Positions 1-64,000 of a stretch of 64,000 nucleotides of DNA are shown one piece after another. Where the stretch lies: contig JANXEA010000010.1 of NCBI GenBank assembly GCA_025059045.1, positions 53,324 to 117,323 on the forward strand, written 5' to 3'. The DNA is from Candidatus Bathyarchaeota archaeon. GTDB lineage: Archaea > Thermoproteota > Bathyarchaeia > Bathyarchaeales > DTEX01. Made by a program: the position numbers and the translations under genes. How positions within the stretch are numbered: the stretch's first letter is position 1; each line of letters opens with the position of its first letter. A model generated the notes under the pieces. It had not been told where the DNA came from. It did no database searches and saw only the letters and a program-made list of their open reading frames with translations.

Positions 1-105
1 ACACCTGAATTCGCGGAGAAGATAGGCGCTGATGCCGCTGCAAGAGACGCGGTCGACGGAGTCCGCATATGTAATGAGTGGATGAAGGAAAAGGCGCGAA
101 GCTGA
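1..105 (+). CDS. C-terminal end of a cobalamin (B12)-binding / corrinoid-type protein (partial, runs off window start)
   Basis: Frame +1 reads TPEFAEKIGADAAARDAVDGVRICNEWMKEKARS then TGA at 103-105. The FA..IGAD....DA..AV pattern is typical of the last helix of B12-binding Rossmann domains. Only 34 codons are visible. Confidence 0.4.
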   Translation, partial: TPEFAEKIGADAAARDAVDGVRICNEWMKEKARS

Positions 106-113
106 GGATTCCA

Positions 114-761
114 TCATAAGTATTTTTTGTACCGTGGGTTGTCTCTAAGGACCGGTTTCCCCTTCTCTTCAACCACTATTTTGGCGAAACCCCTCTCCTT
201 TATCGTCTCATAGTCGTGTCCTGAATCCGACGGGTAAATAGCCAGAAAAACTAGTTCTTCTTTACCAGTGTTAACTGTGCGATGCGCCATTCCAGGCGGG
301 ATGTAGACCAAAACGTTCGGCTCGATCTTAGCTTGGGCAATCTCTTCATCACGGCTCTGCATAAGAATCAGCCCTTCGCCTCGGATTCCAAGATAGACTT
401 CACATGTGTTATCTTTCTCATGATAGTGGCCCTTCGTGAAGTAGTATTCATCGCCAATCTTCCCGGGATAAATCACCGTGCACCCCACGTTGAAAAGCCC
501 CTCAGCTGGTTCACGTGGAATCTCATACACCTCGTATATAAGCGGGTCCTTTCCCTCCTTCAGGATCCTCCCTACGGTTTCCTCATCAGAGAAGTATCCT
601 AGAAGGTCGCTGAGCCGTCTCTCCACCTTCACACTGTAAGGGTGAATTCCAGTAGGCCCCCCAATTTTCGCAGAATACGGCTTTCCCTCAACGTTCAATT
701 TAATCCCTTTCCCCTCACCTTGTCTACTGTTTAATATAAATAACTTTTGAGTAGAGAACAT
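114..761 (-). CDS. pgiA: cupin-type glucose-6-phosphate isomerase (cPGI)
   Basis: 215-aa ORF. Cupin metal site TKGHYHEKDNTCE ... PPGMAHRTVN (GHxH..E...H), with size and layout like Pyrococcus-type cPGI. Confidence 0.8.
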   Translation of the reverse strand: MFSTQKLFILNSRQGEGKGIKLNVEGKPYSAKIGGPTGIHPYSVKVERRLSDLLGYFSDEETVGRILKEGKDPLIYEVYEIPREPAEGLFNVGCTVIYPGKIGDEYYFTKGHYHEKDNTCEVYLGIRGEGLILMQSRDEEIAQAKIEPNVLVYIPPGMAHRTVNTGKEELVFLAIYPSDSGHDYETIKERGFAKIVVEEKGKPVLRDNPRYKKYL

Positions 762-809
762 GTTTTATTTTTCCTCTCGGCAAAAGGGTTACGCACATAT
801 ATGTGTAAT

Positions 810-1442
810 TCATGTCTCGCGTAGACTACTCACATACTCTCTTATTTCAGCCGCTTTGTCCGCAGACAGCATACCCATTCCTAAAAGATTTTCCACTATT
901 TCAGATATCGTTGTGATTGAGGTAACAGTGTACCCGAGCCCCTCCAGTCTCTCCCTGCCTCCCTGCTCTCTATCAACTATTACGAGAACCGCCTCGATTC
1001 TTCCCCCCATAGACTCAATCGGCCTCATTCCTTCGATCTTCGATTCCCCATCTGTTAAGACATCGTCGAAGAAGAGGAAGCGATCGCCTTCCTCGACCAC
1101 TCCGCCCGCAATTCGGCCAGTTGAACCGTATGCTTTCTCCTCCTTCCTCACTACTATGCATGGCATGTTCAGCTTAGAGGCAACACTTGGCAGGACCAAT
1201 GCGCCCTTAAGCTCTATTGTCGCCAGCTTATTTATTGGCGATGAGCATGCAACCTTTCTAATGTGGGATGCAACAATGTTGACGACATTGTTGAAGTCGG
1301 CTGGAGAGGATAGAAGCCAAGCTAGGTCAATGTAGTAAGGGCTGACAACGCCTGATTTCAATTTGAATTTTCCAAGCCTGAAGGCACCTGAAACGGCTAA
1401 AGATCTCGCAATACTAACTGTTTCATCGTCCACATTTTCCAC
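810..1442 (-). CDS. pyrE: orotate phosphoribosyltransferase
   Basis: 210 aa. FKLKSGVVSPYYIDL N-terminal motif and PRPP-binding loop LFFDDVLTDGESK. Confidence 0.85.
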   Translation of the reverse strand: MENVDDETVSIARSLAVSGAFRLGKFKLKSGVVSPYYIDLAWLLSSPADFNNVVNIVASHIRKVACSSPINKLATIELKGALVLPSVASKLNMPCIVVRKEEKAYGSTGRIAGGVVEEGDRFLFFDDVLTDGESKIEGMRPIESMGGRIEAVLVIVDREQGGRERLEGLGYTVTSITTISEIVENLLGMGMLSADKAAEIREYVSSLRET

Positions 1443-1477
1443 CTGCTAAAGGACAATCGACCAGCGGGTTTAAAGAC

Positions 1478-3202
1478 TTATCTTCCTGCATAATGTTTGG
1501 CGCCGTTTAATCCTGCCAACTGGATTCGAGCCTTCTTTTCGAATTGTCTTAGGTAAATGCTCCTCACTTTTCCAATTGTGTCAGCTTCCTCTGGCTTCTT
1601 GTCATCTCTTATTCTAGTTATTCTTGCAAATCTAAGAGCCATGCCGCATTTGTATTTTGGGCTTTCCTGTATTTCGTTATATGCTACCTCAACAACGATC
1701 TTCGGGGATACGATGACCTTATGTCCATCCTCGTATAATGCAATCTCTTTAAGCCTCTGCGTCATCTCCTCAATCTCATGGTCAGTCAGTCCCTTGAACG
1801 TCTTCCCCACCGTTAAGAACTCGCCGCTTTCTTCGTCTCTTGCGGCAAGGTAATAGTCTGAGAGCCATTTATGCCTCTTTCCATATCCATACTCAGCCGC
1901 AACTATCACCAGATCTAATGGCTCCAAGACCTCCTTTATTTTGAGCCAGAATTTGCCCCGTGCACCCAGGATATATGGGCTGTCTAGTCTCTTAGCCATC
2001 AAGCCTTCATGACCTCTAGAAATCGACTCACTAAGAAATCTTTGAGCAACCTGCACGTTGTCAGCCACAATCTGCTCTGTCAACGGTATATCTCCGGCTA
2101 TCTCCTGCAGCCTTCTTCTCCGTTCATGGTAGGGCATGTCTATGAGACTTTGACCCTCAACAGAGATGACGTCGAATAGAAAAAGCTTAACTGGAATTTT
2201 TTCAATGACCGAGTCTACGTCTTTGATCCTTTTGAAGCGTCGCATAAGATGCTGGAATGGTAATGGGCTGCCGTCTTTTCCGATGGCGATTACTTCACCC
2301 TCCACTATCGCCTCCTCAGCCCTTATCTCCCTACGTATTAGCTGAACAATCTCCGGTAAGCTCCCCGTTATCTCGGTCAGTCTTCTACTGAATATCATGA
2401 CCCGCCCCTTTGATTTGTGAATCTGAACCCTCGCTCCGTCAAGTTTGAACTCAAGCGCGGTCTTTCCCCCATGCTCCTCCAAAGCCTCCTCTAGACTGTT
2501 CGCGGTCTGAGCGAGCATAGGTCTAAAAGGCCTGAAAACTTTGAAGCCTATTCTTGAAAGCGCGTCTAAGCCCTTCGTCCGGCAGATCTCGGCAACCTCC
2601 CCTATGTCCCCCATTATCATCGTTGCTTTTTGCACGGTCTCTAGCGGAATAGAGAAGGCCTTTGCCACCGCTGACTCCATTAGACCCTCGCTGAAACCAG
2701 TTCTCATCTCCCCAATTATTATTTTCACAAGGTATTTCACTTCGATAGGCGATGCACGTGCGAGAAGTGCTTCGATAAGACGCTCCTTCTTCTCCCTTGA
2801 ACCTGAGCCAGTCGCCTCTGCAACAGCATCGAACACTTGCCTAACATCAAGTATGGAGAGAGGGCTCTCGAGGAGCACCGTCTGCCTTGCCTTCACACCT
2901 CTCTCAAACAGTTTCTGAGATGCAGCTCCAATGTCTCCTGTCTCCCTGAAAGCGGCTAAAAAATCATTCCAGCTAACACCCATCAAATTCCTGATTATGC
3001 CGCTCAGCGTTTCCCAGCTCACGTCTAATTCTCTCTGATCCCATCTCGGAAATGGTCTGCCCAGCATCATGGAGATCGCAGGCTCGACTTCCTTAGGCTC
3101 AAGCGTTCTTATAAAATCCGCCGCGATAATGATTGCCAAATTGCGTCGTGTTGTTGCCGATATCCTCTCGCAGACGTCTGTTAGAGCCTTAAACCTTGTC
3201 AT
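1478..3202 (-). CDS. lig: ATP-dependent DNA ligase
   Basis: 574 aa. Adenylation motif I EFKLDGARVQIHK (KxDG), followed by LFLFDV, GLMAK and FWLKIK motifs typical of archaeal Lig. Confidence 0.95.
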   Translation of the reverse strand: MTRFKALTDVCERISATTRRNLAIIIAADFIRTLEPKEVEPAISMMLGRPFPRWDQRELDVSWETLSGIIRNLMGVSWNDFLAAFRETGDIGAASQKLFERGVKARQTVLLESPLSILDVRQVFDAVAEATGSGSREKKERLIEALLARASPIEVKYLVKIIIGEMRTGFSEGLMESAVAKAFSIPLETVQKATMIMGDIGEVAEICRTKGLDALSRIGFKVFRPFRPMLAQTANSLEEALEEHGGKTALEFKLDGARVQIHKSKGRVMIFSRRLTEITGSLPEIVQLIRREIRAEEAIVEGEVIAIGKDGSPLPFQHLMRRFKRIKDVDSVIEKIPVKLFLFDVISVEGQSLIDMPYHERRRRLQEIAGDIPLTEQIVADNVQVAQRFLSESISRGHEGLMAKRLDSPYILGARGKFWLKIKEVLEPLDLVIVAAEYGYGKRHKWLSDYYLAARDEESGEFLTVGKTFKGLTDHEIEEMTQRLKEIALYEDGHKVIVSPKIVVEVAYNEIQESPKYKCGMALRFARITRIRDDKKPEEADTIGKVRSIYLRQFEKKARIQLAGLNGAKHYAGR

Positions 3203-3291
3203 GAGGTATCAGCCAAGTTAAGCGTTGGGGCCGGTGAACATTCTTAAGCTGTACTTGAAACTCTTCGACCCCTAGAGTAAAAGATTGGATG

Positions 3292-4203
3292 CTATTGCCA
3301 TATCTTGTCTATCTCTGCGTGTATTTCACGCTTCGTCTTTTCAAACTCCTCTAATGAGAGTTCTCCAAGCTTGTAGCGTGTTTGAAGTGTTTCAAGCGTT
3401 TCTCTCAATTCTTTCTCCTTTTCTTTTCTTTCCCTAGTAAGGGATTCCAGAAGGTTTAGTGTATCATCGATTCCAGGCTTAACGATATTATATGTTTCCT
3501 CTGATATCTTTCCATCTCTAAAGGACTTTTCTAAAGCTTCTTTAAACGCTTTAAGATTTGTCTCCATGCTGAGAATATCAGCGGCTTTCTTTTGGCCGAG
3601 GATTTTTTCCAGCACCTCAACTTCCGCCCTAAGATCTTTTATGGATTCCTCAAGATTTTTCTGTTCTGCCTTCAACCCTTCAGACTTCTGACTAAAAGTC
3701 TCAGCGTCGATCTCGCCTACCTTCCTACGGATCTCGATCTCCTCAAGTGACACTGCAATCTCACTCAACCTAACGTTTTTCTCGTCCAGAGACTTCTTTA
3801 ACTCATTGATCATGTTAGTTCTCTTGCTTAAAAGACCGCTAAGCCTTTCCGAGTATTCTCTATACAGTTTGAGAAAAACCCTCTCGGACACCTGATTTGA
3901 CTGAAACAATCCTAAAAGTGCTACTCTTCTCTCATATAAAGCCGCGATTTCAGCCATTAGAGCTGCTGCCTCCTCTTTCCCGCCACCAGCTGGAGGCACT
4001 TTTGACGAGGCTTGAACCTGCATCCTTGTTGTTGGAGGAGGAACAGTCGGCGGTACTGGAGGCAAAGGCTCTCCAGGTCTGACTAAGGGCGGAGCATACT
4101 GCGGCAGCTTTGTTCCACAATATATGCAGTATCTCATAGCAGGCGCGAGTCTACCGCATCCTGGGCACCTGACTTTCTGCTCTTCATGTTCAGACACGGG
4201 CAT
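3292..4203 (-). CDS. zinc-ribbon protein with Pro-rich linker, coiled coil and three SHOCT-like repeats
   Basis: N-terminal CPGCG...CIYCG zinc ribbon, PPxxPP linker and long heptad-rich region. Three G-x-[IL]-[SD]-x-E-[ET]-[FY]-x-x-x-K motifs (GEIDAETFSQK, GKISEETYNIVK, GELSLEEFEKTK). Confidence 0.6.
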   Translation of the reverse strand: MPVSEHEEQKVRCPGCGRLAPAMRYCIYCGTKLPQYAPPLVRPGEPLPPVPPTVPPPTTRMQVQASSKVPPAGGGKEEAAALMAEIAALYERRVALLGLFQSNQVSERVFLKLYREYSERLSGLLSKRTNMINELKKSLDEKNVRLSEIAVSLEEIEIRRKVGEIDAETFSQKSEGLKAEQKNLEESIKDLRAEVEVLEKILGQKKAADILSMETNLKAFKEALEKSFRDGKISEETYNIVKPGIDDTLNLLESLTRERKEKEKELRETLETLQTRYKLGELSLEEFEKTKREIHAEIDKIWQ

Positions 4204-4303
4204 TCCCCAACGTTAATGAGGATCAGCAATATATTAAGGTTAATGGTCTAAGATTAGTTATAACTGGTCTAAAATCTCGACTAATGTCTTAGGAGGAAAC
4301 TTA

Positions 4304-4678
4304 ATGGGTAGCGGCTACATCGACCTGAGAAGGGCTTTAAGGGATTACCTGCGAGATCAAGAGGTCACTGTCTCAGACATACTTGATCTGATGGATGAGG
4401 AGAAGGAGGGGATTATGGATGCGCTTGCAAAGAGAGTTAGACTATCGAGAGAGCAGAGGAAGGCTTTAGAACGAAACGTCTCTAGCCGCGATCTAAATCT
4501 GCTGCTATTCGTGATCCAAGCCTTCTATCTGCTGAACCCCTCAGGAATGTATAAGGGTCTCATGATTGAGCCTTCGAGGGAGGACGTGGTCTCCGGCGAT
4601 ATGGTCACATATGAAGGTTGCCTGAGGATTCTTAAGGCTCTCAAGATTTCCACAGACGCATTGGAAGACTTGGCCTAA
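4304..4678 (+). CDS. hypothetical protein (124 aa)
   Basis: ATG ORF with GGAGG-like sequence upstream. Convergent 4-nt overlap with the DRG gene. No motif recognised. Confidence 0.45.
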   Translation: MGSGYIDLRRALRDYLRDQEVTVSDILDLMDEEKEGIMDALAKRVRLSREQRKALERNVSSRDLNLLLFVIQAFYLLNPSGMYKGLMIEPSREDVVSGDMVTYEGCLRILKALKISTDALEDLA

Positions 4679-5844
4679 TGGATTTCTATGGTGTCCCCAT
4701 CCTTCAAAATATGGTCAGGACCGACCTTCTGTCCCGGATACTTCACGCTAGATCCCCAGACTCTAGCATAACTGAATCTCTCATAGAGAGTGGAGTGGAG
4801 TCTGCGAGCCGCCTCAATAACAGTTGTCCCCTCCTCAAGGATCACCGGCTTCTTCGACGGCTCCTTCTCCCAGGGCTCCTTAGCATAAACCCTGATTATC
4901 CTTAACATTTGAAAAATATTCCTTCCAATATCTTCAAGCCCTCTTCCATCCCTGCACGACGTAGCCAAGACAGGAATGCTTAAGCCAAGTTCCCTTTTCA
5001 ATTGCTCCGCCTTCTCCTCTGCGCCGGGCATGTCAACTTTATTCGCGATCAACAAGGTTGGCTTGTAAATGTTACTTGAGAATAAACTGCCTTCGATATC
5101 GTCTAAGGAGACTTTTCCACGAATCCTGATGAGGGCTGATCTTATTCCGTAACCCTGAACTAATCTCTTGACTTCTTCAGGGGTGCAGTTTACTAGTACG
5201 CCGCCTCCGATGATATGGATTCCGGCATTTGCCGCCCTCCTAATGATCTCAACCTCGCCCTCAGGCTTTTCAATGATCATTCCAACGTTTTCCAGCTCAG
5301 ACTTGATTGTCAAGAATTGGTCGAAGGGGTCATTTGACAAGTCTACCATAATGATGAGGCCGTCAGCATTCCTAGCAAGCCCAAGTATCTGGGGACCATG
5401 CATCTTCCCCTCCGCTGCACCTCGAACCAGAGCTGGCGCCTCGATGAGTTGGAACTGCACGTCGCAGTATTGTAGCATTCCGACAACGGGTTTCTGGGTT
5501 GTGAATGGTATATCGGATATTTCTGGTTTAGCATTCGTCAGTGAAGAGAGAAGGCTGCTTCGACCCACATTCGTGGGCCCCAATATTATAATCTGACCCG
5601 CCCCCTCCTTTGGCACAGAGAAATCCAGCCCAGAGCCACCTCTCCTTCTCTCCCTATCCCTCTCAAGTTCCCGTTCCAAAACCGAAATTCTATGCTTAAC
5701 ATTGGCTATGAGCTTGCTTGTCCCCTTATGCTTCGGCACAAGAGAGAGGAACTCCCGCATCAACCGCACTTTTTCCGCTGGTGAGCGTGCAGCTACAACT
5801 TCAGCCCATTTTGCCTTGGCCTCTGCTGGCAGGTTTGTGACCAT
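4675..5844 (-). CDS. DRG/Obg-family GTPase with C-terminal TGS domain
   Basis: 389 aa. G1 GPTNVGRSSLL, G2 FTT, NKVD G4 motif, and TGS-like C-terminus (KDGDTIEIH). Confidence 0.85.
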   Translation of the reverse strand: MVTNLPAEAKAKWAEVVAARSPAEKVRLMREFLSLVPKHKGTSKLIANVKHRISVLERELERDRERRRGGSGLDFSVPKEGAGQIIILGPTNVGRSSLLSSLTNAKPEISDIPFTTQKPVVGMLQYCDVQFQLIEAPALVRGAAEGKMHGPQILGLARNADGLIIMVDLSNDPFDQFLTIKSELENVGMIIEKPEGEVEIIRRAANAGIHIIGGGVLVNCTPEEVKRLVQGYGIRSALIRIRGKVSLDDIEGSLFSSNIYKPTLLIANKVDMPGAEEKAEQLKRELGLSIPVLATSCRDGRGLEDIGRNIFQMLRIIRVYAKEPWEKEPSKKPVILEEGTTVIEAARRLHSTLYERFSYARVWGSSVKYPGQKVGPDHILKDGDTIEIH

Positions 5845-5937
5845 TTCTATCGACGTCCAGCCTCGAAACCCCTACTTATAAAGGAAAATTACTTACTGAG
5901 AGATAAATTTAGATGCATCTGGTGAGAGAGGCGGCTG

Positions 5938-7161
5938 CTATCCTGCTTCCACTTTTACTCCATCGCCGGCCCTTGATATCCAGCCTTGCTTGGCCCCCGC
6001 TGAGACACATTCAAAGATAACTTTTTTGCCCACTTTCTCATCTTTCACCAAGGCGATTATGCTTCCTCCCATCCCGGCCCCGGAGATCTTGGCTCCGTAG
6101 GCTCCAGCCTCAATCGCCGCTGAGCAGATGTCATCAATCTTTGGGATGCTGACATCATACAGGTCTCTTAGGAGAGACTGCTGATAATTCATGACTTCGC
6201 CTAGCACATGATAACTCATCTCTTCAGGTCTCACTCGCCTTATCTTTTCCCATGCCTCTTTTCCCAGGTTTGCCACTACCACATCTTTAGTTATAATCTC
6301 CGATCTTAGAACTTTCAGCGCAAGATCCGTCGACTTCTGCATCCTTAATGTGAAGAGAATCCTTCTCTTTGGCACTTCATCAAGATCGGTGAGGTAGTCT
6401 TTAATCTCCTCTTCTCGGATCTCCTCCCATTTCGGCTCGAAAAATCTGTGTCCAAGCCTAGACTTTAATATTTCAGGCACCCTTGGGTTCGCCATCAGCG
6501 ACCTAAGTCCCTGATCGATTTCAGCCTGTCTCTTAGGGTGTATCTCCGCAGTTGAGTGTCTCACCCCTGAGTCGACAATGGTGAAGACAAGATCCCTAAA
6601 TGGGAGAGATTCAACATTGTATGGCGGCCTGCATTCAAGCTTGATTATTCCGCCGAAGGCTACACCGTACTGGTCAAGTCTGCCGCATGGGATTCCAACC
6701 TCCTGATTCTCCGCATAAAATGATATTTCAGCCACATCCTTTATGTCCAAATCTAGACTGTTCATGCGGTTAAGAAGCTCTGTGAAGCCTACCTCCAGAG
6801 CCGCGCTGCTTGAGAGCCCTGACCCCACGGGGATATCGCTCTCTATTATCACATTTGCACCTCTTAGTTCTTCAGCTAGTCCACGCTTTATCAGCACATT
6901 GACTACTCCGCGTAGATAATTTCCGAAGAATTTTCCGGGAAGCATCTCATTAACGGCGACTTTGAACTCGTCCATATAGGGTTCTCCAAGCGATTCAAGA
7001 TCCCTAGATTTGACCGCTATAATCCTGTCCCCTCTCGGTTCTCCATATAGACGCATCCGTAAATTAATTGCGACTGGAACCACAGGTAACCCCTTATAAT
7101 CCTGATGCGTATTAAGGAAATCAGCTCTACCTGGGGTTGACACGATTAGCGGGTCGCCCAT
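5938..7161 (-). CDS. galK: galactokinase (GHMP kinase)
   Basis: Galactokinase signature GRADFLNTHQDY, GHMP motif PVGSGLSSSAALEV and C-terminal GAGMGGS. Confidence 0.85.
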   Translation of the reverse strand: MGDPLIVSTPGRADFLNTHQDYKGLPVVPVAINLRMRLYGEPRGDRIIAVKSRDLESLGEPYMDEFKVAVNEMLPGKFFGNYLRGVVNVLIKRGLAEELRGANVIIESDIPVGSGLSSSAALEVGFTELLNRMNSLDLDIKDVAEISFYAENQEVGIPCGRLDQYGVAFGGIIKLECRPPYNVESLPFRDLVFTIVDSGVRHSTAEIHPKRQAEIDQGLRSLMANPRVPEILKSRLGHRFFEPKWEEIREEEIKDYLTDLDEVPKRRILFTLRMQKSTDLALKVLRSEIITKDVVVANLGKEAWEKIRRVRPEEMSYHVLGEVMNYQQSLLRDLYDVSIPKIDDICSAAIEAGAYGAKISGAGMGGSIIALVKDEKVGKKVIFECVSAGAKQGWISRAGDGVKVEAG

Positions 7162-7255
7162 GCATAAGCCTCCGCCTCAGAGCCTCCTTAGTATTTCCTA
7201 GGCAGATTTAAAATCTATTTTTTATGCGAGTCCCTTTGGAATCGTCACCAGCGTG

Positions 7256-8209
7256 TCAGTCTTCAGGGCTTTTTCTAAGCTCCTCAGCCTTCATCTCTGG
7301 AGTGTAATCGTATGTGACTGTTCCAGCTCCGGTTTCCACACCTGCGAAATATTTTATCTTTCCCTTCTCGCGGTATGGAGGATAAAACTCGACATGAAAG
7401 TGGTAGTAGGGATAATCTTTGCCGTCTGTCGGCCTCTGATGTAGAGCCATCATATACGGGAAGCTCATATCGTAGAGATTATCAAATTTTCTCAGTATAC
7501 TTTTCAATATGCTTGCAAAGGACCATTTTTCTTCCTCCGTAAGGTCTATAATGGCCTGTATGTGCCTTTTCGGGTATATGTGAACCCCGAATGGCCAATG
7601 TGCAAAGAAAGGTAGAAAGCATATGAAGTCCTTATTTTCGCATACTACTCTAACCTTATCTTCTTTCTCCTTCTCAATTATCTTGCAGAATAGGCACTTC
7701 CCAGTTCTTTTCAGGTAATTTCTGCTAGATGATAGTTCACGCTGAATTATGGGTGGAACGAATGGGAAGGCGTAAAGCTGTCCGTGAGGATGATCCAAGG
7801 TCACGCCGATTATTCGACCCTTATTCTCGAAGATGAAAACATACTTGACGTATTCCAGCTTCTGCAGCTCTTCGAAACGTTCCCTCCAAAGGTCGATTAC
7901 GGCCTTTATATTCTCGACGCTTAGCTCCGAGAGAGATGTGTTATGTTCAGGCGTATAAACTATTACTTCACATATGCCTTCAGCCCGCCTACAACGATAA
8001 AGCCTGTCAAACTTGACGTCTGGAGGCGGGGCGTCCGGCCTTAGGGCTGGAAACTTGTTCGGTAAACTGAGCACGGTCCAGCCTTTTCCAGGCACCTCAT
8101 CAGCTCCTGGACAGAATGGGCAGTAACCCTCCGGAAGCAGAGGACGTACTCCCCTCTTGCCTGATACAATTATCCACTGAGATAGAATAGGATCCCACCT
8201 TAGCTCCAA
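7256..8209 (-). CDS. galT: galactose-1-phosphate uridylyltransferase
   Basis: CPFCPG zinc site and HPHGQ (HxHxQ) active-site motif. TTG start. Confidence 0.9.
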   Translation of the reverse strand: MELRWDPILSQWIIVSGKRGVRPLLPEGYCPFCPGADEVPGKGWTVLSLPNKFPALRPDAPPPDVKFDRLYRCRRAEGICEVIVYTPEHNTSLSELSVENIKAVIDLWRERFEELQKLEYVKYVFIFENKGRIIGVTLDHPHGQLYAFPFVPPIIQRELSSSRNYLKRTGKCLFCKIIEKEKEDKVRVVCENKDFICFLPFFAHWPFGVHIYPKRHIQAIIDLTEEEKWSFASILKSILRKFDNLYDMSFPYMMALHQRPTDGKDYPYYHFHVEFYPPYREKGKIKYFAGVETGAGTVTYDYTPEMKAEELRKSPED

Positions 8210-8379
8210 TCGCTTACCTACATCCTCCTTTAAATTTTGACTGGAAGGATTCCGGGGCGAGTTCGCTTCTGTAAACTTTGTTTTATCCTCCAGCTATTTT
8301 TATCTTCTCACATTCTCTTGGCGGAGAGAATGTTTAATTAGATGACAATCCTCAAAGGGTTGGCAGGTGAACTTGAAGG

Positions 8380-9051
8380 ATGGGGCAGAGCGATTTTGAG
8401 GCGGTTATCTTCGACTGGGACGGGACTTTAGCGGACACGAAGGAGGTCGTGGTGCTCTCATTCCAGATGGTTCTAGCTGAGGTTGGATGCAGGATTAGTG
8501 ACAGATTTCTTGAGAGATTAATCGGGATCGGCGCACGGAACATGTTCAAGGAGGCTTTGGAAAGCGCAGGCATACCATTCGACGAAAAGATGATAAATGA
8601 TCTTTTGAGGAGGAAAACATCCATCCAGCTAGGTATGATCGACCGTGTTAGGCTTTTCGACGGCGCAATTGAGCTTCTAGATTCCCTACATGGAAGGTTG
8701 AGAATCGCGTTGGCAACTATGAGTAACCGCGAAGTAATAGAGAAGGCCATTGCAGCGATGGGGATTAAAAAATATTTCGATTTGGTGCTGACCGTGGATG
8801 AAGTCAAAAAACCTAAACCCGATCCAGAAGTCTTCCTAAAATGCGCAGAGAAGCTTGGTGTCCAACCGACAAAATGCGTGGTTATTGAAGATTCCGTTTT
8901 TGGCGTGATCGCGGCTAAGAGGGCTGGGATGAGATGCATCGCCGTCCTAACCGGAGCCTATGGGATGGAGGAACTTGTGAGGGAGAATCCCGACCTAACT
9001 GTCAAATCATTAATGGAGATTGAGAAAATTTTAGGTTTCATTCTAGGCTAA
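8380..9051 (+). CDS. HAD-superfamily phosphatase / beta-phosphoglucomutase-like hydrolase
   Basis: Motif I FDWDGTLADT, motif III K...P, motif IV EDSVFG. Confidence 0.85.
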   Translation: MGQSDFEAVIFDWDGTLADTKEVVVLSFQMVLAEVGCRISDRFLERLIGIGARNMFKEALESAGIPFDEKMINDLLRRKTSIQLGMIDRVRLFDGAIELLDSLHGRLRIALATMSNREVIEKAIAAMGIKKYFDLVLTVDEVKKPKPDPEVFLKCAEKLGVQPTKCVVIEDSVFGVIAAKRAGMRCIAVLTGAYGMEELVRENPDLTVKSLMEIEKILGFILG

Positions 9052-9163
9052 TAAAGGGTGGCGATTAAACACGTGGGATGCTCACGGCAACACCCTCTTG
9101 GGCTAAGTTTATTAAGACCCTAATCAGTAAGGATGGCTCATAATCCGACCGTGGCGTGGGTAC

Positions 9164-10420
9164 ATGACTTCGAAGAAGGATGAGGCTGCTAGGCCCGGAT
9201 TATCAAGGTCGAAATATATATTCGCCTCTATTATGATAAATTTATGCCTCGGAGCGGTTTATGCCTTCAGCATACTAGTTCCACCGCTTGAAGCTGAGTT
9301 TGGATGGAAGAGAATAGAGACTTCTCCCGCCTTTACCATAGCACTGCTAACCTTTGCTCTCTCTATGGTTCCGGCCGGGAAACTCCTAGATCGGAAGGGT
9401 CCAAGATTCGTGGCGACTGTTGGGGGTGTTCTACTCGGACTTGGTATGATCCTCTCTAGCTATACGGATTCACTTACATGGCTTTACTTGTCATACGGGT
9501 TTATAGTTGGGCTTGGTATAGGCTTCGCCTACGGCGCGCCCATCGCAACATGCAATAAATGGTTCCCTGATAAGAAGGGGTTAGCAACGGGGCTTGTTGT
9601 CTTCGGCTTCGGCGGCGGCTCCATAATATTTGCGCCATTATGGACCTCACTCATTGAATCCTTTGGATGGAGATACACTTTCACATTGACGGGAATACTT
9701 TTCACTGTTCTAACTGTCAGCCCAGCCCAGATTCTCAGGAACCCGCCGGAAGATTATAGACCAGGCGCCAAAGCTTTGGCTTCAGCATCTAAAGCGAAGA
9801 GGGATCTGAAACCTACCGAGATGATTCAAACATCAAAATTCTATCTTCTCTGGATCAGCTACCTATTCGGTACAACGGCAGGTCTGATGATAATTGGGCA
9901 AGCTAAGATGATGGCTATGGAACTTGCGAACATCGACAGCCTGCAAGCCTCATTCGCCGTCTCGATCCTAGGAGGCTTCAACGCGCTTGGCAGAATAATG
10001 TGGGGGTACATTGGAGACAAAGCTGGAAGGGAGACAACATTATCCGCCACTTTCCTCACCTGCACAGTCTCACTCTTATTAATCAGCACCATATTTGAGC
10101 CGGCAATATTCATCGCTGGTCTCTGCCTGATAGGCCTATGCTTCGGAGGCTTCCTTGCCCTCTACCCATCATTAACCTCAGACCACTATGGAAGCAGAAA
10201 CATGGGAATAAACTATGGGTTGCTCTTCACCGCTTATGGAGGCGGAAGCATCCTGGGACCGACACTAGCAAGTTACACAAGAACATACAATGGGTCATAC
10301 CTCCCAGCTCTGTATGCCTCAGCATTCTTAGCCCTCCTCGGAACAATCTTGGCATTAGTCCTCAAGATGAGAATCAAGACCGAACTGGATAAAAAATCCC
10401 AAGAGGATCGCCAAACTTAA
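9164..10420 (+). CDS. MFS transporter (oxalate/formate antiporter-like)
   Basis: 418 aa with about 12 hydrophobic segments and an MFS loop motif GKLLDRKGPR. Confidence 0.8.
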   Translation: MTSKKDEAARPGLSRSKYIFASIMINLCLGAVYAFSILVPPLEAEFGWKRIETSPAFTIALLTFALSMVPAGKLLDRKGPRFVATVGGVLLGLGMILSSYTDSLTWLYLSYGFIVGLGIGFAYGAPIATCNKWFPDKKGLATGLVVFGFGGGSIIFAPLWTSLIESFGWRYTFTLTGILFTVLTVSPAQILRNPPEDYRPGAKALASASKAKRDLKPTEMIQTSKFYLLWISYLFGTTAGLMIIGQAKMMAMELANIDSLQASFAVSILGGFNALGRIMWGYIGDKAGRETTLSATFLTCTVSLLLISTIFEPAIFIAGLCLIGLCFGGFLALYPSLTSDHYGSRNMGINYGLLFTAYGGGSILGPTLASYTRTYNGSYLPALYASAFLALLGTILALVLKMRIKTELDKKSQEDRQT

Positions 10421-10433
10421 ATCATTCCAAGCG

Positions 10434-10441
10434 TTAATAGA
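10434..10441 (+). promoter_or_regulatory. TATA-like box upstream of tRNA
   Basis: TTAATAGA centred about 25 nt upstream of tRNA position 1 (10463), the usual archaeal TATA spacing. Confidence 0.3.
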
Positions 10442-10471
10442 ATGAGGCTCGCTGGGAACAACGGGCCCGTG

Positions 10472-10501
10472 AAACGCGGCATAAATTGCCCCGTTCGGGA
10501 C
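10472..10501 (+). other. tRNA intron 1 (30 nt, between tRNA positions 9 and 10)
   Basis: BHB-like fold with a 4-bp helix CCCG (10466-69)/CGGG (10496-99) and a 3-nt bulge TGA (10470-72). The inner helix pairs 10473-81 with 10487-95 (one C.C mismatch), and the second bulge is ACG (10500-02). Cutting 2 nt into each bulge joins G9 to a canonical D stem. Confidence 0.6.
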
Positions 10502-10531
10502 GCGTAGCCAGGACAGCGCGTCGGCCCTCTA

Positions 10532-10552
10532 AAGCCCTCACGGCTAAAGGAG
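10532..10552 (+). other. tRNA intron 2 (about 21 nt in the anticodon loop, boundaries uncertain)
   Basis: There are 28 nt between the anticodon-stem strands where 7 are expected. An inner hairpin AGCC-CTCAC-GGCT is flanked by A-rich bulges. Two competing registers are described in the findings. Confidence 0.45.
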
Positions 10553-10903
10553 AGCCGAAGATCCTGGGTTCAATTCCCAGCGGGCCCGCCACTTTAAGCT
10601 TAAATTCGTCTAGTCGAACTGTAAGTATTACTGTAGTTTTCCCGGAAGAGCCTGAAATCATTTGAACAATAAAAGATCTTTAAAGATGATCTTCTTTTCG
10701 GTCACCTCTCCCCAAAAGATAATCCGGAAAAATTTTGACAAAGTCTTAAATAATTACGACTCGGTAATTTCTGTGACAAAAATAGAAATCCAAAAAAGTC
10801 AAGGCAGTAGCTATGGATAAGCCTGAAATATCCTGGACGCTATTGGGTGAGTCTAATTTAAGATTTCCTGGAATAGATTATGTGCCGTTAAAGTTCTCAA
10901 GGG

Positions 10904-11710
10904 TTGTCGTGCATGGTTAAGGTTAGAAGGGGAATCGCTTTAGCAGTGTTGATAGTGTCGGTTCTCCCATTAGCTCTTATATATGGAATGCTCGCGTTCC
11001 AGGCTGAGCCTCCATTTGTCTGGAAGAATCTCACCATCGTCGAGAAGAATATGTTTATGATTACGCTTGACTCAAGCCCGGGCATCTTCATACCGCAAAG
11101 AATATTGTCGTCATCTGCTGGTGTCGAAAGGAGCCTATACTTATACGTTGGTCTCGGATGCATAACTTTTGAGGATCAGACGGAAAACTACGTCTTCCTA
11201 TACTTAACTGCAACATTAAGAGATTTCCGAATTGGATTGAAATCCTTGGTGAACAGGTATCTTCTCGCCTATATTAGCAATAGTAGTTTAATTGACGGTG
11301 TGATGGGAAGATATGGTTTACCGCACACCTATGCTAGAGCCTACTTTTTTCAGACAGTTCAAGGGTCCGCAAATAAAACTTATCTGCGGTTTGAGTTGCC
11401 TAACGGAGACTCGCTGGCCGAGTTTTCAGCTATTATAACTGGAAGCATAGAATTTCGGAGCGGCACATTAGACGAATGCTTCTATCATCTGAACGGAAAC
11501 AATTTGACCGCGATAAGGTTAACGGGCAACTATACGGACATTAGGCTCCAGGCTTTTAATGTGAGCTCCGCACACGCAAATGTGACCTTCTCTGAAAAGA
11601 CCCTGATGTGGAATTACATTGGAACCTCTCTAGCTATTAGAAGGTCGCTCTCGGCAATTTATGCTGAAAGGAGATTTGAGGGAAAGATTGGTTGGATGGA
11701 CTGGAGGTAG
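10904..11710 (+). CDS. membrane-anchored extracytoplasmic protein, unknown function
   Basis: N-terminal hydrophobic anchor GIALAVLIVSVLPLALIYGMLAF. The remainder is beta-rich with several N-x-S/T sequons. Alternative ATG start at 10913. Confidence 0.6.
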   Translation: MSCMVKVRRGIALAVLIVSVLPLALIYGMLAFQAEPPFVWKNLTIVEKNMFMITLDSSPGIFIPQRILSSSAGVERSLYLYVGLGCITFEDQTENYVFLYLTATLRDFRIGLKSLVNRYLLAYISNSSLIDGVMGRYGLPHTYARAYFFQTVQGSANKTYLRFELPNGDSLAEFSAIITGSIEFRSGTLDECFYHLNGNNLTAIRLTGNYTDIRLQAFNVSSAHANVTFSEKTLMWNYIGTSLAIRRSLSAIYAERRFEGKIGWMDWR

Positions 11711-11724
11711 GGGGATGTACTATA

Positions 11725-14703
11725 ATGCTGGGCTTAAGATTCTTGGCTAAGACTGTCCTCGTATTGTTATCTCTCCTAATCTGCCTTAATTTCATACCAC
11801 TGTCCACGCAAGCTGATGGGTCAGACATGGTAAATGTTCGAGGAGTAGTTTTAGATGATGAGACGGGTTGTCCTCTGCCTGGGGCTCAGGTAATATTTTG
11901 GAGTATAGATAAAGGCGCATTAACGGTAACAACCGATCTGAATGGTTATTTTTTCCTTCAGGCAATGCCCAAGGGCTTTTACACAATCTATTGCTACTGT
12001 GACCGCAAGGACACGCCTGGAATAGATTATGTCCCTTTCCGGCAACATGTTCATCTCACAGAGGATATGGAATTATCATTTAATCTTCTACCAGGAGCCT
12101 CAGTGAGGGTAGAAGGCGAGTTCAGGCCATTTGAGTCGATGCAGATCATTAGGACGATCGTCTTTCATGTCGACGGCATCCCTGAAGATAAGCGTGCACT
12201 ATCAAGTTATGGGTCGGCTTATGCCGCAAATCAGATACTTAGGTTAGACGGCAGATCAGTCATAGTTCCCTCCAACATGCCAGTAAAGGTTAATGTCGAG
12301 ATATATCTTGTAGACGGGTCTGTGAGGAGGGTACTCATAGACTCCTCAGCGGAGAATATCTCGGTGTCTCAGGGCGGGCTCCTAAGGCTCGACCTCAGAA
12401 ACCTATATTTGAAGTCGGAAGTGCAGTCAGGCTCCCTCTATCGCTATTTGGAAATGGTGAGAGAGTACCTAGAAGAGAACAAGAAACTTGGGTTCTTTGT
12501 TTTTTATGAGGAGACACGGTTGACGCACGGGGAGAAACTTATTGAGGCGGCAACGGCCCATCTTGCCGAAGGCGATTATGATGCAGTCTACGCAGACCTA
12601 AGGGAATCTTACCTCATAATAATGGATGTAGCGAATTCTCTGTTGAGTATGCGATCTAACGCTTCAGCCACTGTATACTTCATCACGCCATTCCTAGCTT
12701 CAACAGCCCTTGCGTTTTCATTCGTCATCTTCGACGAGAGACACCGCCAACTGCTGGTTAGCATCTCCTTATACATCCTACTTCTCATCCTATTATACCA
12801 TTTGTATCCCGGCTACAGCATATTCCAAAGTAGCACAATAATGCCTTGGTATGGCGCTCATTCGGGAAGCGGATCCATCGTCATATTGACCGTTTCGTCT
12901 TTCCTCGCATCATACCTCATTATATTTATTCTACCAAGATTCTTCAGCAAAGCGAAATCGGACTGGGGGATCTCTATCATAGGAGCATTATCCGCAGCGT
13001 TCTCGATATCTGCCCGCAACCTGAGACGAAGAAAGCTAAGGGCGGCTCTAACATCCATCTTCCTGTTCACAGCAGTCTTCGCATTTGTTACACTCACATC
13101 CTTCTCATATGAGAGTGGCCTAGCGTCGATCTATATGTTCGGAAGGATTGCCCCGCCATATGACGGTGTCATTGTGCGGAAGCCGACTGAGGATGAACTA
13201 AGACCCTACGATTCAATCGAAACCGCTGTCACACTGTGGCTTAAAGGGCGGAGAGGAGTGACAGTTGTGGCCCCGAAAGTTGAGAGTGTGCCCCAAATGT
13301 ACAGGATCGGCTACCTAGAGAATGAAGAGTTAGGTTTGACATTTGAGGTCCAAGGGCTGGTGGGGATATTCCCGAGGTTAGAGGAAAATGTAAGCGAGGT
13401 TAAGAGTTGCCTTCTAAATGGCAGATTTCTTGGAGACGACGACTTAACTGGCATTCTGATAAGTGCTGAAGCATCAAAGGCGCTTAAGGTTGGGGTGAAT
13501 GAAACTGTGAAGGCGCTGGGCCAAAGATTCATCGTCGTCGGAGTCTTTGATGGAAGAGCTCTAGAAGGCGTCCGAGAGATGGATGGAACAAGCTTCGTCC
13601 CAATCTATCTTGTCAGCGCAGGAATGGATATCGTTCCAGCTGAATGCTCAGGCGGGAAGGTAATAATAGTACATGCAAACGCGGCATCGAAACTGACTCA
13701 GACAGTGACCTCGAGAGTCGCGGTTAGGTCGACACAGAGCCTTGAAGAACTGGCAAGGCTGACAGTGTTAAACTGGCCTAACATCGAATGTTTCATCTGC
13801 ATCGGCGGTAAAATAACCCGCATGTATATAGGCTCATACTATAAAACTAGCGGCTTCGCTCCCTTAGCCGTGCCGCTCATCATGGTCGTCTTAAACGTCG
13901 GATTAGTTGTGCTTGCTTCAGTATATGAACGAAGAAGAGAGGTTTCAATACTTTCGACGGTAGGATTAAACCCATTCCAGATAACCGCTGTCTTCCTAGC
14001 CGAAGCAGTCGTCATCGGCATAATAGCGGGGAGCATAGGATATATTCTAGGAGTTTCGAGCTACCGCTTCCTCGCCCTCTTGGGTTTCCCCCTAGACGTC
14101 AAGATAAAAACAGAGGCCATATGGTGCATACTGGCCTTCTGCTTCTCGATAGGCGCAGCTGTTCTCGGGGCAGCTGTACCGGCTAACAGGGCCTCAACAG
14201 TTGTTACACCCTCAACGCTGAAGAAGTGGCGAATAGAGAGGGAGCCTAAAAACCCGGATGATCCCTGGATTCTCAACATCCCCCTCCGCGTCCCGCCGAA
14301 AAGCATGAATGACCTCTTCGAATTCATCCAGGAGAGGCTTCGAAGATATGCTGACGGGCAGATAGACCGCATAGATGTTAGGGATGCCTTGTGGCGAGGG
14401 GTCAAAAAAGCTGACCCTAAAACCGCTGAAGAAAATACTAGCTATATAAAGTTTATGCACATTCAGAAAGAAAAGAACATGGTCACAACCAATACATTAC
14501 TATTCACGGAAACAGGTGAGCAGGGCTCTTATGGGCTACTCTTAATATCTAAAACACGGGAGGGAACAAGCAGACAGAAGGGAAGATACTTCGTTCATCA
14601 GACAGCCTCATTAATCCGCCGCTTAATACTAGAATACACGGCGGAGAGAGCACATTCGGAAAATCTTCAAAAGAAAGCACGCAAAGATATGCATAGCCAA
14701 TAA
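11725..14703 (+). CDS. giant FtsX/MacB-type ABC permease-like protein with N-terminal CarboxypepD_reg-like domain and C-terminal cytoplasmic extension
   Basis: Signal/anchor MLGLRFLAKTVLVLLSLL, then a VRGVVLDDETGCPLPGAQV...TDLNGYFFL...GFYTI beta-sandwich. MacB-type TM1 ARNLRRRKLRAALTSIFLF is followed by a large loop and an FtsX core ERRREVSILSTVGLNPFQITAVFLAEAVVIGIIAGSIGYILG. The ORF opens at 11692, but the ATG at 11725 follows a GGAGG-like site. Confidence 0.8.
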   Translation: MLGLRFLAKTVLVLLSLLICLNFIPLSTQADGSDMVNVRGVVLDDETGCPLPGAQVIFWSIDKGALTVTTDLNGYFFLQAMPKGFYTIYCYCDRKDTPGIDYVPFRQHVHLTEDMELSFNLLPGASVRVEGEFRPFESMQIIRTIVFHVDGIPEDKRALSSYGSAYAANQILRLDGRSVIVPSNMPVKVNVEIYLVDGSVRRVLIDSSAENISVSQGGLLRLDLRNLYLKSEVQSGSLYRYLEMVREYLEENKKLGFFVFYEETRLTHGEKLIEAATAHLAEGDYDAVYADLRESYLIIMDVANSLLSMRSNASATVYFITPFLASTALAFSFVIFDERHRQLLVSISLYILLLILLYHLYPGYSIFQSSTIMPWYGAHSGSGSIVILTVSSFLASYLIIFILPRFFSKAKSDWGISIIGALSAAFSISARNLRRRKLRAALTSIFLFTAVFAFVTLTSFSYESGLASIYMFGRIAPPYDGVIVRKPTEDELRPYDSIETAVTLWLKGRRGVTVVAPKVESVPQMYRIGYLENEELGLTFEVQGLVGIFPRLEENVSEVKSCLLNGRFLGDDDLTGILISAEASKALKVGVNETVKALGQRFIVVGVFDGRALEGVREMDGTSFVPIYLVSAGMDIVPAECSGGKVIIVHANAASKLTQTVTSRVAVRSTQSLEELARLTVLNWPNIECFICIGGKITRMYIGSYYKTSGFAPLAVPLIMVVLNVGLVVLASVYERRREVSILSTVGLNPFQITAVFLAEAVVIGIIAGSIGYILGVSSYRFLALLGFPLDVKIKTEAIWCILAFCFSIGAAVLGAAVPANRASTVVTPSTLKKWRIEREPKNPDDPWILNIPLRVPPKSMNDLFEFIQERLRRYADGQIDRIDVRDALWRGVKKADPKTAEENTSYIKFMHIQKEKNMVTTNTLLFTETGEQGSYGLLLISKTREGTSRQKGRYFVHQTASLIRRLILEYTAERAHSENLQKKARKDMHSQ

Positions 14704-14779
14704 TAACTGGAAAAGAATGGGATAGCATTTATATCGAAGTGTATCCTCAAAAAGGGACATCGCAAACGAGGTATATGGA

Positions 14780-14965
14780 ATGAGTAGCATGAAAAAATCC
14801 ACAATGCCCATTTGTACCTCATGCAATAGAGTTATAGGCCCAGGCGTCGGAGCAAATAAGTTTCTATGCCCCAACTGTGGAGAGATAACGATATGGCGAT
14901 GCACAAAATGTCGAAGCTTCAGACGCACCTACAGATGCCCTGGCTGCGGTTTCCAGGGACCGTGA
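14780..14965 (+). CDS. small double zinc-ribbon protein (COG2888-like, archaeal Zn-ribbon RNA-binding protein)
   Basis: 61 aa with four CxxC pairs: CTSC...CPNC...CTKC...CPGC. Confidence 0.7.
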   Translation: MSSMKKSTMPICTSCNRVIGPGVGANKFLCPNCGEITIWRCTKCRSFRRTYRCPGCGFQGP

Positions 14966-15034
14966 AGGCGGCGGCTTTCATCCTTCAGAATCATCCATAC
15001 TCATAAAGTAAACATGTTTTAAAATTGTGTATAA

Positions 15035-15217
15035 TTACTTTGAGAGCTTAGCGCAGATTGCTTGGAGACTATCCACAATCTTATCCAATGCTGAGGCCAA
15101 ATTTTCTATCCTTCCAATTAGGTTGTCCAGGTTCTTCTCATGCTCGCGAAGGGTAGATATAAGCAGATCTAAATAATAGATCTTTCCTTCATCTTCAGGC
15201 TCTAATCGACGTCTCAT
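15035..15217 (-). CDS. small coiled-coil protein (60 aa), hypothetical
   Basis: ATG ORF with heptad-like sequence and no motif. Could be spurious. Confidence 0.3.
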   Translation of the reverse strand: MRRRLEPEDEGKIYYLDLLISTLREHEKNLDNLIGRIENLASALDKIVDSLQAICAKLSK

Positions 15218-15441
15218 TTTGGATTCTTTTCCGAATCACATTAGAATCATGATGATAAATACTCCGCCGCAATGGAGCCCGGAAATAATCATGTAATTTC
15301 TAAAGCAGGTTATAAACTTATCGTTTTTCCGCTCATTTGTGACATCCAGACGTATTCTGGTGAAGATCGAGCAGGAAAACTGCAAATCATCGATTCTTTT
15401 GATTGATGTTTAATGGTTGAGCGAGGAAAATACGTTTCACC

Positions 15442-15466
15442 TATTCTCAAGTTTAACTTGAGAATA
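15442..15466. repeat. perfect palindrome (11-bp arms, 3-nt spacer)
   Basis: TATTCTCAAGT-TTA-ACTTGAGAATA, about 200 nt upstream of the histidine kinase start. Confidence 0.7.
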
Positions 15467-15666
15467 AGTTCACTTATTTGGAATCTACAATTCAGATTCA
15501 TTCACCTTATATAAGCGTAGCCGCAACCGATCTATCGCAAGAAACGAGTTCAGTTCGCATCAATTGTAACAAGCCCTAGAGTTTCCACATATATGTAGAA
15601 TTTCCGAAGTGTGAGTTGGGAGGTGCCTAAGCGCTGGGGAGAAATCCGCTGACCATCCAGGACCGT

Positions 15667-18600
15667 TTGAATATGGGTGCATTAAGCCGTAGAAGAAGGG
15701 GTACTGAGGTTGAGGCAGGCTTATCTCGCGTCCTATACTCCATTTTCAACAGCGTTCCTGATATTATTTACATCAAAAATGCGAAGAGAAGATATGTGAA
15801 ATGTAATGAATCGTTTAAGAAGCTTGTAGGTTTAAATGAGGAGGATATTATAGGTAAGACCGATGAGGAACTTTTGCCTCCAGAGCTGGCAGAGCAATGC
15901 CGCAGGAGCGATATAGAGACCCTGAAGACCGGGAAGACCGTTAAGGCGATTGAAAAGTTATCTGGACCGGACGGAGAAATCATCTTTGAGACAATAAAAG
16001 TTCCTTTCTACGGTCGAGACGGTAGAGTCTTAGGGTTGGTAGGGATAAGCCGAGACATAACGGAGAAGGAAGTTTTTAAAGAGAGGCTTGAATATACAAA
16101 TAGAATTCTCCGCGGCCTATATGAATGCGCTTCAAATTTGATCATGGTTGAAAGTCCCGAGGATATTGGAAAGTGTATATTTGATGCCGTTGGATCCTGC
16201 CTAGAATTCAACCTAGGATGCTTCGGAGTAGTCGACAGAGATCAACTCCAATTCGTATACGTTGTCGGGGCGCCAATAGAAGATGTTAGATCACGGTATG
16301 CCAGCGCGGATAATATTGCTGCGAGGGCTGTTAAGACAGGCCAGACTCAATATATATCATGCGTGAATGAGGCTTCCATACTTCCATTCCTGCCTTCCTC
16401 CCTATCTGCGGTCGCTGTTCCTGTTAAGCTTGAAGAGAAAGTAGTCGCTGTCATATACCTTGAAAGCAAGAGGGCAAATGGTTTCAAGCCATCCAGCATC
16501 CAGTTTCTAGAGGTTATAGCAAGAAACCTTAGCTACCGCATTGGGGATCTCGAAAGATTAGAGAGGGAGAGGCGTCTTCAAAGCATTTTGGAAAACGCGT
16601 CCGAAGTAATATACACCCTTTCCAATGAGGGGATAGTAACATCGCTTAACCCCTCCTTTGAGAAGATAACCGGCTGGTCCAGAGAGGAGTGGATCGGAAG
16701 ACCATTCTCCGAGATTATTCATCCTGAAGATCTGCCGCTTGCAATCGAGACTTTTGAACGAACTATCCGAGGAGAAGCCCTGTCTCCTTACTGTCTGAGA
16801 ATCCTGCTAAAATCAGGCGACTTTGCAGTCGGCGAGTTCACAAGCATGCCGCTGATAGATAAGGGGAAGATCGTCGGCGAGTTTGGCATCGTCAGAGACG
16901 TGACTGAAAGAAAAAGGTTGGAGGAAAGAATTGCTTATGAGAAGAGCCTTTTAGACGCCCTTATGGAGACCGGTCCAGACGCGATATATTTCAAGGACAG
17001 GAATTCACGTTTCATCATGATAAACAAGGCTGAAGCTGAACTTTTAGGGCTGAAGGACCCAAGTGAAGCCGTGGGAAAAACGGACTTTGACTACTTCTCG
17101 CATGAGCATGCGGCCATATCATTAAAAGATGAGCAAGAGATAATTAATGGGGTTAAGCCATATATCACTAGACTTGAGCGGGTCAAGAGGTCTGACGGGC
17201 AAATACGCTGGCTATTGTCCACTAAGGTTCCGCTTAGAGACAAGAATAATGAGATAATCGGCGTTATGGGGATAGCAAGGGATGTAACTGAACTGAAATT
17301 CTTGGAGGAGCAGCTCTCGCATGAGAGAAAGCTGATGCAAGCTCTGATGGACAACATGCCTGATTCAATATACTTCAAAGATGCAAATTCACGTTTCATT
17401 AAAGTGAACAAAGCCTTCGCGGCGAGGAGAGGCCTGCGTCCAGAAGATCTGATTGGAAAGACGGACTTCGACGTTCACAGCCCAGAATTCGCTAAGGAAG
17501 CCTATGAGGATGAGCAGAGGATCATAAAAACAGGTCAGCCCGTAATATCGAAGCTCGAGAAGATTGTTGACCGCAGTGGCACTATACGATGGGTTTCAGC
17601 GACCAAGGTGCCTTTGAAAGATGAAGCCGGCAGGATTGTTGGGGTTCTCGGCATATCAAGAGATGTGACAAGCCTCAAACATGCCGAAGAAATCCTAGCA
17701 TCGCTTCACAACTACGCTTACAGGTTAAGCACCGCCAATGAAATTGAGGAGGTTGCGAGAATTACACTGGAGGCCGTAGAGAAATTGCTTGGATGCAAGA
17801 TAGCTGGCTTCGCCTTGGTAGAGAATAACTGTGTGCGCTTCACCCATATGATAGGAGTAGATGCTCCTGAACCTGTCATGCTTCCACTTAATGGGGCTGG
17901 GATAACCGTGCGTGCAGTGCGTACGGGAGAAACACAGATAGTCCCCGACACATCTCTGGACAAAGATTTCGTAAAATCGGAGAAGTCTCAATTATCGCTC
18001 TCAGAGCTCGCGGTTCCGGTTAAGGTTGGAGACAAAGTTGAGGCTGTCATCAACTTAGAGAGCGTAGGAAAGAATGCCTTCAGTGAAAGAGATGTGAGGA
18101 TAGTTGAGATACTCGCTCTTCACGTCGGAGCAGCCATTGATAGGCTCAGATACTTGAAGAGGCTGGAGGAGGCTGTTCAGGAGAGGACAAAGGAGCTCCA
18201 AAAATATTTGGAGAGGCTCAAAAGCCTAGACAAGATCAAGGACCAGTTTATATCCACAGCAACCCATGAAATAAGAACACCTTTGGTCTCTATCAAGGGT
18301 TATACCGACCTACTCTTATCGGGAAAATTAGGCGAGATCCCTGAGAAGATTCGCTCGTTACTAACCATAGTTGCCAAGAATACGGATAGGCTTCTAGAAT
18401 TGACTAACGAGTTACTGGAGGCGCAAAGGATTCAGAGGGGACGGCTCCAGATAAACAAGAGGCTGATCGACTTTAGAGAAGTCATAGAGAGCAGCGTTGA
18501 AGAGTTTAAGCCATTGATGGAGAAAAAGGGTTTAACGCTAGAAGTGGCTAAACCAGATAAACCTATGCTTGTCCATGGTGACCCATTAAGATTGACGCAG

Positions 18601-18939
18601 GTTATTACTAACCTTTTAAGTAACGCCTACAAATTCACGTCTGAAGGTGGCAGAGTAGCGCTGCGATGCATAGACGAGGGCTCATTATTGAAGGTTCAGG
18701 TTTCAGATACTGGCATCGGAATTGCTCAAGAAGACTTGAATAAGCTCTTCCAACCTTTCCCGAACATTCAGAGACCAAACGTTACGGAACCGTCTATAGG
18801 GCTAGGTCTATCCATATGTAAGGGGATCGTCAGCCTACACGACGGCCAGATATGGGCTGAGTCTCCTGGTATAGGTAAGGGTGCGACATTCACTTTCACA
18901 TTGCCAAAGGCGTCGAAGGGTGAGGCAGACCATGGCTGA
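15667..18939 (+). CDS. multi-domain sensor histidine kinase (PAS-GAF-PAS-PAS-PAS-GAF-HisKA-HATPase)
   Basis: Repeated PAS cores (GISRDITE, GIVRDVTERK, GIARDVTELK, GISRDVTSLK). H-box STATHEIRTPL, N-box LLSNAYKFT, G1 DTGIGI, G2 GLGLSI. TTG at 15667 or ATG at 15673. Confidence 0.9.
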   Translation: MNMGALSRRRRGTEVEAGLSRVLYSIFNSVPDIIYIKNAKRRYVKCNESFKKLVGLNEEDIIGKTDEELLPPELAEQCRRSDIETLKTGKTVKAIEKLSGPDGEIIFETIKVPFYGRDGRVLGLVGISRDITEKEVFKERLEYTNRILRGLYECASNLIMVESPEDIGKCIFDAVGSCLEFNLGCFGVVDRDQLQFVYVVGAPIEDVRSRYASADNIAARAVKTGQTQYISCVNEASILPFLPSSLSAVAVPVKLEEKVVAVIYLESKRANGFKPSSIQFLEVIARNLSYRIGDLERLERERRLQSILENASEVIYTLSNEGIVTSLNPSFEKITGWSREEWIGRPFSEIIHPEDLPLAIETFERTIRGEALSPYCLRILLKSGDFAVGEFTSMPLIDKGKIVGEFGIVRDVTERKRLEERIAYEKSLLDALMETGPDAIYFKDRNSRFIMINKAEAELLGLKDPSEAVGKTDFDYFSHEHAAISLKDEQEIINGVKPYITRLERVKRSDGQIRWLLSTKVPLRDKNNEIIGVMGIARDVTELKFLEEQLSHERKLMQALMDNMPDSIYFKDANSRFIKVNKAFAARRGLRPEDLIGKTDFDVHSPEFAKEAYEDEQRIIKTGQPVISKLEKIVDRSGTIRWVSATKVPLKDEAGRIVGVLGISRDVTSLKHAEEILASLHNYAYRLSTANEIEEVARITLEAVEKLLGCKIAGFALVENNCVRFTHMIGVDAPEPVMLPLNGAGITVRAVRTGETQIVPDTSLDKDFVKSEKSQLSLSELAVPVKVGDKVEAVINLESVGKNAFSERDVRIVEILALHVGAAIDRLRYLKRLEEAVQERTKELQKYLERLKSLDKIKDQFISTATHEIRTPLVSIKGYTDLLLSGKLGEIPEKIRSLLTIVAKNTDRLLELTNELLEAQRIQRGRLQINKRLIDFREVIESSVEEFKPLMEKKGLTLEVAKPDKPMLVHGDPLRLTQVITNLLSNAYKFTSEGGRVALRCIDEGSLLKVQVSDTGIGIAQEDLNKLFQPFPNIQRPNVTEPSIGLGLSICKGIVSLHDGQIWAESPGIGKGATFTFTLPKASKGEADHG

Positions 18940-19828
18940 CAAGATTCTAGTCGTAGATGATGAGGCTGACATAGCAAACCTTGCAAAGATTATCCTAGAA
19001 TCTGAGGGATATAGTGTTGTAACAGCCTCTAATGGGGAGGAGGCACTAGCGAAAGTTTACCAAGAATCTCCTGATCTTGTGCTGCTAGACATAGTCATGC
19101 CTAAAAAGACGGGTCTAGAGGTCTGTAGAATATTGAAGGAGCAGAAGAGGACTAGGCAGATCCCGGTCATTGTGTTCTCGGTTTTGGGAAGAGAGGTTGA
19201 TAGGAGGATGAGCGCCGAGGTCGGCGCTGACGCACACTTCGTCAAGCCATTCACTCCGGAAAGCCTAGTTGAAATCGTCAGAACCCATCTCTTAAAGGCG
19301 AAAATGAATAAGTTTTCTTCTCATCTGGGCTTTAATCACAGCTACCTTTCAGGCAGGAAGATGCTGTTAGAATTCAGTCCGGACGCCTCCTATGAGCGTT
19401 GTGTCCGGGACTTCATCCTAGAGGCTAAAGCTAACGGCGAGGCGATCGTTGTTCTAACAGCTAAGGGAAGCGCGGTTTATCAGGTTGCCTTGGACGAGGG
19501 AAACGTGGACATAAAGAATATCACAGCGAAACCAATAATATCGCCAATACTCGATTCCTATAGAGATGTAAGTCTCAGCATCGTATTCGACAACCTTTCA
19601 GACATGATGCTTTCCCTTGGATTGGTCCAGACCTACAATTTTGTTAGGAACGCCTTAGAAAATATGGCTGATCAGAGGATAACGGCGCTCTTCCTCCTCA
19701 ATCCGGATGCGCATCAGCCAAGTGAAGCGTACAGTATAAGAGGGCTTTTTAGAGATCAACTGGCGTATAGAAACGAAGGGCTGACCATAATTAAGATTAG
19801 CCCGCCCTTGGCAGCCGCCAAAGAGTAA
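18932..19828 (+). CDS. response regulator: CheY-like receiver fused to a P-loop-less KaiC/RecA-like domain
   Basis: MADKILVVDDE ... LLDIVMP ... FVKPF receiver. The C-terminal 170 aa (LLEFSPDASYERCVRDFILEAKANGEAIVVLT...) resembles the KaiC-like core but lacks GxxxxGK[ST]. The ATG overlaps the kinase stop (ATGGCTGA). Confidence 0.8.
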   Translation: MADKILVVDDEADIANLAKIILESEGYSVVTASNGEEALAKVYQESPDLVLLDIVMPKKTGLEVCRILKEQKRTRQIPVIVFSVLGREVDRRMSAEVGADAHFVKPFTPESLVEIVRTHLLKAKMNKFSSHLGFNHSYLSGRKMLLEFSPDASYERCVRDFILEAKANGEAIVVLTAKGSAVYQVALDEGNVDIKNITAKPIISPILDSYRDVSLSIVFDNLSDMMLSLGLVQTYNFVRNALENMADQRITALFLLNPDAHQPSEAYSIRGLFRDQLAYRNEGLTIIKISPPLAAAKE

Positions 19829-19866
19829 GCCAGCATATCAGTTTGAGCTCTAATTTTTTAGGATGT

Positions 19867-20634
19867 CTATTCCGCGAAGACGGACTCTCCCGGATAAACG
19901 ATTATCCCGTTCGATGTAAAATCGTATGGGCATATTCTATCCGTAATCTTGACGCCGCGCATCTTTCTAACCTCAACCGCCCTAACTATTGAGTCCCTTA
20001 TCCTGTAGGAGTGAAGGTGTATCACCCCATGGGCTAGAAACTCCTCGGTTCCATACCTCTGCATGTTGGGATTCTCCTCCCTGCTCTCGACAAGCAACAA
20101 TGTTGTCAACCTCATCTCTGTAAGCGCCTTGACAAGCCTAAGCAAACCCTGCCTAGACTCAAATTCGTCGCGATACTGTATTTGGAGGGCTGAGACGCTG
20201 TCGACGACACATCTCTTAGCTTCAATCTTTCTCCTAGCATCGTTGATAGCGCCGATTAAGCCGTCAACACTGAACTCCTCGGTTCCAATACCCGCCTTGA
20301 TCACGTACCTTCCCTGCTGCCCCTCAGCTCTAATCGGGGAAGCGTCAACGATGGCCAACCGCCTCTTCTCCTCAAGATCATACATGTTCCAACCATAGCG
20401 TAGAGCAGAATTAGCAATCGAGTATGGCGGTTCCTCCAGAGTCACGTAGATTCCATTCTCACCAAACCTCAATATGCCAGTGCATATAAATTGGACTGCA
20501 AAGGTCGTCTTACCAGTGCCAGGTCCGCCTACAATAGCGTAGCAATATCCTCTTGGCAGTCCACCCTCAATCAATCCGTCGAAGCCATCGATGCCTGTTT
20601 GAACCCTCTCCTGAGGCAAGATTGTGGCCCCCAT
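19867..20634 (-). CDS. KaiC-like / RecA-superfamily ATPase (COG0467 type)
   Basis: VQTGIDGFDGLIEGGLP followed by Walker A GGPGTGKTT. Single-domain size (255 aa). Confidence 0.85.
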   Translation of the reverse strand: MGATILPQERVQTGIDGFDGLIEGGLPRGYCYAIVGGPGTGKTTFAVQFICTGILRFGENGIYVTLEEPPYSIANSALRYGWNMYDLEEKRRLAIVDASPIRAEGQQGRYVIKAGIGTEEFSVDGLIGAINDARRKIEAKRCVVDSVSALQIQYRDEFESRQGLLRLVKALTEMRLTTLLLVESREENPNMQRYGTEEFLAHGVIHLHSYRIRDSIVRAVEVRKMRGVKITDRICPYDFTSNGIIVYPGESVFAE

Positions 20635-20660
20635 CTATAGAAAATAAAAGGGAATCGAGC

Positions 20661-20669
20661 AAATATAAA
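20661..20669 (-). promoter_or_regulatory. TATA-like box for the KaiC-like gene
   Basis: The minus strand reads TTTATATTT about 27-35 nt upstream of the ATG at 20634, consistent with a leaderless or short-leader transcript. Confidence 0.3.
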
Positions 20670-20792
20670 CATGGACGGATCAAAAATACTTAAATCTCCC
20701 ATGGAACACCGTTCCAATCGGTTGCATTAGTTTTAGCCAAGTTATCGGTTGGTAGCTACGTTTTCCCATAAGATGAGTAGAAGGTTGATTCC

Positions 20793-23639
20793 TCAATCCA
20801 AAACGGCATAGGCTATGCTACCTCTCCGCGTAACAACCTTGACCTCACGCCTTGAAGATTCGGACGTAATATTAAGATTTTTCTCGACTCTGCTTCCAGG
20901 GGAGAGGATAATCGGGGGGTCAATGGTTATCCTGTCATGAGAGGTGGAGTTTATAACCCATATGCTTACAAGTTCAACTGTTAAAGGACCGATGTTCATG
21001 ATCTCAAGGATCATGCTCCCCCTGTCGAGGCGATATTCATTCACCACGAGAAGATTTGCGTAGCAGGCGACTGGGTATTCAGATTCTCCATATAACCGGA
21101 CTCTTACGTCTCCTTCGGGTCCAATATGTCTCTTTATGGTTTCGGCTTCAAGATATAATTCTTGGGTTACGTCACTACCACCTATGGTGACCGTCGAAAG
21201 TTCTATCCAATTTTTCTCTGTATGATCCCAGATGAAAATTCTCTGGGTGACAGAGACGGGCTCATGGCTTGTAACATAAGCAATTATGCCAAGATAATCC
21301 GCGTAGCAGTAGAAGGCTGAACTGCCCGCACACTGGCCTAAAAGCCTTATCTCGATAACCCCTTCCTCATTTATGAAATCTGCTAGCTCAGCGGATATCG
21401 TCCTATTCTGGAAACACCCAACTCCGGAACTCTCATATATGTCTGCTTCGCCTAGCTGGATCCACTGGAGTGAGCTATGATTAAGTGCATACATCCTCTG
21501 GGTGACGCAATCCTCTGTATATGAGCCATAGTAGGATATGGAAACTTGTGTAATGGAGTCTGACGACGGCAAAATAAACTTTGCATACCAGTCGGAGATA
21601 TATATTGTGTAATGTTTTGCACTTAGCACTATATAATCTACCTTCAGGTAAAATCTTGTGGCGGTATATTTGACACCGCGGATCTTGATCCTCCAGTTTC
21701 CTGCGGCGTCTCTGAAGTTTGTCGCATCAACGGTTATTGTCTGATTTTTTGTCTCATCAATAGCTGGTGTGGAAGAAGATATGTATGATATATAACCGTC
21801 CCCGCTTACTGGGTAAACGCTTCTCGAATAGTCATAAAGCTGGGCCGTCACGTTTACTAATCCTTCAGTCCATGCACAATCTATGCCCCATGTGAGTTCA
21901 AGCCATTCTTCTGTATCACTTGATCCTAAAAACTCAACCTCTGCAACATATCTATCCTGATAGCTGAAGCCTTCGATACGGCTGTTATAGTTTAGGTCAC
22001 CGAATCTGAAATAGGCATATGTTGAACCTCCCTGAAAAGAACGTTGAGTCCAGTAATATACAGTCCATGTTGCAGATCCAATTTGGGATGTGTTGAGCTG
22101 TCCAGTAACAAATTCCGCAAGAAGATTGTCCGGGCCTCCTAGACTGGCATAAACCCGAATTACGATGGCGTCAGTAGGTGATGTTACCGTTAAGGGGCAA
22201 TTCCATGATGAGCTTTGAATTCCAGACCCGCTGGTGCTTCTAGTCACCGTGGCCACCATTGTTCCATTCGTTATTTCGGTTTCAATACCGCTTGCGCTTC
22301 GCTTCCATACGCGGATTCCCCATGTGCATGTTCGCTGACCTGTACGGCTTGCGCTTCTCTGCACATATGAAGACGTTTGATTTACGCCTAGAGCAAAAGC
22401 CTGCAGGCCATTTATTGTCTGATTGTTACTTGTGAAATAACGTGTCTCATTCCTAAATAATGGATAGCTTCTGAAAATCATATATAGTCCCTCATCGGCT
22501 GCTAGATTAGCTAATGAGCCATTCACATATTCTGTACTTTCCACCAAGATGTAGCCTGAGGGGATGTATGAATTTATCAATTCATTTATTCCATAGGATC
22601 TCAAGGTCCAGCAGACATCATCTTTGCCTGAAAGATTCCGATAGCTTCCTGATACGTTTAATGTATCGCCCAGCATGCCACCTAATGATATGTTTCCATT
22701 TTCTAGGAAAAGTCTGGAGTAATGACCGACATACTTCAGCCTAAACTTTTCAACATCGATCGGGTTTACGCCCATTCTGAATAAGGCGGTCCAATCAACG
22801 ATGCTTGCAGGTCTAACCTCTAGGAGAACGCCTACGTCGTCGAAGAGTATACGGATCCCCCCCTGAAGGGCGCCTGTTTTTGCAGAGAGGCAGATGTGCA
22901 GCCTGTATAAACCCGTCGCATTGAAGATTTCTGGTGGTAAGGAATTTTGCGTGTAATGCCACACTCCATACTGAGACGCATCCACATTAACTGAGCATAA
23001 AATATGTTGGAATGGAACGCTAGGTCTTTCCAAAATAACATAGATGATCAACTCAGCTGATGGGTTGGCCCATGCGTTCATCCATGCCCAGCTTAGACTG
23101 GCTGAAACTGGCTTCCCAGTCTCGTGGACGAAGCTGCAGGTCCAATTCAGCCAGTATGGACCTACATTAGTCCCAGTTAAACCTGAATATATGCAGCCTG
23201 GTCCTGATCCGGGATCTGACTGCCCCTCCCCCGAGAGGTATCCGCCAACTGTACCCTTGGCCCCTTCAGTCTTGCAAAGTATCCAACCATCAACACCACT
23301 TGTGAAGTTCATGTTGCCAATCAAATACTTTCTCACATAATCGTTCTTGCTATTGAAGACCACATACCTCTTGTCTACAGAACGCAGATCAGCGATTGAA
23401 CCAATACTGCCTGAGCTGACCATTTCAGGGTAAATCTCTCGACTGGCAACGCTTGGGTAGAGGGCTGAAATGACGATCCTCTCTCTACTCCTCTCATCGT
23501 CTAGCAGGGCTAGCTCGTACTGTGCTTGGTAAACTTCGTACATAAAGTTGAGCATGAGAAGCATGACCATGAGTAGGAAGACCATGCCTATCGCCGCGGT
23601 CTGTCCCCGACATTCTTTATGGAGTCGCCTCGGTAACAA
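20793..23639 (-). CDS. 948-aa extracellular protein with class III (type IV pilin-like) N-terminus, CBM-like jelly-roll and pilin-like C-terminal domain
   Basis: N-terminus KECRGQTAAIGMVFLLMVMLLML. NMNFTSGVDGW ... IRILFDDVGVLL resembles a CBM4/9-type jelly-roll. I count 18 N-x-S/T sequons by eye. The C-terminal MILEIMNIGPLTVELVSIWV motif is shared with the upstream pilin-like gene, whose 3' end it overlaps by 23 nt. Confidence 0.75.
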   Translation of the reverse strand: MLPRRLHKECRGQTAAIGMVFLLMVMLLMLNFMYEVYQAQYELALLDDERSRERIVISALYPSVASREIYPEMVSSGSIGSIADLRSVDKRYVVFNSKNDYVRKYLIGNMNFTSGVDGWILCKTEGAKGTVGGYLSGEGQSDPGSGPGCIYSGLTGTNVGPYWLNWTCSFVHETGKPVSASLSWAWMNAWANPSAELIIYVILERPSVPFQHILCSVNVDASQYGVWHYTQNSLPPEIFNATGLYRLHICLSAKTGALQGGIRILFDDVGVLLEVRPASIVDWTALFRMGVNPIDVEKFRLKYVGHYSRLFLENGNISLGGMLGDTLNVSGSYRNLSGKDDVCWTLRSYGINELINSYIPSGYILVESTEYVNGSLANLAADEGLYMIFRSYPLFRNETRYFTSNNQTINGLQAFALGVNQTSSYVQRSASRTGQRTCTWGIRVWKRSASGIETEITNGTMVATVTRSTSGSGIQSSSWNCPLTVTSPTDAIVIRVYASLGGPDNLLAEFVTGQLNTSQIGSATWTVYYWTQRSFQGGSTYAYFRFGDLNYNSRIEGFSYQDRYVAEVEFLGSSDTEEWLELTWGIDCAWTEGLVNVTAQLYDYSRSVYPVSGDGYISYISSSTPAIDETKNQTITVDATNFRDAAGNWRIKIRGVKYTATRFYLKVDYIVLSAKHYTIYISDWYAKFILPSSDSITQVSISYYGSYTEDCVTQRMYALNHSSLQWIQLGEADIYESSGVGCFQNRTISAELADFINEEGVIEIRLLGQCAGSSAFYCYADYLGIIAYVTSHEPVSVTQRIFIWDHTEKNWIELSTVTIGGSDVTQELYLEAETIKRHIGPEGDVRVRLYGESEYPVACYANLLVVNEYRLDRGSMILEIMNIGPLTVELVSIWVINSTSHDRITIDPPIILSPGSRVEKNLNITSESSRREVKVVTRRGSIAYAVLD

Positions 23640-24039
23640 ATCTGCTTCCCCTCTCCGATACGATAATTATCCTTTGAGGTACACCAGCCGACCAAGCTTG
23701 AGAAAAACTGCAGTTCAGCCACCCTCCTTGATTAGGCGGCAGCTTAAGTTTAGACGGCGACATTGATGAGGCGACCGTACCGCCTACCGATACTGATACA
23801 ATGTTTATGTCTACGGAGCCGATGTTCCGGACATAGATTCTTAACGTATTGGAGCCGGTGAACCACACATCCTCAATTACGAGGCGTTCCCTCATCTGGA
23901 TAAGGGTTCCTTGCCTTTGAAAGCTTATAGCCGTAGAAGCCGCCGCGTATGCTATGGCGCAGGCCGTGAAGGTTATAACTAGCATTAGAAGAGACTCGAC
24001 GATTTGGCTTTGTCCTCTTCGGCGCATAGGTCCTCCCAT
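23617..24039 (-). CDS. archaeal type IV pilin-like protein (class III signal peptide)
   Basis: MGGPMRRRGQSQIVESLLMLVITFTACAIAYAAAS fits the [KR]G-Q-x-S-x-x-E-x-L-L prepilin pattern. Beta-sandwich motif LRIYVRNIGSVDINIVSVSV. Alternative ATG at 24027; the ORF opens at 24072. Confidence 0.65.
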   Translation of the reverse strand: MGGPMRRRGQSQIVESLLMLVITFTACAIAYAAASTAISFQRQGTLIQMRERLVIEDVWFTGSNTLRIYVRNIGSVDINIVSVSVGGTVASSMSPSKLKLPPNQGGWLNCSFSQAWSAGVPQRIIIVSERGSRFVTEATP

Positions 24040-24053
24040 GCAGATTTCACCAG

Positions 24054-24443
24054 TCAGAGGGTGGATCCGCATATTAGGCCGAGTAGTAAATACCAGAAAA
24101 CCCTGTAGACTGATACAGCCATCAGCACTGATAATTTTGCTATGGGAAGGATCTTTAGTTCTCTAGGGAAGAAAAATCCGATTTTAGCTAAGAAGACGCT
24201 GATAAGAAAGGCTGCAAATAGAAGTGGGGGCAAAAGCAAAAACACATAAGCATCCATAAGCCTGAAGATGAGTCCAGATGTGAATCCTAATGCTATATTG
24301 TCAAAGTGAACACTTAACCTCTGCTTCATCGTCTCATGTTGAAGTTCAGGAAAATATTTGTCCCTGACATGATTCGATATCCCAATTAAGGTTCCAACTA
24401 AATCTAAGGGAGGAGTATTCCAGAGTAGCAGCTGAGCCAGCAT
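24054..24443 (-). CDS. small integral membrane protein (129 aa), first gene of the pilin-like operon
   Basis: Three to four hydrophobic segments and no recognised motif. The stop lies 14 nt upstream of the next gene start. Confidence 0.5.
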   Translation of the reverse strand: MLAQLLLWNTPPLDLVGTLIGISNHVRDKYFPELQHETMKQRLSVHFDNIALGFTSGLIFRLMDAYVFLLLPPLLFAAFLISVFLAKIGFFFPRELKILPIAKLSVLMAVSVYRVFWYLLLGLICGSTL

Positions 24444-24655
24444 CTATGCTTCTGCCTTCCACATTCAAATCTGAGACGATTAGTTCCGCCCTAGCTTTAG
24501 AACCGCTACAATATTAGAATAATCTACCACTGCTACGTGTTTGAAGAGCATGTTTTGTGAATTGAGCCGCAATAGCCATTTATAATGCAAGGGGCCATAT
24601 TATGTGGAAATTCGTAAACTACAAAAAATTTATGAAATGGTTGGAGACGGGTAAG

Positions 24656-25018
24656 TCATGCCTGTACACATTTCTCTATGAATTCCATTACCGATAGGGT
24701 TCCATGTTTGAATATGCCATTTTCGAAGACGCAATCAGGCCAGACTAGTATCGAGACTCTTCCCCCATCCTTTCTAATGAGTTCCATCTCGAAGCTTTTA
24801 ACATCCTCGGCCAAAAGATCAGCGAATACCTTTCTCAGCTCTTTCGGTACCAACGAAAAAATGTTGACGCCAACTAGTTCCTTTTGAGAGTACCTCAGCA
24901 TCCTAGCGACGTATGCATCGGCCTTCTTGATGTTATAGCCTGCGTCCAGCTCAAGCATGCCTGTCTCGATTTTACTAATAGCTTTCACCCATAATCCAAG
25001 ACCCAAATAGATCACCAT
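24656..25018 (-). CDS. small membrane-anchored PAS-domain protein
   Basis: N-terminal hydrophobic segment, then a PAS-like core (YSQKELVGVNIFSLVP ... ELIRKDGGRVSILV). Confidence 0.55.
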   Translation of the reverse strand: MVIYLGLGLWVKAISKIETGMLELDAGYNIKKADAYVARMLRYSQKELVGVNIFSLVPKELRKVFADLLAEDVKSFEMELIRKDGGRVSILVWPDCVFENGIFKHGTLSVMEFIEKCVQA

Positions 25019-25139
25019 TACTAAGACACATGTTACTCTACCATTTTTGTTGCACAGAGAATGGAGTTTAAAAAATAAATTACTTATGAAAAATTAAGAT
25101 AGTTTAGGAAAAAGTATCTAAAAAATGTACCCAGCGGGT

Positions 25140-25159
25140 CTGCGGATAACTGCGGATAA
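25140..25159. repeat. perfect tandem 10-mer x2 (CTGCGGATAA)
   Basis: CTGCGGATAACTGCGGATAA, about 100 nt upstream of the lemA start. Confidence 0.7.
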
Positions 25160-25254
25160 ATAATTTTCACGTTTCTGCCCCTCTAATTTTCTTGGGCGTA
25201 AGCGGCCATTGAATATGGAAAGATTAATATGACATTTTGTGATTCTAGTTTTCG

Positions 25255-25824
25255 GTGAAATTCTTGGACTTGATAACTTTAATTCTCGCCGGGGCATCCA
25301 TAATCGTCGTTTTAGCCCTCGTTCTTATCCTGGTCTACTACTACAACAAGATCAGAATACTTTATAATCGGATTGAGGAGGCTTGGGCCCAGATCGACGT
25401 TCAGCTTAAGAGGAGATATGATCTCCTTCCAAACCTCGTCGAGACCGTCAAGGCCTATGCAAAGCATGAAAGGGAGTTATTTGAGAAATTGGCGGAAGCA
25501 AGGGAGAGGATGGTGAAGGGTGGAAGCAGGGAGGAGCAGATGAGAGCTTCTGACGAATTGACCCGGGCGTTGCGCACAATCTTCGCAATCGCTGAAGCAT
25601 ATCCAACTTTGAGGGCGAATGAGAATTTTAAGCTTCTCCAAGAACAGCTAGAGGGTATAGAGAACAAGATAGCTTATGCCCGCCAATATTATAACTCATC
25701 AGTCTTGGCATACAACAATGTAATCTCAACTATTCCTGGGAAATGGTTCGCCGCTGGCAGGGTAAAGCAGCCATTTCTTGAGATATCGGAGGCTGAGAGG
25801 CGACCAGTCAAAGTGGAGTTCTGA
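25255..25824 (+). CDS. lemA: LemA family protein
   Basis: N-terminal TM followed by the conserved AWAQIDVQLKRRYDLLPNLVETVK ... YYNSSVLAYNN pattern. GTG start. Confidence 0.85.
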   Translation: MKFLDLITLILAGASIIVVLALVLILVYYYNKIRILYNRIEEAWAQIDVQLKRRYDLLPNLVETVKAYAKHERELFEKLAEARERMVKGGSREEQMRASDELTRALRTIFAIAEAYPTLRANENFKLLQEQLEGIENKIAYARQYYNSSVLAYNNVISTIPGKWFAAGRVKQPFLEISEAERRPVKVEF

Positions 25825-26729
25825 TGTCTAGGCTCAGTTTCTATGATGAGATTGCAAGAAATAAGAGGAGCTCTATTCTTCTAGCACTCACCGTCTCGGC
25901 CTTTATCTTCGCCCTAATCTACCTACTTGTTTACATTCTATCTCCCGCCCTTCTCATCTATACCATTCCAATTTCAATCGTATTGATATCTGTCTATGCA
26001 TCCATGTCCTATAAGTATGGGGACAGCCTAGTCTTGGCGTCCGTAAACGCAAAGCCCGCTGATGCAAATAAATTCCAATATTTACGTGACACTGTAGAGG
26101 GTTTGAGCATTGCGGCCGGTATTCCGACACCCAAGGTCTACATTATCGAGAGTAAGGAAATGAATGCTTTAGCGACAGGAAGAGGCCCAAGAGATGCAAG
26201 CATTGCAGTCACAACAGGCTTGCTCGGCGAACTTAACAGGCTTGAGCTCGAGGGTGTAATAGGGCATGAAATTGCGCACATAAGAAACAGAGATGTACTT
26301 TTCATGACATATGTCGCCGTACTCGTCGGCCTCGCAGCAATCCTAAGCCACATGATTCTAAGATCATTCCGAATGGGTCGGCTTAGACGCATTCGCGGGG
26401 GCAGAGAACCGGGATGGATAGAGGCGATAGTCATTATCGCAGGCCTAATATTAGCCGCTATCGCACCGTTGGTGACACGCCTTGTACAGTTCGCAATATC
26501 AAGGAGAAGAGAGTTTCTAGCCGACGCCTCCTCCGCAGAGTTGACAAGATACCCTGAAGGCTTAGCCTCAGCTCTCGAGAAAATCATGAATAAGAATAAG
26601 GGGAGAATGGATGTAAGTGAAGCCGTTAGCCACCTCTTCTTCGTAGATCCAAACCATAACCCAATGGACAGACTATTTGCCACTCATCCCCCAGTAGAGG
26701 AGAGAATAAGAAGACTAAGGGCAATGTAG
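25824..26729 (+). CDS. htpX: HtpX-like M48 zinc metalloprotease
   Basis: HEIAHIRNRD (HExxH), multiple TM segments and C-terminal THPPVEERI. The start overlaps the lemA stop (TGATG). Confidence 0.9.
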   Translation: MSRLSFYDEIARNKRSSILLALTVSAFIFALIYLLVYILSPALLIYTIPISIVLISVYASMSYKYGDSLVLASVNAKPADANKFQYLRDTVEGLSIAAGIPTPKVYIIESKEMNALATGRGPRDASIAVTTGLLGELNRLELEGVIGHEIAHIRNRDVLFMTYVAVLVGLAAILSHMILRSFRMGRLRRIRGGREPGWIEAIVIIAGLILAAIAPLVTRLVQFAISRRREFLADASSAELTRYPEGLASALEKIMNKNKGRMDVSEAVSHLFFVDPNHNPMDRLFATHPPVEERIRRLRAM

Positions 26730-26784
26730 CTCCAATGCCAAAGGCTTATATCACTATTCGCGAGATGATTATTGCCCCGGTGGA

Positions 26785-27831
26785 ATGTCTATGAAGGGAT
26801 TCATGAAGGCAGCAGTTCTACATAAGCCACTCGACCTCCGCGTCGAAGATGTTGAGATCCCGAAGATTGAACCGGATCAAGTGCTCATAAGAATGAAACG
26901 GGTGGGGATCTGCGGATCGGATATCCACTATTATCTCCGTGGCAGAATCTCTTCATATGTTGTAGAGAAACCGTTAATTCTCGGTCATGAATGTGCAGGA
27001 GAAATAGCAGAGGTGGGTGATGAGGTTAAGTCGTTTAGGGTTGGACAAAGGGTGGTTGTTGAGCCTGGTTTCACCTGTGGAAAATGTGAACACTGTAGGA
27101 GCGGAAGATACAACCTCTGTGAACAAGTGAATTTTTATGGAACCCCGCCCTTCAACGGAGCCTTTGCCGAATATAACTATGCTCCCGAACAGAATGTTTA
27201 CCCGATACCTGACACAATGTCGCTGGAGGAGGGCGCGATGATTGAGCCTTTGGCGGTCGGCATGATGGCGGCAAAGATGGGACGTGTAGAAGCAGGCGAC
27301 ATCGTTGTGATTTTGGGCGCAGGGCCCATAGGGCAGATGGCGCTTCAGGCTTCCAAGATCTGCGGAGCTTCCGCGATATTTGTGAGCGATCTTATTGAGT
27401 ATAGGCTTGAATACGCGGAGAAGCATGGGGCAAGTGCCGTAATAAACCCAGTGAAAGAGGACTTGAGTGAAAAGGTTGCGAAGCTGACGAGCGGTAAAGG
27501 CGCTGACGTCGTTATTGAAGCCTCTGGTGCACCAGCAGCCATCCAACAGACCGTTGAAATCGTGAAGCCCGGCGGCACAGTTGTGCTCGTCGGAAACCCT
27601 CATGGAGAGATCATGATGCCCATGAGCAAGATAGTCTCTAAAGAGGTTAGAATCCAAGGCATACATCGCTATGCGAATGTATATGAAGCGGCCATAAAGG
27701 CGGTCTCATCTGGCAAAGCCATCGTGAAGCCATATGTTACTCACATATTTCCGCTGGAAAGGATTAGGGAGGCATTCGAAGTCCATATCAACAAGGCTGG
27801 TAACCCGATAAAGATACAGGTAGCGATCTAA
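26785..27831 (+). CDS. zinc-dependent alcohol/polyol dehydrogenase (MDR family, sorbitol/threonine dehydrogenase-like)
   Basis: GICGSDIHYY, GHECAGEI, structural-zinc Cys cluster CGKCEHCRSGRYNLC, Rossmann GAGPIG. Confidence 0.85.
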   Translation: MSMKGFMKAAVLHKPLDLRVEDVEIPKIEPDQVLIRMKRVGICGSDIHYYLRGRISSYVVEKPLILGHECAGEIAEVGDEVKSFRVGQRVVVEPGFTCGKCEHCRSGRYNLCEQVNFYGTPPFNGAFAEYNYAPEQNVYPIPDTMSLEEGAMIEPLAVGMMAAKMGRVEAGDIVVILGAGPIGQMALQASKICGASAIFVSDLIEYRLEYAEKHGASAVINPVKEDLSEKVAKLTSGKGADVVIEASGAPAAIQQTVEIVKPGGTVVLVGNPHGEIMMPMSKIVSKEVRIQGIHRYANVYEAAIKAVSSGKAIVKPYVTHIFPLERIREAFEVHINKAGNPIKIQVAI

Positions 27832-27931
27832 CCGCTTTACCTGAGCTATATTTTTCAAGCGTCTTCAGAGATGTCGGGGAATAAGTTTATATGTCACTGT
27901 CGATATCAATATTGATATCGAAGGTGATGAT

Positions 27932-28504
27932 ATGTTTGGATTTAAACCGCTACACCCCAGACACTGGGCAAGAAGAATAGCGTGTGTGCCAAAAGGGTTT
28001 CTAAGGTTTCATGTGTTGAGGCTGCTTGCTTCTAAACCAATGTCGGGATCCGAGATAATCTCTGAAATTGAGAAGGAGACTGGTGGGAGATGGAGACCAA
28101 GTCCAGGTTCCGTCTACCCGCTTCTAGCATGGCTGCAGGACAACGGATACGTTAGAGAACAGCCAGCGGAAGAAACTGGCATAAAAAGGTACGTCTTAAC
28201 AGAACAGGGACATAAGTATCTGGAGGAAGAGATGAAGTTTAGAAGAGAGTCGGGATTGACGGGGTTCCCGCCTTTCCCATTATTAGGTGATATTTGGCCA
28301 TTGTCTAAAGTTGAAAGTTTAAGGTCGCTAATGGACTCGGCAAGACGGTTAACAGCGTCCATCATTAACCTTGGCATGTCAATTAGGGATATTCCCATTG
28401 AGCAATATGCCAAACAGGCTGAAGCCATCCTTAATGAAGCTGCAGATAAGATTGAAGAATTAAACAGGCGAATAAAAAATGAGAAAACATCTCAGAACAT
28501 GTGA
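27932..28504 (+). CDS. PadR family transcriptional regulator
   Basis: LLASKPMSGSEIISEIEKETGGRWRPSPGSVYPLLAWLQDNGYV winged-helix signature. Confidence 0.8.
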   Translation: MFGFKPLHPRHWARRIACVPKGFLRFHVLRLLASKPMSGSEIISEIEKETGGRWRPSPGSVYPLLAWLQDNGYVREQPAEETGIKRYVLTEQGHKYLEEEMKFRRESGLTGFPPFPLLGDIWPLSKVESLRSLMDSARRLTASIINLGMSIRDIPIEQYAKQAEAILNEAADKIEELNRRIKNEKTSQNM

Positions 28505-28777
28505 AATGCATATAATCAATGCATTAATGTCCACCGTTAAATTATCCTTCTTATCTATCTGCCTAACGATGCGAACCCTTCTCCAAAGAAGATCTCCCCC
28601 TTTTATTTTCAATGTAAGCCGCATCTTCTAACGGTCGGCGCATATGCATCTACATAGAGATCTGCGGCATCGTCTAATGTATAACTGTCTACTACCCTAG
28701 AAATCGAGCGCAAAATGATTTTGAAATTAAAAAACCCTAAATAATTATTATCCCATTCTGATGCAGCTAGAACAAAA

Positions 28778-30418
28778 ATGAGTATTCAGAACAGGTTGTT
28801 CGAAGAGATAGCGGGCAAATTCTTGACTAAGTTATTCGAAATCAATCCAGACCTCGCTGTATCTCTAGGGCTTCATGAACCCTATGATTATATGCTGCCC
28901 AATGGATCTTCTTTAAGATTCCAGGAAACTTTGAGGCTGATGGAAGAGTGGCTTGAATGCCTGAAGCGGAATTTGAGGCGTGAGGATCTTAGCGATGAAC
29001 ACAAGATAGATTGGGAAGTTCTGGAAGACTTTTACGAACGCTTAAAGTTCGACTTTTATGATCGGCGAATACATGAGTTGAATCCCGATGTGTCTGAGGA
29101 ATTAGGCGGTCCGATCCTCATAATATTCATGAGGAATTATGCTCCGCTAGAGAAGAGAATTGAGGCGATAGCTGCCCGAATAGAGCAGATGCCGAGATAC
29201 TTGGAAGACTTTCGTACAAGATTTGAGAGGTCGCAGCCAGTCAGGCTGTGGACAGAACTAGCAATAGAAAAGACTCAGAACCTACAGGATTTTTTCCTCT
29301 ATATACTCGAAGCCGTGAAGGGGAAGGTCTCCGAGGAAATTTACAGTAGGCTCGAGAATGCTATTGAGAACGTCAAGGCGGCAATAGAGAGGCAGGTAGA
29401 ATGGCTTCGAAGCTTGCTCGATAATGCAAAAGATGATTGGGCATTAGGCAGGGAGAAATTCGAAAGGCTCATCCAGATTAGAAATCTTGGAATGAGATCT
29501 GAAGAGATTTTGCAGCTAGGCATGGAATACCTTGAACAATTAAAGATGGAGCGCATGAGGATCGCGCAAAAGATAGTTCCGGGAGGATCTGTTGAGGATG
29601 CCCTCAGAGTTGTTGAGTACAAAAGTCCCAGAACGTTTGAGGAGGCACTTGAGTACACTAGAAGAGTAATAGAGGATGCAAAGCGTTTCGTGCAAGAGGC
29701 GGGTATCTTGACTGTTTATCCAGAGGACATATTAATAGTTGAAGAGACCCCGACCTTCTTGACCCCAGTAATACCCTTCGCAGCTCTCATTATGCCAGCA
29801 AAGTTCGATAAACAGCGAATTGGAATCTATTTGGTGACTAGACCTAGGGATGAGATCGACCTCAGGAAACGCCACAATTATCCAGCGATAACAAACACTG
29901 CCGTGCATGAGGCTTTTCCCGGACATTTCCTTCAAGGGGCTCTCGCAAGCCGTGGAAGTGTTATCAGGTTTTTGGCTGAAGGTGTTGAAACAATAGAAGG
30001 TTGGGCTCATTACTGTGAAGATCTCATGAATGAAAAGGGGTTCATCAGGGATCTTGAGACGCGGCTAATCCAGGTTAATGATATGATATGGCGAGCCGTT
30101 CGAATCATCGTTGACGTCAAGCTTTCTCGAGGGGAGATGAGTTTCCAGGAAGCCGTTGAAATGCTGGTTAAAGAGGCTAGAATGTCCGAGGAGGCTGCAA
30201 GAGCGGAGGTAAACCGGTATACGCAGACCCCTGGATACCAACTGTCATACCTTCTGGGGAAGCATTTAATATTGAAACTAAAGAAAGAGATTCAGCAGAG
30301 GATGGGCGAGAGATTCGATGAGAGATTCTTCCACGACACAATAGCCGCCAATGGATACTTGCCAATCTCTTTGATCCGTAAAATCTTCGATAAAAAGATT
30401 AGCGCCCTAACTCATTAA
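28778..30418 (+). CDS. DUF885 family protein (metallopeptidase-like fold)
   Basis: 546 aa. HEAFPGHFLQ motif and overall DUF885-like C-terminal half. Confidence 0.7.
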   Translation: MSIQNRLFEEIAGKFLTKLFEINPDLAVSLGLHEPYDYMLPNGSSLRFQETLRLMEEWLECLKRNLRREDLSDEHKIDWEVLEDFYERLKFDFYDRRIHELNPDVSEELGGPILIIFMRNYAPLEKRIEAIAARIEQMPRYLEDFRTRFERSQPVRLWTELAIEKTQNLQDFFLYILEAVKGKVSEEIYSRLENAIENVKAAIERQVEWLRSLLDNAKDDWALGREKFERLIQIRNLGMRSEEILQLGMEYLEQLKMERMRIAQKIVPGGSVEDALRVVEYKSPRTFEEALEYTRRVIEDAKRFVQEAGILTVYPEDILIVEETPTFLTPVIPFAALIMPAKFDKQRIGIYLVTRPRDEIDLRKRHNYPAITNTAVHEAFPGHFLQGALASRGSVIRFLAEGVETIEGWAHYCEDLMNEKGFIRDLETRLIQVNDMIWRAVRIIVDVKLSRGEMSFQEAVEMLVKEARMSEEAARAEVNRYTQTPGYQLSYLLGKHLILKLKKEIQQRMGERFDERFFHDTIAANGYLPISLIRKIFDKKISALTH

Positions 30419-30524
30419 ACCTTCACTTTTCGCCACGATTTCAGATGCAATAATCATGGGCAGCGGACTTGAAACCTCTGGTTAACCAACATTCATGGGG
30501 CGTTGAGCTAATCAGACCATTTAA

Positions 30525-30546
30525 AAAGCAGAATTAAAGCAGAATT
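30525..30546. repeat. perfect tandem 11-mer x2 (AAAGCAGAATT)
   Basis: AAAGCAGAATTAAAGCAGAATT, in the convergent intergenic region between the DUF885 and PIN-like genes. Confidence 0.7.
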
Positions 30547-30572
30547 CATTGTCGCAAATAGATTTGAAGGTA

Positions 30573-30884
30573 TCACCCTTCTGGAAGAGATGCAGTCGAG
30601 TTTTTTGTTTTCGCCTCTAGATACTTCTGTCTAATCTTCTCATCAGCTATCCTTGCAATTAGAGCATTAGATATTAGCACATATTTTGCACCTGACAGCT
30701 CAGCCAAGTCTGCTGGCTTCTGGTCTTGCGTTACGAGAATTAGGTCATGCTCTTTAGCGTATTCTACAATCTCCCTATCTTTTGCTCCCTGCAAACCTAT
30801 ATCCTGGACAGTTAGGACTTCCCATCCAAGCATCTCAAAGTATTCTTTTAGCCCAATATACATTTCATCCAGCAACAGTCTCAA
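30573..30884 (-). CDS. DUF5615 / Mut7-C-type PIN-like protein (toxin-like)
   Basis: MRLLLDEMYIGLKEYFEMLGWEV...GAKDREIVEYAKEHDLILVTQD matches the PIN-like N-terminal pattern of DUF5615/Mut7-C proteins. Confidence 0.6.
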   Translation of the reverse strand: MRLLLDEMYIGLKEYFEMLGWEVLTVQDIGLQGAKDREIVEYAKEHDLILVTQDQKPADLAELSGAKYVLISNALIARIADEKIRQKYLEAKTKNSTASLPEG

Positions 30885-31125
30885 CTAATTCACCTTAAGG
30901 ATCATCATTAATATGCAATATAAAATCATTTATTCAACATTCACAGATCATTTCTCTTGTTACCAGCAACTATTTTTTAGTTGAGCATGAAAAGTGAGGA
31001 TTTCATGGAGAAATTCAAGTTTAATCGCGGCTAAATTGTATCGAGGGGCTTTAAAACTTATGCATATGAAAGGTTGAATAGAGATGTAGTAGACGCTTCG
31101 CCCTCATTTGGTTGGAGAGGTCTAA

Positions 31126-31737
31126 TTGAGGAAGATCTACTTCGACAGGTATGTCTTCTATGTTTTCGATGGGGTTTATGAACCCGCGGAAGACACTTTC
31201 TTGATTGCTGAGAGTCTAGAAGATTTCGAAGCCAAGGATGTCTTGGAAATTGGCACAGGCTGCGGGATTCTATCGATTATCTCCGCTGAGAAAGCAGAGA
31301 AAGTTGTGGCTACGGATGTAAACCCTGTCGCTTTGAGATGCGCGAAATTTAATGCGAAAGTGAACGGCGTCCATGAAAAGATAGACTTCATCCAAGGGGA
31401 TCTGTTTGGACCCTTAAGAAGAGGCACATCGTTCGACATGATTCTTTTTAATCCGCCTTACTTGCCGACAGAAGAGGCACCCTCAGACTGGATCGACTAT
31501 GCATGGTCAGGCGGCCAGAACGGAAGAAGCGTGATAGATAGATTTCTGGGACAAGTAAGCCAGCATCTTAAGCCCGGAGGCCGCATCCTTCTTGCGCAGT
31601 CATCATTATCTAACATCGAATTAACCATGAGAAAACTCGAATTGCAGGGATTCGAAACGAATATTCTTAAAGAGAAGAGGGTGCCATTTGAGTCGATAAT
31701 ACTGGTTTACGGCAGAAGAACACTTGCTTCTACCTGA
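31126..31737 (+). CDS. HemK-related SAM-dependent methyltransferase (archaeal Mtq2/PrmC-like)
   Basis: SAM motif I LEIGTGCG and substrate motif NPPY (ILFNPPYLP). TTG start. Confidence 0.8.
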   Translation: MRKIYFDRYVFYVFDGVYEPAEDTFLIAESLEDFEAKDVLEIGTGCGILSIISAEKAEKVVATDVNPVALRCAKFNAKVNGVHEKIDFIQGDLFGPLRRGTSFDMILFNPPYLPTEEAPSDWIDYAWSGGQNGRSVIDRFLGQVSQHLKPGGRILLAQSSLSNIELTMRKLELQGFETNILKEKRVPFESIILVYGRRTLAST

Positions 31738-32128
31738 ACACTATGTGTCGCGCAACCGACTAAGGGGACAAAGATTGGTGAAGCATGAAAGTTGGGCAAT
31801 TCTCGATGCCTATCTCTTGTTTCGTGACACTTTTCAGTTTCAGTCACATTACCATGTGTTCTGCTCCAAGATTTAATCAATCGTCATTAAGCTTTGTTCT
31901 CAACCGAAAAGTGAAATAATTTCTAACCATAATTGTATTATGCTGAGACAGGCTGTTGGAGTGCTGGATTTTCTTTTTGCGGTTAGGCGGATGTCATATT
32001 GTTGATTTCAGAAGGTCTCTTATCTCGTTTACAGTGCTCTCTATAATATCTAGCCTGTGCCTAAAGTCTTCCATGATGGCCCTCAATTGAATCTAGACTT
32101 GTTTTCTCCTTTGACTTGCTGCGGGCCT

Positions 32129-32230
32129 CTATCTCTTTAACCTGGCCCATTTTGAGAACATTCCGACAAAGATGCCTAGTGTAGCGCATGTCAAGCCGAA
32201 AAAGGCCCATAGAATTGGCTCTAACACCAT
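32129..32230 (-). CDS. possible 33-aa single-TM micro-protein
   Basis: MVLEPILWAFFGLTCATLGIFVGMFSKWARLKR. The ATG lies inside the last codons of the ArsR gene (ATGGTGTTAG overlap). Not supported by any motif. Confidence 0.25.
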   Translation of the reverse strand: MVLEPILWAFFGLTCATLGIFVGMFSKWARLKR

Positions 32231-32553
32231 TGGTTCACCTCCTCTAAAATTTTTTTCGGGCTAATCTCAAATTTGAAATCTCTGATTTCGTAGTAGGATT
32301 TGTTGAGAGGTGGAAGACCCTCTCTGGCAATGGTCTCTCTTTCCCCCTCCATGACCAGCCCCGCTCTTACAAGTTTTCTTAAGTGCAGAAAGACCAGAGG
32401 GGGAGACATCTTCAGCTTTTCCGACAATTCTGTAACTGTATATCTTCCGCTGGCAAGACTGGCCAGTATTTTTAACCGTTGTGGATTTGATAAGGCCTTG
32501 AGAACCTCAAGAAAGCATGTGTTTCCGTTGTTCTGCCCGAACTCATTTTCCAT
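32221..32553 (-). CDS. ArsR family transcriptional regulator
   Basis: FLEVLKALSNPQRLKILASLASGRYTVTELSEKLKMSPPLVFLHLRKL. The internal ATG at 32553 gives a typical 110-aa size. The ORF opens at 32784, but the extension is low-complexity. Confidence 0.75.
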   Translation of the reverse strand: MENEFGQNNGNTCFLEVLKALSNPQRLKILASLASGRYTVTELSEKLKMSPPLVFLHLRKLVRAGLVMEGERETIAREGLPPLNKSYYEIRDFKFEISPKKILEEVNQWC

Positions 32554-33005
32554 AGGGGTATTAAATGGCAAGGGGCCCTTATTAAGTTTTTTATTAAAAA
32601 GGTTTCTTAGAGGAAAAATAAAAATGCCCCTAGTAAACGTGCTCCTCTGCCAAAAAGACGGCTCCAATTCAAGTGGCGAAGGGTACAGATTAATCTCTAA
32701 ACTCTTATAGACTAGTCTCCAATATCCTCGCATGCTTAAAAAATAATGCCTCAGGAAGAGAAAATGAAGATAACGAGATCTCACGCAACTTAACTATTGG
32801 CAACCCCTGTTTAAAAGCTGAAGACGAAAAACTGCGCTATTATAAGACTTCTGGCTTTCTTCCCTTCTTTTTAAGCTTCTTCCCGATGATTTCTCAATCT
32901 CCATTTGAAGCAATAACGGGTCGCAAAAGCAAACTAATGTTAAAGTTTACATAATTCTTTTATTAGTACGCGTAAAAAGGATATTGCAGCAAAAAGTGAA
33001 AAAGA

Positions 33006-33527
33006 TTGCTTAGGATCGAGAAAATTGATGAAGACACATTTTTAAGGGTTCCAGACCCGTGTAGGCGCTGCATTTATTGGCAAACAGTTGGAGAGTTCAA
33101 TTCCTCCTCCATGGGCAAAGGTGGAGAGGAAGAAAAGATGCGTTGGCTAAAGAGAGTACTGAGAGAATTTGGGTGCTGCATTAAAGTAGCATGCCTTGGT
33201 GATGTAATAGGTGTTATGCAGTATGCTCCAGCAATATACTTTCCGCGCGTGAGAGAGTATATTTCCGGACCGCCAAATGAGGACGCTGCATTTATAGCAT
33301 GTCTTTACATCCTGGATAAGGATCAGAGGGGGAAGGGCTACGGTACGCTTATGCTTAAAAATCTGACGGAGGAATTAAAAGAAAAGGGATTTATAGCCGT
33401 TGAAACCTTTGCAAGAATTAGTTCTGAAAACAATCCGTCAGGACCATTAACCTTCTATTTGAGGAATAACTTCAAAGTAGTGAGAAGGAAAGATGATTTC
33501 CCTCTTGTCCGCCTTGAACTTAAATAA
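33006..33527 (+). CDS. GNAT family N-acetyltransferase
   Basis: Acetyl-CoA loop QRGKGYGTLMLKNLTEELKEKGF. TTG start. Confidence 0.75.
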   Translation: MLRIEKIDEDTFLRVPDPCRRCIYWQTVGEFNSSSMGKGGEEEKMRWLKRVLREFGCCIKVACLGDVIGVMQYAPAIYFPRVREYISGPPNEDAAFIACLYILDKDQRGKGYGTLMLKNLTEELKEKGFIAVETFARISSENNPSGPLTFYLRNNFKVVRRKDDFPLVRLELK

Positions 33528-33680
33528 TGATTAACGCCTTCAGATCGCTTTTCAATTGTGTCTAAAGATTGTAAGGTGAAGTAGTCTCTGATCTGTCAAA
33601 AGGTTAATTAATGGCCGTATGCGCCTACTAATTTTATTAAAAGAGATGAGAAATATCGTTAAAACAGCAAAAAAATAATG

Positions 33681-33878
33681 TTAAAGTAGCCATTTGAGCG
33701 GTATGTCTTGGTATGTCTTGCCGTCTGGTAGTGTTCTGCGGATAGTTATTGGGAGCACTCCCCTCTTCAGCTCTTCTATTGCGATGTCTATTGGGCTTGC
33801 GTTTTTCTTAGAGGGCTTTATTAGAACTGGTGCTCCCATTGCGATTTGAAGTGCTCTCGCCCCCACTATTCTAGCCAT
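33681..33878 (-). CDS. rpoK: DNA-directed RNA polymerase subunit K (Rpo6)
   Basis: [19 protein letters not shown] ... [15 protein letters not shown]. Coordinates are from the first ATG; the conserved upstream LTRFE is in frame but has no canonical start (see findings). Confidence 0.85.
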
Positions 33879-34172
33879 CTCGAAACGCGTGAGTTTAGGC
33901 GGACCTATGATCTCCTTCTTCCCAGAACCCGTCTTATTATAACTCTCCTTTATAATGTTTTTTTATGAAAGGAGCTGTGAGGATTGGAGGATCGAGCATA
34001 GACTGATTTTCTTCCAAATTGGCCATAAACATGTAGATCCTCCAGATTAATGCAACAAGAAAATCGACGAGAAAATATAAATTTTACTAATTTTTTCTGG
34101 GCTGAAGGCGTAATCATCATAATTCTGCGTAAAGCTTAAAATGTCCTTTAATTATCGAATCTAGGAGTCAAC

Positions 34173-34835
34173 TTGTCAACCGAAGACCTCACTCTACAGG
34201 ATATAGTAGTAATGTATGATAGGGATCTAGGACCCTTCATCTTTAAAGACTTCAGAAGTTATAACAGCCTACTAGATGATGCGGAATGGCTCCTTGAAAG
34301 AAGCCACCAGAGGTCACGCGGTTTCATAATAAGGCCTGTAAGGCAAGGCTCTCGAGATGGGTTATGGATTGGCGAATATGACCATGGAGCAAGCAGGATA
34401 AGTAGGCAGGAACTCATCTTTGACGAGGGGGCTTCAGAACTCAGCCGAATCATGGTGTTGTATGCGAATAGAAGGGTTTCGGAGAAGAGGCTCTTCAATG
34501 CTATATCTGTAGAGATGCTTAGAGCGAAACTGAAAAGCGAGATAATTAAGGATTTCAAGTATTATCACTGTCCCACTGACCGTTTCTTTGAAAAATGCGT
34601 ATCGGCTGAGAAAGTATATGCTGAATTGCTTAAGAAATATGGGAAAGGAAAAAAGATTCCATATGCAAAGGTCGCTGAGGAAATTTGGAGAGCTAAACGA
34701 TGCGAAGATGTAGTGGTGTGCCCGTTAATGACTTCAAATATGTTTGAGAGTGTCCTCAACATTAATAAGGTGTTAAAAAGCAGAAAAATTGGTGAAATAA
34801 AGTTCATTACGCCGGGCCTAGTTGAGCTTGTTTAG
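34173..34835 (+). CDS. hypothetical protein (220 aa)
   Basis: TTG-start ORF with coding-like composition and no motif recognised. Confidence 0.45.
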   Translation: MSTEDLTLQDIVVMYDRDLGPFIFKDFRSYNSLLDDAEWLLERSHQRSRGFIIRPVRQGSRDGLWIGEYDHGASRISRQELIFDEGASELSRIMVLYANRRVSEKRLFNAISVEMLRAKLKSEIIKDFKYYHCPTDRFFEKCVSAEKVYAELLKKYGKGKKIPYAKVAEEIWRAKRCEDVVVCPLMTSNMFESVLNINKVLKSRKIGEIKFITPGLVELV

Positions 34836-34844
34836 GTAGCGACT

Positions 34845-35321
34845 TTAATGATGATTAGACAGCTGTCTAGCTTTGAGAAGTGTATTCTTTATCTTACTCC
34901 AGTGGCTTCCCTGCCAATATATCTGCCCGCAGTTTGGACATATCCAGAAATTATTATAGAAACGTGATGTCGAATCCGGTATTCTATCAATAATCTCCTC
35001 TTTCTTAACTGACCGTAGAAGTATGTTACACTTTGGGCAGCGTGAACGATCTACATCTATCTCGAGCTTAATCCCAAAACGTCTGGCAACCTCGGCAAGC
35101 CTTTCCACCTCATTTTGGCCTTTAAGGAGATAAGATTGAAGCCCTAAAATGGACGCCCTCCTGTGAAGCTCAGCATCCCTGGTAATAAGGATTCGGCCTT
35201 CCCTTGCCGCGGTTTGTATTAGTTCTTCATCGTCGAGGTTATTATAGTACTCAACATCGCAGCCCAGCATCCTGAGCCATCTACTCAGCTTGCCCAGCAT
35301 CCCGTCTGCGAGAAATTTCAT
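34845..35321 (-). CDS. Mut7-C RNase domain protein (DUF82, PIN-like plus zinc ribbon)
   Basis: MKFLADGMLGKLSRWLRMLGCDV N-terminus and C-terminal CPKCN...CPNCG ribbon. Confidence 0.8.
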   Translation of the reverse strand: MKFLADGMLGKLSRWLRMLGCDVEYYNNLDDEELIQTAAREGRILITRDAELHRRASILGLQSYLLKGQNEVERLAEVARRFGIKLEIDVDRSRCPKCNILLRSVKKEEIIDRIPDSTSRFYNNFWICPNCGQIYWQGSHWSKIKNTLLKARQLSNHH

Positions 35322-35332
35322 CCCGCGAATCC

Positions 35333-36670
35333 CTATCCCTTAATTATTCGACCTTCACCAGGCTTAGCAACTATTTCTCCTTCATCCATAATTAAGCGTC
35401 CGTTGACAAAAGTCTTTATAGGTTTACCCTTAACCTTCCACCCGTCAAAAGGTGAGAACTTGGCTTTCGAATGAAATTTCGACGCGTCAATCCTCCATTC
35501 TTTCTTAACGTCCACGACTGTCAGGTCGGCGTAGTTCCCCTCTTCAATCCTTCCACGCTTCTCGATGCAAAATATTTCTGCAGGCCTCTCAGCAGCGGCA
35601 TTGACCAGTCTTGAAAGCGAGAGAACCCCATCGTTAACCTTTGTCAACATGAGCGGCAGCAATGTTTCCAAACCGGGAAATCCCGGTGAAACATCCCAAA
35701 CAGATGGCTTCTTTTTTTCTTCTAATGCGTGCGGAGCATGATCTGATGCTAGAATGTCAATTGAACCCGATATCAGGGCGGTCCATAAAACTTCAGTGTC
35801 AGATTTGGGTCTAAGTGGAGGATTAGTTAGAGCGAAGCTTCCTATTTCTCTTAAAAATTCTGATTGAAGTAGTAGATGATGGGGTGTAACTTCACAACTA
35901 ACCTTCATTCCTGAAGCCTTCGCCTCGTAGACCATCTCCATACCGCGACCCGTTGTTAGATGGCATATGTGAACGCGAGCTCCGCTAATCTCCGCAATCT
36001 TCAATATACGTTTTATCGCTGTAATTTCAGCCTCCTCGGAATGCACCGCGAGATAAGCATCCAAATCATTTCTTCCTTCCCTCTTCATTTTTTGCAATGA
36101 AGAGACCATGTAGGATGCATCTTCAGCGTGGACTGCAACAGGGACATGGGTATATGCCACCTTTCTAAACACTTCTAGGACGGCTTCATGATCAATTGGG
36201 TCTACACCGCCAATTTTTTCCGACATGAAGAACTTGAAGCCTTTTGCTCCCTCCTTTACTATACATTCAATCTCATCAATTCGTTCAGGAAAGGCTGAGT
36301 AGAAGGCAACGTTCACGATTACCCTTCGAGAGGATGTGTTCATTCGTTCTTTGAGGCTCTCTACGCTCATTGTGACAGGTCTATTGTTAGGCATATCAAT
36401 AACCAATGTGACCCCGCCATTCGCCGCTGCCGATGTCCCAGTAAAAAAATCTTCTTTATAATCTAGACATTGATCTCTCAGGTGGACATGCGCATCTATA
36501 AGTCCTGGAAGGACAACGTGCCTATCCAAATTCATCTTTTTCGAAGCGGTCGGAAGATTTGTTTCTTTGCCAATCTTGACAATCTTGTCTCCATCTATGG
36601 CTAAACCTGCTTCAACCAACCCTTGGCGAAGGAAAATCTTAGAGTTCACTAGTACAAGGTCGACAGGCAA
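35333..36670 (-). CDS. pyrC: dihydroorotase (cyclic amidohydrolase family)
   Basis: DAHVHLRD metal motif, later HAED.. and SDHAPH motifs. 445 aa. TTG start. Allantoinase/dihydropyrimidinase not excluded. Confidence 0.75.
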   Translation of the reverse strand: MPVDLVLVNSKIFLRQGLVEAGLAIDGDKIVKIGKETNLPTASKKMNLDRHVVLPGLIDAHVHLRDQCLDYKEDFFTGTSAAANGGVTLVIDMPNNRPVTMSVESLKERMNTSSRRVIVNVAFYSAFPERIDEIECIVKEGAKGFKFFMSEKIGGVDPIDHEAVLEVFRKVAYTHVPVAVHAEDASYMVSSLQKMKREGRNDLDAYLAVHSEEAEITAIKRILKIAEISGARVHICHLTTGRGMEMVYEAKASGMKVSCEVTPHHLLLQSEFLREIGSFALTNPPLRPKSDTEVLWTALISGSIDILASDHAPHALEEKKKPSVWDVSPGFPGLETLLPLMLTKVNDGVLSLSRLVNAAAERPAEIFCIEKRGRIEEGNYADLTVVDVKKEWRIDASKFHSKAKFSPFDGWKVKGKPIKTFVNGRLIMDEGEIVAKPGEGRIIKG

Positions 36671-36772
36671 GTTTATCCTCCAATAGAATATGATGAAGGA
36701 GTGAATAAATAAGGGTTCACAAGAGTGAATCTGAAGAGACTAAGATCTTGACTGAGAATTGGGAATTAAGGG

Positions 36773-37354
36773 TTAGTATTCAGACTGGATGAGCTCGATG
36801 CGGCATTCCTCGCAAATGAATTTTCCTTCGAACTCCCTCAAATTGTCTGACCATTCTCCACAATTGTCACAATACCCAGTTGATGAAGGGGTCTCCTCTA
36901 TTTCTTCCATGTTCTGATTTTCTATACGGGCTCTCTCCCGTATTATTTCTATAAGTTCAGGTGTCACAGCGAGAATATCCTTGCTTGATATTATTCCGGC
37001 TAATTCCCCCTTATGCATAACTGCCAGTCTTCGTATATTCTGTAGGCTCATTCTCCTAGCTGCTTCGCTTATCGTTTGATCAGCATCAATGGTGATTAGA
37101 GGAGAACTCATTATCTTCTTTGCAGAAATTTTGCTTGGCTTAAGATCATTTGCAACAACTCTCTCTGCAAGATCCCTCTCAGTAATTATGCCGATAGGCT
37201 TATTCTCCGCAGAGGTAACTATAATGCATCCAACATCATGCTTCTTCATCAACTTGGCCACTTCGGAAGATGGTGTGTCCTCTTTCACCGTTATTACTGG
37301 ACTTGTCATGACATCTTTGACCAGCATCTTTGACCTTACATCTAGAGCAGTCAT
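36773..37354 (-). CDS. CBS-pair protein with C-terminal zinc ribbon
   Basis: Two CBS repeats (VMTSPVITV..., IMSSPLITI...), followed by CDNCGEWS...CEEC. Confidence 0.85.
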   Translation of the reverse strand: MTALDVRSKMLVKDVMTSPVITVKEDTPSSEVAKLMKKHDVGCIIVTSAENKPIGIITERDLAERVVANDLKPSKISAKKIMSSPLITIDADQTISEAARRMSLQNIRRLAVMHKGELAGIISSKDILAVTPELIEIIRERARIENQNMEEIEETPSSTGYCDNCGEWSDNLREFEGKFICEECRIELIQSEY

Positions 37355-37426
37355 GCTTCATTCCCGCTTCAAGATCTGCGCCACGCTAGCATATGCTAAA
37401 CCATTATTTTAGATTTATGTTGTGAA

Positions 37427-37539
37427 GGGAAAAACGTTCATGAAAAATAATTTTACTGATCGTTATTATATAAATCGAGCATATCCTTATGGAGTGAAGG
37501 TTAAAGGGGTGCAATTAAGTTAAATTGAACGTTTTTCCC
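37427..37539. repeat. 14-bp perfect inverted repeat separated by 85 nt
   Basis: GGGAAAAACGTTCA (37427-37440) and TGAACGTTTTTCCC (37526-37539), in the intergenic region between the HD gene stop and the CBS gene start. Confidence 0.75.
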
Positions 37540-37544
37540 CCATG

Positions 37545-38111
37545 TTAGGAAGATGACTGGTTATGCGACAAGGAAGTACCAGTTCCCTCGCAGAGGGCAA
37601 GTATTTCTTCATGAAGATTAACGATCCTTCTGATTGCCGGATGATTTGAACCAAGCTCTCCCTCTAACTTCTTCAGTGTCACCTCGATTGGAACAACTTT
37701 TGCATCCTCTATAAGCTTGTCTGCGTATGCGACGATCTTCTCCTCAATCGTCCTGGGAATATAATCCTTTTTTGGCCAACCCAACTCAGACGCTTCGCTT
37801 TCACTTATACCGCCCCCAACATGCCTTTCTATTATGGAGACGATAGACTGCGGCAGATTGAGAGACCGTGCGATATCCGCTCCGACTACGGCATGGTGCA
37901 CAGTATGAGTTCTTGATCGACCGATGTCATGTAAAAGTGCTCCTATGCGCACCAATTCAACATTAACTTTTACTCCGTTTTTTGCACATTTTTCTGCGAT
38001 TTTCAGTGCTAGCTCCGCGACCGCTTTACAATGATCTACCACAGGCAGAGAGCAACCATTTTCTATAAGAATCTTGATGGCTTCTTCAGGAGGAGGCAGC
38101 CTCTCACTCAC
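37545..38111 (-). CDS. HD-domain phosphohydrolase (archaeal TIGR00295-like)
   Basis: ALLHDIGR HD motif and later ERHVGGG. 188 aa. Confidence 0.8.
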   Translation of the reverse strand: MSERLPPPEEAIKILIENGCSLPVVDHCKAVAELALKIAEKCAKNGVKVNVELVRIGALLHDIGRSRTHTVHHAVVGADIARSLNLPQSIVSIIERHVGGGISESEASELGWPKKDYIPRTIEEKIVAYADKLIEDAKVVPIEVTLKKLEGELGSNHPAIRRIVNLHEEILALCEGTGTSLSHNQSSS

Positions 38112-38622
38112 TTATCTCACTTCTCAGCTGATTGATCTTTTTTGAGAGAAACTCGACAATTCTATTATTGTCAAAGTGTGAAAGGGGCTTATTACACTTT
38201 GGACATCTGAAGATAGATTCAGCCGCCTCCTCAAACGTTAGACGTTTGCATCCAGGCGTATTGCAGTAGTAGAACTCATGGCTCCTCTCGTATTCCAACC
38301 TCTTTTCAAGTTTTGTCAGAACATGCCTCTTCTGATTTGTCAGAAATCCTTCAACCTGGTCAGGTTGAAGTCTCCAATGAAAAATAAACCATCCTGTATC
38401 CTTGTCCCGCGTCCTTCTAAGCCCGACTATTGAGTGATCATAAAGCCTATACAATATCTTTCTGACATTGTTGAGTTTTATATCAGTCTTGCTAACTATT
38501 TCCTCGTCTGTGATCTCGTCAACCTTGCTGAGTAACTCAACTATCTTTACCGCCTCTTCGCCGCCGAGAACATGCGCCACCTTCAGAAGCGTCTCATAGC
38601 TAACAAGAGACATTAAGCCCAC
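38104..38622 (-). CDS. tfe: transcription factor E (TFIIE-alpha homologue)
   Basis: N-terminal winged helix, WRLQPDQV linker and zinc ribbon YYCNTPGC...CPKCN. Confidence 0.8.
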   Translation of the reverse strand: MGLMSLVSYETLLKVAHVLGGEEAVKIVELLSKVDEITDEEIVSKTDIKLNNVRKILYRLYDHSIVGLRRTRDKDTGWFIFHWRLQPDQVEGFLTNQKRHVLTKLEKRLEYERSHEFYYCNTPGCKRLTFEEAAESIFRCPKCNKPLSHFDNNRIVEFLSKKINQLRSEISE

Positions 38623-38715
38623 CGGTATATTGGATATCGATTTTCACAGTCTCCTCATAATCATTTATTCACGATCAACCTATATCCAGTAAATATATTT
38701 TTTACGTTGAAGAAC

Positions 38716-39285
38716 TTAAATCAATCGATCATCCTGCCCACTTATCTTCTCCATTTTGGCAATCTTTTTTCCTCTTATTTGTGGAATAATCCGTACTTTA
38801 GCATTCTCGAATTCCATTTGGAGCTCCTTTCCTTCTAGGAGCTCATGTAGGAAGATGCTTAGTGCGCTTATCTCAGAGTGTGGCTGAGACGTTACTGATA
38901 TGTTCCAGTCAGCAATCTTAAAGACTTCTGAGGGAACCTTCGGTCCGCCTACAATGATAAGCTTGTCTCTGGAAGAGGCTCTTATCTCGCCTATTTTCTC
39001 TTGAAGTGGGATCCCGTACATGGTGAGATGTATGCTTTCACCCTCAGCGTCCTTCCAAAGCTTGAGGACTCGCTTCCAGTCTCTTACATATTCAACTCGA
39101 AAGGAGCCCCCCCATACCTCATTAACCCTGCTAATACTCTTCTCAATCATTTCATCTCGGTCGCCAGTATAATAGGCTCCATCCGCTCCAAGCGCCCTCG
39201 CTGCGAGGAATAAATGTGTCGTCGCTCTTTTGTCGCGTCTTATTCTATGACCTAATCTAAGCACGTAGATTCGCCAATTCTTCAA
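38716..39285 (-). CDS. trm56: tRNA (cytidine56-2'-O)-methyltransferase (aTrm56, SPOUT)
   Basis: VLRLGHRIRRDKRATTHLFLAARALGADG N-terminal signature. 189 aa. Confidence 0.8.
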   Translation of the reverse strand: MKNWRIYVLRLGHRIRRDKRATTHLFLAARALGADGAYYTGDRDEMIEKSISRVNEVWGGSFRVEYVRDWKRVLKLWKDAEGESIHLTMYGIPLQEKIGEIRASSRDKLIIVGGPKVPSEVFKIADWNISVTSQPHSEISALSIFLHELLEGKELQMEFENAKVRIIPQIRGKKIAKMEKISGQDDRLI

Positions 39286-40520
39286 CCCTGAAAAGCCCCT
39301 CCAACCTTCTCTACCTTCTCTCGAATTATATCCACGGAACTCAGGGGAGAAAAAGAAGAGACTATGATGCTATCCTCTTTATAGTCGACGCATTGAACAT
39401 GCGAATTCTTGTATATCCATGAAAGGAGAGATAGTGCTTCTTCGCTCTTCGGCAATGTGAAGTGTAAATTGGTTCTTCCAAGCCTCTTAATTATTTCATC
39501 CTTTAAAAGATCTATATTTACTCGATGAAGCGCCGATATGGGGACAAATTCGGATAATTTTCCATCTAGAACCCTAACTTTCTCATTTAGCTGATCAGAA
39601 GATAAGAGATCAATCTTGTTGAGGACTAATAGGACGGGAACTCCTGTTGCACCTATATCTTGAAGAGTATTAAGGCAGCATGAAAGTTTCCTCTCAATCT
39701 CTGAAATCTCTTCGCTGAAATCGAGAACCAGCAATATTAAATCAGAGTAGATGGTTTCCTCTAATGTTGAATGAAAAGCCTCAATTAACGTGAGCGGCAA
39801 CCCGTCAATGAATCCAACAGTGTCGGTCAACAAGATTCTCTCACCGGAGAGATTCAGGATTCTAGTTGTTGTCGAGAGAGTTGTAAACAGCCTAGGGTCA
39901 GCTGGGACATTTTCTTCTGTCAACGCATTAAATAGAGTGCTCTTGCCAGAGTTTGTGTAACCAGCTAATGATACAAGCGAGAAGCCAAGCTTCCGCCTAC
40001 GTCTTCTATGGATCTCCCTTGTCTTCCTTATGTTTCTAATCTTAGCCTGCAATCTCTGCGCTTCTCTTCTGACAGTCTCATAATATATGTCGGCATCATA
40101 TTTCCCTAGACCGTGGAAGCCCGGTTGCTCACCAGCCTTCGCCAGTCTAACCTTCTCCTTCGCATGAGCCAGCTCGTACTGAAGCCTAGCCAATTCTATC
40201 TGAAGCTTAGCCTCTTTAGTTGACGCTCTCCTCGAGAAGATCTCTAGAATAAGCTGGAAACGGTCGATAACTTCAACTCTGGTAAGTTTCGCCAAGTTAT
40301 AAATCTGAACGATCTTCAGTTCGTTCCCAAATATTACCTTTTGAACATTCAAACGAGAAACGATGTCCGCTAGCTCCCTAGCTTTCCCCGCGCCTATGTT
40401 ATACGTGGGATCCTGAGGACGGACTTGCTCGATTACATCAACAATTTCGTATCCCGCAGCTTCAGCAAGACTCTTCAACTCTTCGATATTCGACTTTTCA
40501 TTATGATCTCTACGAATCAC
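39282..40520 (-). CDS. hflX: GTPase HflX
   Basis: HflX N-domain, G1 GYTNSGKSTLFNALT, G3 DTVGF, G4 NKID. 4-nt overlap with trm56. Confidence 0.9.
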   Translation of the reverse strand: MIRRDHNEKSNIEELKSLAEAAGYEIVDVIEQVRPQDPTYNIGAGKARELADIVSRLNVQKVIFGNELKIVQIYNLAKLTRVEVIDRFQLILEIFSRRASTKEAKLQIELARLQYELAHAKEKVRLAKAGEQPGFHGLGKYDADIYYETVRREAQRLQAKIRNIRKTREIHRRRRRKLGFSLVSLAGYTNSGKSTLFNALTEENVPADPRLFTTLSTTTRILNLSGERILLTDTVGFIDGLPLTLIEAFHSTLEETIYSDLILLVLDFSEEISEIERKLSCCLNTLQDIGATGVPVLLVLNKIDLLSSDQLNEKVRVLDGKLSEFVPISALHRVNIDLLKDEIIKRLGRTNLHFTLPKSEEALSLLSWIYKNSHVQCVDYKEDSIIVSSFSPLSSVDIIREKVEKVGGAFQG

Positions 40521-41079
40521 CAGAACCGCTCTCGTCTTTCAAGAAACCCTCCTTATTTGTTTTGAAAACAGCAATCTCACCCAAAGTAATGGCTTCAGAT
40601 GCAGGTTGAGAGGTTGAGACAGCTTTTTCTTCGACTGAAGTGTGCAACTCTATTTTAAGCACATGCTCGAGCTTAAGGGTTAAATGCTCGTCAGGCATCA
40701 TCTTTCCGGCTTCTATCCTTCTAATAACTGAGGCCTTTTCTCCAACTTTCCTGCCCAAATCATCATGGCTTAGACCCATTCTTTCACGCGCATTTTTTAT
40801 TAGCGACCCGAACCCCTCAACAATGTCTTCTCCAAATTCTTGGTCCAGCTTCTCTTTCGGCCTACGCGAAACGATCCTAACCGAGACTTTTCTCTTACCT
40901 GACCCAGATCCATCTTCTTTTGATCTCGGAAGCCAGGTATCTGATCCTAGTTTGGCACATTTTTCGCACGTTACCATTTTTGCTCCTTCAATAATAACCC
41001 TTCGAGGTTCTCCTTCAATTTGTCGGCCGCAAACCTCACAATGCAAACGGGGACACCAAACATACATATGTGATGACAA
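40510..41079 (-). CDS. mbf1: archaeal multiprotein-bridging factor 1 (zinc ribbon plus XRE-type HTH)
   Basis: CEVCGRQI...CEKC ribbon, then the HTH ARERMGLSHDDLGRKVGEKASVIRRIEAG. Confidence 0.8.
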   Translation of the reverse strand: MSSHMYVWCPRLHCEVCGRQIEGEPRRVIIEGAKMVTCEKCAKLGSDTWLPRSKEDGSGSGKRKVSVRIVSRRPKEKLDQEFGEDIVEGFGSLIKNARERMGLSHDDLGRKVGEKASVIRRIEAGKMMPDEHLTLKLEHVLKIELHTSVEEKAVSTSQPASEAITLGEIAVFKTNKEGFLKDESGSGDS

Positions 41080-41145
41080 ACTTAAAGGTGACGCAAGACC
41101 TTTCTATCAATCCAAAACAAACAAGAATAAGCATATAGCAAAATT

Positions 41146-41658
41146 ATGATATTCTTGAGGCCGGAAGATATGTATAGCCTACAAGATGATTTCTTGAGAA
41201 AGATAAGATGCATTGCGGATTACCAGTTCGGCTTAGGCGCAGGGAACATCATATTCCCGGATAACGTAGAAATAATCCGTTCTAAAAGGACGGGTAAGAT
41301 TAGGCACGTGTATCATGAAGGGAGGCTTCTTGCAACCCTAAGACCGAGTGACGGGCTCTTCTCCCTAAGCATTGAAGGGGCAAAGAGGCTGTTTGAAGGA
41401 ATGAATCCTAAAAGGCTCTGGGTAAAAATCAGCAGCGAAGCTTCCATTTTTGTTGGAAAAGGGAGCGACGTTTTTGCTAAACATGTACTCGATGCAGATG
41501 AAGAGATAAGGCCGGGAGAAGAGGTTATAATTTTGGATAACGAGAATAAAGTGATCGCTGTTGGCAGGTCTGTTCTTACTGGCGATGAGATGAAAAAGTT
41601 CAATAGAGGTGTTGCCGTAAAAATCAGAAAAAGTAAAAGCCCTAAAAAAGAAAAATAG
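41146..41658 (+). CDS. PUA-domain RNA-binding protein (COG1370-like)
   Basis: C-terminal PUA pattern IRPGEEVIILDNENKVIAVGRSVLTGDEM...GVAVKIRK. Confidence 0.7.
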   Translation: MIFLRPEDMYSLQDDFLRKIRCIADYQFGLGAGNIIFPDNVEIIRSKRTGKIRHVYHEGRLLATLRPSDGLFSLSIEGAKRLFEGMNPKRLWVKISSEASIFVGKGSDVFAKHVLDADEEIRPGEEVIILDNENKVIAVGRSVLTGDEMKKFNRGVAVKIRKSKSPKKEK

Positions 41659-41693
41659 GAATGAAAGAGTGAATGTTTGAGGGATGATAGGAT

Positions 41694-42035
41694 TTGCGCA
41701 GGATAAGTCCAAGAGAAGCTAAGAGAATTATGCAACGCATGGGACTCTCAATGAACCAGATCGACGTAGAAGAAGTAATTCTCAAAACCAGAGACAAAGA
41801 AATAATGATAAAGAATCCTGAAGTTGCAATCTTAGATGTGCAGGGGCAAAAAATATTCCAGATAATGGGCGGCGAGTTGACGGAAAAAATGATAGCGAGA
41901 AAGATTACAATCCCGGAGGAAGACGTCCAGCTCGTTGCGCAGCAGGCGCATGTTAGCTTGGAGCAGGCAAGAGCTGCTTTGGAAGAGACGAATGGCGACT
42001 TGGCGCAGGCAATTCTTCTTCTCAGCCAAAGGTGA
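41694..42035 (+). CDS. nac: nascent polypeptide-associated complex protein (NAC plus UBA)
   Basis: MQRMGLSMNQIDVEEVILKT NAC core and C-terminal UBA EEDVQLVAQQAHVSLEQARAALEETNGDLAQAILLL. Confidence 0.85.
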   Translation: MRRISPREAKRIMQRMGLSMNQIDVEEVILKTRDKEIMIKNPEVAILDVQGQKIFQIMGGELTEKMIARKITIPEEDVQLVAQQAHVSLEQARAALEETNGDLAQAILLLSQR

Positions 42036-42158
42036 TGGAGAAGAATTTTCATAACTATTCAGGAATAAAGTAATCGAAGGATCATCTCGGACTCAAAAAC
42101 ATTTATATCTCCCAATTAGCCTTCTCTCATTTCACGATTTTGGGAGGACTAGCATAAT

Positions 42159-42398
42159 TTGGCATATTTAACAATGCTAAGAGGTCAGTCATTATTAGTT
42201 TTCAGGGAAAGGCCTTACAGAACTAAGGGGGGTGATGCGCGGAAAAATAATATAGCTGCCGCTAGAATCGTAGCGGAAACTCTTAAGGCTGATATGGATA
42301 GGATGCTCTTCATGTGGGGATGTAAAAAACCTCAATCCGCCTCAATCTTGTTTAGAGATGGACTAAAAGAAAGTTTGATGGGGCTGGGAGAGCAATGA
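42159..42398 (+). pseudogene. relic of a thermosome (group II chaperonin) N-terminus
   Basis: SLLVFRERPYRTKGGDARKNNIAAARIVAETLKADMDRML parallels thermosome P.LVLKEG..RT.GRDA.R.NI.AA..IAE.VRTTLGPKGMDKML. The LGPKG stretch is deleted, and unrelated sequence follows. Confidence 0.5.
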
Positions 42399-42485
42399 GA
42401 GACACGCTTTCTTTTGCCTGCGCTATTGAAAAGAATAGTCTCACCCCTTCTTTTACGCTTATAAAAAAGAGGAGGTGAAGGCTGA

Positions 42486-43862
42486 ATGGCTGAAATTAGG
42501 GAAATTCCGGCAAGAGCAAGCCGCTTCGAAAGGATAGGCGCACATACACACATAAAAGGGTTAGGGCTGGACGAAAACTTCAGAGCAGTCAAAGTCAAGG
42601 ATGGCATGGTGGGACAGGAGAAGGCACGAGAAGCCGCGGGACTAGTTGTTCAAATGATTAAGGAGGGTAAGATGAGCGGGAAAACCGTAATACTCGCAGG
42701 CCCGCCAGGAACTGGTAAGACAGCGATCGCTGTTGCCATATCCCGTGAATTGGGGCCTAATGTGCCTTTTATTCAGATGAGCGGCAGCGAGATCTATAGC
42801 AGCGAGAGAAAGAAAACAGAGGTGCTTATCGAGGCGATGAGAAAGTGCATAGGCGTCGAGATACATGAGATGCGTAAGGTTTACGAGGGCGAAGTGACAG
42901 CGATCGACATTAGGACAGCTCCGCATCCCTATAACCCCTATCAAAAGGTTCCTGAAAGCGTGAGAATAACCTTAAAGACGACTAAGCAGGAGAAAACCAT
43001 TGAGGCAGGAGCCTCAATTGCGCAGCAGATTATTCAGCAGGGAATAACAGAAGGCAATGTCATACAGATTGATGCTGAGACTGGCAGGGTTGCGAATCTT
43101 GGGCTGAGCATAGAGAGCACCAAGGGAAAGACGTACGATGTTGATACGAGCGAGAAGGTGCCTAGACCATCAGGAGACGTTCTCAAAGAGAAGGAGTTTG
43201 TTTATACGCTAACATTAGCGGATATGGATGAGATCAACGCTAGGCACAGGCTGGGAGGCGGCTTATTCTCACTATTCCTAGGTGGAGCGGAGACGAAAGA
43301 GATTGACACCGATATCAGGGCTGCCGTTGACGAATCTGTAAAGAAGATGGTCGACGAGGGCAAAGCCTTCATTCATCCCGGCGTCCTCTTTATAGACGAC
43401 AGCCACCTCCTTGACCTAGAAGCATTTAGCTTCCTTGGCAGAGCCCTTGAAAGCGAACTTGTCCCAATAATAATCTTAGCAACCAATAGGGGGGTAACGA
43501 CGATTCGGGGTACAGACGTTAAAAGTCCTCTTGGATTCCCCCTAGACTTGATTGACAGGTCTGTGATCATAGCCACTGAGGACTACGACGCTGATAGTAT
43601 AAGAGAGATACTGAGGATAAGGGCAAGAGAGGAGAAGGTGACCATCGAAAATGATGCTCTAGAAAGGCTCACACAAATCGGGGCAAAGTCATCACTGAGA
43701 TATGCGGTTCAACTTCTAAGCCTAGCCGCCCAAAACGCCAAGGTCATGAAGCATGAAACAGTGAAACTTGAGGATGTCGAGAGGGTTGACTCCCTCTTTA
43801 TGGATACCTACAAAGCGTCTGAGCATCTGAGAAAATACGAGGATAGGCTACTATACCACTGA
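42486..43862 (+). CDS. TIP49 / RuvB-like AAA+ ATPase
   Basis: IGAHTHIKGLGL N-terminus, Walker A LAGPPGTGKTAIA, inserted OB-like domain, Walker B VLFIDDSH. Confidence 0.9.
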   Translation: MAEIREIPARASRFERIGAHTHIKGLGLDENFRAVKVKDGMVGQEKAREAAGLVVQMIKEGKMSGKTVILAGPPGTGKTAIAVAISRELGPNVPFIQMSGSEIYSSERKKTEVLIEAMRKCIGVEIHEMRKVYEGEVTAIDIRTAPHPYNPYQKVPESVRITLKTTKQEKTIEAGASIAQQIIQQGITEGNVIQIDAETGRVANLGLSIESTKGKTYDVDTSEKVPRPSGDVLKEKEFVYTLTLADMDEINARHRLGGGLFSLFLGGAETKEIDTDIRAAVDESVKKMVDEGKAFIHPGVLFIDDSHLLDLEAFSFLGRALESELVPIIILATNRGVTTIRGTDVKSPLGFPLDLIDRSVIIATEDYDADSIREILRIRAREEKVTIENDALERLTQIGAKSSLRYAVQLLSLAAQNAKVMKHETVKLEDVERVDSLFMDTYKASEHLRKYEDRLLYH

Positions 43863-43926
43863 AAGCATTAAATAGCACATTCCCTCACTCTTTTAAAAGA
43901 GTGACACAAAGGGTGTCAATCCCGGC

Positions 43927-44997
43927 TTGTCAGTCTGCATAACATACCATGAAAAGTTTCGCCAATATGACCTAGGTGCGAATCATCCATTCAAAGGCGA
44001 CCGGTTCCCCAAAGCAAAGGCCTTTTTTGATAAGAAGAACCTTTCCAAATCCCAGAATGTATGTTATATAGAACCCCGACCCGCAAAAGAGAGCAATCTG
44101 ATCAAAGTTCACACACGAGAGTTTGTTGATTTAATCAAGAGGCTCGCTGAAGCTGGAAGACCATATGATCTTGATACACCTGTTTCCATGCCTATTCTTG
44201 AGGCTCTAATGTTTATGATTGGCGGCGTTATAGAGGCGGGAGACGCGATATTCTCTGGAAGATTCGGGCGGGCGGTCGCGTTAGGAGGCGGCTTCCATCA
44301 TGCAGGTAGAGATTATGCAGGCGGCTTCTGCATCTTCAACGATATAGCCATACTTGTAGAGCATCTTCGCGAAAAGTTTGGTGTGAAGAGGTTTCTGATA
44401 CTAGACTATGATGTCCACTTCGGCAATGGGACGAGCGACATATATTACTCTGATCCCAACGTGCTCTTCATCTCTCTTCATCAGGACCCGCTAACAATAT
44501 ATCCTGGAAGAGGCTTTATAGATGAGATCGGAGAGGGGGAAGGGGAAGGTTATAACGTAAATGTTCCGCTTCCGGTCAGAACTGGCGAAGAATCATATCT
44601 ACTTGCTTTGAATGAGATATTCCCTCCACTTGCGGAGGAGTTCAAACCTGAAATAATAATTGCTAACGGCGGAAGCGATGCGCACTTTGCAGATCATCTG
44701 GGAAGTATGGGATTAACGGCTAAAGGCTTCTTCAAAATATCTCGAACAATCCTTGAAACTTCTAAAAAAGTATGTAATGGTCGGGCTGCGTTGCTGATCG
44801 CCAGTGGATATAATCCCTTGGTCCTTCCCTATTGTTGGTACGCTCTGGCGGCTGGTTTCATTGAACCGCAAAGGGATCCGGAAGAAATTGAGGACTATTT
44901 TCCATCGCCGAGGGATCCGTGGCAAAACAGGGTCCAGGTTGAAAGGATATTGGGGGATTTGAAGAAGATCCTGAGAAAATATTGGAAATGTTTCTGA
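43927..44997 (+). CDS. histone deacetylase-family protein (AcuC / acetylpolyamine amidohydrolase-like)
   Basis: GGGFHHA and DYDVHFGNGT zinc-site motifs. TTG start. Confidence 0.85.
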   Translation: MSVCITYHEKFRQYDLGANHPFKGDRFPKAKAFFDKKNLSKSQNVCYIEPRPAKESNLIKVHTREFVDLIKRLAEAGRPYDLDTPVSMPILEALMFMIGGVIEAGDAIFSGRFGRAVALGGGFHHAGRDYAGGFCIFNDIAILVEHLREKFGVKRFLILDYDVHFGNGTSDIYYSDPNVLFISLHQDPLTIYPGRGFIDEIGEGEGEGYNVNVPLPVRTGEESYLLALNEIFPPLAEEFKPEIIIANGGSDAHFADHLGSMGLTAKGFFKISRTILETSKKVCNGRAALLIASGYNPLVLPYCWYALAAGFIEPQRDPEEIEDYFPSPRDPWQNRVQVERILGDLKKILRKYWKCF

Positions 44998-45008
44998 TGA
45001 TCCAAAGC

Positions 45009-45569
45009 TCATTTTACAAGCTTTAATGCCTCTTTGAACTCCTGCGTTCCTGCCTTTTCAAGTATCTCATACATTAACATTTCCGTTGTAGCTATGGTCA
45101 CGCCGCACTGTCTCATCCTATTGATAGCGACCTCTTTATCTTCAAGCCTTCTGGATGAGACTGCATCGTAAACGACACATGGCCTGTAGCCTCGAATTAA
45201 GCCGTCAAGTGCCGTCTGCATCACGCAGATATGCGCCTCGATTCCACTGATGATTAGTGTCCGTGCATTAATCTCCCTTAGAGTTTCAGCAAACTTCGCG
45301 GACTTGAAGCAGCTAAACTCCACCTTCTCGATAGGCTCGACGTCCAGGAGAAGAGTCTTGATCTCCGGAATAGTTCCTCCCAGGCCCTTTGGATACTGCT
45401 CAGTCAACACGATTGGAATATTCATGATCCTTGCGAAGCTTATCAATTTTTTAACATTCTCGATTAGAAGATCCTTTTCAGCTATTTTCGCAATAAGCTT
45501 CTCCTGCATATCGATTATAACCAAGACGAGCCAATGACGTGAGATTAACTCAGAACTCAACTCTGCCAC
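45009..45569 (-). CDS. isochorismatase-family hydrolase (nicotinamidase-like)
   Basis: VIIDMQE N-terminal Asp motif and catalytic Cys context GIEAHICVMQTA. Confidence 0.8.
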   Translation of the reverse strand: MAELSSELISRHWLVLVIIDMQEKLIAKIAEKDLLIENVKKLISFARIMNIPIVLTEQYPKGLGGTIPEIKTLLLDVEPIEKVEFSCFKSAKFAETLREINARTLIISGIEAHICVMQTALDGLIRGYRPCVVYDAVSSRRLEDKEVAINRMRQCGVTIATTEMLMYEILEKAGTQEFKEALKLVK

Positions 45570-45691
45570 CTAAATAGAGGTGACCTATCAAATTTAAATT
45601 GTTAACCATTATGATAGAGATGCCTTTATATAAAGTGGACTGGAGGGGAGGATTTTCAAAAATTTGACTAGAGATCAATATAAAAAAAAGG

Positions 45692-47302
45692 TTATGGGTC
45701 AAGTATTCTCAGGACGGCTTCTTCTTCAGCCTCCTCCGCCAATGGAATTCCAGTAACCTTTGCTGCACGTTCACTTAGCGCCATTAGGTCTTTTCGATCT
45801 AATAGGTCAAGACGCCACTTTCTGGCCCCTGCCATGAGCTGCATGAGTCCGACCTTGACACGTTCGCTTAAGTAGGAATACAGGCCAACCGCTTCCCATG
45901 GAATTTCTTTAAACCTCTCTCCATACTTAGCCCTCAACTCAGGAGCTGCGGCGAAAAAGACTTCAGGTCTATTGCCAAAATTCTCAATGAAGCTCTTTGG
46001 AAGCTGCCCCTTATTCGCCAGCTCAATGAAATAGGAGCTCTTCATGACCGCTGTTAATGGAGACCTAGCCATCAAAACGCCCTTAACTAGCGGTCCATCC
46101 CCAAAGTTGCTCATCGCTATAGCCTTGAATATCTGTGTCTCATTTATGAAGCCCCCTGCCATGATAATGTCCGGCACATACATACCCTTCTTCTTTAGAA
46201 TCTGCGCGCATTTTAGAACCCATGCCTCTAGATAGACTGTGGGGATACTCATCTCATCCATCATTGGAACCGGACTCATGCCAGTCCCGCCGCCTGCACC
46301 GTCGAATGTCACCGCGTCAATTTTCGCTTCTGAAGCTATCTTCAAAGTATATGCCACAGCCGACGGCCTATAAGCTCCGGTTTTAAGAAAAACATGTTTT
46401 GCTCCATGGCTCCTTAAGTTTTCAATATCCTCAACAAAGTCCTTTGCGTTTGGGATCCCAACTCTGCTGTGACGTTCAAAGCTCCTGAATACGCCCTCCT
46501 TAAATGCAGCTTGAACATTCGGGTCTTCAGGGTCTGGGATGACGAGGTAGCCTCTCTTCTTCAGGGTTATAGCCCTCTCTAGATTGTTAATTCTGACTTC
46601 GCCGCCGATGGCTTTTGCCCCCTGCCCCCATTTCCTCTCGATAATGTTCACTTCAAGTTTCGACAAGGCATAGACATCGACGCCGAGACGCTGGTCCTCA
46701 ACATTCGTCTGGACGGCGACGTCTCCATGCTTTCCATCCCAGAACTTTCTGAATGCATCCACCCGCCGTTTAAGTTCCTTAGAATAGGTTACTTTTCCCT
46801 GAGTTATCACCGCATCGGGATCCATTCCGCAGACGTTTTCGCCGATTGTTATCCCGACACCGGAGATAGCTGCGCCTATGGCTAGACCATCCCAATTTAG
46901 CCTTGCAACTTCTGTCGATCCGAAGGCGCCGATTATTATAGGTATCTTTAGTGGGACGCCGCCGATGACAGTGTCGGTCTTCACGTTCTCGAAGAAGGCT
47001 ACGTCAGGATCAGCCTCGACCCCCTGAACCTCAAATAGGCTGGATTGAATGTTAAAGTGAGACCAGTCCAGACCGAAGTCTTTAAGGGCCCCGGATGTGC
47101 TGAACCCGTACTGTACAGGTTCTGGGTAAAGTGCTTCTCTGCCCCTGAATGTCGAAAGAGCGATTTCGCAGAGAAATGGGCAGTCTCGTATGCATAATGG
47201 GCACATTCCACTTGTGCAGCTGACATCTCTGACCCTTGTGTTGGTTCCTGTTGTCGATTTTCCATTTAGGTATGAGGAATTCCGTAATACTCTTTCAGGC
47301 AT
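45692..47302 (-). CDS. glutamate synthase-related FMN-binding protein (GltB domain-2 type) with N-terminal Cys cluster
   Basis: CTSGMCPLCIRDCPFLCE cluster and DGAGGGTGMSP FMN/TIM-barrel motif. 536 aa. Confidence 0.8.
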   Translation of the reverse strand: MPERVLRNSSYLNGKSTTGTNTRVRDVSCTSGMCPLCIRDCPFLCEIALSTFRGREALYPEPVQYGFSTSGALKDFGLDWSHFNIQSSLFEVQGVEADPDVAFFENVKTDTVIGGVPLKIPIIIGAFGSTEVARLNWDGLAIGAAISGVGITIGENVCGMDPDAVITQGKVTYSKELKRRVDAFRKFWDGKHGDVAVQTNVEDQRLGVDVYALSKLEVNIIERKWGQGAKAIGGEVRINNLERAITLKKRGYLVIPDPEDPNVQAAFKEGVFRSFERHSRVGIPNAKDFVEDIENLRSHGAKHVFLKTGAYRPSAVAYTLKIASEAKIDAVTFDGAGGGTGMSPVPMMDEMSIPTVYLEAWVLKCAQILKKKGMYVPDIIMAGGFINETQIFKAIAMSNFGDGPLVKGVLMARSPLTAVMKSSYFIELANKGQLPKSFIENFGNRPEVFFAAAPELRAKYGERFKEIPWEAVGLYSYLSERVKVGLMQLMAGARKWRLDLLDRKDLMALSERAAKVTGIPLAEEAEEEAVLRILDP

Positions 47303-47443
47303 ATGGCATCCTCCACTTCACCTAACAGACAGTCCATTTTATTCTTTTTCGACTTTCACGAAAGAGTATTGCGTATCATCAATAGGTATTTATATGTGTT
47401 CATTATGCTTTAATGCGCTGAAAGTGATTTAATCCGAAGATAT

Positions 47444-48574
47444 ATGAATCATGTAAAAATGTTGGACAGAGTGCCCATCATGGAAAAAGATCTCGGCTAC
47501 AGAAAGGTTCAATCCACGGGCAGAAAGTCCTACATAATTTCACTTCCAAAGAAGTGGGTCGAAAGTCTTGGGCTTGATAAAGGAAGCGAGATAGCATTTA
47601 AGGTTCAAGAAGATTCTTCACTGGTTTTGACGCCGAGAAAAATACTTGAAAGCAAAAGAGAAAGACGAGAAAGGAAAGAATATTGGGTGCATGTTAACCC
47701 AGACGATAATGTTGGATCATTGCGGCGCAGGATAACCTCCTTATACGTTGTGAGCGCTAACACGATCCATGTAACCTTTAAGGATGCTTCAACCGCGCTT
47801 AAATTTAGAAATGAGATACATGAAATCGTCAAAAATTTTCTTTTGGGCGCAGAAATAGTTGAGGAAACACCGCGAAGGATAACAATTCAGATACTTATCG
47901 ACCAGCTTGAATTTCCAGTTGAGAAGGCTATAAGAAGAATGGCGGTGCTCGCCTTGTCTGCAAGCAATGATGTAATTTCAAATCTGAAAGACATTAGCGA
48001 GGAGACTGCGCGAGGCATTCTTATGATATGCAATGATGTTTACAGACTGAGCTTATATGTGACTAGACAACTAAAATATGGACTCGAGAGGAATGCCTTC
48101 AAAGAATTAGGGTTCAAAACAGCTAAGGAGTTTCTCGGCTATAGATTAGTTGTGAATGATGTTAAAGCGATCTCGGATAACGCCTTAAATATTATTAATA
48201 ACCTTATGGCGATAAAGCCACTTATAGAATCCGGGACCATCTTCTCCAAGGAGCCAATAGATGAGGAGGTTTACAGTCAAATTCTTGATTATAACAATCA
48301 CATACACCGTTTATTTGAGGAGTCTTTAAAGGCGCTGTTCAAAAGGAATTATATAGAAGCGGAAAGGGTAATACGAGAAATTGACTTGGCACGGCGAATA
48401 GAAAATCAGCTTTCAGTTTTGATATCGAGTAAGAAGATGGATCCAGCTTTTTCTTCCCTCTTTAGCTTGATCCTTGACAACGTAAGGCGGATGGCGGATT
48501 ATGGTAGAAACATCGCGGAAGTGGCGTTAAACAGAACTGTGGAAGAAATATCGATCCAAGAGCCTACGAATTAG
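47444..48574 (+). CDS. AbrB/SpoVT-domain plus PhoU-like regulator
   Basis: GYRKVQSTGRKSYIISLPKKWVESLGLDKGSEIAFK (SpoVT-AbrB), followed by helical PhoU-like repeats. Confidence 0.7.
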   Translation: MNHVKMLDRVPIMEKDLGYRKVQSTGRKSYIISLPKKWVESLGLDKGSEIAFKVQEDSSLVLTPRKILESKRERRERKEYWVHVNPDDNVGSLRRRITSLYVVSANTIHVTFKDASTALKFRNEIHEIVKNFLLGAEIVEETPRRITIQILIDQLEFPVEKAIRRMAVLALSASNDVISNLKDISEETARGILMICNDVYRLSLYVTRQLKYGLERNAFKELGFKTAKEFLGYRLVVNDVKAISDNALNIINNLMAIKPLIESGTIFSKEPIDEEVYSQILDYNNHIHRLFEESLKALFKRNYIEAERVIREIDLARRIENQLSVLISSKKMDPAFSSLFSLILDNVRRMADYGRNIAEVALNRTVEEISIQEPTN

Positions 48575-48601
48575 TCATGGAAATCCCTGCATATACAAGT
48601 T

Positions 48602-48886
48602 CTATCCGCCGCTAATCAAGGTCATCAATGATATGACATCTCCGTCTTTGAGTAAAATTGGACTCTCGTTATGCAGATTTATGAGTTTCCCGTTGACCGC
48701 CACGATGAAAGTTGGATCCCAAAGGTGCTCTTTAGCATTTATAAATCTTCCAAATTTTTCTCCGTATGTTTTCGCCAGTTCATTTAGCAAATCCTTGAGC
48801 GAGGAGCCTTCCTTAAGGTAAATATCCTCCTCGCTTCTTCCAGTAGAATTTCTAACCAGGCCAAGATAGAGAAGCTTTACTTTCAT
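48602..48886 (-). CDS. MoaD/ThiS-family ubiquitin-like protein (SAMP-like) ending in Gly-Gly
   Basis: 94 aa, beta-grasp-like pattern. C-terminus ...LMTLISGG is followed directly by the stop. Confidence 0.7.
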   Translation of the reverse strand: MKVKLLYLGLVRNSTGRSEEDIYLKEGSSLKDLLNELAKTYGEKFGRFINAKEHLWDPTFIVAVNGKLINLHNESPILLKDGDVISLMTLISGG

Positions 48887-49021
48887 GCCACTTAGATCTA
48901 TGAGATGATCTGCAAATTTAAGTATTTCCTGTCTGTTTCCATAACTTCAATTGTAGTTTTTTTGCTCAACATTTATTAACCATCTTTGATGGTTTATTCT
49001 TGGATGGTGTAAGGAAGATAT

Positions 49022-50152
49022 ATGATGGCTGAAGTGGTACTGCAATTAATGCAAGGCATGGCTTCTCAGGATAACATTGGCCTATTGATTCAGGTAGCGT
49101 GGCTTGCATTCTTCGTATTTTACTTGCTATATGGGCAGAAGCTGCAGGTTAAGGTTATGTTGAAGGAGGTTGAAAGTTCACTTTATAGGCTAAAGGCTAT
49201 GAGAGACCAGGGAAGAAGCATAGCGATTTCAACTATTAAGGAGGTCGGTAACCTCTCTGAGGACCCCTCAGCACGTGTTGATCGAATCCTTGATCACGTT
49301 TACATTCCGCCAGTTGATCTGGATCCTAGCGGAATAATTCGAAGGCTTGAGCATATAATTGACGTACGGGACTTCAGATTCAAAGATGAAGTGAGACATA
49401 TGGTTCCCAATGCGGATGAGACTCAGATAAACAATTTGACGAATATGCTTGAAGCCGCTTTGGCCCTCAATGAAATCTACAAGTACGTTAGGCATTTCTA
49501 TCTTTTAGGTAAGAAGACATCAAGTTTCTACATTGTATTACAGTTGCAGATGATATTGCCACAGATAATGAAGGAATGCGAGGCCTTTGCCAGTGCGCTG
49601 AGAGCCTTCACACTGGGTCAACCAATCGGCGATGGGATTGGCGCACTGGTCTCGGCGAAACTAATGTATGGGAGGGCAAGCCGGGAGATAGCTGAGGACA
49701 TTGTAGTGTCAGAGGTTCCCATCGAGGGGAGAGTGGCCTATGTCCTCAAGGCTAAGGGACCTGGCGGAAATGTTGGAAAGCCAGGGGAGGCTGTAAAGCA
49801 GATACTTGAGGAGAGGGAAGGTCGTGTTGCTCTGATAATCCTAGTCGACGCTGCACAGAAGCTTGAAGGCGAAAAACCTGGTGAAATTGTAGAGGGGACA
49901 GGGGTCGCGATTGGGGGTCCAGGGGTTGACAAATATAAGGTTGAGGAAGCCGCGACGAAATATAAAGTGCCTGTTCACGCCATTTTAGTTAAAGAAGGAA
50001 TAGGCGACGTCGTCTCTACGATGAGAAAGGAGATATCGAATAGTGCTGATGAGGTCATTAAAAGAATCCATAGAATAGTGCTTGAGAACACGAAGCCTGG
50101 CGATTGCTTAATAATCGCCGGTATTGGAAATACTATGGGCATTGCGCAGTAG
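49022..50152 (+). CDS. conserved archaeal membrane-anchored protein, possibly DUF1512 family
   Basis: 376 aa with N-terminal TM LLIQVAWLAFFVFYLLY and Gly-rich KAKGPGGNVGKPGE / AIGGPGVDK segments. The family name is from memory only. Confidence 0.5.
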   Translation: MMAEVVLQLMQGMASQDNIGLLIQVAWLAFFVFYLLYGQKLQVKVMLKEVESSLYRLKAMRDQGRSIAISTIKEVGNLSEDPSARVDRILDHVYIPPVDLDPSGIIRRLEHIIDVRDFRFKDEVRHMVPNADETQINNLTNMLEAALALNEIYKYVRHFYLLGKKTSSFYIVLQLQMILPQIMKECEAFASALRAFTLGQPIGDGIGALVSAKLMYGRASREIAEDIVVSEVPIEGRVAYVLKAKGPGGNVGKPGEAVKQILEEREGRVALIILVDAAQKLEGEKPGEIVEGTGVAIGGPGVDKYKVEEAATKYKVPVHAILVKEGIGDVVSTMRKEISNSADEVIKRIHRIVLENTKPGDCLIIAGIGNTMGIAQ

Positions 50153-50161
50153 TGATGAATT

Positions 50162-50554
50162 ATGAATGAGAAATCGTCTTCCGTTGAAAAAGTATCAGCG
50201 TTTTTTATAGCAATCATAGCCGTATTGCTGGCACTATCCATATTTTCCCTCTTCCAAGCATTCGAGATCTATAGGCGTACAGGCTTACCGGACTTTCTAG
50301 CAATATTTCTCAGCATCAGCGCGATTATATTATCATTTTATATGGTCTTTCAGTTGAAAAGTAGGCCTATAAAACTCGGCTTTGAAATTCCGAAAGTTTT
50401 CACCAATATTCAATGCAGAAGCTGCGAGTTCCGTCAAGTCAGAGAGTTCCAGAAGGGAGATTACATTTTTAGGCAGATGGATCCCTGCCCAAAATGCAAC
50501 AGCCCGACATATGTTTCCTCGATCTTCAGAGAGCCTGAGGAGAAAGAGGAGTAA
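50162..50554 (+). CDS. membrane protein with C-terminal zinc ribbon (130 aa)
   Basis: Two TM segments, then CRSCEF...CPKCNS. Starts 10 nt after the preceding gene. Confidence 0.5.
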   Translation: MNEKSSSVEKVSAFFIAIIAVLLALSIFSLFQAFEIYRRTGLPDFLAIFLSISAIILSFYMVFQLKSRPIKLGFEIPKVFTNIQCRSCEFRQVREFQKGDYIFRQMDPCPKCNSPTYVSSIFREPEEKEE

Positions 50555-50564
50555 ACAGATTATG

Positions 50565-51464
50565 CTAAGTTAATACTGTTACACCTCTGCTTCCAACATA
50601 TACTGTATGCTCTACCTGCGCAACCGTGCATCCGCTAGCCTCTACGAAGACGGGATATCCCATAAGACACTTTGAACCCAAAAGTTCCGAGAACGCTGAC
50701 CTATACTTATCCTCAGTCAAATATTCTTTCAGCCATCTCTGCGCGAATGGTAAAGTGTGGAACTCGTTCTCAATATGTTTAAGAAGGGTTCTTGATTCCG
50801 AAGATTTCAAAGGTCTCCGCTTGGTAAATCTGAATATATGCATTTCAGGCCCATTCTTCACTCTCCCAGCTGCATTCCTGACTGTTACGAAAGGCTCTAT
50901 TGCATAGATTTCTCCCTCAAGAATCCTGCTTGGAAAAGAATGGGATATGTTTGGCAAAGATTTACCAGCATGGATTGTGTATCGGCTGATAAGGTGGCCA
51001 GTCAAATTTGAGATTGGTTTGAAACCGTAGCTCTCGATGACCCCTTGTATCTCCGATCCGACCTTTGATGTTGAGATCCCAGGTCTCATAATCCTGATCG
51101 CCGCCTCCAATGCTTTTTCAGCGGCATGAACCATACCTTCATAATCGGTATTAAAACAGACGGTTGTCGCAGTATCCGCAATATAGCCGTCAATATGTAC
51201 GCCGATGTCGATTTTGACAATAGACCCTTCAGGAATCCTTTTCTCATCACCTATTGGGGAAGTATAATGTGCAGCGACATCATTAACTGAAATATTGCAT
51301 GGAAAAGCCGGCTTGCCGCCAAGGTCTCTGATCATCCCCTCAATCTTTTCACATATCTCGATGAGAGGTTTATCTTCTTCAACCACACTTTTCACCTGTT
51401 CTCTAACCTTGGACGCGATTTCTCCGGCTTTGTAATACTGTTCAACCGCGTCACTTGAGATCAT
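50565..51464 (-). CDS. map: type 2 methionine aminopeptidase
   Basis: Pita-bread fold motifs (AFPCNISVNDVAAHYTP-like, DIGVHIDGYIAD, HLISRYTIH) with the archaeal-type insertion. The ATG at 51464 is preferred over the ORF opening at 51500. Confidence 0.9.
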   Translation of the reverse strand: MISSDAVEQYYKAGEIASKVREQVKSVVEEDKPLIEICEKIEGMIRDLGGKPAFPCNISVNDVAAHYTSPIGDEKRIPEGSIVKIDIGVHIDGYIADTATTVCFNTDYEGMVHAAEKALEAAIRIMRPGISTSKVGSEIQGVIESYGFKPISNLTGHLISRYTIHAGKSLPNISHSFPSRILEGEIYAIEPFVTVRNAAGRVKNGPEMHIFRFTKRRPLKSSESRTLLKHIENEFHTLPFAQRWLKEYLTEDKYRSAFSELLGSKCLMGYPVFVEASGCTVAQVEHTVYVGSRGVTVLT

Positions 51465-51681
51465 ATCATCGCTCCCTCTATGACTGTGAGACGGGCACAT
51501 GTTTACTTTATCTTCTTATACTACAAACATCAGACCTACTGATTATTCATTATCTAAAGAAGATATTAAGGTAACATCTTATGAACACATAATTAAAGTT
51601 CATAAGCGATTTAATGGAGCAATTTTTGAAGAAGATATGAGGGCGAGGTGATTTTATCGAAATTGAAGGGAAGACAGACTG

Positions 51682-52155
51682 ATGAAGAGCAGACCGAGAA
51701 TATTGATAATCGATGATGACGAAAACATAAGAAAGGTCCTATCTATGATCCTAGAAGACAAAGGGTACATAGTGGACGTCGCAGAGGATGGGGAAGAGGC
51801 GATAAAAAAATCTCAAAAGAACTTCTATAACCTGGCATTAATAGACATAAAGCTGCCGGACATGGAAGGAACCGATCTTCTGACAAGAATGAAGGAGACG
51901 ACGCCGAAGATGATAAAAATCATACTGACCGGCTACCCTACATTGAAGAATGCAATAGACGCTGTGAACAAGGGTGCTGACGGCTATTTAGTAAAGCCTA
52001 TCGATGTAGACGCCTTATGTCACGTGATTGCGGAGCATCTGAAGAGGCAGGAGGAGGAAAACAGGTTCAGCGAGGAGAAGGTTGCGGAATTTATAGAGAC
52101 GAGGGCCAGAGAGATGAAGAGTAAATCCAAGCCTAGGAAGAAGCCGGAGAAATGA
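51682..52155 (+). CDS. stand-alone CheY-like response regulator
   Basis: ILIIDDDE ... LALIDIKLPDMEG ... YLVKP receiver motifs and a Lys-rich tail. Confidence 0.9.
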   Translation: MKSRPRILIIDDDENIRKVLSMILEDKGYIVDVAEDGEEAIKKSQKNFYNLALIDIKLPDMEGTDLLTRMKETTPKMIKIILTGYPTLKNAIDAVNKGADGYLVKPIDVDALCHVIAEHLKRQEEENRFSEEKVAEFIETRAREMKSKSKPRKKPEK

Positions 52156-52161
52156 GGCCCC

Positions 52162-52506
52162 ATGAAAACTATCGCCAGTAGCAGAATTCAAGCTGGGGAA
52201 GAGCTGGTGCTGAAAGTAGTGGAAGAGGTTTTGATTAATGTTCTTGGGGAGAAGGCGTTTACGCGGCTTGTAAAAGCGTTGAGAAGGAACTTCTCACTTG
52301 AGTGGCATGAAATTCCAAGTAAGAGCGACTTGTTCTCCTTTGCACTTAAGGAGATGCTGGGCATAGGCTCAACAATTATTGAGGATCTGATAATAGAGAA
52401 TTTGTATCTCAAGCTGGGACAAGAGATAAGGTGGAGAAAAGACTACAAATTCTCAGACTATATAAAAGAGATTCTATCGGCCGCAGACGGGGATAAACGT
52501 GCATGA
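52162..52506 (+). CDS. small helical protein between receiver and kinase (114 aa), unknown function
   Basis: ATG 7 nt after the receiver stop. No motif recognised. Confidence 0.5.
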   Translation: MKTIASSRIQAGEELVLKVVEEVLINVLGEKAFTRLVKALRRNFSLEWHEIPSKSDLFSFALKEMLGIGSTIIEDLIIENLYLKLGQEIRWRKDYKFSDYIKEILSAADGDKRA

Positions 52507-52514
52507 CTTATGGT

Positions 52515-52536
52515 CATAGGCTACGAGTAGCCTATG
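52515..52536. repeat. near-perfect 22-bp palindrome
   Basis: CATAGGCTAC-GA-GTAGCCTATG, 9 nt after the stop of the small gene and 60 nt before the kinase start. Confidence 0.7.
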
Positions 52537-52596
52537 GGGGACGCTTGGAGCCCACATGCAAAACAGAAGGCCTATTGATTAAATGGGGGACCTGTA

Positions 52597-54735
52597 ATGC
52601 TACTTTACGCAGCCATGTTACTCACGCTCAGCATTATCGCAATAATGTTTGTGATCCGTAATCTAATATCAAAAAATACGAGCAGTATTATCGGTTCTAT
52701 AGTCATCTCAGCAATTCTAATATGGTCGCTTGGACTGACCCTTGAGATAAGTAGCTCCGACTTCTCCACTAAACTGTTATGGAATAAGATTCAATTTATC
52801 GGGATTGACCTCCTTCCATCAACATGGCTCATTTATGTTCTTTATCTTCTAGGATATGGGAGGTGGTTAACCAGAAGATTGGTTTGCCTTCTAAGCATCG
52901 CTCCAGCTGTGAAACTGCTGCTTGTTTTCACTAATGAGATGCATGGCCTAATTTATGAACAGGTAAGCCTAAACCCTTATGACCCGAGACTACCGTTAAC
53001 CGTCCATTATGGTCTTGGTTTTTGGGTCTTCTTCATTTACATTTACGCTCTTCTTTTGTATTCATCGGTTTTCTCTCTAGCCACCTTATTTCGCGCATAT
53101 ACTCTATATAAATCTCAAGCGGCGGCTCTTTTACTAATCACGGTTGTCCCATGGGTTAGCAGCGCGTTCGTCTACCTGAGACTTCGCGTCTTTCCAATGG
53201 ATTTTACACCGGCCATATGTCTTGTTGCTTCGATACTACTATCCTTAGTTAATCCATCCCGGCTGCGTCTCAAGGATGTTATCCCAGTCGCCCATAAAGT
53301 CGTTCTGAACAGCATAAGTGATGGAATAATCGTGATGGACGAGCATAACAATATTCTTGAGCTTAATAAGGCCGCGGAGGCGATGACTGGTTTATCGAAT
53401 AAGGATGCGCGGGGAAGAGCTGCCTCTGAGATTCTGAGTTTTATCCCGAACCCTTCATCAAGTGAGTTGTGCAATGATAGCGGCCGGGAGGTTTCGCTGG
53501 GAGGGAAGACGTATAGCCTACACTTTTCAACTGTCTCTGACTGGTCTGGAAATCCCAGATGCAGAATCCTCGTTCTGCATGACGTGACAAGAATGAAACT
53601 CATGGAGGAAGAACTGAAGAAGTACACGGAGCATCTGGAAAGCTTAGTGAAAGAGAAGACAAAGAAACTTCAGGAGAGCCAATCCTGGCTGACGAATGTG
53701 TTCACCGCGTCTCCCGACGCGATATTAGTTGCCGACATTAAAGGAAACATTGTTGAATGTAATCATGCGACATTAACGATGTTTAAATTCCCTTCTAGAA
53801 ATGATGCGATTGGGAAGAATGGTCTTAATTTTGTTGCTAAAAAAGATCATAGGAAACTCTCGGAGATCTCAAAAGTGCTACTGAAAGAGGGTCTTGTGAG
53901 GAATATTGAGATCACCCTTCTGACCGCGGATGGCAAAGAATTTGCAGGGGAAGTTTCTCTGAGCCTAATTAGGGACTTAGAAAACAATCCAGCCTACATA
54001 ATCGCAATGGCTAGAGACATAACTGACCGCAAGGAGATGCAGAAGAAGCTACTTAGGTCGGAACGGCTTGCCGCAATAGGCGAGTTAGCTGGAATGGTGG
54101 GTCATGATCTTAGGAACCCGTTGACCAGCATACTCGGCGCATCCTATTATTTGAAGATGAAGTATAACTCCATTCTAGACGAGAAGAGCCGCTATATGCT
54201 GAAAATAATAGAGGATGACGTTAGGTATGCGAACAAGATTGTCGATGATCTTCTCGACTACTCCAGCGAGATACGTCTAAATCTTAAAGTGGTCAATTTA
54301 GCCTCGCTTATATCCGAATCATTAAGGATTCTGGAAATACCGAATAATATTGAAGTTGTGAAGCTAGTGGATGAGGGGGTGAAGCTTGAGGTAGACATTG
54401 AAAAGATGAAGAGGGTATTCGTCAACATAATAAGGAATGCCGTTGAGGCTATGCCTGTCGGTGGGAAGCTCACCATACAAGCAGTCAAATTTGACGATAG
54501 GGTGGAAGTCACGTTTACGGACACGGGGATCGGTATACCTAAAGAGATGCTTCCAAATCTCGGGAAACCATTGTTCACGACGAAGCCAAGAGGCATGGGC
54601 TTCGGACTTGCGGTATCAAAACGTTTTGTTGAGGCGCACAATGGAACGATTAGCTGGGAAAGTACTTATGGGAAGGGAACAACAGTAAGGATAATCTTGC
54701 CATTAAGCAGACAGGAAACTGATCATAGCGGATAA
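52597..54735 (+). CDS. sensor histidine kinase with N-terminal 7TM (HisKA_7TM-like) domain, two PAS domains, HisKA and HATPase
   Basis: Seven hydrophobic segments with a TNEMHGLIY motif, and PAS cores (VLHDVTRMK, MARDITDRK). H-box GHDLRNPL, N-box IIRNAVEAM, DTGIGI, GFGLAV. Confidence 0.9.
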   Translation: MLLYAAMLLTLSIIAIMFVIRNLISKNTSSIIGSIVISAILIWSLGLTLEISSSDFSTKLLWNKIQFIGIDLLPSTWLIYVLYLLGYGRWLTRRLVCLLSIAPAVKLLLVFTNEMHGLIYEQVSLNPYDPRLPLTVHYGLGFWVFFIYIYALLLYSSVFSLATLFRAYTLYKSQAAALLLITVVPWVSSAFVYLRLRVFPMDFTPAICLVASILLSLVNPSRLRLKDVIPVAHKVVLNSISDGIIVMDEHNNILELNKAAEAMTGLSNKDARGRAASEILSFIPNPSSSELCNDSGREVSLGGKTYSLHFSTVSDWSGNPRCRILVLHDVTRMKLMEEELKKYTEHLESLVKEKTKKLQESQSWLTNVFTASPDAILVADIKGNIVECNHATLTMFKFPSRNDAIGKNGLNFVAKKDHRKLSEISKVLLKEGLVRNIEITLLTADGKEFAGEVSLSLIRDLENNPAYIIAMARDITDRKEMQKKLLRSERLAAIGELAGMVGHDLRNPLTSILGASYYLKMKYNSILDEKSRYMLKIIEDDVRYANKIVDDLLDYSSEIRLNLKVVNLASLISESLRILEIPNNIEVVKLVDEGVKLEVDIEKMKRVFVNIIRNAVEAMPVGGKLTIQAVKFDDRVEVTFTDTGIGIPKEMLPNLGKPLFTTKPRGMGFGLAVSKRFVEAHNGTISWESTYGKGTTVRIILPLSRQETDHSG

Positions 54736-54798
54736 TTGTTAAAATACTTCTTGAATAACCTTTGTTATTTAATTCTTGAGCCATTAATGGTGAGGATA

Positions 54799-55764
54799 AT
54801 GGTGAAAAAGATCGGTCTAGTAACTGCTGGTGGGGACGCTCCTGGAATGAATGCTGCCATTCGCTCGGTCGTCCGCTCCGCGATCTACATGGGATTGGAG
54901 GTGATAGGGTTCGAAAGAGGGTATGCAGGCCTCATACATAAACAGTGGCGGCCTATGACCATGAGGTCCGTCAGCGGGATAATCAATCTGGGAGGAACGA
55001 TACTTAGGACTGTAAGATGCGCGGAGATGGAGACTAGGGAGGGTATAGAGAGGGCTGCTGAAAACCTTAAAGATCTAAATGTGGATGGGCTCGTGGCCAT
55101 CGGTGGCGATGGAACCTTCAGAGGTGCGGTTGAACTCCAAAGGGTAAGCGGGGTATCCGTGATTGGGATTCCGGCGACAATCGATAATGATGTTGCTGGA
55201 ACGGATAGTACGATAGGTTTTGACACCGCGGTCAATACGGCTGTCTCCGCGATAGATAAGATTAGGGACACCGCGACTTCACATGAGAGAATATTTGTGG
55301 TCGAGGTTATGGGGCGAAGGAGGGGTTTCCTCGCGTTAGAAGTTGGGTTAGCCGGGGGAGCGGAATTAATTCTCATACCAGAAGTGAAATTTGACCTAGA
55401 TGAAATATGTGAGAGGCTGAGGATGGGGCTGCATGAGGGGAAGACCTCGCAGATCATCGTTGCGGCTGAGGGGGTTGGCTCCACCTCTGAGATTGCGAAC
55501 TACATAGCGAAAGAGACACAATATCAGGTTCGCTTGACTGTTCTTGGTTATGTGCAGAGGGGTGGAAGTCCCTCGGCGGTTAGCAGGATACTGGCCTGCG
55601 AGTTTGGTCATCTGGCAGTTCAGCTGCTCCTTAATGGGGAGAAGGAGAGGCTTGTCCGAATTAAGGATGGGAAGATAGGGTCTATGAGCCTCTATGAGTC
55701 TACTAGGCAGGTTAAGGAGATCGACCTAGAAAAATACAGGTTGGCTCACATACTGTCATTGTGA
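54799..55764 (+). CDS. pfkA: 6-phosphofructokinase, PfkA family (ATP-type signature residues)
   Basis: KIGLVTAGGDAPGMNAAIR, GGDGT, IPATIDNDV, MGRR. The ORF opens at 54736, but the ATG at 54799 (or 54787) fits the family N-terminus. Confidence 0.9.
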   Translation: MVKKIGLVTAGGDAPGMNAAIRSVVRSAIYMGLEVIGFERGYAGLIHKQWRPMTMRSVSGIINLGGTILRTVRCAEMETREGIERAAENLKDLNVDGLVAIGGDGTFRGAVELQRVSGVSVIGIPATIDNDVAGTDSTIGFDTAVNTAVSAIDKIRDTATSHERIFVVEVMGRRRGFLALEVGLAGGAELILIPEVKFDLDEICERLRMGLHEGKTSQIIVAAEGVGSTSEIANYIAKETQYQVRLTVLGYVQRGGSPSAVSRILACEFGHLAVQLLLNGEKERLVRIKDGKIGSMSLYESTRQVKEIDLEKYRLAHILSL

Positions 55765-55773
55765 GCTGGATTG

Positions 55774-56865
55774 TTATGTTATGAAATTGGAGAGCCCGGC
55801 TTCTCTCGCCAGTTCTACCGCTTTTTTCATCTCATTGAACGTCAGTCTTCTCCTGAGCTCAGGGATTTCATGGGCTCTCCATTCAGGTCGATACTGGAAC
55901 ATTAGGTTTACCCTAACATTTTCTCCCAATTTTTCAGATATCCATTTTAAGATAGGTTCTGTGCAGCAGGATAAGTGTCCGGGGAGGACCAAGACCCTTA
56001 TGATGAGCTCGCCGAAACGTTTTCCGTATAGGTGGTTCCTCCTGCAAACCTCTACGTAACCAGGGGCATCCGAAATCTTCTCTGCGCATTCATTTTGGCC
56101 ATACTTGAAATCCAAGAGGTATATGTCTGCAAATTCGGCGAGAAGCTTAGCTGTCTCCTCACTATAGTATGAGTTAGAGTTCCATACAACCGGTATGTTT
56201 ACATTCACGTGCTTGAACGCTTCAAGCCAGAGGGGGAGCCATGGCGTCGGCTCCCCGCCAACTAGGTTAGCGTTTCTGCAACCATTCCTCCTCAGACCCT
56301 CTATAGCCTGGGCCAGCATTCTCGGCGTGTAAGCCTTTCCTTCCTCATACCACTGGGATATTGACCAGTTTTGGCAATGTAGGCATCTTATTGTGCAGCC
56401 CATTGTGAAGATGGTTCCAGAAGGGACTAGCTCCGGCTCTTCGCCCATATGCTCGAAGATGGATGACACTATCATTTGCGACCCGCATCTGCAGTAGCCG
56501 AGTTCACCATTCAACCGATTTTTCCCGCACTTCCTATTGCAGAGGCAGCAGTTCTCAAGGATGCGATTTGCTATTGCTATCTTCAGGTCTAGGAGGGACT
56601 TCTGGGGCAGATCAGCATTTTCTACTTTTTCTTCACCATTGTCTATCTGGTCCTGGATGCGAAAGAATTCTTTTGAGAGATCATCATGGATTCGCCATAA
56701 TCCGCTTAGGCTTTCATCTTCTGAAAAATCTGCTGGAATTCTCTTTGCGATCAAGAATTTCGCCGGCTTCTTATCTTGCATTACGGCGAAGTATCTGGGC
56801 AGGCTTGCCCTCACTTTCTCATCATTAAGAACCGAAACTGCATCGGGCCTGAATATGGTGATCAT
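55774..56865 (-). CDS. radical SAM protein (PflX / COG1313-like)
   Basis: CTIRCLHCQNW (CxxxCxxC), preceded by a Cys-rich CCLCNRKCGKNR...GYCRCG segment. Confidence 0.8.
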   Translation of the reverse strand: MITIFRPDAVSVLNDEKVRASLPRYFAVMQDKKPAKFLIAKRIPADFSEDESLSGLWRIHDDLSKEFFRIQDQIDNGEEKVENADLPQKSLLDLKIAIANRILENCCLCNRKCGKNRLNGELGYCRCGSQMIVSSIFEHMGEEPELVPSGTIFTMGCTIRCLHCQNWSISQWYEEGKAYTPRMLAQAIEGLRRNGCRNANLVGGEPTPWLPLWLEAFKHVNVNIPVVWNSNSYYSEETAKLLAEFADIYLLDFKYGQNECAEKISDAPGYVEVCRRNHLYGKRFGELIIRVLVLPGHLSCCTEPILKWISEKLGENVRVNLMFQYRPEWRAHEIPELRRRLTFNEMKKAVELAREAGLSNFIT

Positions 56866-56945
56866 TTTCTCAGAATTTTAAATAGGCCTGTCCAACCTTA
56901 TTAACGATATGTTCTTCTAGTATGAGATAGATTTGGAATTTCCCA

Positions 56946-58001
56946 TCACAATATGGGATATGGGAATGAGAAGCCTTTATTGTGGAATCTTCCGCGAATC
57001 GGGATCTTGTTCCCGCAATTGGAACAACGCATATCTTCGGTCAAATTCCATCTTATAACTTCATAACCGTACCTTTTGATCACGGTCTCTCCGCAAATGG
57101 GGCAATAGGTGTTCTCATACCTGTGACCTGCAACATTACCTAGATACACGTAGTCTAGGCCAGCTTCTCTTGAAACATCGTAAGCCTTCTCTAATGTTTG
57201 AATCTCGGTTGCACGGATCTCGGTGAGGTTATAGTCTGGATGAAACCTGAGAAGGTGGAAAGGAGTATCTCTGCCTAAATTCTCTTTTATCCAGGAAGCA
57301 AGTTCCCTTATCCTTTCTAAAGAGTCGCCTATCTCGGGTACAACTAAATTTGTTACCTCGATGTGGATTCCGCACTTTCTCATTTCACGCAGAGACTCGT
57401 ATATTGGTTCAACAGAGGGGACGGATGAGAACTTCCTATAAAACTCTGGATCTCCGCCTCCCTTGAAGTCTACAGTAGCCGCATCCAAGTATGGTGCGAT
57501 CATTCTAACAGCCTCCGGTGTCATGTAACCGTTAGTTACAAAGGTGTTGAAGATTCCTTTTTCATGGGCAAGAATGGCCGTATCATATGCATACTCAAAA
57601 AATATTGTTGGTTCAGTGTATGTGTAGCTTATACCTTCACATTCATAATTCTCGGCTGTTTCTACCACCTTCTCTGGGGGAAAATCCTTTCCAACGATGT
57701 CCCTTTCTTGACTAATTGACCAGTTGTCACAGAATTGGCATCTGAAGTTGCATCCTACGGTCGCAATTGACAAGACTGTGGCGCCTGGATGGAAATGTGA
57801 AAGAGGTTTCTTTCCAATTGGGTCAGCATTCGCGGCGCAGATCCTCGCATAGTTTAATGCATATAGTCTTCCCGACTCATTCTTTCTCACCCCGCAGAAA
57901 CCGAAACCGCCATCCCTGATTATGCACCTGCGACCGCAGAGATTGCAGCGTACCATTTTTCCCTGGATCTCTTCATAGAGCATGGCTTCACGTTTATACA
58001 T
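56946..58001 (-). CDS. AmmeMemoRadiSam-system radical SAM enzyme
   Basis: VRCNLCGRRCIIRDGGFGFCGVRKN N-terminus, CNFRCQFCDNW cluster motif and C-terminal CPICG...CSNCG. Confidence 0.8.
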   Translation of the reverse strand: MYKREAMLYEEIQGKMVRCNLCGRRCIIRDGGFGFCGVRKNESGRLYALNYARICAANADPIGKKPLSHFHPGATVLSIATVGCNFRCQFCDNWSISQERDIVGKDFPPEKVVETAENYECEGISYTYTEPTIFFEYAYDTAILAHEKGIFNTFVTNGYMTPEAVRMIAPYLDAATVDFKGGGDPEFYRKFSSVPSVEPIYESLREMRKCGIHIEVTNLVVPEIGDSLERIRELASWIKENLGRDTPFHLLRFHPDYNLTEIRATEIQTLEKAYDVSREAGLDYVYLGNVAGHRYENTYCPICGETVIKRYGYEVIRWNLTEDMRCSNCGNKIPIRGRFHNKGFSFPYPIL

Positions 58002-58126
58002 GAATAATTATGCACCTATAGGGTTCTACTAGCCTTTTCCTCTAAATCCTTTCCTCCATGCCGATTTGCAGACTCTCTCTTCAATATTACTGGATTAATT
58101 ATTACGTGTATGGGGCGATATGAGTT

Positions 58127-58405
58127 CTAATCTTTGACTGCCTCCAGTAGGCTTATAACATTCCATAATTTGACGCGGGTGTATGGAGGCATGTTTGGAT
58201 CCTGAAGGATCTCATCTAGGATGGATACAGCGTTCGAGGCTCTAACCCCCATCGTATACGTTGTGAGCTGAAGTGTCTCCATAGATTCTTTGGCGGCTCT
58301 TCTAATGTTTCTGGGGGTGGTTGTATCCTCTGAGACTTGACCGAGGATCCTTATCGCCTGCGTTATCCTTTCTTCATATTCCTTCTGCTTCTTCTTGCTG
58401 ACCAT
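58127..58405 (-). CDS. UPF0147 family protein
   Basis: TTPRNIRRAAKESMETL ... VRASNAVSILDEILQDPNMPPYTRVKLWNVISLLE. The ATG at 58405 is preferred; the ORF opens at 58450. Confidence 0.65.
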   Translation of the reverse strand: MVSKKKQKEYEERITQAIRILGQVSEDTTTPRNIRRAAKESMETLQLTTYTMGVRASNAVSILDEILQDPNMPPYTRVKLWNVISLLEAVKD

Positions 58406-58528
58406 ATGCAGCCCCCCAAGCGATTGTTGACGGCATAAGGTTCTGTTCATGATTCGTATTGATCAAGCGAGATATAAGCTTATATTTTTGGAGTTTTCTT
58501 TTCGGGAAAATAGGTGGGGCAGAATTTT

Positions 58529-59593
58529 TTAGGCGTTATATTCTCCGTATTTTTTTACTAGTTCTATGACCCTCATATAGTTCTGGAAACTTACATTTTT
58601 CGGTATAGAGTGGTCTGAGTGATATATGTATCCTCCACCTTCCTTTGCGGCCATTATCTTCTTTCTTATTTCATCCTCAATGGCTCTTAGATCGTCAAGA
58701 GCCATTAATCTGGCATCGATTCCCCCCATGAAGGAAATTTTGTCGCCAAACTTCTCTTTTAGTTCTACAAGATCCATACCGGCTTTAACCTCTAATGGTT
58801 GGAGACAGTTTATCCCTTCCTCGATGAAGTATGGTATTAGATCTTTCACCCTTCCGCAGCAGTGGAGAATTACAAACATCCCTTTACCGTGAAAGAACCT
58901 GCATAGCTCCTTGAATATTGGGTGAACCTGTTCCTCGTAATGTTTGGGGGAGAAGAAAAGGCCGGATTTGTAGCCTAAATCGCAGAAAAGGAAGGCTCCA
59001 TCAAATCTGAACCCTCCCTTAATCATCCGATTGCACATTTCCATAACTAATTTAGCGTCGGTTTCATACATGTCAATTACCCAGTCAGGTTCTTTGAGAA
59101 TTGCTTTCAGTAGGCGTGGCGGCGCCACGTATTTTTGTATTTTGTCGTAGCAGACTGTAGCATTATAGGTTATGAATCTGCCTTTAGAATGCTCCCTACG
59201 AAATGTCTGTAAACCTGTCACCCAGTCCACTCTATAGTCGCTTGGCTCAAGTCTCTGTTTAATCTTCTCCCAGTCATCTCTTTTCTTGCATGGATAATCA
59301 ATTATTAGGGGCGTTGTGGAAAAATCGCGGTGATTCATTCTTATCCCGCCATATTTATCTCTCTCCACAATATACTCATCATTCTCTGAGATTACCTCGA
59401 TGGGGAACTGTGGAGAAGTATCCGCCTCAAAGCAGGATATCTCGAATCCAAAATAATCTGCGGGCGATACAGATGCGGGTAGACCCTCTTTGCGCCATCT
59501 TTCTATCGTCGCTTGCCAAATGTTATCGTGAATAGGTATCCTATCCGCCTCTTTATGACGAAGTGCTAGGCTGACCCTCTCTCGCGGAATCAA
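58529..59593 (-). CDS. uroporphyrinogen decarboxylase (URO-D) family protein, MtaA/MtbA-like methyltransferase candidate
   Basis: 354 aa. ERVSLALRHKEADRIPI N-terminus and overall URO-D-family TIM-barrel pattern. TTG start. Confidence 0.7.
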   Translation of the reverse strand: MIPRERVSLALRHKEADRIPIHDNIWQATIERWRKEGLPASVSPADYFGFEISCFEADTSPQFPIEVISENDEYIVERDKYGGIRMNHRDFSTTPLIIDYPCKKRDDWEKIKQRLEPSDYRVDWVTGLQTFRREHSKGRFITYNATVCYDKIQKYVAPPRLLKAILKEPDWVIDMYETDAKLVMEMCNRMIKGGFRFDGAFLFCDLGYKSGLFFSPKHYEEQVHPIFKELCRFFHGKGMFVILHCCGRVKDLIPYFIEEGINCLQPLEVKAGMDLVELKEKFGDKISFMGGIDARLMALDDLRAIEDEIRKKIMAAKEGGGYIYHSDHSIPKNVSFQNYMRVIELVKKYGEYNA

Positions 59594-59664
59594 TTGATCG
59601 GCCCCCTATCTAATGGTTAGAACAACGTTACGCCTAAATTAATTTAATCGAGGTGATGTTCTAA

Positions 59665-60330
59665 TCATGTATTATTTTCTATGGGTTCTAGTGCTATTGC
59701 ACGGATCCATGAGGAGTCAAGGTAGGCGATGCGGAGGGGTAAGCCGATGAAGAACACTTTCTCTTTTCTAATTTTTTCAAGGTTAATCAGACCTTCAATT
59801 ATAGGTATGTCCCTTCTTAGAAGATTGTTATGGGTTGACATGAGACCGTCCGGCGCCTCGACCCTGACATTCTGCACACCAAGCATCTTTATGGGTCTCT
59901 CGGCAAGACATGCTGCGGCTTCTGGTGAGATGTAGGGTGACCCCTCTCCCACATATGGGCTCCACATAAGCACAATATCTTTGCTCTCAACTCTCAGGAG
60001 ATGAGAGGGCGTTATAGCCGCCCCTCTCCCATCTCTTGGTTTTAAGAAGTCAAACTTCAGAACTATTGCTTTACCTATGAAAGTGTCGATGGGCATCTGT
60101 GAACATGATTTTCCATTCGGAAGCAGATGTGCGGGGACTTCGACGTGTGTTCCTATATGGGTCTCAGTCTCGACCCAATGCATATATGTTTTGTCCGGTG
60201 CATAGATGAATTGGCGTGCCTCAAACCTTCTAGTCTCATTTCCATGCTGGTATTCTCCGCTGACTTTTAGAAGTCCGGGATAAACTTCGCGGGAAAGATC
60301 GATTATCCTGTACTTCTCTAAGCTGATCAT
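59665..60330 (-). CDS. cyclase-family protein (kynurenine formamidase-like)
   Basis: HIGTHVEVPAH corresponds to the HxGTHxDxPxH metal motif (E in place of D). Confidence 0.75.
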   Translation of the reverse strand: MISLEKYRIIDLSREVYPGLLKVSGEYQHGNETRRFEARQFIYAPDKTYMHWVETETHIGTHVEVPAHLLPNGKSCSQMPIDTFIGKAIVLKFDFLKPRDGRGAAITPSHLLRVESKDIVLMWSPYVGEGSPYISPEAAACLAERPIKMLGVQNVRVEAPDGLMSTHNNLLRRDIPIIEGLINLEKIRKEKVFFIGLPLRIAYLDSSWIRAIALEPIENNT

Positions 60331-60373
60331 ATCCTTAACATCACACCCATTGCCTTTGATGAAAATTTATCTT

Positions 60374-61096
60374 TCATATTGTTTGAGGGTTTATGAGCCT
60401 TTCCCACGCGTCTCTTTTCCGGTCAAATTCTTCGCGTGTCATATAATGGCGTGCTGGAACCCCCAAGACAACAGTGTTTGCTGGCACATCCCTTGTGACC
60501 ACTGCTCCAGCGCCGACTACCGAGTTCTCGCCGATCTGCACCCCAGCGATAATTGTGACGTTTGCACAGATTATTGCGCCTCTTTCCACGGTAACCCCGG
60601 TCATGCGTCTGCTTGGCGGATAGGGGTCGTTCGTAAAGCATACGCGTGGGGATATGAAGACGTCGTCGCCGATGACGGTTAAATGAGGTAGATAGACGTT
60701 AGATTGGATTTTCGTTCTCTTCCCAACTCTGACTGAGCCGTCTAATATTGATGATGAACCAATAAGCGCCTCCTCATCGACGAAGCTTCCTTCTCTAATC
60801 AGGACATTATGTCCAACTCGGACTTTATCGCCTAATGAAGCCGTCTCATAAATAACTGAGCCGGAGCGGACTATGCACTCCCTTCCCACAGTTGCTCCCT
60901 TGCTCACCGCATCATATTCTTCAAATCTAAAGGGATGGGAAGAGAGAATGGTTTTAATCGTCTTCTCAGATGGATAGCCAATCATGACGTTTTTCCCAAG
61001 CAAGGTCCCGTAGCCTACGGTGCTTGGGCCCAAAACAACTACATCGGGCTCAAGATAGCCCTCAACCCTCGCCCTACTAGAAATGAACCCTGACAT
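60374..61096 (-). CDS. hexapeptide-repeat (left-handed beta-helix) acyl/acetyltransferase
   Basis: Multiple [LIV]-G-x-x-x-x imperfect hexads (VTIIAGVQIGENSVVGAGAVVTRDVP). Confidence 0.75.
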   Translation of the reverse strand: MSGFISSRARVEGYLEPDVVVLGPSTVGYGTLLGKNVMIGYPSEKTIKTILSSHPFRFEEYDAVSKGATVGRECIVRSGSVIYETASLGDKVRVGHNVLIREGSFVDEEALIGSSSILDGSVRVGKRTKIQSNVYLPHLTVIGDDVFISPRVCFTNDPYPPSRRMTGVTVERGAIICANVTIIAGVQIGENSVVGAGAVVTRDVPANTVVLGVPARHYMTREEFDRKRDAWERLINPQTI

Positions 61097-61219
61097 TGAC
61101 TCTCATCATCTCCCACAGACGCGGGTTATGGAAATTATTTTATAGACATAAAAACATCCATAGATACTTATATATATTAAAACTATCAATCTTTATTCTA
61201 CCTTTTAAGGGGCGGTCTG

Positions 61220-61489
61220 ATGGCTCGGCGGACTAAGGCTGAGACCCAGGCGATGTTCAGGGCCGTTGCCATCCTGATAAGGAACACAACATGGAAGTGT
61301 GGCAAGATTGAACGTTTAGTGATCAAGTATCTGCAGAACCACTTAAGAAATAATGGGACCGCTTGGTCATGCATAAAGGATATGATGCAGCACTTTAAAC
61401 TTCAGGGGAAGCAGAGAAGCGAATTCTATGATGCGCTTAGAAGGCTTGAGAGAAGGGGGATCATAAGGATAGAAGGAACAATAGACTGA
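61220..61489 (+). CDS. small putative winged-helix protein (89 aa)
   Basis: C-terminal FYDALRRLERRGIIRIEG resembles a wHTH wing. Weak. Confidence 0.4.
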   Translation: MARRTKAETQAMFRAVAILIRNTTWKCGKIERLVIKYLQNHLRNNGTAWSCIKDMMQHFKLQGKQRSEFYDALRRLERRGIIRIEGTID

Positions 61490-61654
61490 GGCCCGATGAG
61501 GGATTATTTAAAACTAAGACTTTCTCTGAATTAGATCCACTATTTCCACTGTACGCTTGACATGGATCCCTATTTGGAAATGTGCAGAGCTTATGGGCCT
61601 TTTTCCTAAGAATGTGAAGAAAGTATGGGTTTGCGTCTGAGTTGATCTATGAGA

Positions 61655-61999
61655 CTACTCCTTGGTTTGTATGAGATCACCCTTGGGTCTCATGTATTCT
61701 ATCCTTGCTTTCACCTTTTCAAGTTCTTCTTGGAAGCCTCTGATCTTCCTTTCGAGTGCGGTTTTCTCCGCCTCTATCTCGCCTCTTCTCCTTCTGATGG
61801 GAAATAGTCTCATCTCAAGTTGGCTGTATTGGTATGGGTCTCTGCATCTCCTGAGCTCCTCGTGGATCCTGTTCTCTTCATCTACCACGGCAGCGTATTT
61901 AGCGTCGATCTCCTTCTTCTGAGCCTCAAGCTCCTTTAATGATTCCTCAATATTCCTTTGTTCCTGTCTCAATCTCTCTATGGCTGTTGTTGTGGACAT
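61655..61999 (-). CDS. coiled-coil protein (114 aa)
   Basis: Charged heptad-rich sequence and no motif. Confidence 0.4.
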   Translation of the reverse strand: MSTTTAIERLRQEQRNIEESLKELEAQKKEIDAKYAAVVDEENRIHEELRRCRDPYQYSQLEMRLFPIRRRRGEIEAEKTALERKIRGFQEELEKVKARIEYMRPKGDLIQTKE

Positions 62000-62076
62000 G
62001 GTTGTAGATGAGAGGCGAAGGTATTAATAAGTCTCACGTCTACCTCGGCTGCTAGGCTGCTGGCGTATGGGTGTGC

Positions 62077-62283
62077 TTAAGCAATCCTATTCCCACATCT
62101 TCTTTTTGGGGCTGTTTGGAGTATCGCGTTCATGATTATTAGTAGGCCCAAGCCTATTACGAAGTATGCGAGCGTTTCTTTCGCCGATATGATGTTAAGC
62201 GCGTATTCCGTTAAGAGGTATGAGATATAGAGGCAGAACAATCCGCCGATAAGGTCGCAGCATGCTTTCTTAGAGCCTTTTTT
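62077..62283 (-). pseudogene. out-of-frame 68-codon continuation of the zinc-ribbon membrane gene
   Basis: Frame opens right after TAG (62284-86). It reads KKGSKKACCDLIGGLFCLYISYLLTEYALNIISAKETLAYFVIGLGLLIIMNAILQTAPKRRCGNRIA, with no start codon before residue 55. Confidence 0.5.
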
Positions 62284-62686
62284 CTAGGAGAATTCTTAGG
62301 GCTGATAGCAGGAAGCCCCATATGCCAATCGCCTTGAAGAAGTAGATTGCGGAGTCCAGGACCGGCTCTGGCGGTTTGATGAAGATTTTTTGGTCGGCCA
62401 TTCTTTGGATGTAATTAACGATTAGTGAGACGTCTATTGGATTCGCTAGGTACGTCAGAGCTAGGACCATGAGGAAAACGCCGATCGAGGTGGCCTCTAG
62501 GATCCCGGAGATGTAAGGTTGCTCCTTTATAACGGTTTTCTTTTTTAGGGATGCATCTTCAACTCTAAGAGATGAGCCGCATCTTGGGCAGAACTTCATA
62601 TCCAGTTCGACTTTCTGTCCGCAATTTGGGCATTGCATGCCGCCAGTATTTTCCGCTTCATTCTTCTGTTCATGTTGCATGGACAA
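62270..62686 (-). CDS. zinc-ribbon membrane protein (apparently truncated by a frameshift)
   Basis: CPNCGQKVELDMKFCPRCGSSL, followed by TM segments. The ORF ends just after an A6 run, and a start-less TM-rich ORF continues in another frame. Confidence 0.6.
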   Translation of the reverse strand: MSMQHEQKNEAENTGGMQCPNCGQKVELDMKFCPRCGSSLRVEDASLKKKTVIKEQPYISGILEATSIGVFLMVLALTYLANPIDVSLIVNYIQRMADQKIFIKPPEPVLDSAIYFFKAIGIWGFLLSALRILLEKRL

Positions 62687-62766
62687 AACATTTCCTAATC
62701 ATTATGGATTTTTGAAAATAATAATTGGGGATCCGCGTAATAAAGGTTTAATTTTTAAGCGGAAAT

Positions 62767-63138
62767 TTGAGCGGGGAGGATGCAAGGCTTTTTAGGGAGA
62801 TGGTGCAAAGTATTGGCGAGGATAGGCTCATGGTGTATTGCGCTAAATGTGGGGCTCAGAATCCTGATGACGCTAGGTATTGCATCCAATGCGGCACTCC
62901 GCTTCATATCAGCAGAGAAAGAAAGGAGAAGGAGGAGAAACATGAAAAACATGAGAAGAGCGAGATTTGGTCTCCTAGACTTTTCTTGCTGCTTATCGGT
63001 TTCATAATCTTCTTTTGGGGGTTAAATCAGCTTCTTGAAGTGCTCCTTTCGGTCTCCGTCCCACTTATGCCCGTTATCCTGATGATCATCGGTTTATACA
63101 TAATATATAGGGCTCTAACTAGGACGAGGCCGAGATAG
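62767..63138 (+). CDS. zinc-ribbon membrane protein
   Basis: YCAKCGAQNPDDARYCIQCGTPL, a Lys/Glu-rich linker and two TM segments. The true start is probably an internal ATG (MVQSIG... or MVYCAKCG...). Confidence 0.55.
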   Translation: MSGEDARLFREMVQSIGEDRLMVYCAKCGAQNPDDARYCIQCGTPLHISRERKEKEEKHEKHEKSEIWSPRLFLLLIGFIIFFWGLNQLLEVLLSVSVPLMPVILMIIGLYIIYRALTRTRPR

Positions 63139-63178
63139 CCTCTGCTAATAAATGCTGGAGAGGCTTCCTCTGATATTT

Positions 63179-64000
63179 ATGGGATCATATAGTGCAGTTC
63201 AAATGGGTTTGCCATTGAATGATAAGGATTTAGCTGGAATGATCCTTGAGCCTATGTTTAGAAGCCTGGAGGATCCTGCTGAGGCTCAGCTTAACCTTCT
63301 CTTCCGGCTGAAGGATCTATATCGCAGAACGGAGTATGGTAAGGAGAGATCCGTTAAGGATGTTTATAGCGTTGAAGATTTCCGCCGGTTATTCCCGAAG
63401 GTAGAATACTCGGGGCTGAAAAGGTATATTGAGGAGGTGAAGCGTGGGAGGTATGGGGCGCTACTGCCGGAGCCCCCTGTCTGCTGGGTTATGACTAGGG
63501 GTTCAACTGGGAGAGCTAAGGTTCTGCCAGTAACGAGGATGCATCTTGAAGACATACTTATTTGCGGCGCTAGGGCTCTCGTTAATTACGCTCTTAGGAA
63601 TGGCGATATGCGTGTCTTGGAGGGAAAGATCCTTAACCTCAATTTCCCCTCTAGGGTTTCGTTCCTCGATTATATGGGGAACCAGGTGCCCTACGGTTAT
63701 AGTTCAGGTACTTATGCTAGGCTTCTGCCCGAGCTTGGGAGGGTGAGGCTTGTTCCGCTGCAGGATGAGGTTGACGCTTTGGGCTCGGGTATCGAGGTTG
63801 CGGATTGGGAGAGAAGGTTCGAACTCGTTTATAAGAGGGCTTTTGATGAGGACGTCACAGCGGTCATGGGGGTCGCGCCGGTTATACTCTCCTTCGCGGT
63901 TTTCGTCAAGAAGAGGTTTGGAAAACTTCCGCGTGACGTCTGGAGGGTAAGGGCTCTGTTCTGCACCAGCGTCCGAAAGATTCATTATAGGTATGCGCCT
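63179..64000 (+). CDS. GH3-family adenylate-forming enzyme (partial, runs off window end)
   Basis: Open frame from the ATG at 63179 to the window end (274 codons). MTRGSTGRAKVLPVT matches the GH3 T-S-G-T-T-x-x-x-x-K-x-I-P motif region. N-terminal FRRLFPKVEYSGL context. Confidence 0.7.
   Translation, partial: MGSYSAVQMGLPLNDKDLAGMILEPMFRSLEDPAEAQLNLLFRLKDLYRRTEYGKERSVKDVYSVEDFRRLFPKVEYSGLKRYIEEVKRGRYGALLPEPPVCWVMTRGSTGRAKVLPVTRMHLEDILICGARALVNYALRNGDMRVLEGKILNLNFPSRVSFLDYMGNQVPYGYSSGTYARLLPELGRVRLVPLQDEVDALGSGIEVADWERRFELVYKRAFDEDVTAVMGVAPVILSFAVFVKKRFGKLPRDVWRVRALFCTSVRKIHYRYAP

Follow-up and report, generated by a model that had tools for sequence, protein, structure and literature searches.

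What does a response regulator control when its output is not a DNA-binding domain but a KaiC-like domain that has lost its nucleotide-binding motif, and when its gene lies beside those of an intact KaiC-like ATPase and a pilin-like cluster? The features that raise this question are listed below; the window denotes the whole 64-kb stretch of archaeal (Bathyarchaeia) DNA that was analysed.

15667 to 18939, plus strand: soluble sensor histidine kinase, 1090 aa (open reading frame; Pfam PAS x4, GAF x2, HisKA, HATPase_c)
18932 to 18939, plus strand: overlap of kinase stop and regulator start, ATGGCTGA, pointing to translational coupling (sequence reading)
18932 to 19828, plus strand: response regulator, 298 aa (open reading frame, ATG at 18932)
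18932 to 19291, plus strand: REC domain of the regulator (PF00072 and residue inspection)
19292 to 19801, plus strand: inactivated KaiC-like (iKaiC) output domain of the regulator, aa 121-290 (hhalign, AlphaFold2, Foldseek, PDB profile)
19829 to 19866, no strand assigned: convergent spacer of 38 nt with a T6 run on the plus strand (sequence reading)
19867 to 20634, minus strand: single-domain KaiC-like ATPase, 255 aa (Pfam, NCBIfam and PDB matches, motifs)
20661 to 20670, minus strand: TATA-like box GTTTATATTT upstream of the KaiC-like gene (motif only)
20793 to 23639, minus strand: surface protein of 948 aa (BIG948) with a pilin-like, class III-type N-terminus (open reading frame, N-terminal features)
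23617 to 24072, minus strand: pilin-like protein, 151 aa (weak UpsA and archaellin N-terminal matches)
24054 to 24443, minus strand: membrane protein, 129 aa, first gene of the pilin-like cluster (open reading frame, hydrophobic segment)

The upstream half of the pathway is the most readily interpreted. Within the kinase, Pfam places HisKA at aa 858-925, with the H-box histidine at position 867 (His867), and HATPase_c at aa 971-1082; no transmembrane segment was found in its 1090 residues, and the protein is thus taken to be soluble. The coupling of this PAS/GAF-rich kinase to the receiver gene, proposed in an earlier sequence-only reading, is borne out by the 8-nt overlap between the kinase TGA, which ends at 18939, and the regulator ATG. 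The receiver (aa 5-117, PF00072, E 1.3e-27) is the only Pfam match in the regulator and retains all of its phosphorelay residues (D9/D10, D53, S83, K105). Essentially all homologous loci that include upstream sequence have a kinase gene directly before REC-iKaiC, with similarly tight junctions in L001, L009, and L013, and the kinase and regulator reading frames form the single neighbour cluster common to all 67 loci. The two proteins would accordingly constitute a cognate, translationally coupled two-component system in which the soluble PAS/GAF kinase, sensing a cytoplasmic cue, phosphorylates Asp53 of the regulator.

The nature of the output domain is less apparent from pairwise comparison. 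Neither BLAST nor Pfam detected similarity to KaiC in the C-terminal ~170 aa of the regulator, and BLASTP against the neighbouring KaiC-like protein gave only E 3.6. A profile built from the 145-sequence iKaiC family, however, aligns collinearly with that of KaiC (hhalign probability 91%, E 9.8e-7), pairing EFSPDASYE with GGPGTGKTT, VLTAKGS with VTLEEPP, and IVFDNLSD with CVVDSVSA. The AlphaFold2 model of the domain (pLDDT 95.3, pTM 0.91) has a RecA/KaiC fold, with FlaH (4yds; E 1.1e-7, TMq 0.64) followed by KaiC (TMq 0.62-0.74) as the top Foldseek matches, and a PDB profile search also matched FlaH at E 0.035. From the family profile and the model, we conclude that the C-terminal domain has a P-loop-less KaiC/RecA fold, in full support of the sequence-only reading: GxxxxGK[ST] is absent from the whole regulator, SPDASYE occupies the place of the P-loop, and TAK replaces the catalytic EE, while the Walker-B Asp (D100 of the domain) is retained. 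Given the loss of both the P-loop and the catalytic Glu pair, the domain can be described as an inactivated KaiC ("iKaiC"), a concept that reportedly originates with Makarova et al. in mBio in 2017. It keeps the fold but would be incapable of canonical ATP binding or hydrolysis, and its output would therefore most likely be exerted through protein-protein contacts.

Profile matches among relatives indicate that the domain is related to DUF835, DUF7090, and DUF7504, which are matched by 37/65, 48/65, and 42/65 relatives, respectively (KaiC, 2/65). The window domain itself, like most of its REC-fused relatives, scores under the Pfam cutoff of each of these three families and thus represents an unmodelled subfamily, mainly from Bathyarchaeia. 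The architecture is not as unusual as it was initially taken to be, since REC-DUF835 (iKaiC) response regulators, likewise composed of an N-terminal receiver and a C-terminal inactivated KaiC-superfamily domain, have already been catalogued in Methanomicrobia and Thermoplasmata (Galperin et al. 2018, PMC5847659, Table 2), and one relative of the window regulator (L009) comes from a Thermoplasmata MAG. These regulators have a predicted role in protein-protein signalling, no member having been studied experimentally (PMC5847659); the window subfamily differs in its mainly bathyarchaeal distribution, a phylum not listed for such regulators in the 2018 census.

Two readings of this domain would not require docking on a KaiC. 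The first takes the remodelled former ATP pocket to be a ligand- or metal-binding or new catalytic site, so that the domain would serve for additional sensing or catalysis rather than for docking. Former active-site positions do hold the best-conserved polar residues of the 145-sequence family (E27 96%, D29 88%, Y34 90%, T56 92%, D100 97%, N137 81%, H141 92%), and MEDS-type iKaiC offers a precedent: REC-MEDS regulators occur in Nitrososphaera (PMC5847659) and similarly join a receiver to an inactivated KaiC-superfamily domain within the TACK group. Their conserved motifs differ from those of the window domain, however, and a match to MEDS (PF14417) was reported neither for it nor for its relatives. 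Moreover, the window protein carries Ser at the D29 position, no ligand was predicted, and the domain always forms the C-terminal part of its proteins, after input modules such as REC, TM bundles, and ectodomains, as is typical of an output, so we regard this reading as very improbable. The second is suggested by FlaH, the best match by both structure and profile and likewise a single RecA/KaiC-like domain. ArlH/FlaH is a KaiC-like archaellum protein, part of a type IV pilus-related machine, and by analogy, the receiver could control docking of iKaiC on a hexameric pilus-assembly ATPase (T2SSE/ArlI-like) and so gate pilus assembly, with KaiC as a parallel regulator. T2SSE/T2SSF genes are indeed found near REC-iKaiC or TM-iKaiC in L001, L029, L038, L040, and L043, but they are missing from most REC-iKaiC loci, and neither is present in the 64-kb window. 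FlaH also depends on its nucleotide site, 4yds being an ATP/Mg complex, and has no receiver fusion, whereas the window domain is receiver-fused and lacks a P-loop; this reading, too, seems improbable, if somewhat less so than the first.

The preferred target is instead the KaiC-like ATPase encoded next door. As had been claimed, it is a single-domain protein with an intact Walker A (GGPGTGKTT, 36-44); its catalytic EE, Walker B, and KMRG motifs are likewise intact (LEE at 66-68, VVDS at 143-146, KMRG at 224), and it matches PF06745 (E 3.5e-64) as well as solved KaiC CI domains and PH0186 (E 1e-45 to 1e-57). It falls below the cutoffs of the NCBIfam circ_KaiC models, and neither KaiA nor KaiB was detected near the locus, which shows no sign of a clock. 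An assignment as ArlH was rejected, its score on NF052589 being 32.5 bits where the cutoff stands at 215. The gene is convergent to the regulator, with 38 nt between the two stop codons rather than the 39 nt first given, and lies on the same strand as the pilin-like genes. The TATA-like box ascribed to it is present 27-36 nt upstream of its ATG, and with its own putative promoter and convergent orientation, it is presumably not co-transcribed with the regulator.

Several observations bear on whether the two proteins interact. The window encodes exactly one KaiC and one iKaiC, and these are nearest neighbours, for which we estimate a chance probability of roughly 3% among about 60 genes, making a chance layout unlikely. 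Members of the KaiC subfamily represented in the window are found next to iKaiC genes in 9 loci, spread over MAGs of Bathyarchaeia, Asgard, and Thaumarchaeota/Nitrosopumilales. In L029, L030, L041, and L043, a TM-iKaiC gene is preceded at a distance of 22-70 nt, or overlapped, by a KaiC gene on the same strand; three family representatives (P0019, P0049, P0066) are tandem fusions of a Walker-A KaiC with iKaiC, and four have a TM-KaiC-like-iKaiC architecture. Cyanobacterial KaiC is a tandem of two RecA-like domains (CI and CII) that stack as rings. The window iKaiC domain shares this fold, and the three tandems mimic the CI-CII layout, although the window domain lacks Walker A and the catalytic glutamates and the neighbouring ATPase has a single domain.

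Co-conservation of REC-iKaiC with KaiC and pilus genes is nevertheless partial. Among well-flanked REC-iKaiC loci (at least 8 kb of flank), a KaiC gene occurs within 10 kb in 8/29 and is absent from 21/29, and within the 80 closest metagenomic relatives, Walker A KaiC neighbours are only of the L060/L062 type. It may be, then, that iKaiC acts independently of the neighbouring KaiC, as a self-oligomerised scaffold or with another partner, such as the ~103-aa helical protein encoded directly downstream in at least 21/67 loci and also after the TM-iKaiC gene in L043, with the KaiC/pilin adjacency being incidental. The convergent orientation in the window would fit such independence, as would the location of the window's own copy of the helical protein in a separate two-component cluster (52162-52506). 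Set against the fusions, the same-strand gene pairs, the single subfamily shared across three archaeal groups, and the adjacency of the sole KaiC and iKaiC, we consider this rather unlikely. The earlier proposal that the regulator, under phosphorylation control, heteromerises with or titrates its KaiC neighbour is thus favoured by the natural tandems, the upstream KaiC genes, and the recurring subfamily, but tempered by the 8/29 figure and by the lack of co-transcription; we put the KaiC-like ATPase as its partner at slightly under an even chance.

A link to a surface structure is suggested by the pilin-like cluster. Both the 948-aa and the 151-aa proteins have an N-terminal [KR]GQ motif (RGQ and RRRGQ/S, respectively) followed by a single hydrophobic helix. 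The smaller matches UpsA weakly (E 4.5e-5), in addition to its weak archaellin N-terminal matches, and has homologs beside REC-iKaiC in L001, L038, and L042, of which that in L038 scores 28 bits, above the 25.2 bits that Pfam requires for Pilin_N. No Pfam family was found in the 948-aa protein or the 129-aa membrane protein. The former includes, at aa ~560-680, a domain of ~115 aa which elsewhere in archaea is joined via a TM helix to iKaiC, an ectodomain-TM-iKaiC architecture seen in 18/154 family representatives (E 1e-23 to 1e-38), and in L023, its homolog adjoins a TM-iKaiC gene. These receptor-like fusions, along with the KaiC-iKaiC fusions, favour a KaiC/pilus-linked role. Four loci (L001, L038, L040, L042) again contain genes for pilins and pilus assembly; the last three resemble L001, which combines two KaiC genes, a kinase, REC-iKaiC, a pilin, a KaiC-like gene, DUF7743, TackOD1, two T2SSF, and T2SSE. 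The suggested link of the module to a pilus recurs in these loci and fits the association with KaiC families published for type IV pilus loci of archaea (Makarova, Koonin and Albers 2016, PMC4858521), but the window itself has no pilus-assembly ATPase or platform gene.

Given this evidence, we lean modestly towards a pathway in which the coupled two-component system acts through iKaiC on a KaiC-family ATPase, phosphorylation of the receiver changing the oligomeric state of iKaiC or its docking, most plausibly onto the ATPase encoded 38 nt away. KaiC-like CirA of Haloferax volcanii, which represses archaellum genes, is a precedent for a KaiC-like protein regulating a pilus-type machine (PMC10983859). 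Most of the KaiC proteins encoded in pilus loci of archaea show no evident second component with which they would interact (PMC4858521); the window KaiC, which resembles them in lying downstream of pilin-like genes on the same strand, differs in that a kinase-controlled iKaiC is at hand as a candidate second component. As this ATPase is counted in the pilin-like cluster, the pathway would serve to tune an adhesive surface structure resembling a type IV pilus, although control of a pilus or adhesin is put forward only tentatively.

The three genes that the sequence-only reading had recognised, encoding a histidine kinase, a receiver protein and a KaiC-like ATPase, are all real, and their open reading frames lie where it had placed them:

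15667..18939, forward strand: histidine kinase, 1090 aa (ORF; Pfam PAS x4, GAF x2, HisKA, HATPase_c)
18932..19828, forward strand: response regulator, 298 aa (ORF; the receiver is its sole database-recognised part)
19867..20634, reverse strand: single-domain KaiC-family ATPase, 255 aa (PF06745, E 3.5e-64), convergent to the regulator

The kinase, in which no hydrophobic segment was found, carries HisKA at aa 858-925 (PF00512, E 9.7e-14) and HATPase_c at aa 971-1082 (PF02518, E 7.9e-26), with His867 of the HEIRTP H-box as the phospho-accepting residue by motif. The receiver of the regulator (PF00072, aa 5-117, E 1.3e-27) keeps all of its expected residues, namely D9/D10 as the acidic pair and D53 as the phospho-acceptor, together with S83 and K105. 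The TGA stop of the kinase gene (18937-18939) overlaps the ATG of the regulator at 18932 within ATGGCTGA, an overlap of 8 nt. Judged from their sequences, the two proteins form a cognate, translationally coupled pair with the phosphorelay residues intact.

The C-terminal domain of the regulator (aa 121-290) had been read as a KaiC/RecA-like fold without a P-loop. Direct comparisons gave little: BLASTP against the neighbouring KaiC found no similarity (E 3.6), phmmer against PDB sequences found no match, Pfam and NCBIfam held no family and no meaningful match for it, and a 4-sequence profile reached an hhalign probability of 0.2% against KaiC and was likewise insufficient against the PDB. AlphaFold2 run on the single sequence of the full-length regulator left the domain at pLDDT <50. 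A word-indexed homolog search returned 4 proteins only, and to reach the family it was necessary to search 1.84 billion representative proteins exhaustively with a profile. The family comprises 460 clusters at E<=1e-3, of which 114 reach E<=1e-30. These 460 homologous clusters rule out a chance extension of the reading frame. With 145 domain sequences from this search set against 25 KaiC sequences from the fetched loci, hhalign gave a probability of 91.2% (E 9.8e-7), with a collinear alignment of domain residues 20-156 to residues 28-204 of the window KaiC.

Motif positions in the hhalign alignment of the C-terminal domain with the window KaiC
P-loop: EFSPDASYE in the domain, GGPGTGKTT in the window KaiC
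Catalytic Glu pair: VLTAKGS in the domain, VTLEEPP in the window KaiC
Walker B: IVFDNLSD in the domain, CVVDSVSA in the window KaiC
Next strand: ITALFLLN in the domain, LTTLLLVE in the window KaiC

The best PDB sequence match of a 65-sequence domain profile was FlaH (4yds, E 0.035), and the AlphaFold2 model built from the same alignment reached pLDDT 95.3 and pTM 0.91. The top 50 Foldseek matches of this model in the PDB were all FlaH, KaiC or PH0250, at E 1e-7 to 3e-6 (FlaH E 1.1e-7, TMq 0.64; KaiC TMq 0.62-0.74). In Pfam, the window domain itself came closest to DUF7504 (E 0.098; 13.6 bits, with the cutoff at 27); among 65 relatives, 48 matched DUF7090, 42 DUF7504 and 37 DUF835 at E<0.01, mostly below cutoff, and 2 matched KaiC itself. 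This pattern indicates kinship with DUF835, DUF7090 and DUF7504 at the superfamily level only. The proposed fold is thus confirmed by the agreement of hhalign, the FlaH profile match, the matches of the relatives, AlphaFold2 and Foldseek. GxxxxGK[ST] is absent from the entire regulator, and the aligned positions read SPDASYE at the P-loop and TAK at the catalytic glutamates, whereas the Walker-B Asp is retained. Because the P-loop and the catalytic glutamates are missing, the domain is an inactivated KaiC-like member (iKaiC), a module of KaiC fold that cannot act as a canonical ATPase.

Pfam models currently miss the large iKaiC subfamily to which the window protein belongs. The domain was always C-terminal in its 154 representatives, whose architectures were as follows.

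Architectures of 154 representative iKaiC proteins
1-8 TM helices, then iKaiC: 69/154
iKaiC as the sole detected module (proteins that stand alone, are fragments or have an N-terminal region that was not recognised): 35/154
Receiver, then iKaiC (REC-iKaiC): 20/154
Signal or TM, ectodomain with homology to the 948-aa surface protein of the window, TM, then iKaiC: 18/154
TM, degenerate KaiC-like domain, then iKaiC: 4/154
KaiC domain with Walker A, then iKaiC: 3/154 (P0019, P0049, P0066)
DUF7743-like ectodomain, TM, then iKaiC: 2/154

The KaiC-iKaiC fusions, in which the KaiC part is Pfam-confirmed for P0019, suggest that KaiC and iKaiC domains may interact, and the receptors with ectodomains suggest that iKaiC may pass on signals received at the cell surface. 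In domain numbering, the polar residues with the highest conservation are E27 (96%), Y34 (90%), T56 (92%), D100 (97%), N137 (81%) and H141 (92%); D29 is conserved at 88% in the family and is Ser in the window protein. The top conserved polar residues fall on former active-site positions, which hints that the old ATP pocket may retain some use, and a minor alternative to a signalling partnership is that this conserved pocket binds a ligand or is enzymatic. Whatever its use, the pocket points to specific residues for mutation.

The ATPase encoded convergently to the regulator has Walker A (GGPGTGKTT), the catalytic LEE, Walker B (VVDS) and KMRG, and matches solved KaiC CI domains and PH0186 at E 1e-45 to 1e-57. 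The convergence had been read correctly, although the spacer is 38 nt and not the 39 nt first given, and the gene does have a TATA-like box of its own by motif (GTTTATATTT, 27-36 nt 5' of the ATG). The protein is not ArlH: it scores 32.5 bits against a cutoff of 215 for the NCBIfam ArlH equivalog, and the arl gene context is absent from the 64-kb window, in which neither a T2SSE nor a T2SSF homolog was found. Nor is it a clock KaiC, as the circadian clock protein proper is a double CI-CII protein of about 500 aa whereas this one is a single domain of 255 aa, scoring 178.9 against 408 for PRK09302 and 152 against a cutoff of 546 for the NCBIfam equivalog TIGR02655.

Homologous loci were retrieved with the 4-sequence alignment as query and annotated with custom HMMs, and the comparison covered L001 (reached via a 43%-identical homolog), 42 loci from species genomes and 80 from metagenomes. 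Most, like the window itself, are from Bathyarchaeia, and the others from Thermoplasmata, Asgard archaea (Borrarchaeum, Promethearchaeota) and Thaumarchaeota/Nitrosopumilales MAGs. A kinase gene lies directly 5' of REC-iKaiC, often overlapping it, in essentially every locus with upstream sequence, and in an unbiased clustering of neighbour genes the kinase is the sole universal partner. Flanks of at least 8 kb were available for 29 REC-iKaiC loci, and KaiC was found within 10 kb in 8 of them (the window, L001, L011, L012, L060, L062, L038 and L040), a figure that corresponds to about four independent lineages, and within 1 kb in 6 of those 8. Most REC-iKaiC loci, long contigs included, have no KaiC nearby, and co-localisation universal to the REC-iKaiC family is thereby ruled out. 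The expectation that the fusion would be co-conserved with KaiC and pilin-like genes holds in some loci and falls short across the family. Where KaiC is present, one coherent subfamily, 33-48% identical over the full length and recurring in 9 loci, includes the window gene. A second subfamily, of ~226-230 aa, is encoded 22-70 nt 5' of TM-iKaiC genes or overlaps them (L029, L030, L041, L043), and in L001 it neighbours REC-iKaiC. L011 and L012 have KaiC genes of 226 aa next to REC-iKaiC, and these group apart in a small cluster of their own.

In the Asgard-type loci (L011 11057-14455; L012, L060, L062), the 226-aa KaiC gene lies 3' of kinase-REC-iKaiC and is followed by genes for a Ras-family GTPase (PF00071, E 2.8e-51), a ~401-aa protein with no Pfam match and a 250-aa KaiC, so that the KaiC/two-component cluster encloses a GTPase of eukaryote-like type.

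Phosphorylation of D53 would be expected to alter the oligomerisation or docking of the iKaiC domain, for which KaiC-family ATPases would be the likeliest partners, since CI-CII tandems occur naturally, KaiC-iKaiC tandems exist in the family and gene pairs with KaiC ahead of iKaiC on one strand recur. On these grounds, we tentatively favour the window KaiC as the partner of the regulator's iKaiC domain, while recognising that it could well prove otherwise. The main alternative, which we consider less likely, is that the iKaiC output acts elsewhere, either on itself or on a small helical protein of ~103 aa, with the adjacency here being incidental; in its favour, a gene for such a protein lies directly 3' in at least 21 loci, and it would sit easily with the many loci that lack a nearby KaiC. 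The KaiC partnership and a link to pili are both plausible, and each is co-conserved in part.

The link to pili comes from the genes 5' of the window KaiC. Those for a 948-aa, a 151-aa and a 129-aa protein are on the same strand as KaiC, the 129-aa membrane protein being the third member of the pilin-like cluster. Both of the others have a class III signal, judged by eye, and a single hydrophobic segment (151-aa protein, RRRGQ/SQIVESLLMLVITF...; 948-aa protein, RGQ/TAAIGMVFLLMVML...). The 151-aa protein has weak matches below cutoff to UpsA (23.6 bits, cutoff 130) and arch_flag_Nterm (14 bits, cutoff 20), and its homologs match Pilin_N at E 0.002 in L001, 3e-4 in L042 and 4e-6, above cutoff, in L038. 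In L001, two KaiC genes, a kinase, REC-iKaiC, a homolog of the 151-aa pilin-like protein, a KaiC-like protein, DUF7743, TackOD1, two T2SSF and one T2SSE occur together, which is a complete pilus-type set. REC-iKaiC, T2SSF, T2SSE, pilin and KaiC are found together in L038 and L040, and KaiC, TackOD1, pilin and REC-iKaiC in L042; TackOD1, found in L001, L042 and L050, has been reported from thaumarchaeal pilus loci (PMC4858521). By its strand and position the window KaiC is part of the pilin-like cluster, so that an adhesive structure resembling a type IV pilus would be a plausible target, and a pilus is a possible, if rather doubtful, output of the pathway. A minor alternative is that iKaiC itself grips the pilus ATPase directly, in the manner of ArlH; T2SSE accompanies REC-iKaiC in L001, L038 and L040 and is absent from the window.

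In the interval that separates its pilin-like and DUF7743 genes, L001 also encodes a third KaiC-family protein (7043-7915, forward strand; 290 aa; PF06745, E 1.3e-18) without GxxxxGK[ST], possibly another inactivated KaiC in a pilus locus. The ectodomains of the 18 receptor-like fusions have a module in common with aa ~560-680 of the 948-aa protein (E 1e-23 to 1e-38), and a 1399-aa homolog of that protein, with eight matched module segments, is encoded next to a TM-iKaiC gene in L023. The extracellular module, of ~115 aa and without a Pfam family, occurs in the 948-aa protein at aa ~560-680 and ~330-410, and in one to several copies in each signal-ectodomain-TM-iKaiC protein (18 of the 154 representatives).

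Several other genes of the window lie near this locus or resemble parts of it:

11692-14703, forward strand: membrane protein, 1003 aa, with a CarboxypepD_reg-like N-terminal domain, a MacB-like periplasmic core and an FtsX permease domain
14780-14965, forward strand: small zinc-finger protein, 61 aa, HVO_2753 family (PF07754, E 1.7e-18)
24656-25018, reverse strand: PAS-only protein, 120 aa (weak PAS_9 and PAS matches, E about 1e-3)
25255-26729, forward strand: LemA (PF04011, E 1.3e-52) and M48 peptidase (E 4.5e-32) pair, by Pfam
51682-54735, forward strand: second two-component cluster (receiver 51682..52155, small ORF 52162..52506, kinase 52597..54735)

The gene for the 1003-aa membrane protein is just 5' of the zinc-finger gene and the kinase, and the zinc-finger gene is about 700 bp 5' of the kinase; the Haloferax HVO_2753 homolog is linked to swarming and biofilm phenotypes. 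The PAS gene is immediately 5' of the pilin-like cluster and on the same strand, and the LemA/M48 pair on the far side of that cluster is probably unrelated. In the second two-component cluster, the gene for a 114-aa helical protein is flanked by those for a stand-alone receiver and for a kinase of 712 aa. Homologs of the 114-aa protein, which have no Pfam family, are encoded directly 3' of REC-iKaiC in at least 21 of 67 loci and also after the TM-iKaiC gene in L043. Two members of this small helical family weakly match NitrOD5 (E 0.005), which has been grouped with archaeal DEATH-like adaptor domains (Galperin 2018, PMC5847659). The best PDB profile match of the family is PH0832 (E 0.014).

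Most archaeal response regulators have no DNA-binding output, and the route by which they signal onward is largely obscure. Makarova et al. reportedly proposed in 2017 that KaiC-like ATPases serve as archaeal signalling hubs, an idea that to our knowledge has barely been tested so far. The architecture found here has been catalogued: DUF835 (iKaiC) is the output domain of 36 archaeal regulators (Galperin et al. 2018, Table 2; PMC5847659), which list REC-DUF835 and REC-PAS-PAS-DUF835 from Methanomicrobia and Thermoplasmata as well as iKaiC-REC and REC-MEDS (iKaiC), and the same work credits both the concept of iKaiC and the hypothesis of a "KaiC hub" to Makarova et al. 2017. KaiC families are strongly associated with archaeal type IV pilus loci, and the KaiC of such loci usually lacks an obvious second component to interact with (Makarova et al. 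2016, PMC4858521). In Haloferax, the KaiC-like CirA represses archaellum genes (PMC10983859), and one motility screen yielded both a two-component system and CirA (PMC13464002). Given the catalogued REC-iKaiC regulators and the published association of KaiC with pili, the architecture and the pilus link were therefore already known, and the window locus reveals no new kind of system. What is new is the large iKaiC subfamily outside Pfam models and its spread to Bathyarchaeia and Asgard MAGs, the specific trio with one KaiC subfamily, and the ectodomain-TM-iKaiC fusions that have a domain in common with the neighbouring giant surface protein.

A broader reading, which we consider improbable as a whole, would join these observations. 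Under it, iKaiC would be no dead scaffold: Bathyarchaeia and related archaea would use it as a signalling output in the cytoplasm, in a large and modular class that counts at least 460 clusters at 50% identity and takes inputs from receivers, 5-7-TM bundles and receptor-like ectodomains of the kind found in giant pilin-like surface proteins. Where ATP once bound, the conserved acidic/His pocket in its remodelled form (E27, D29, Y34, T56, D100, N137, H141) would either sense how KaiC-like hexamers are phosphorylated or what nucleotide they carry, or bind a ligand. Phosphorylation of the receiver would then act as the gate on an assembly of KaiC mixed with iKaiC, and this assembly would switch a type IV pilus-like adhesin. 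If true, this would be the first tractable bacterial-type two-component system wired directly into the archaeal KaiC network. We know of no REC-iKaiC regulator that has been characterised, and for this reason the locus, a compact trio in which a kinase, a receiver-iKaiC and a KaiC-like ATPase can be tested beside a candidate output in the pilin-like genes, is a useful entry point to KaiC-centred signalling in archaea.
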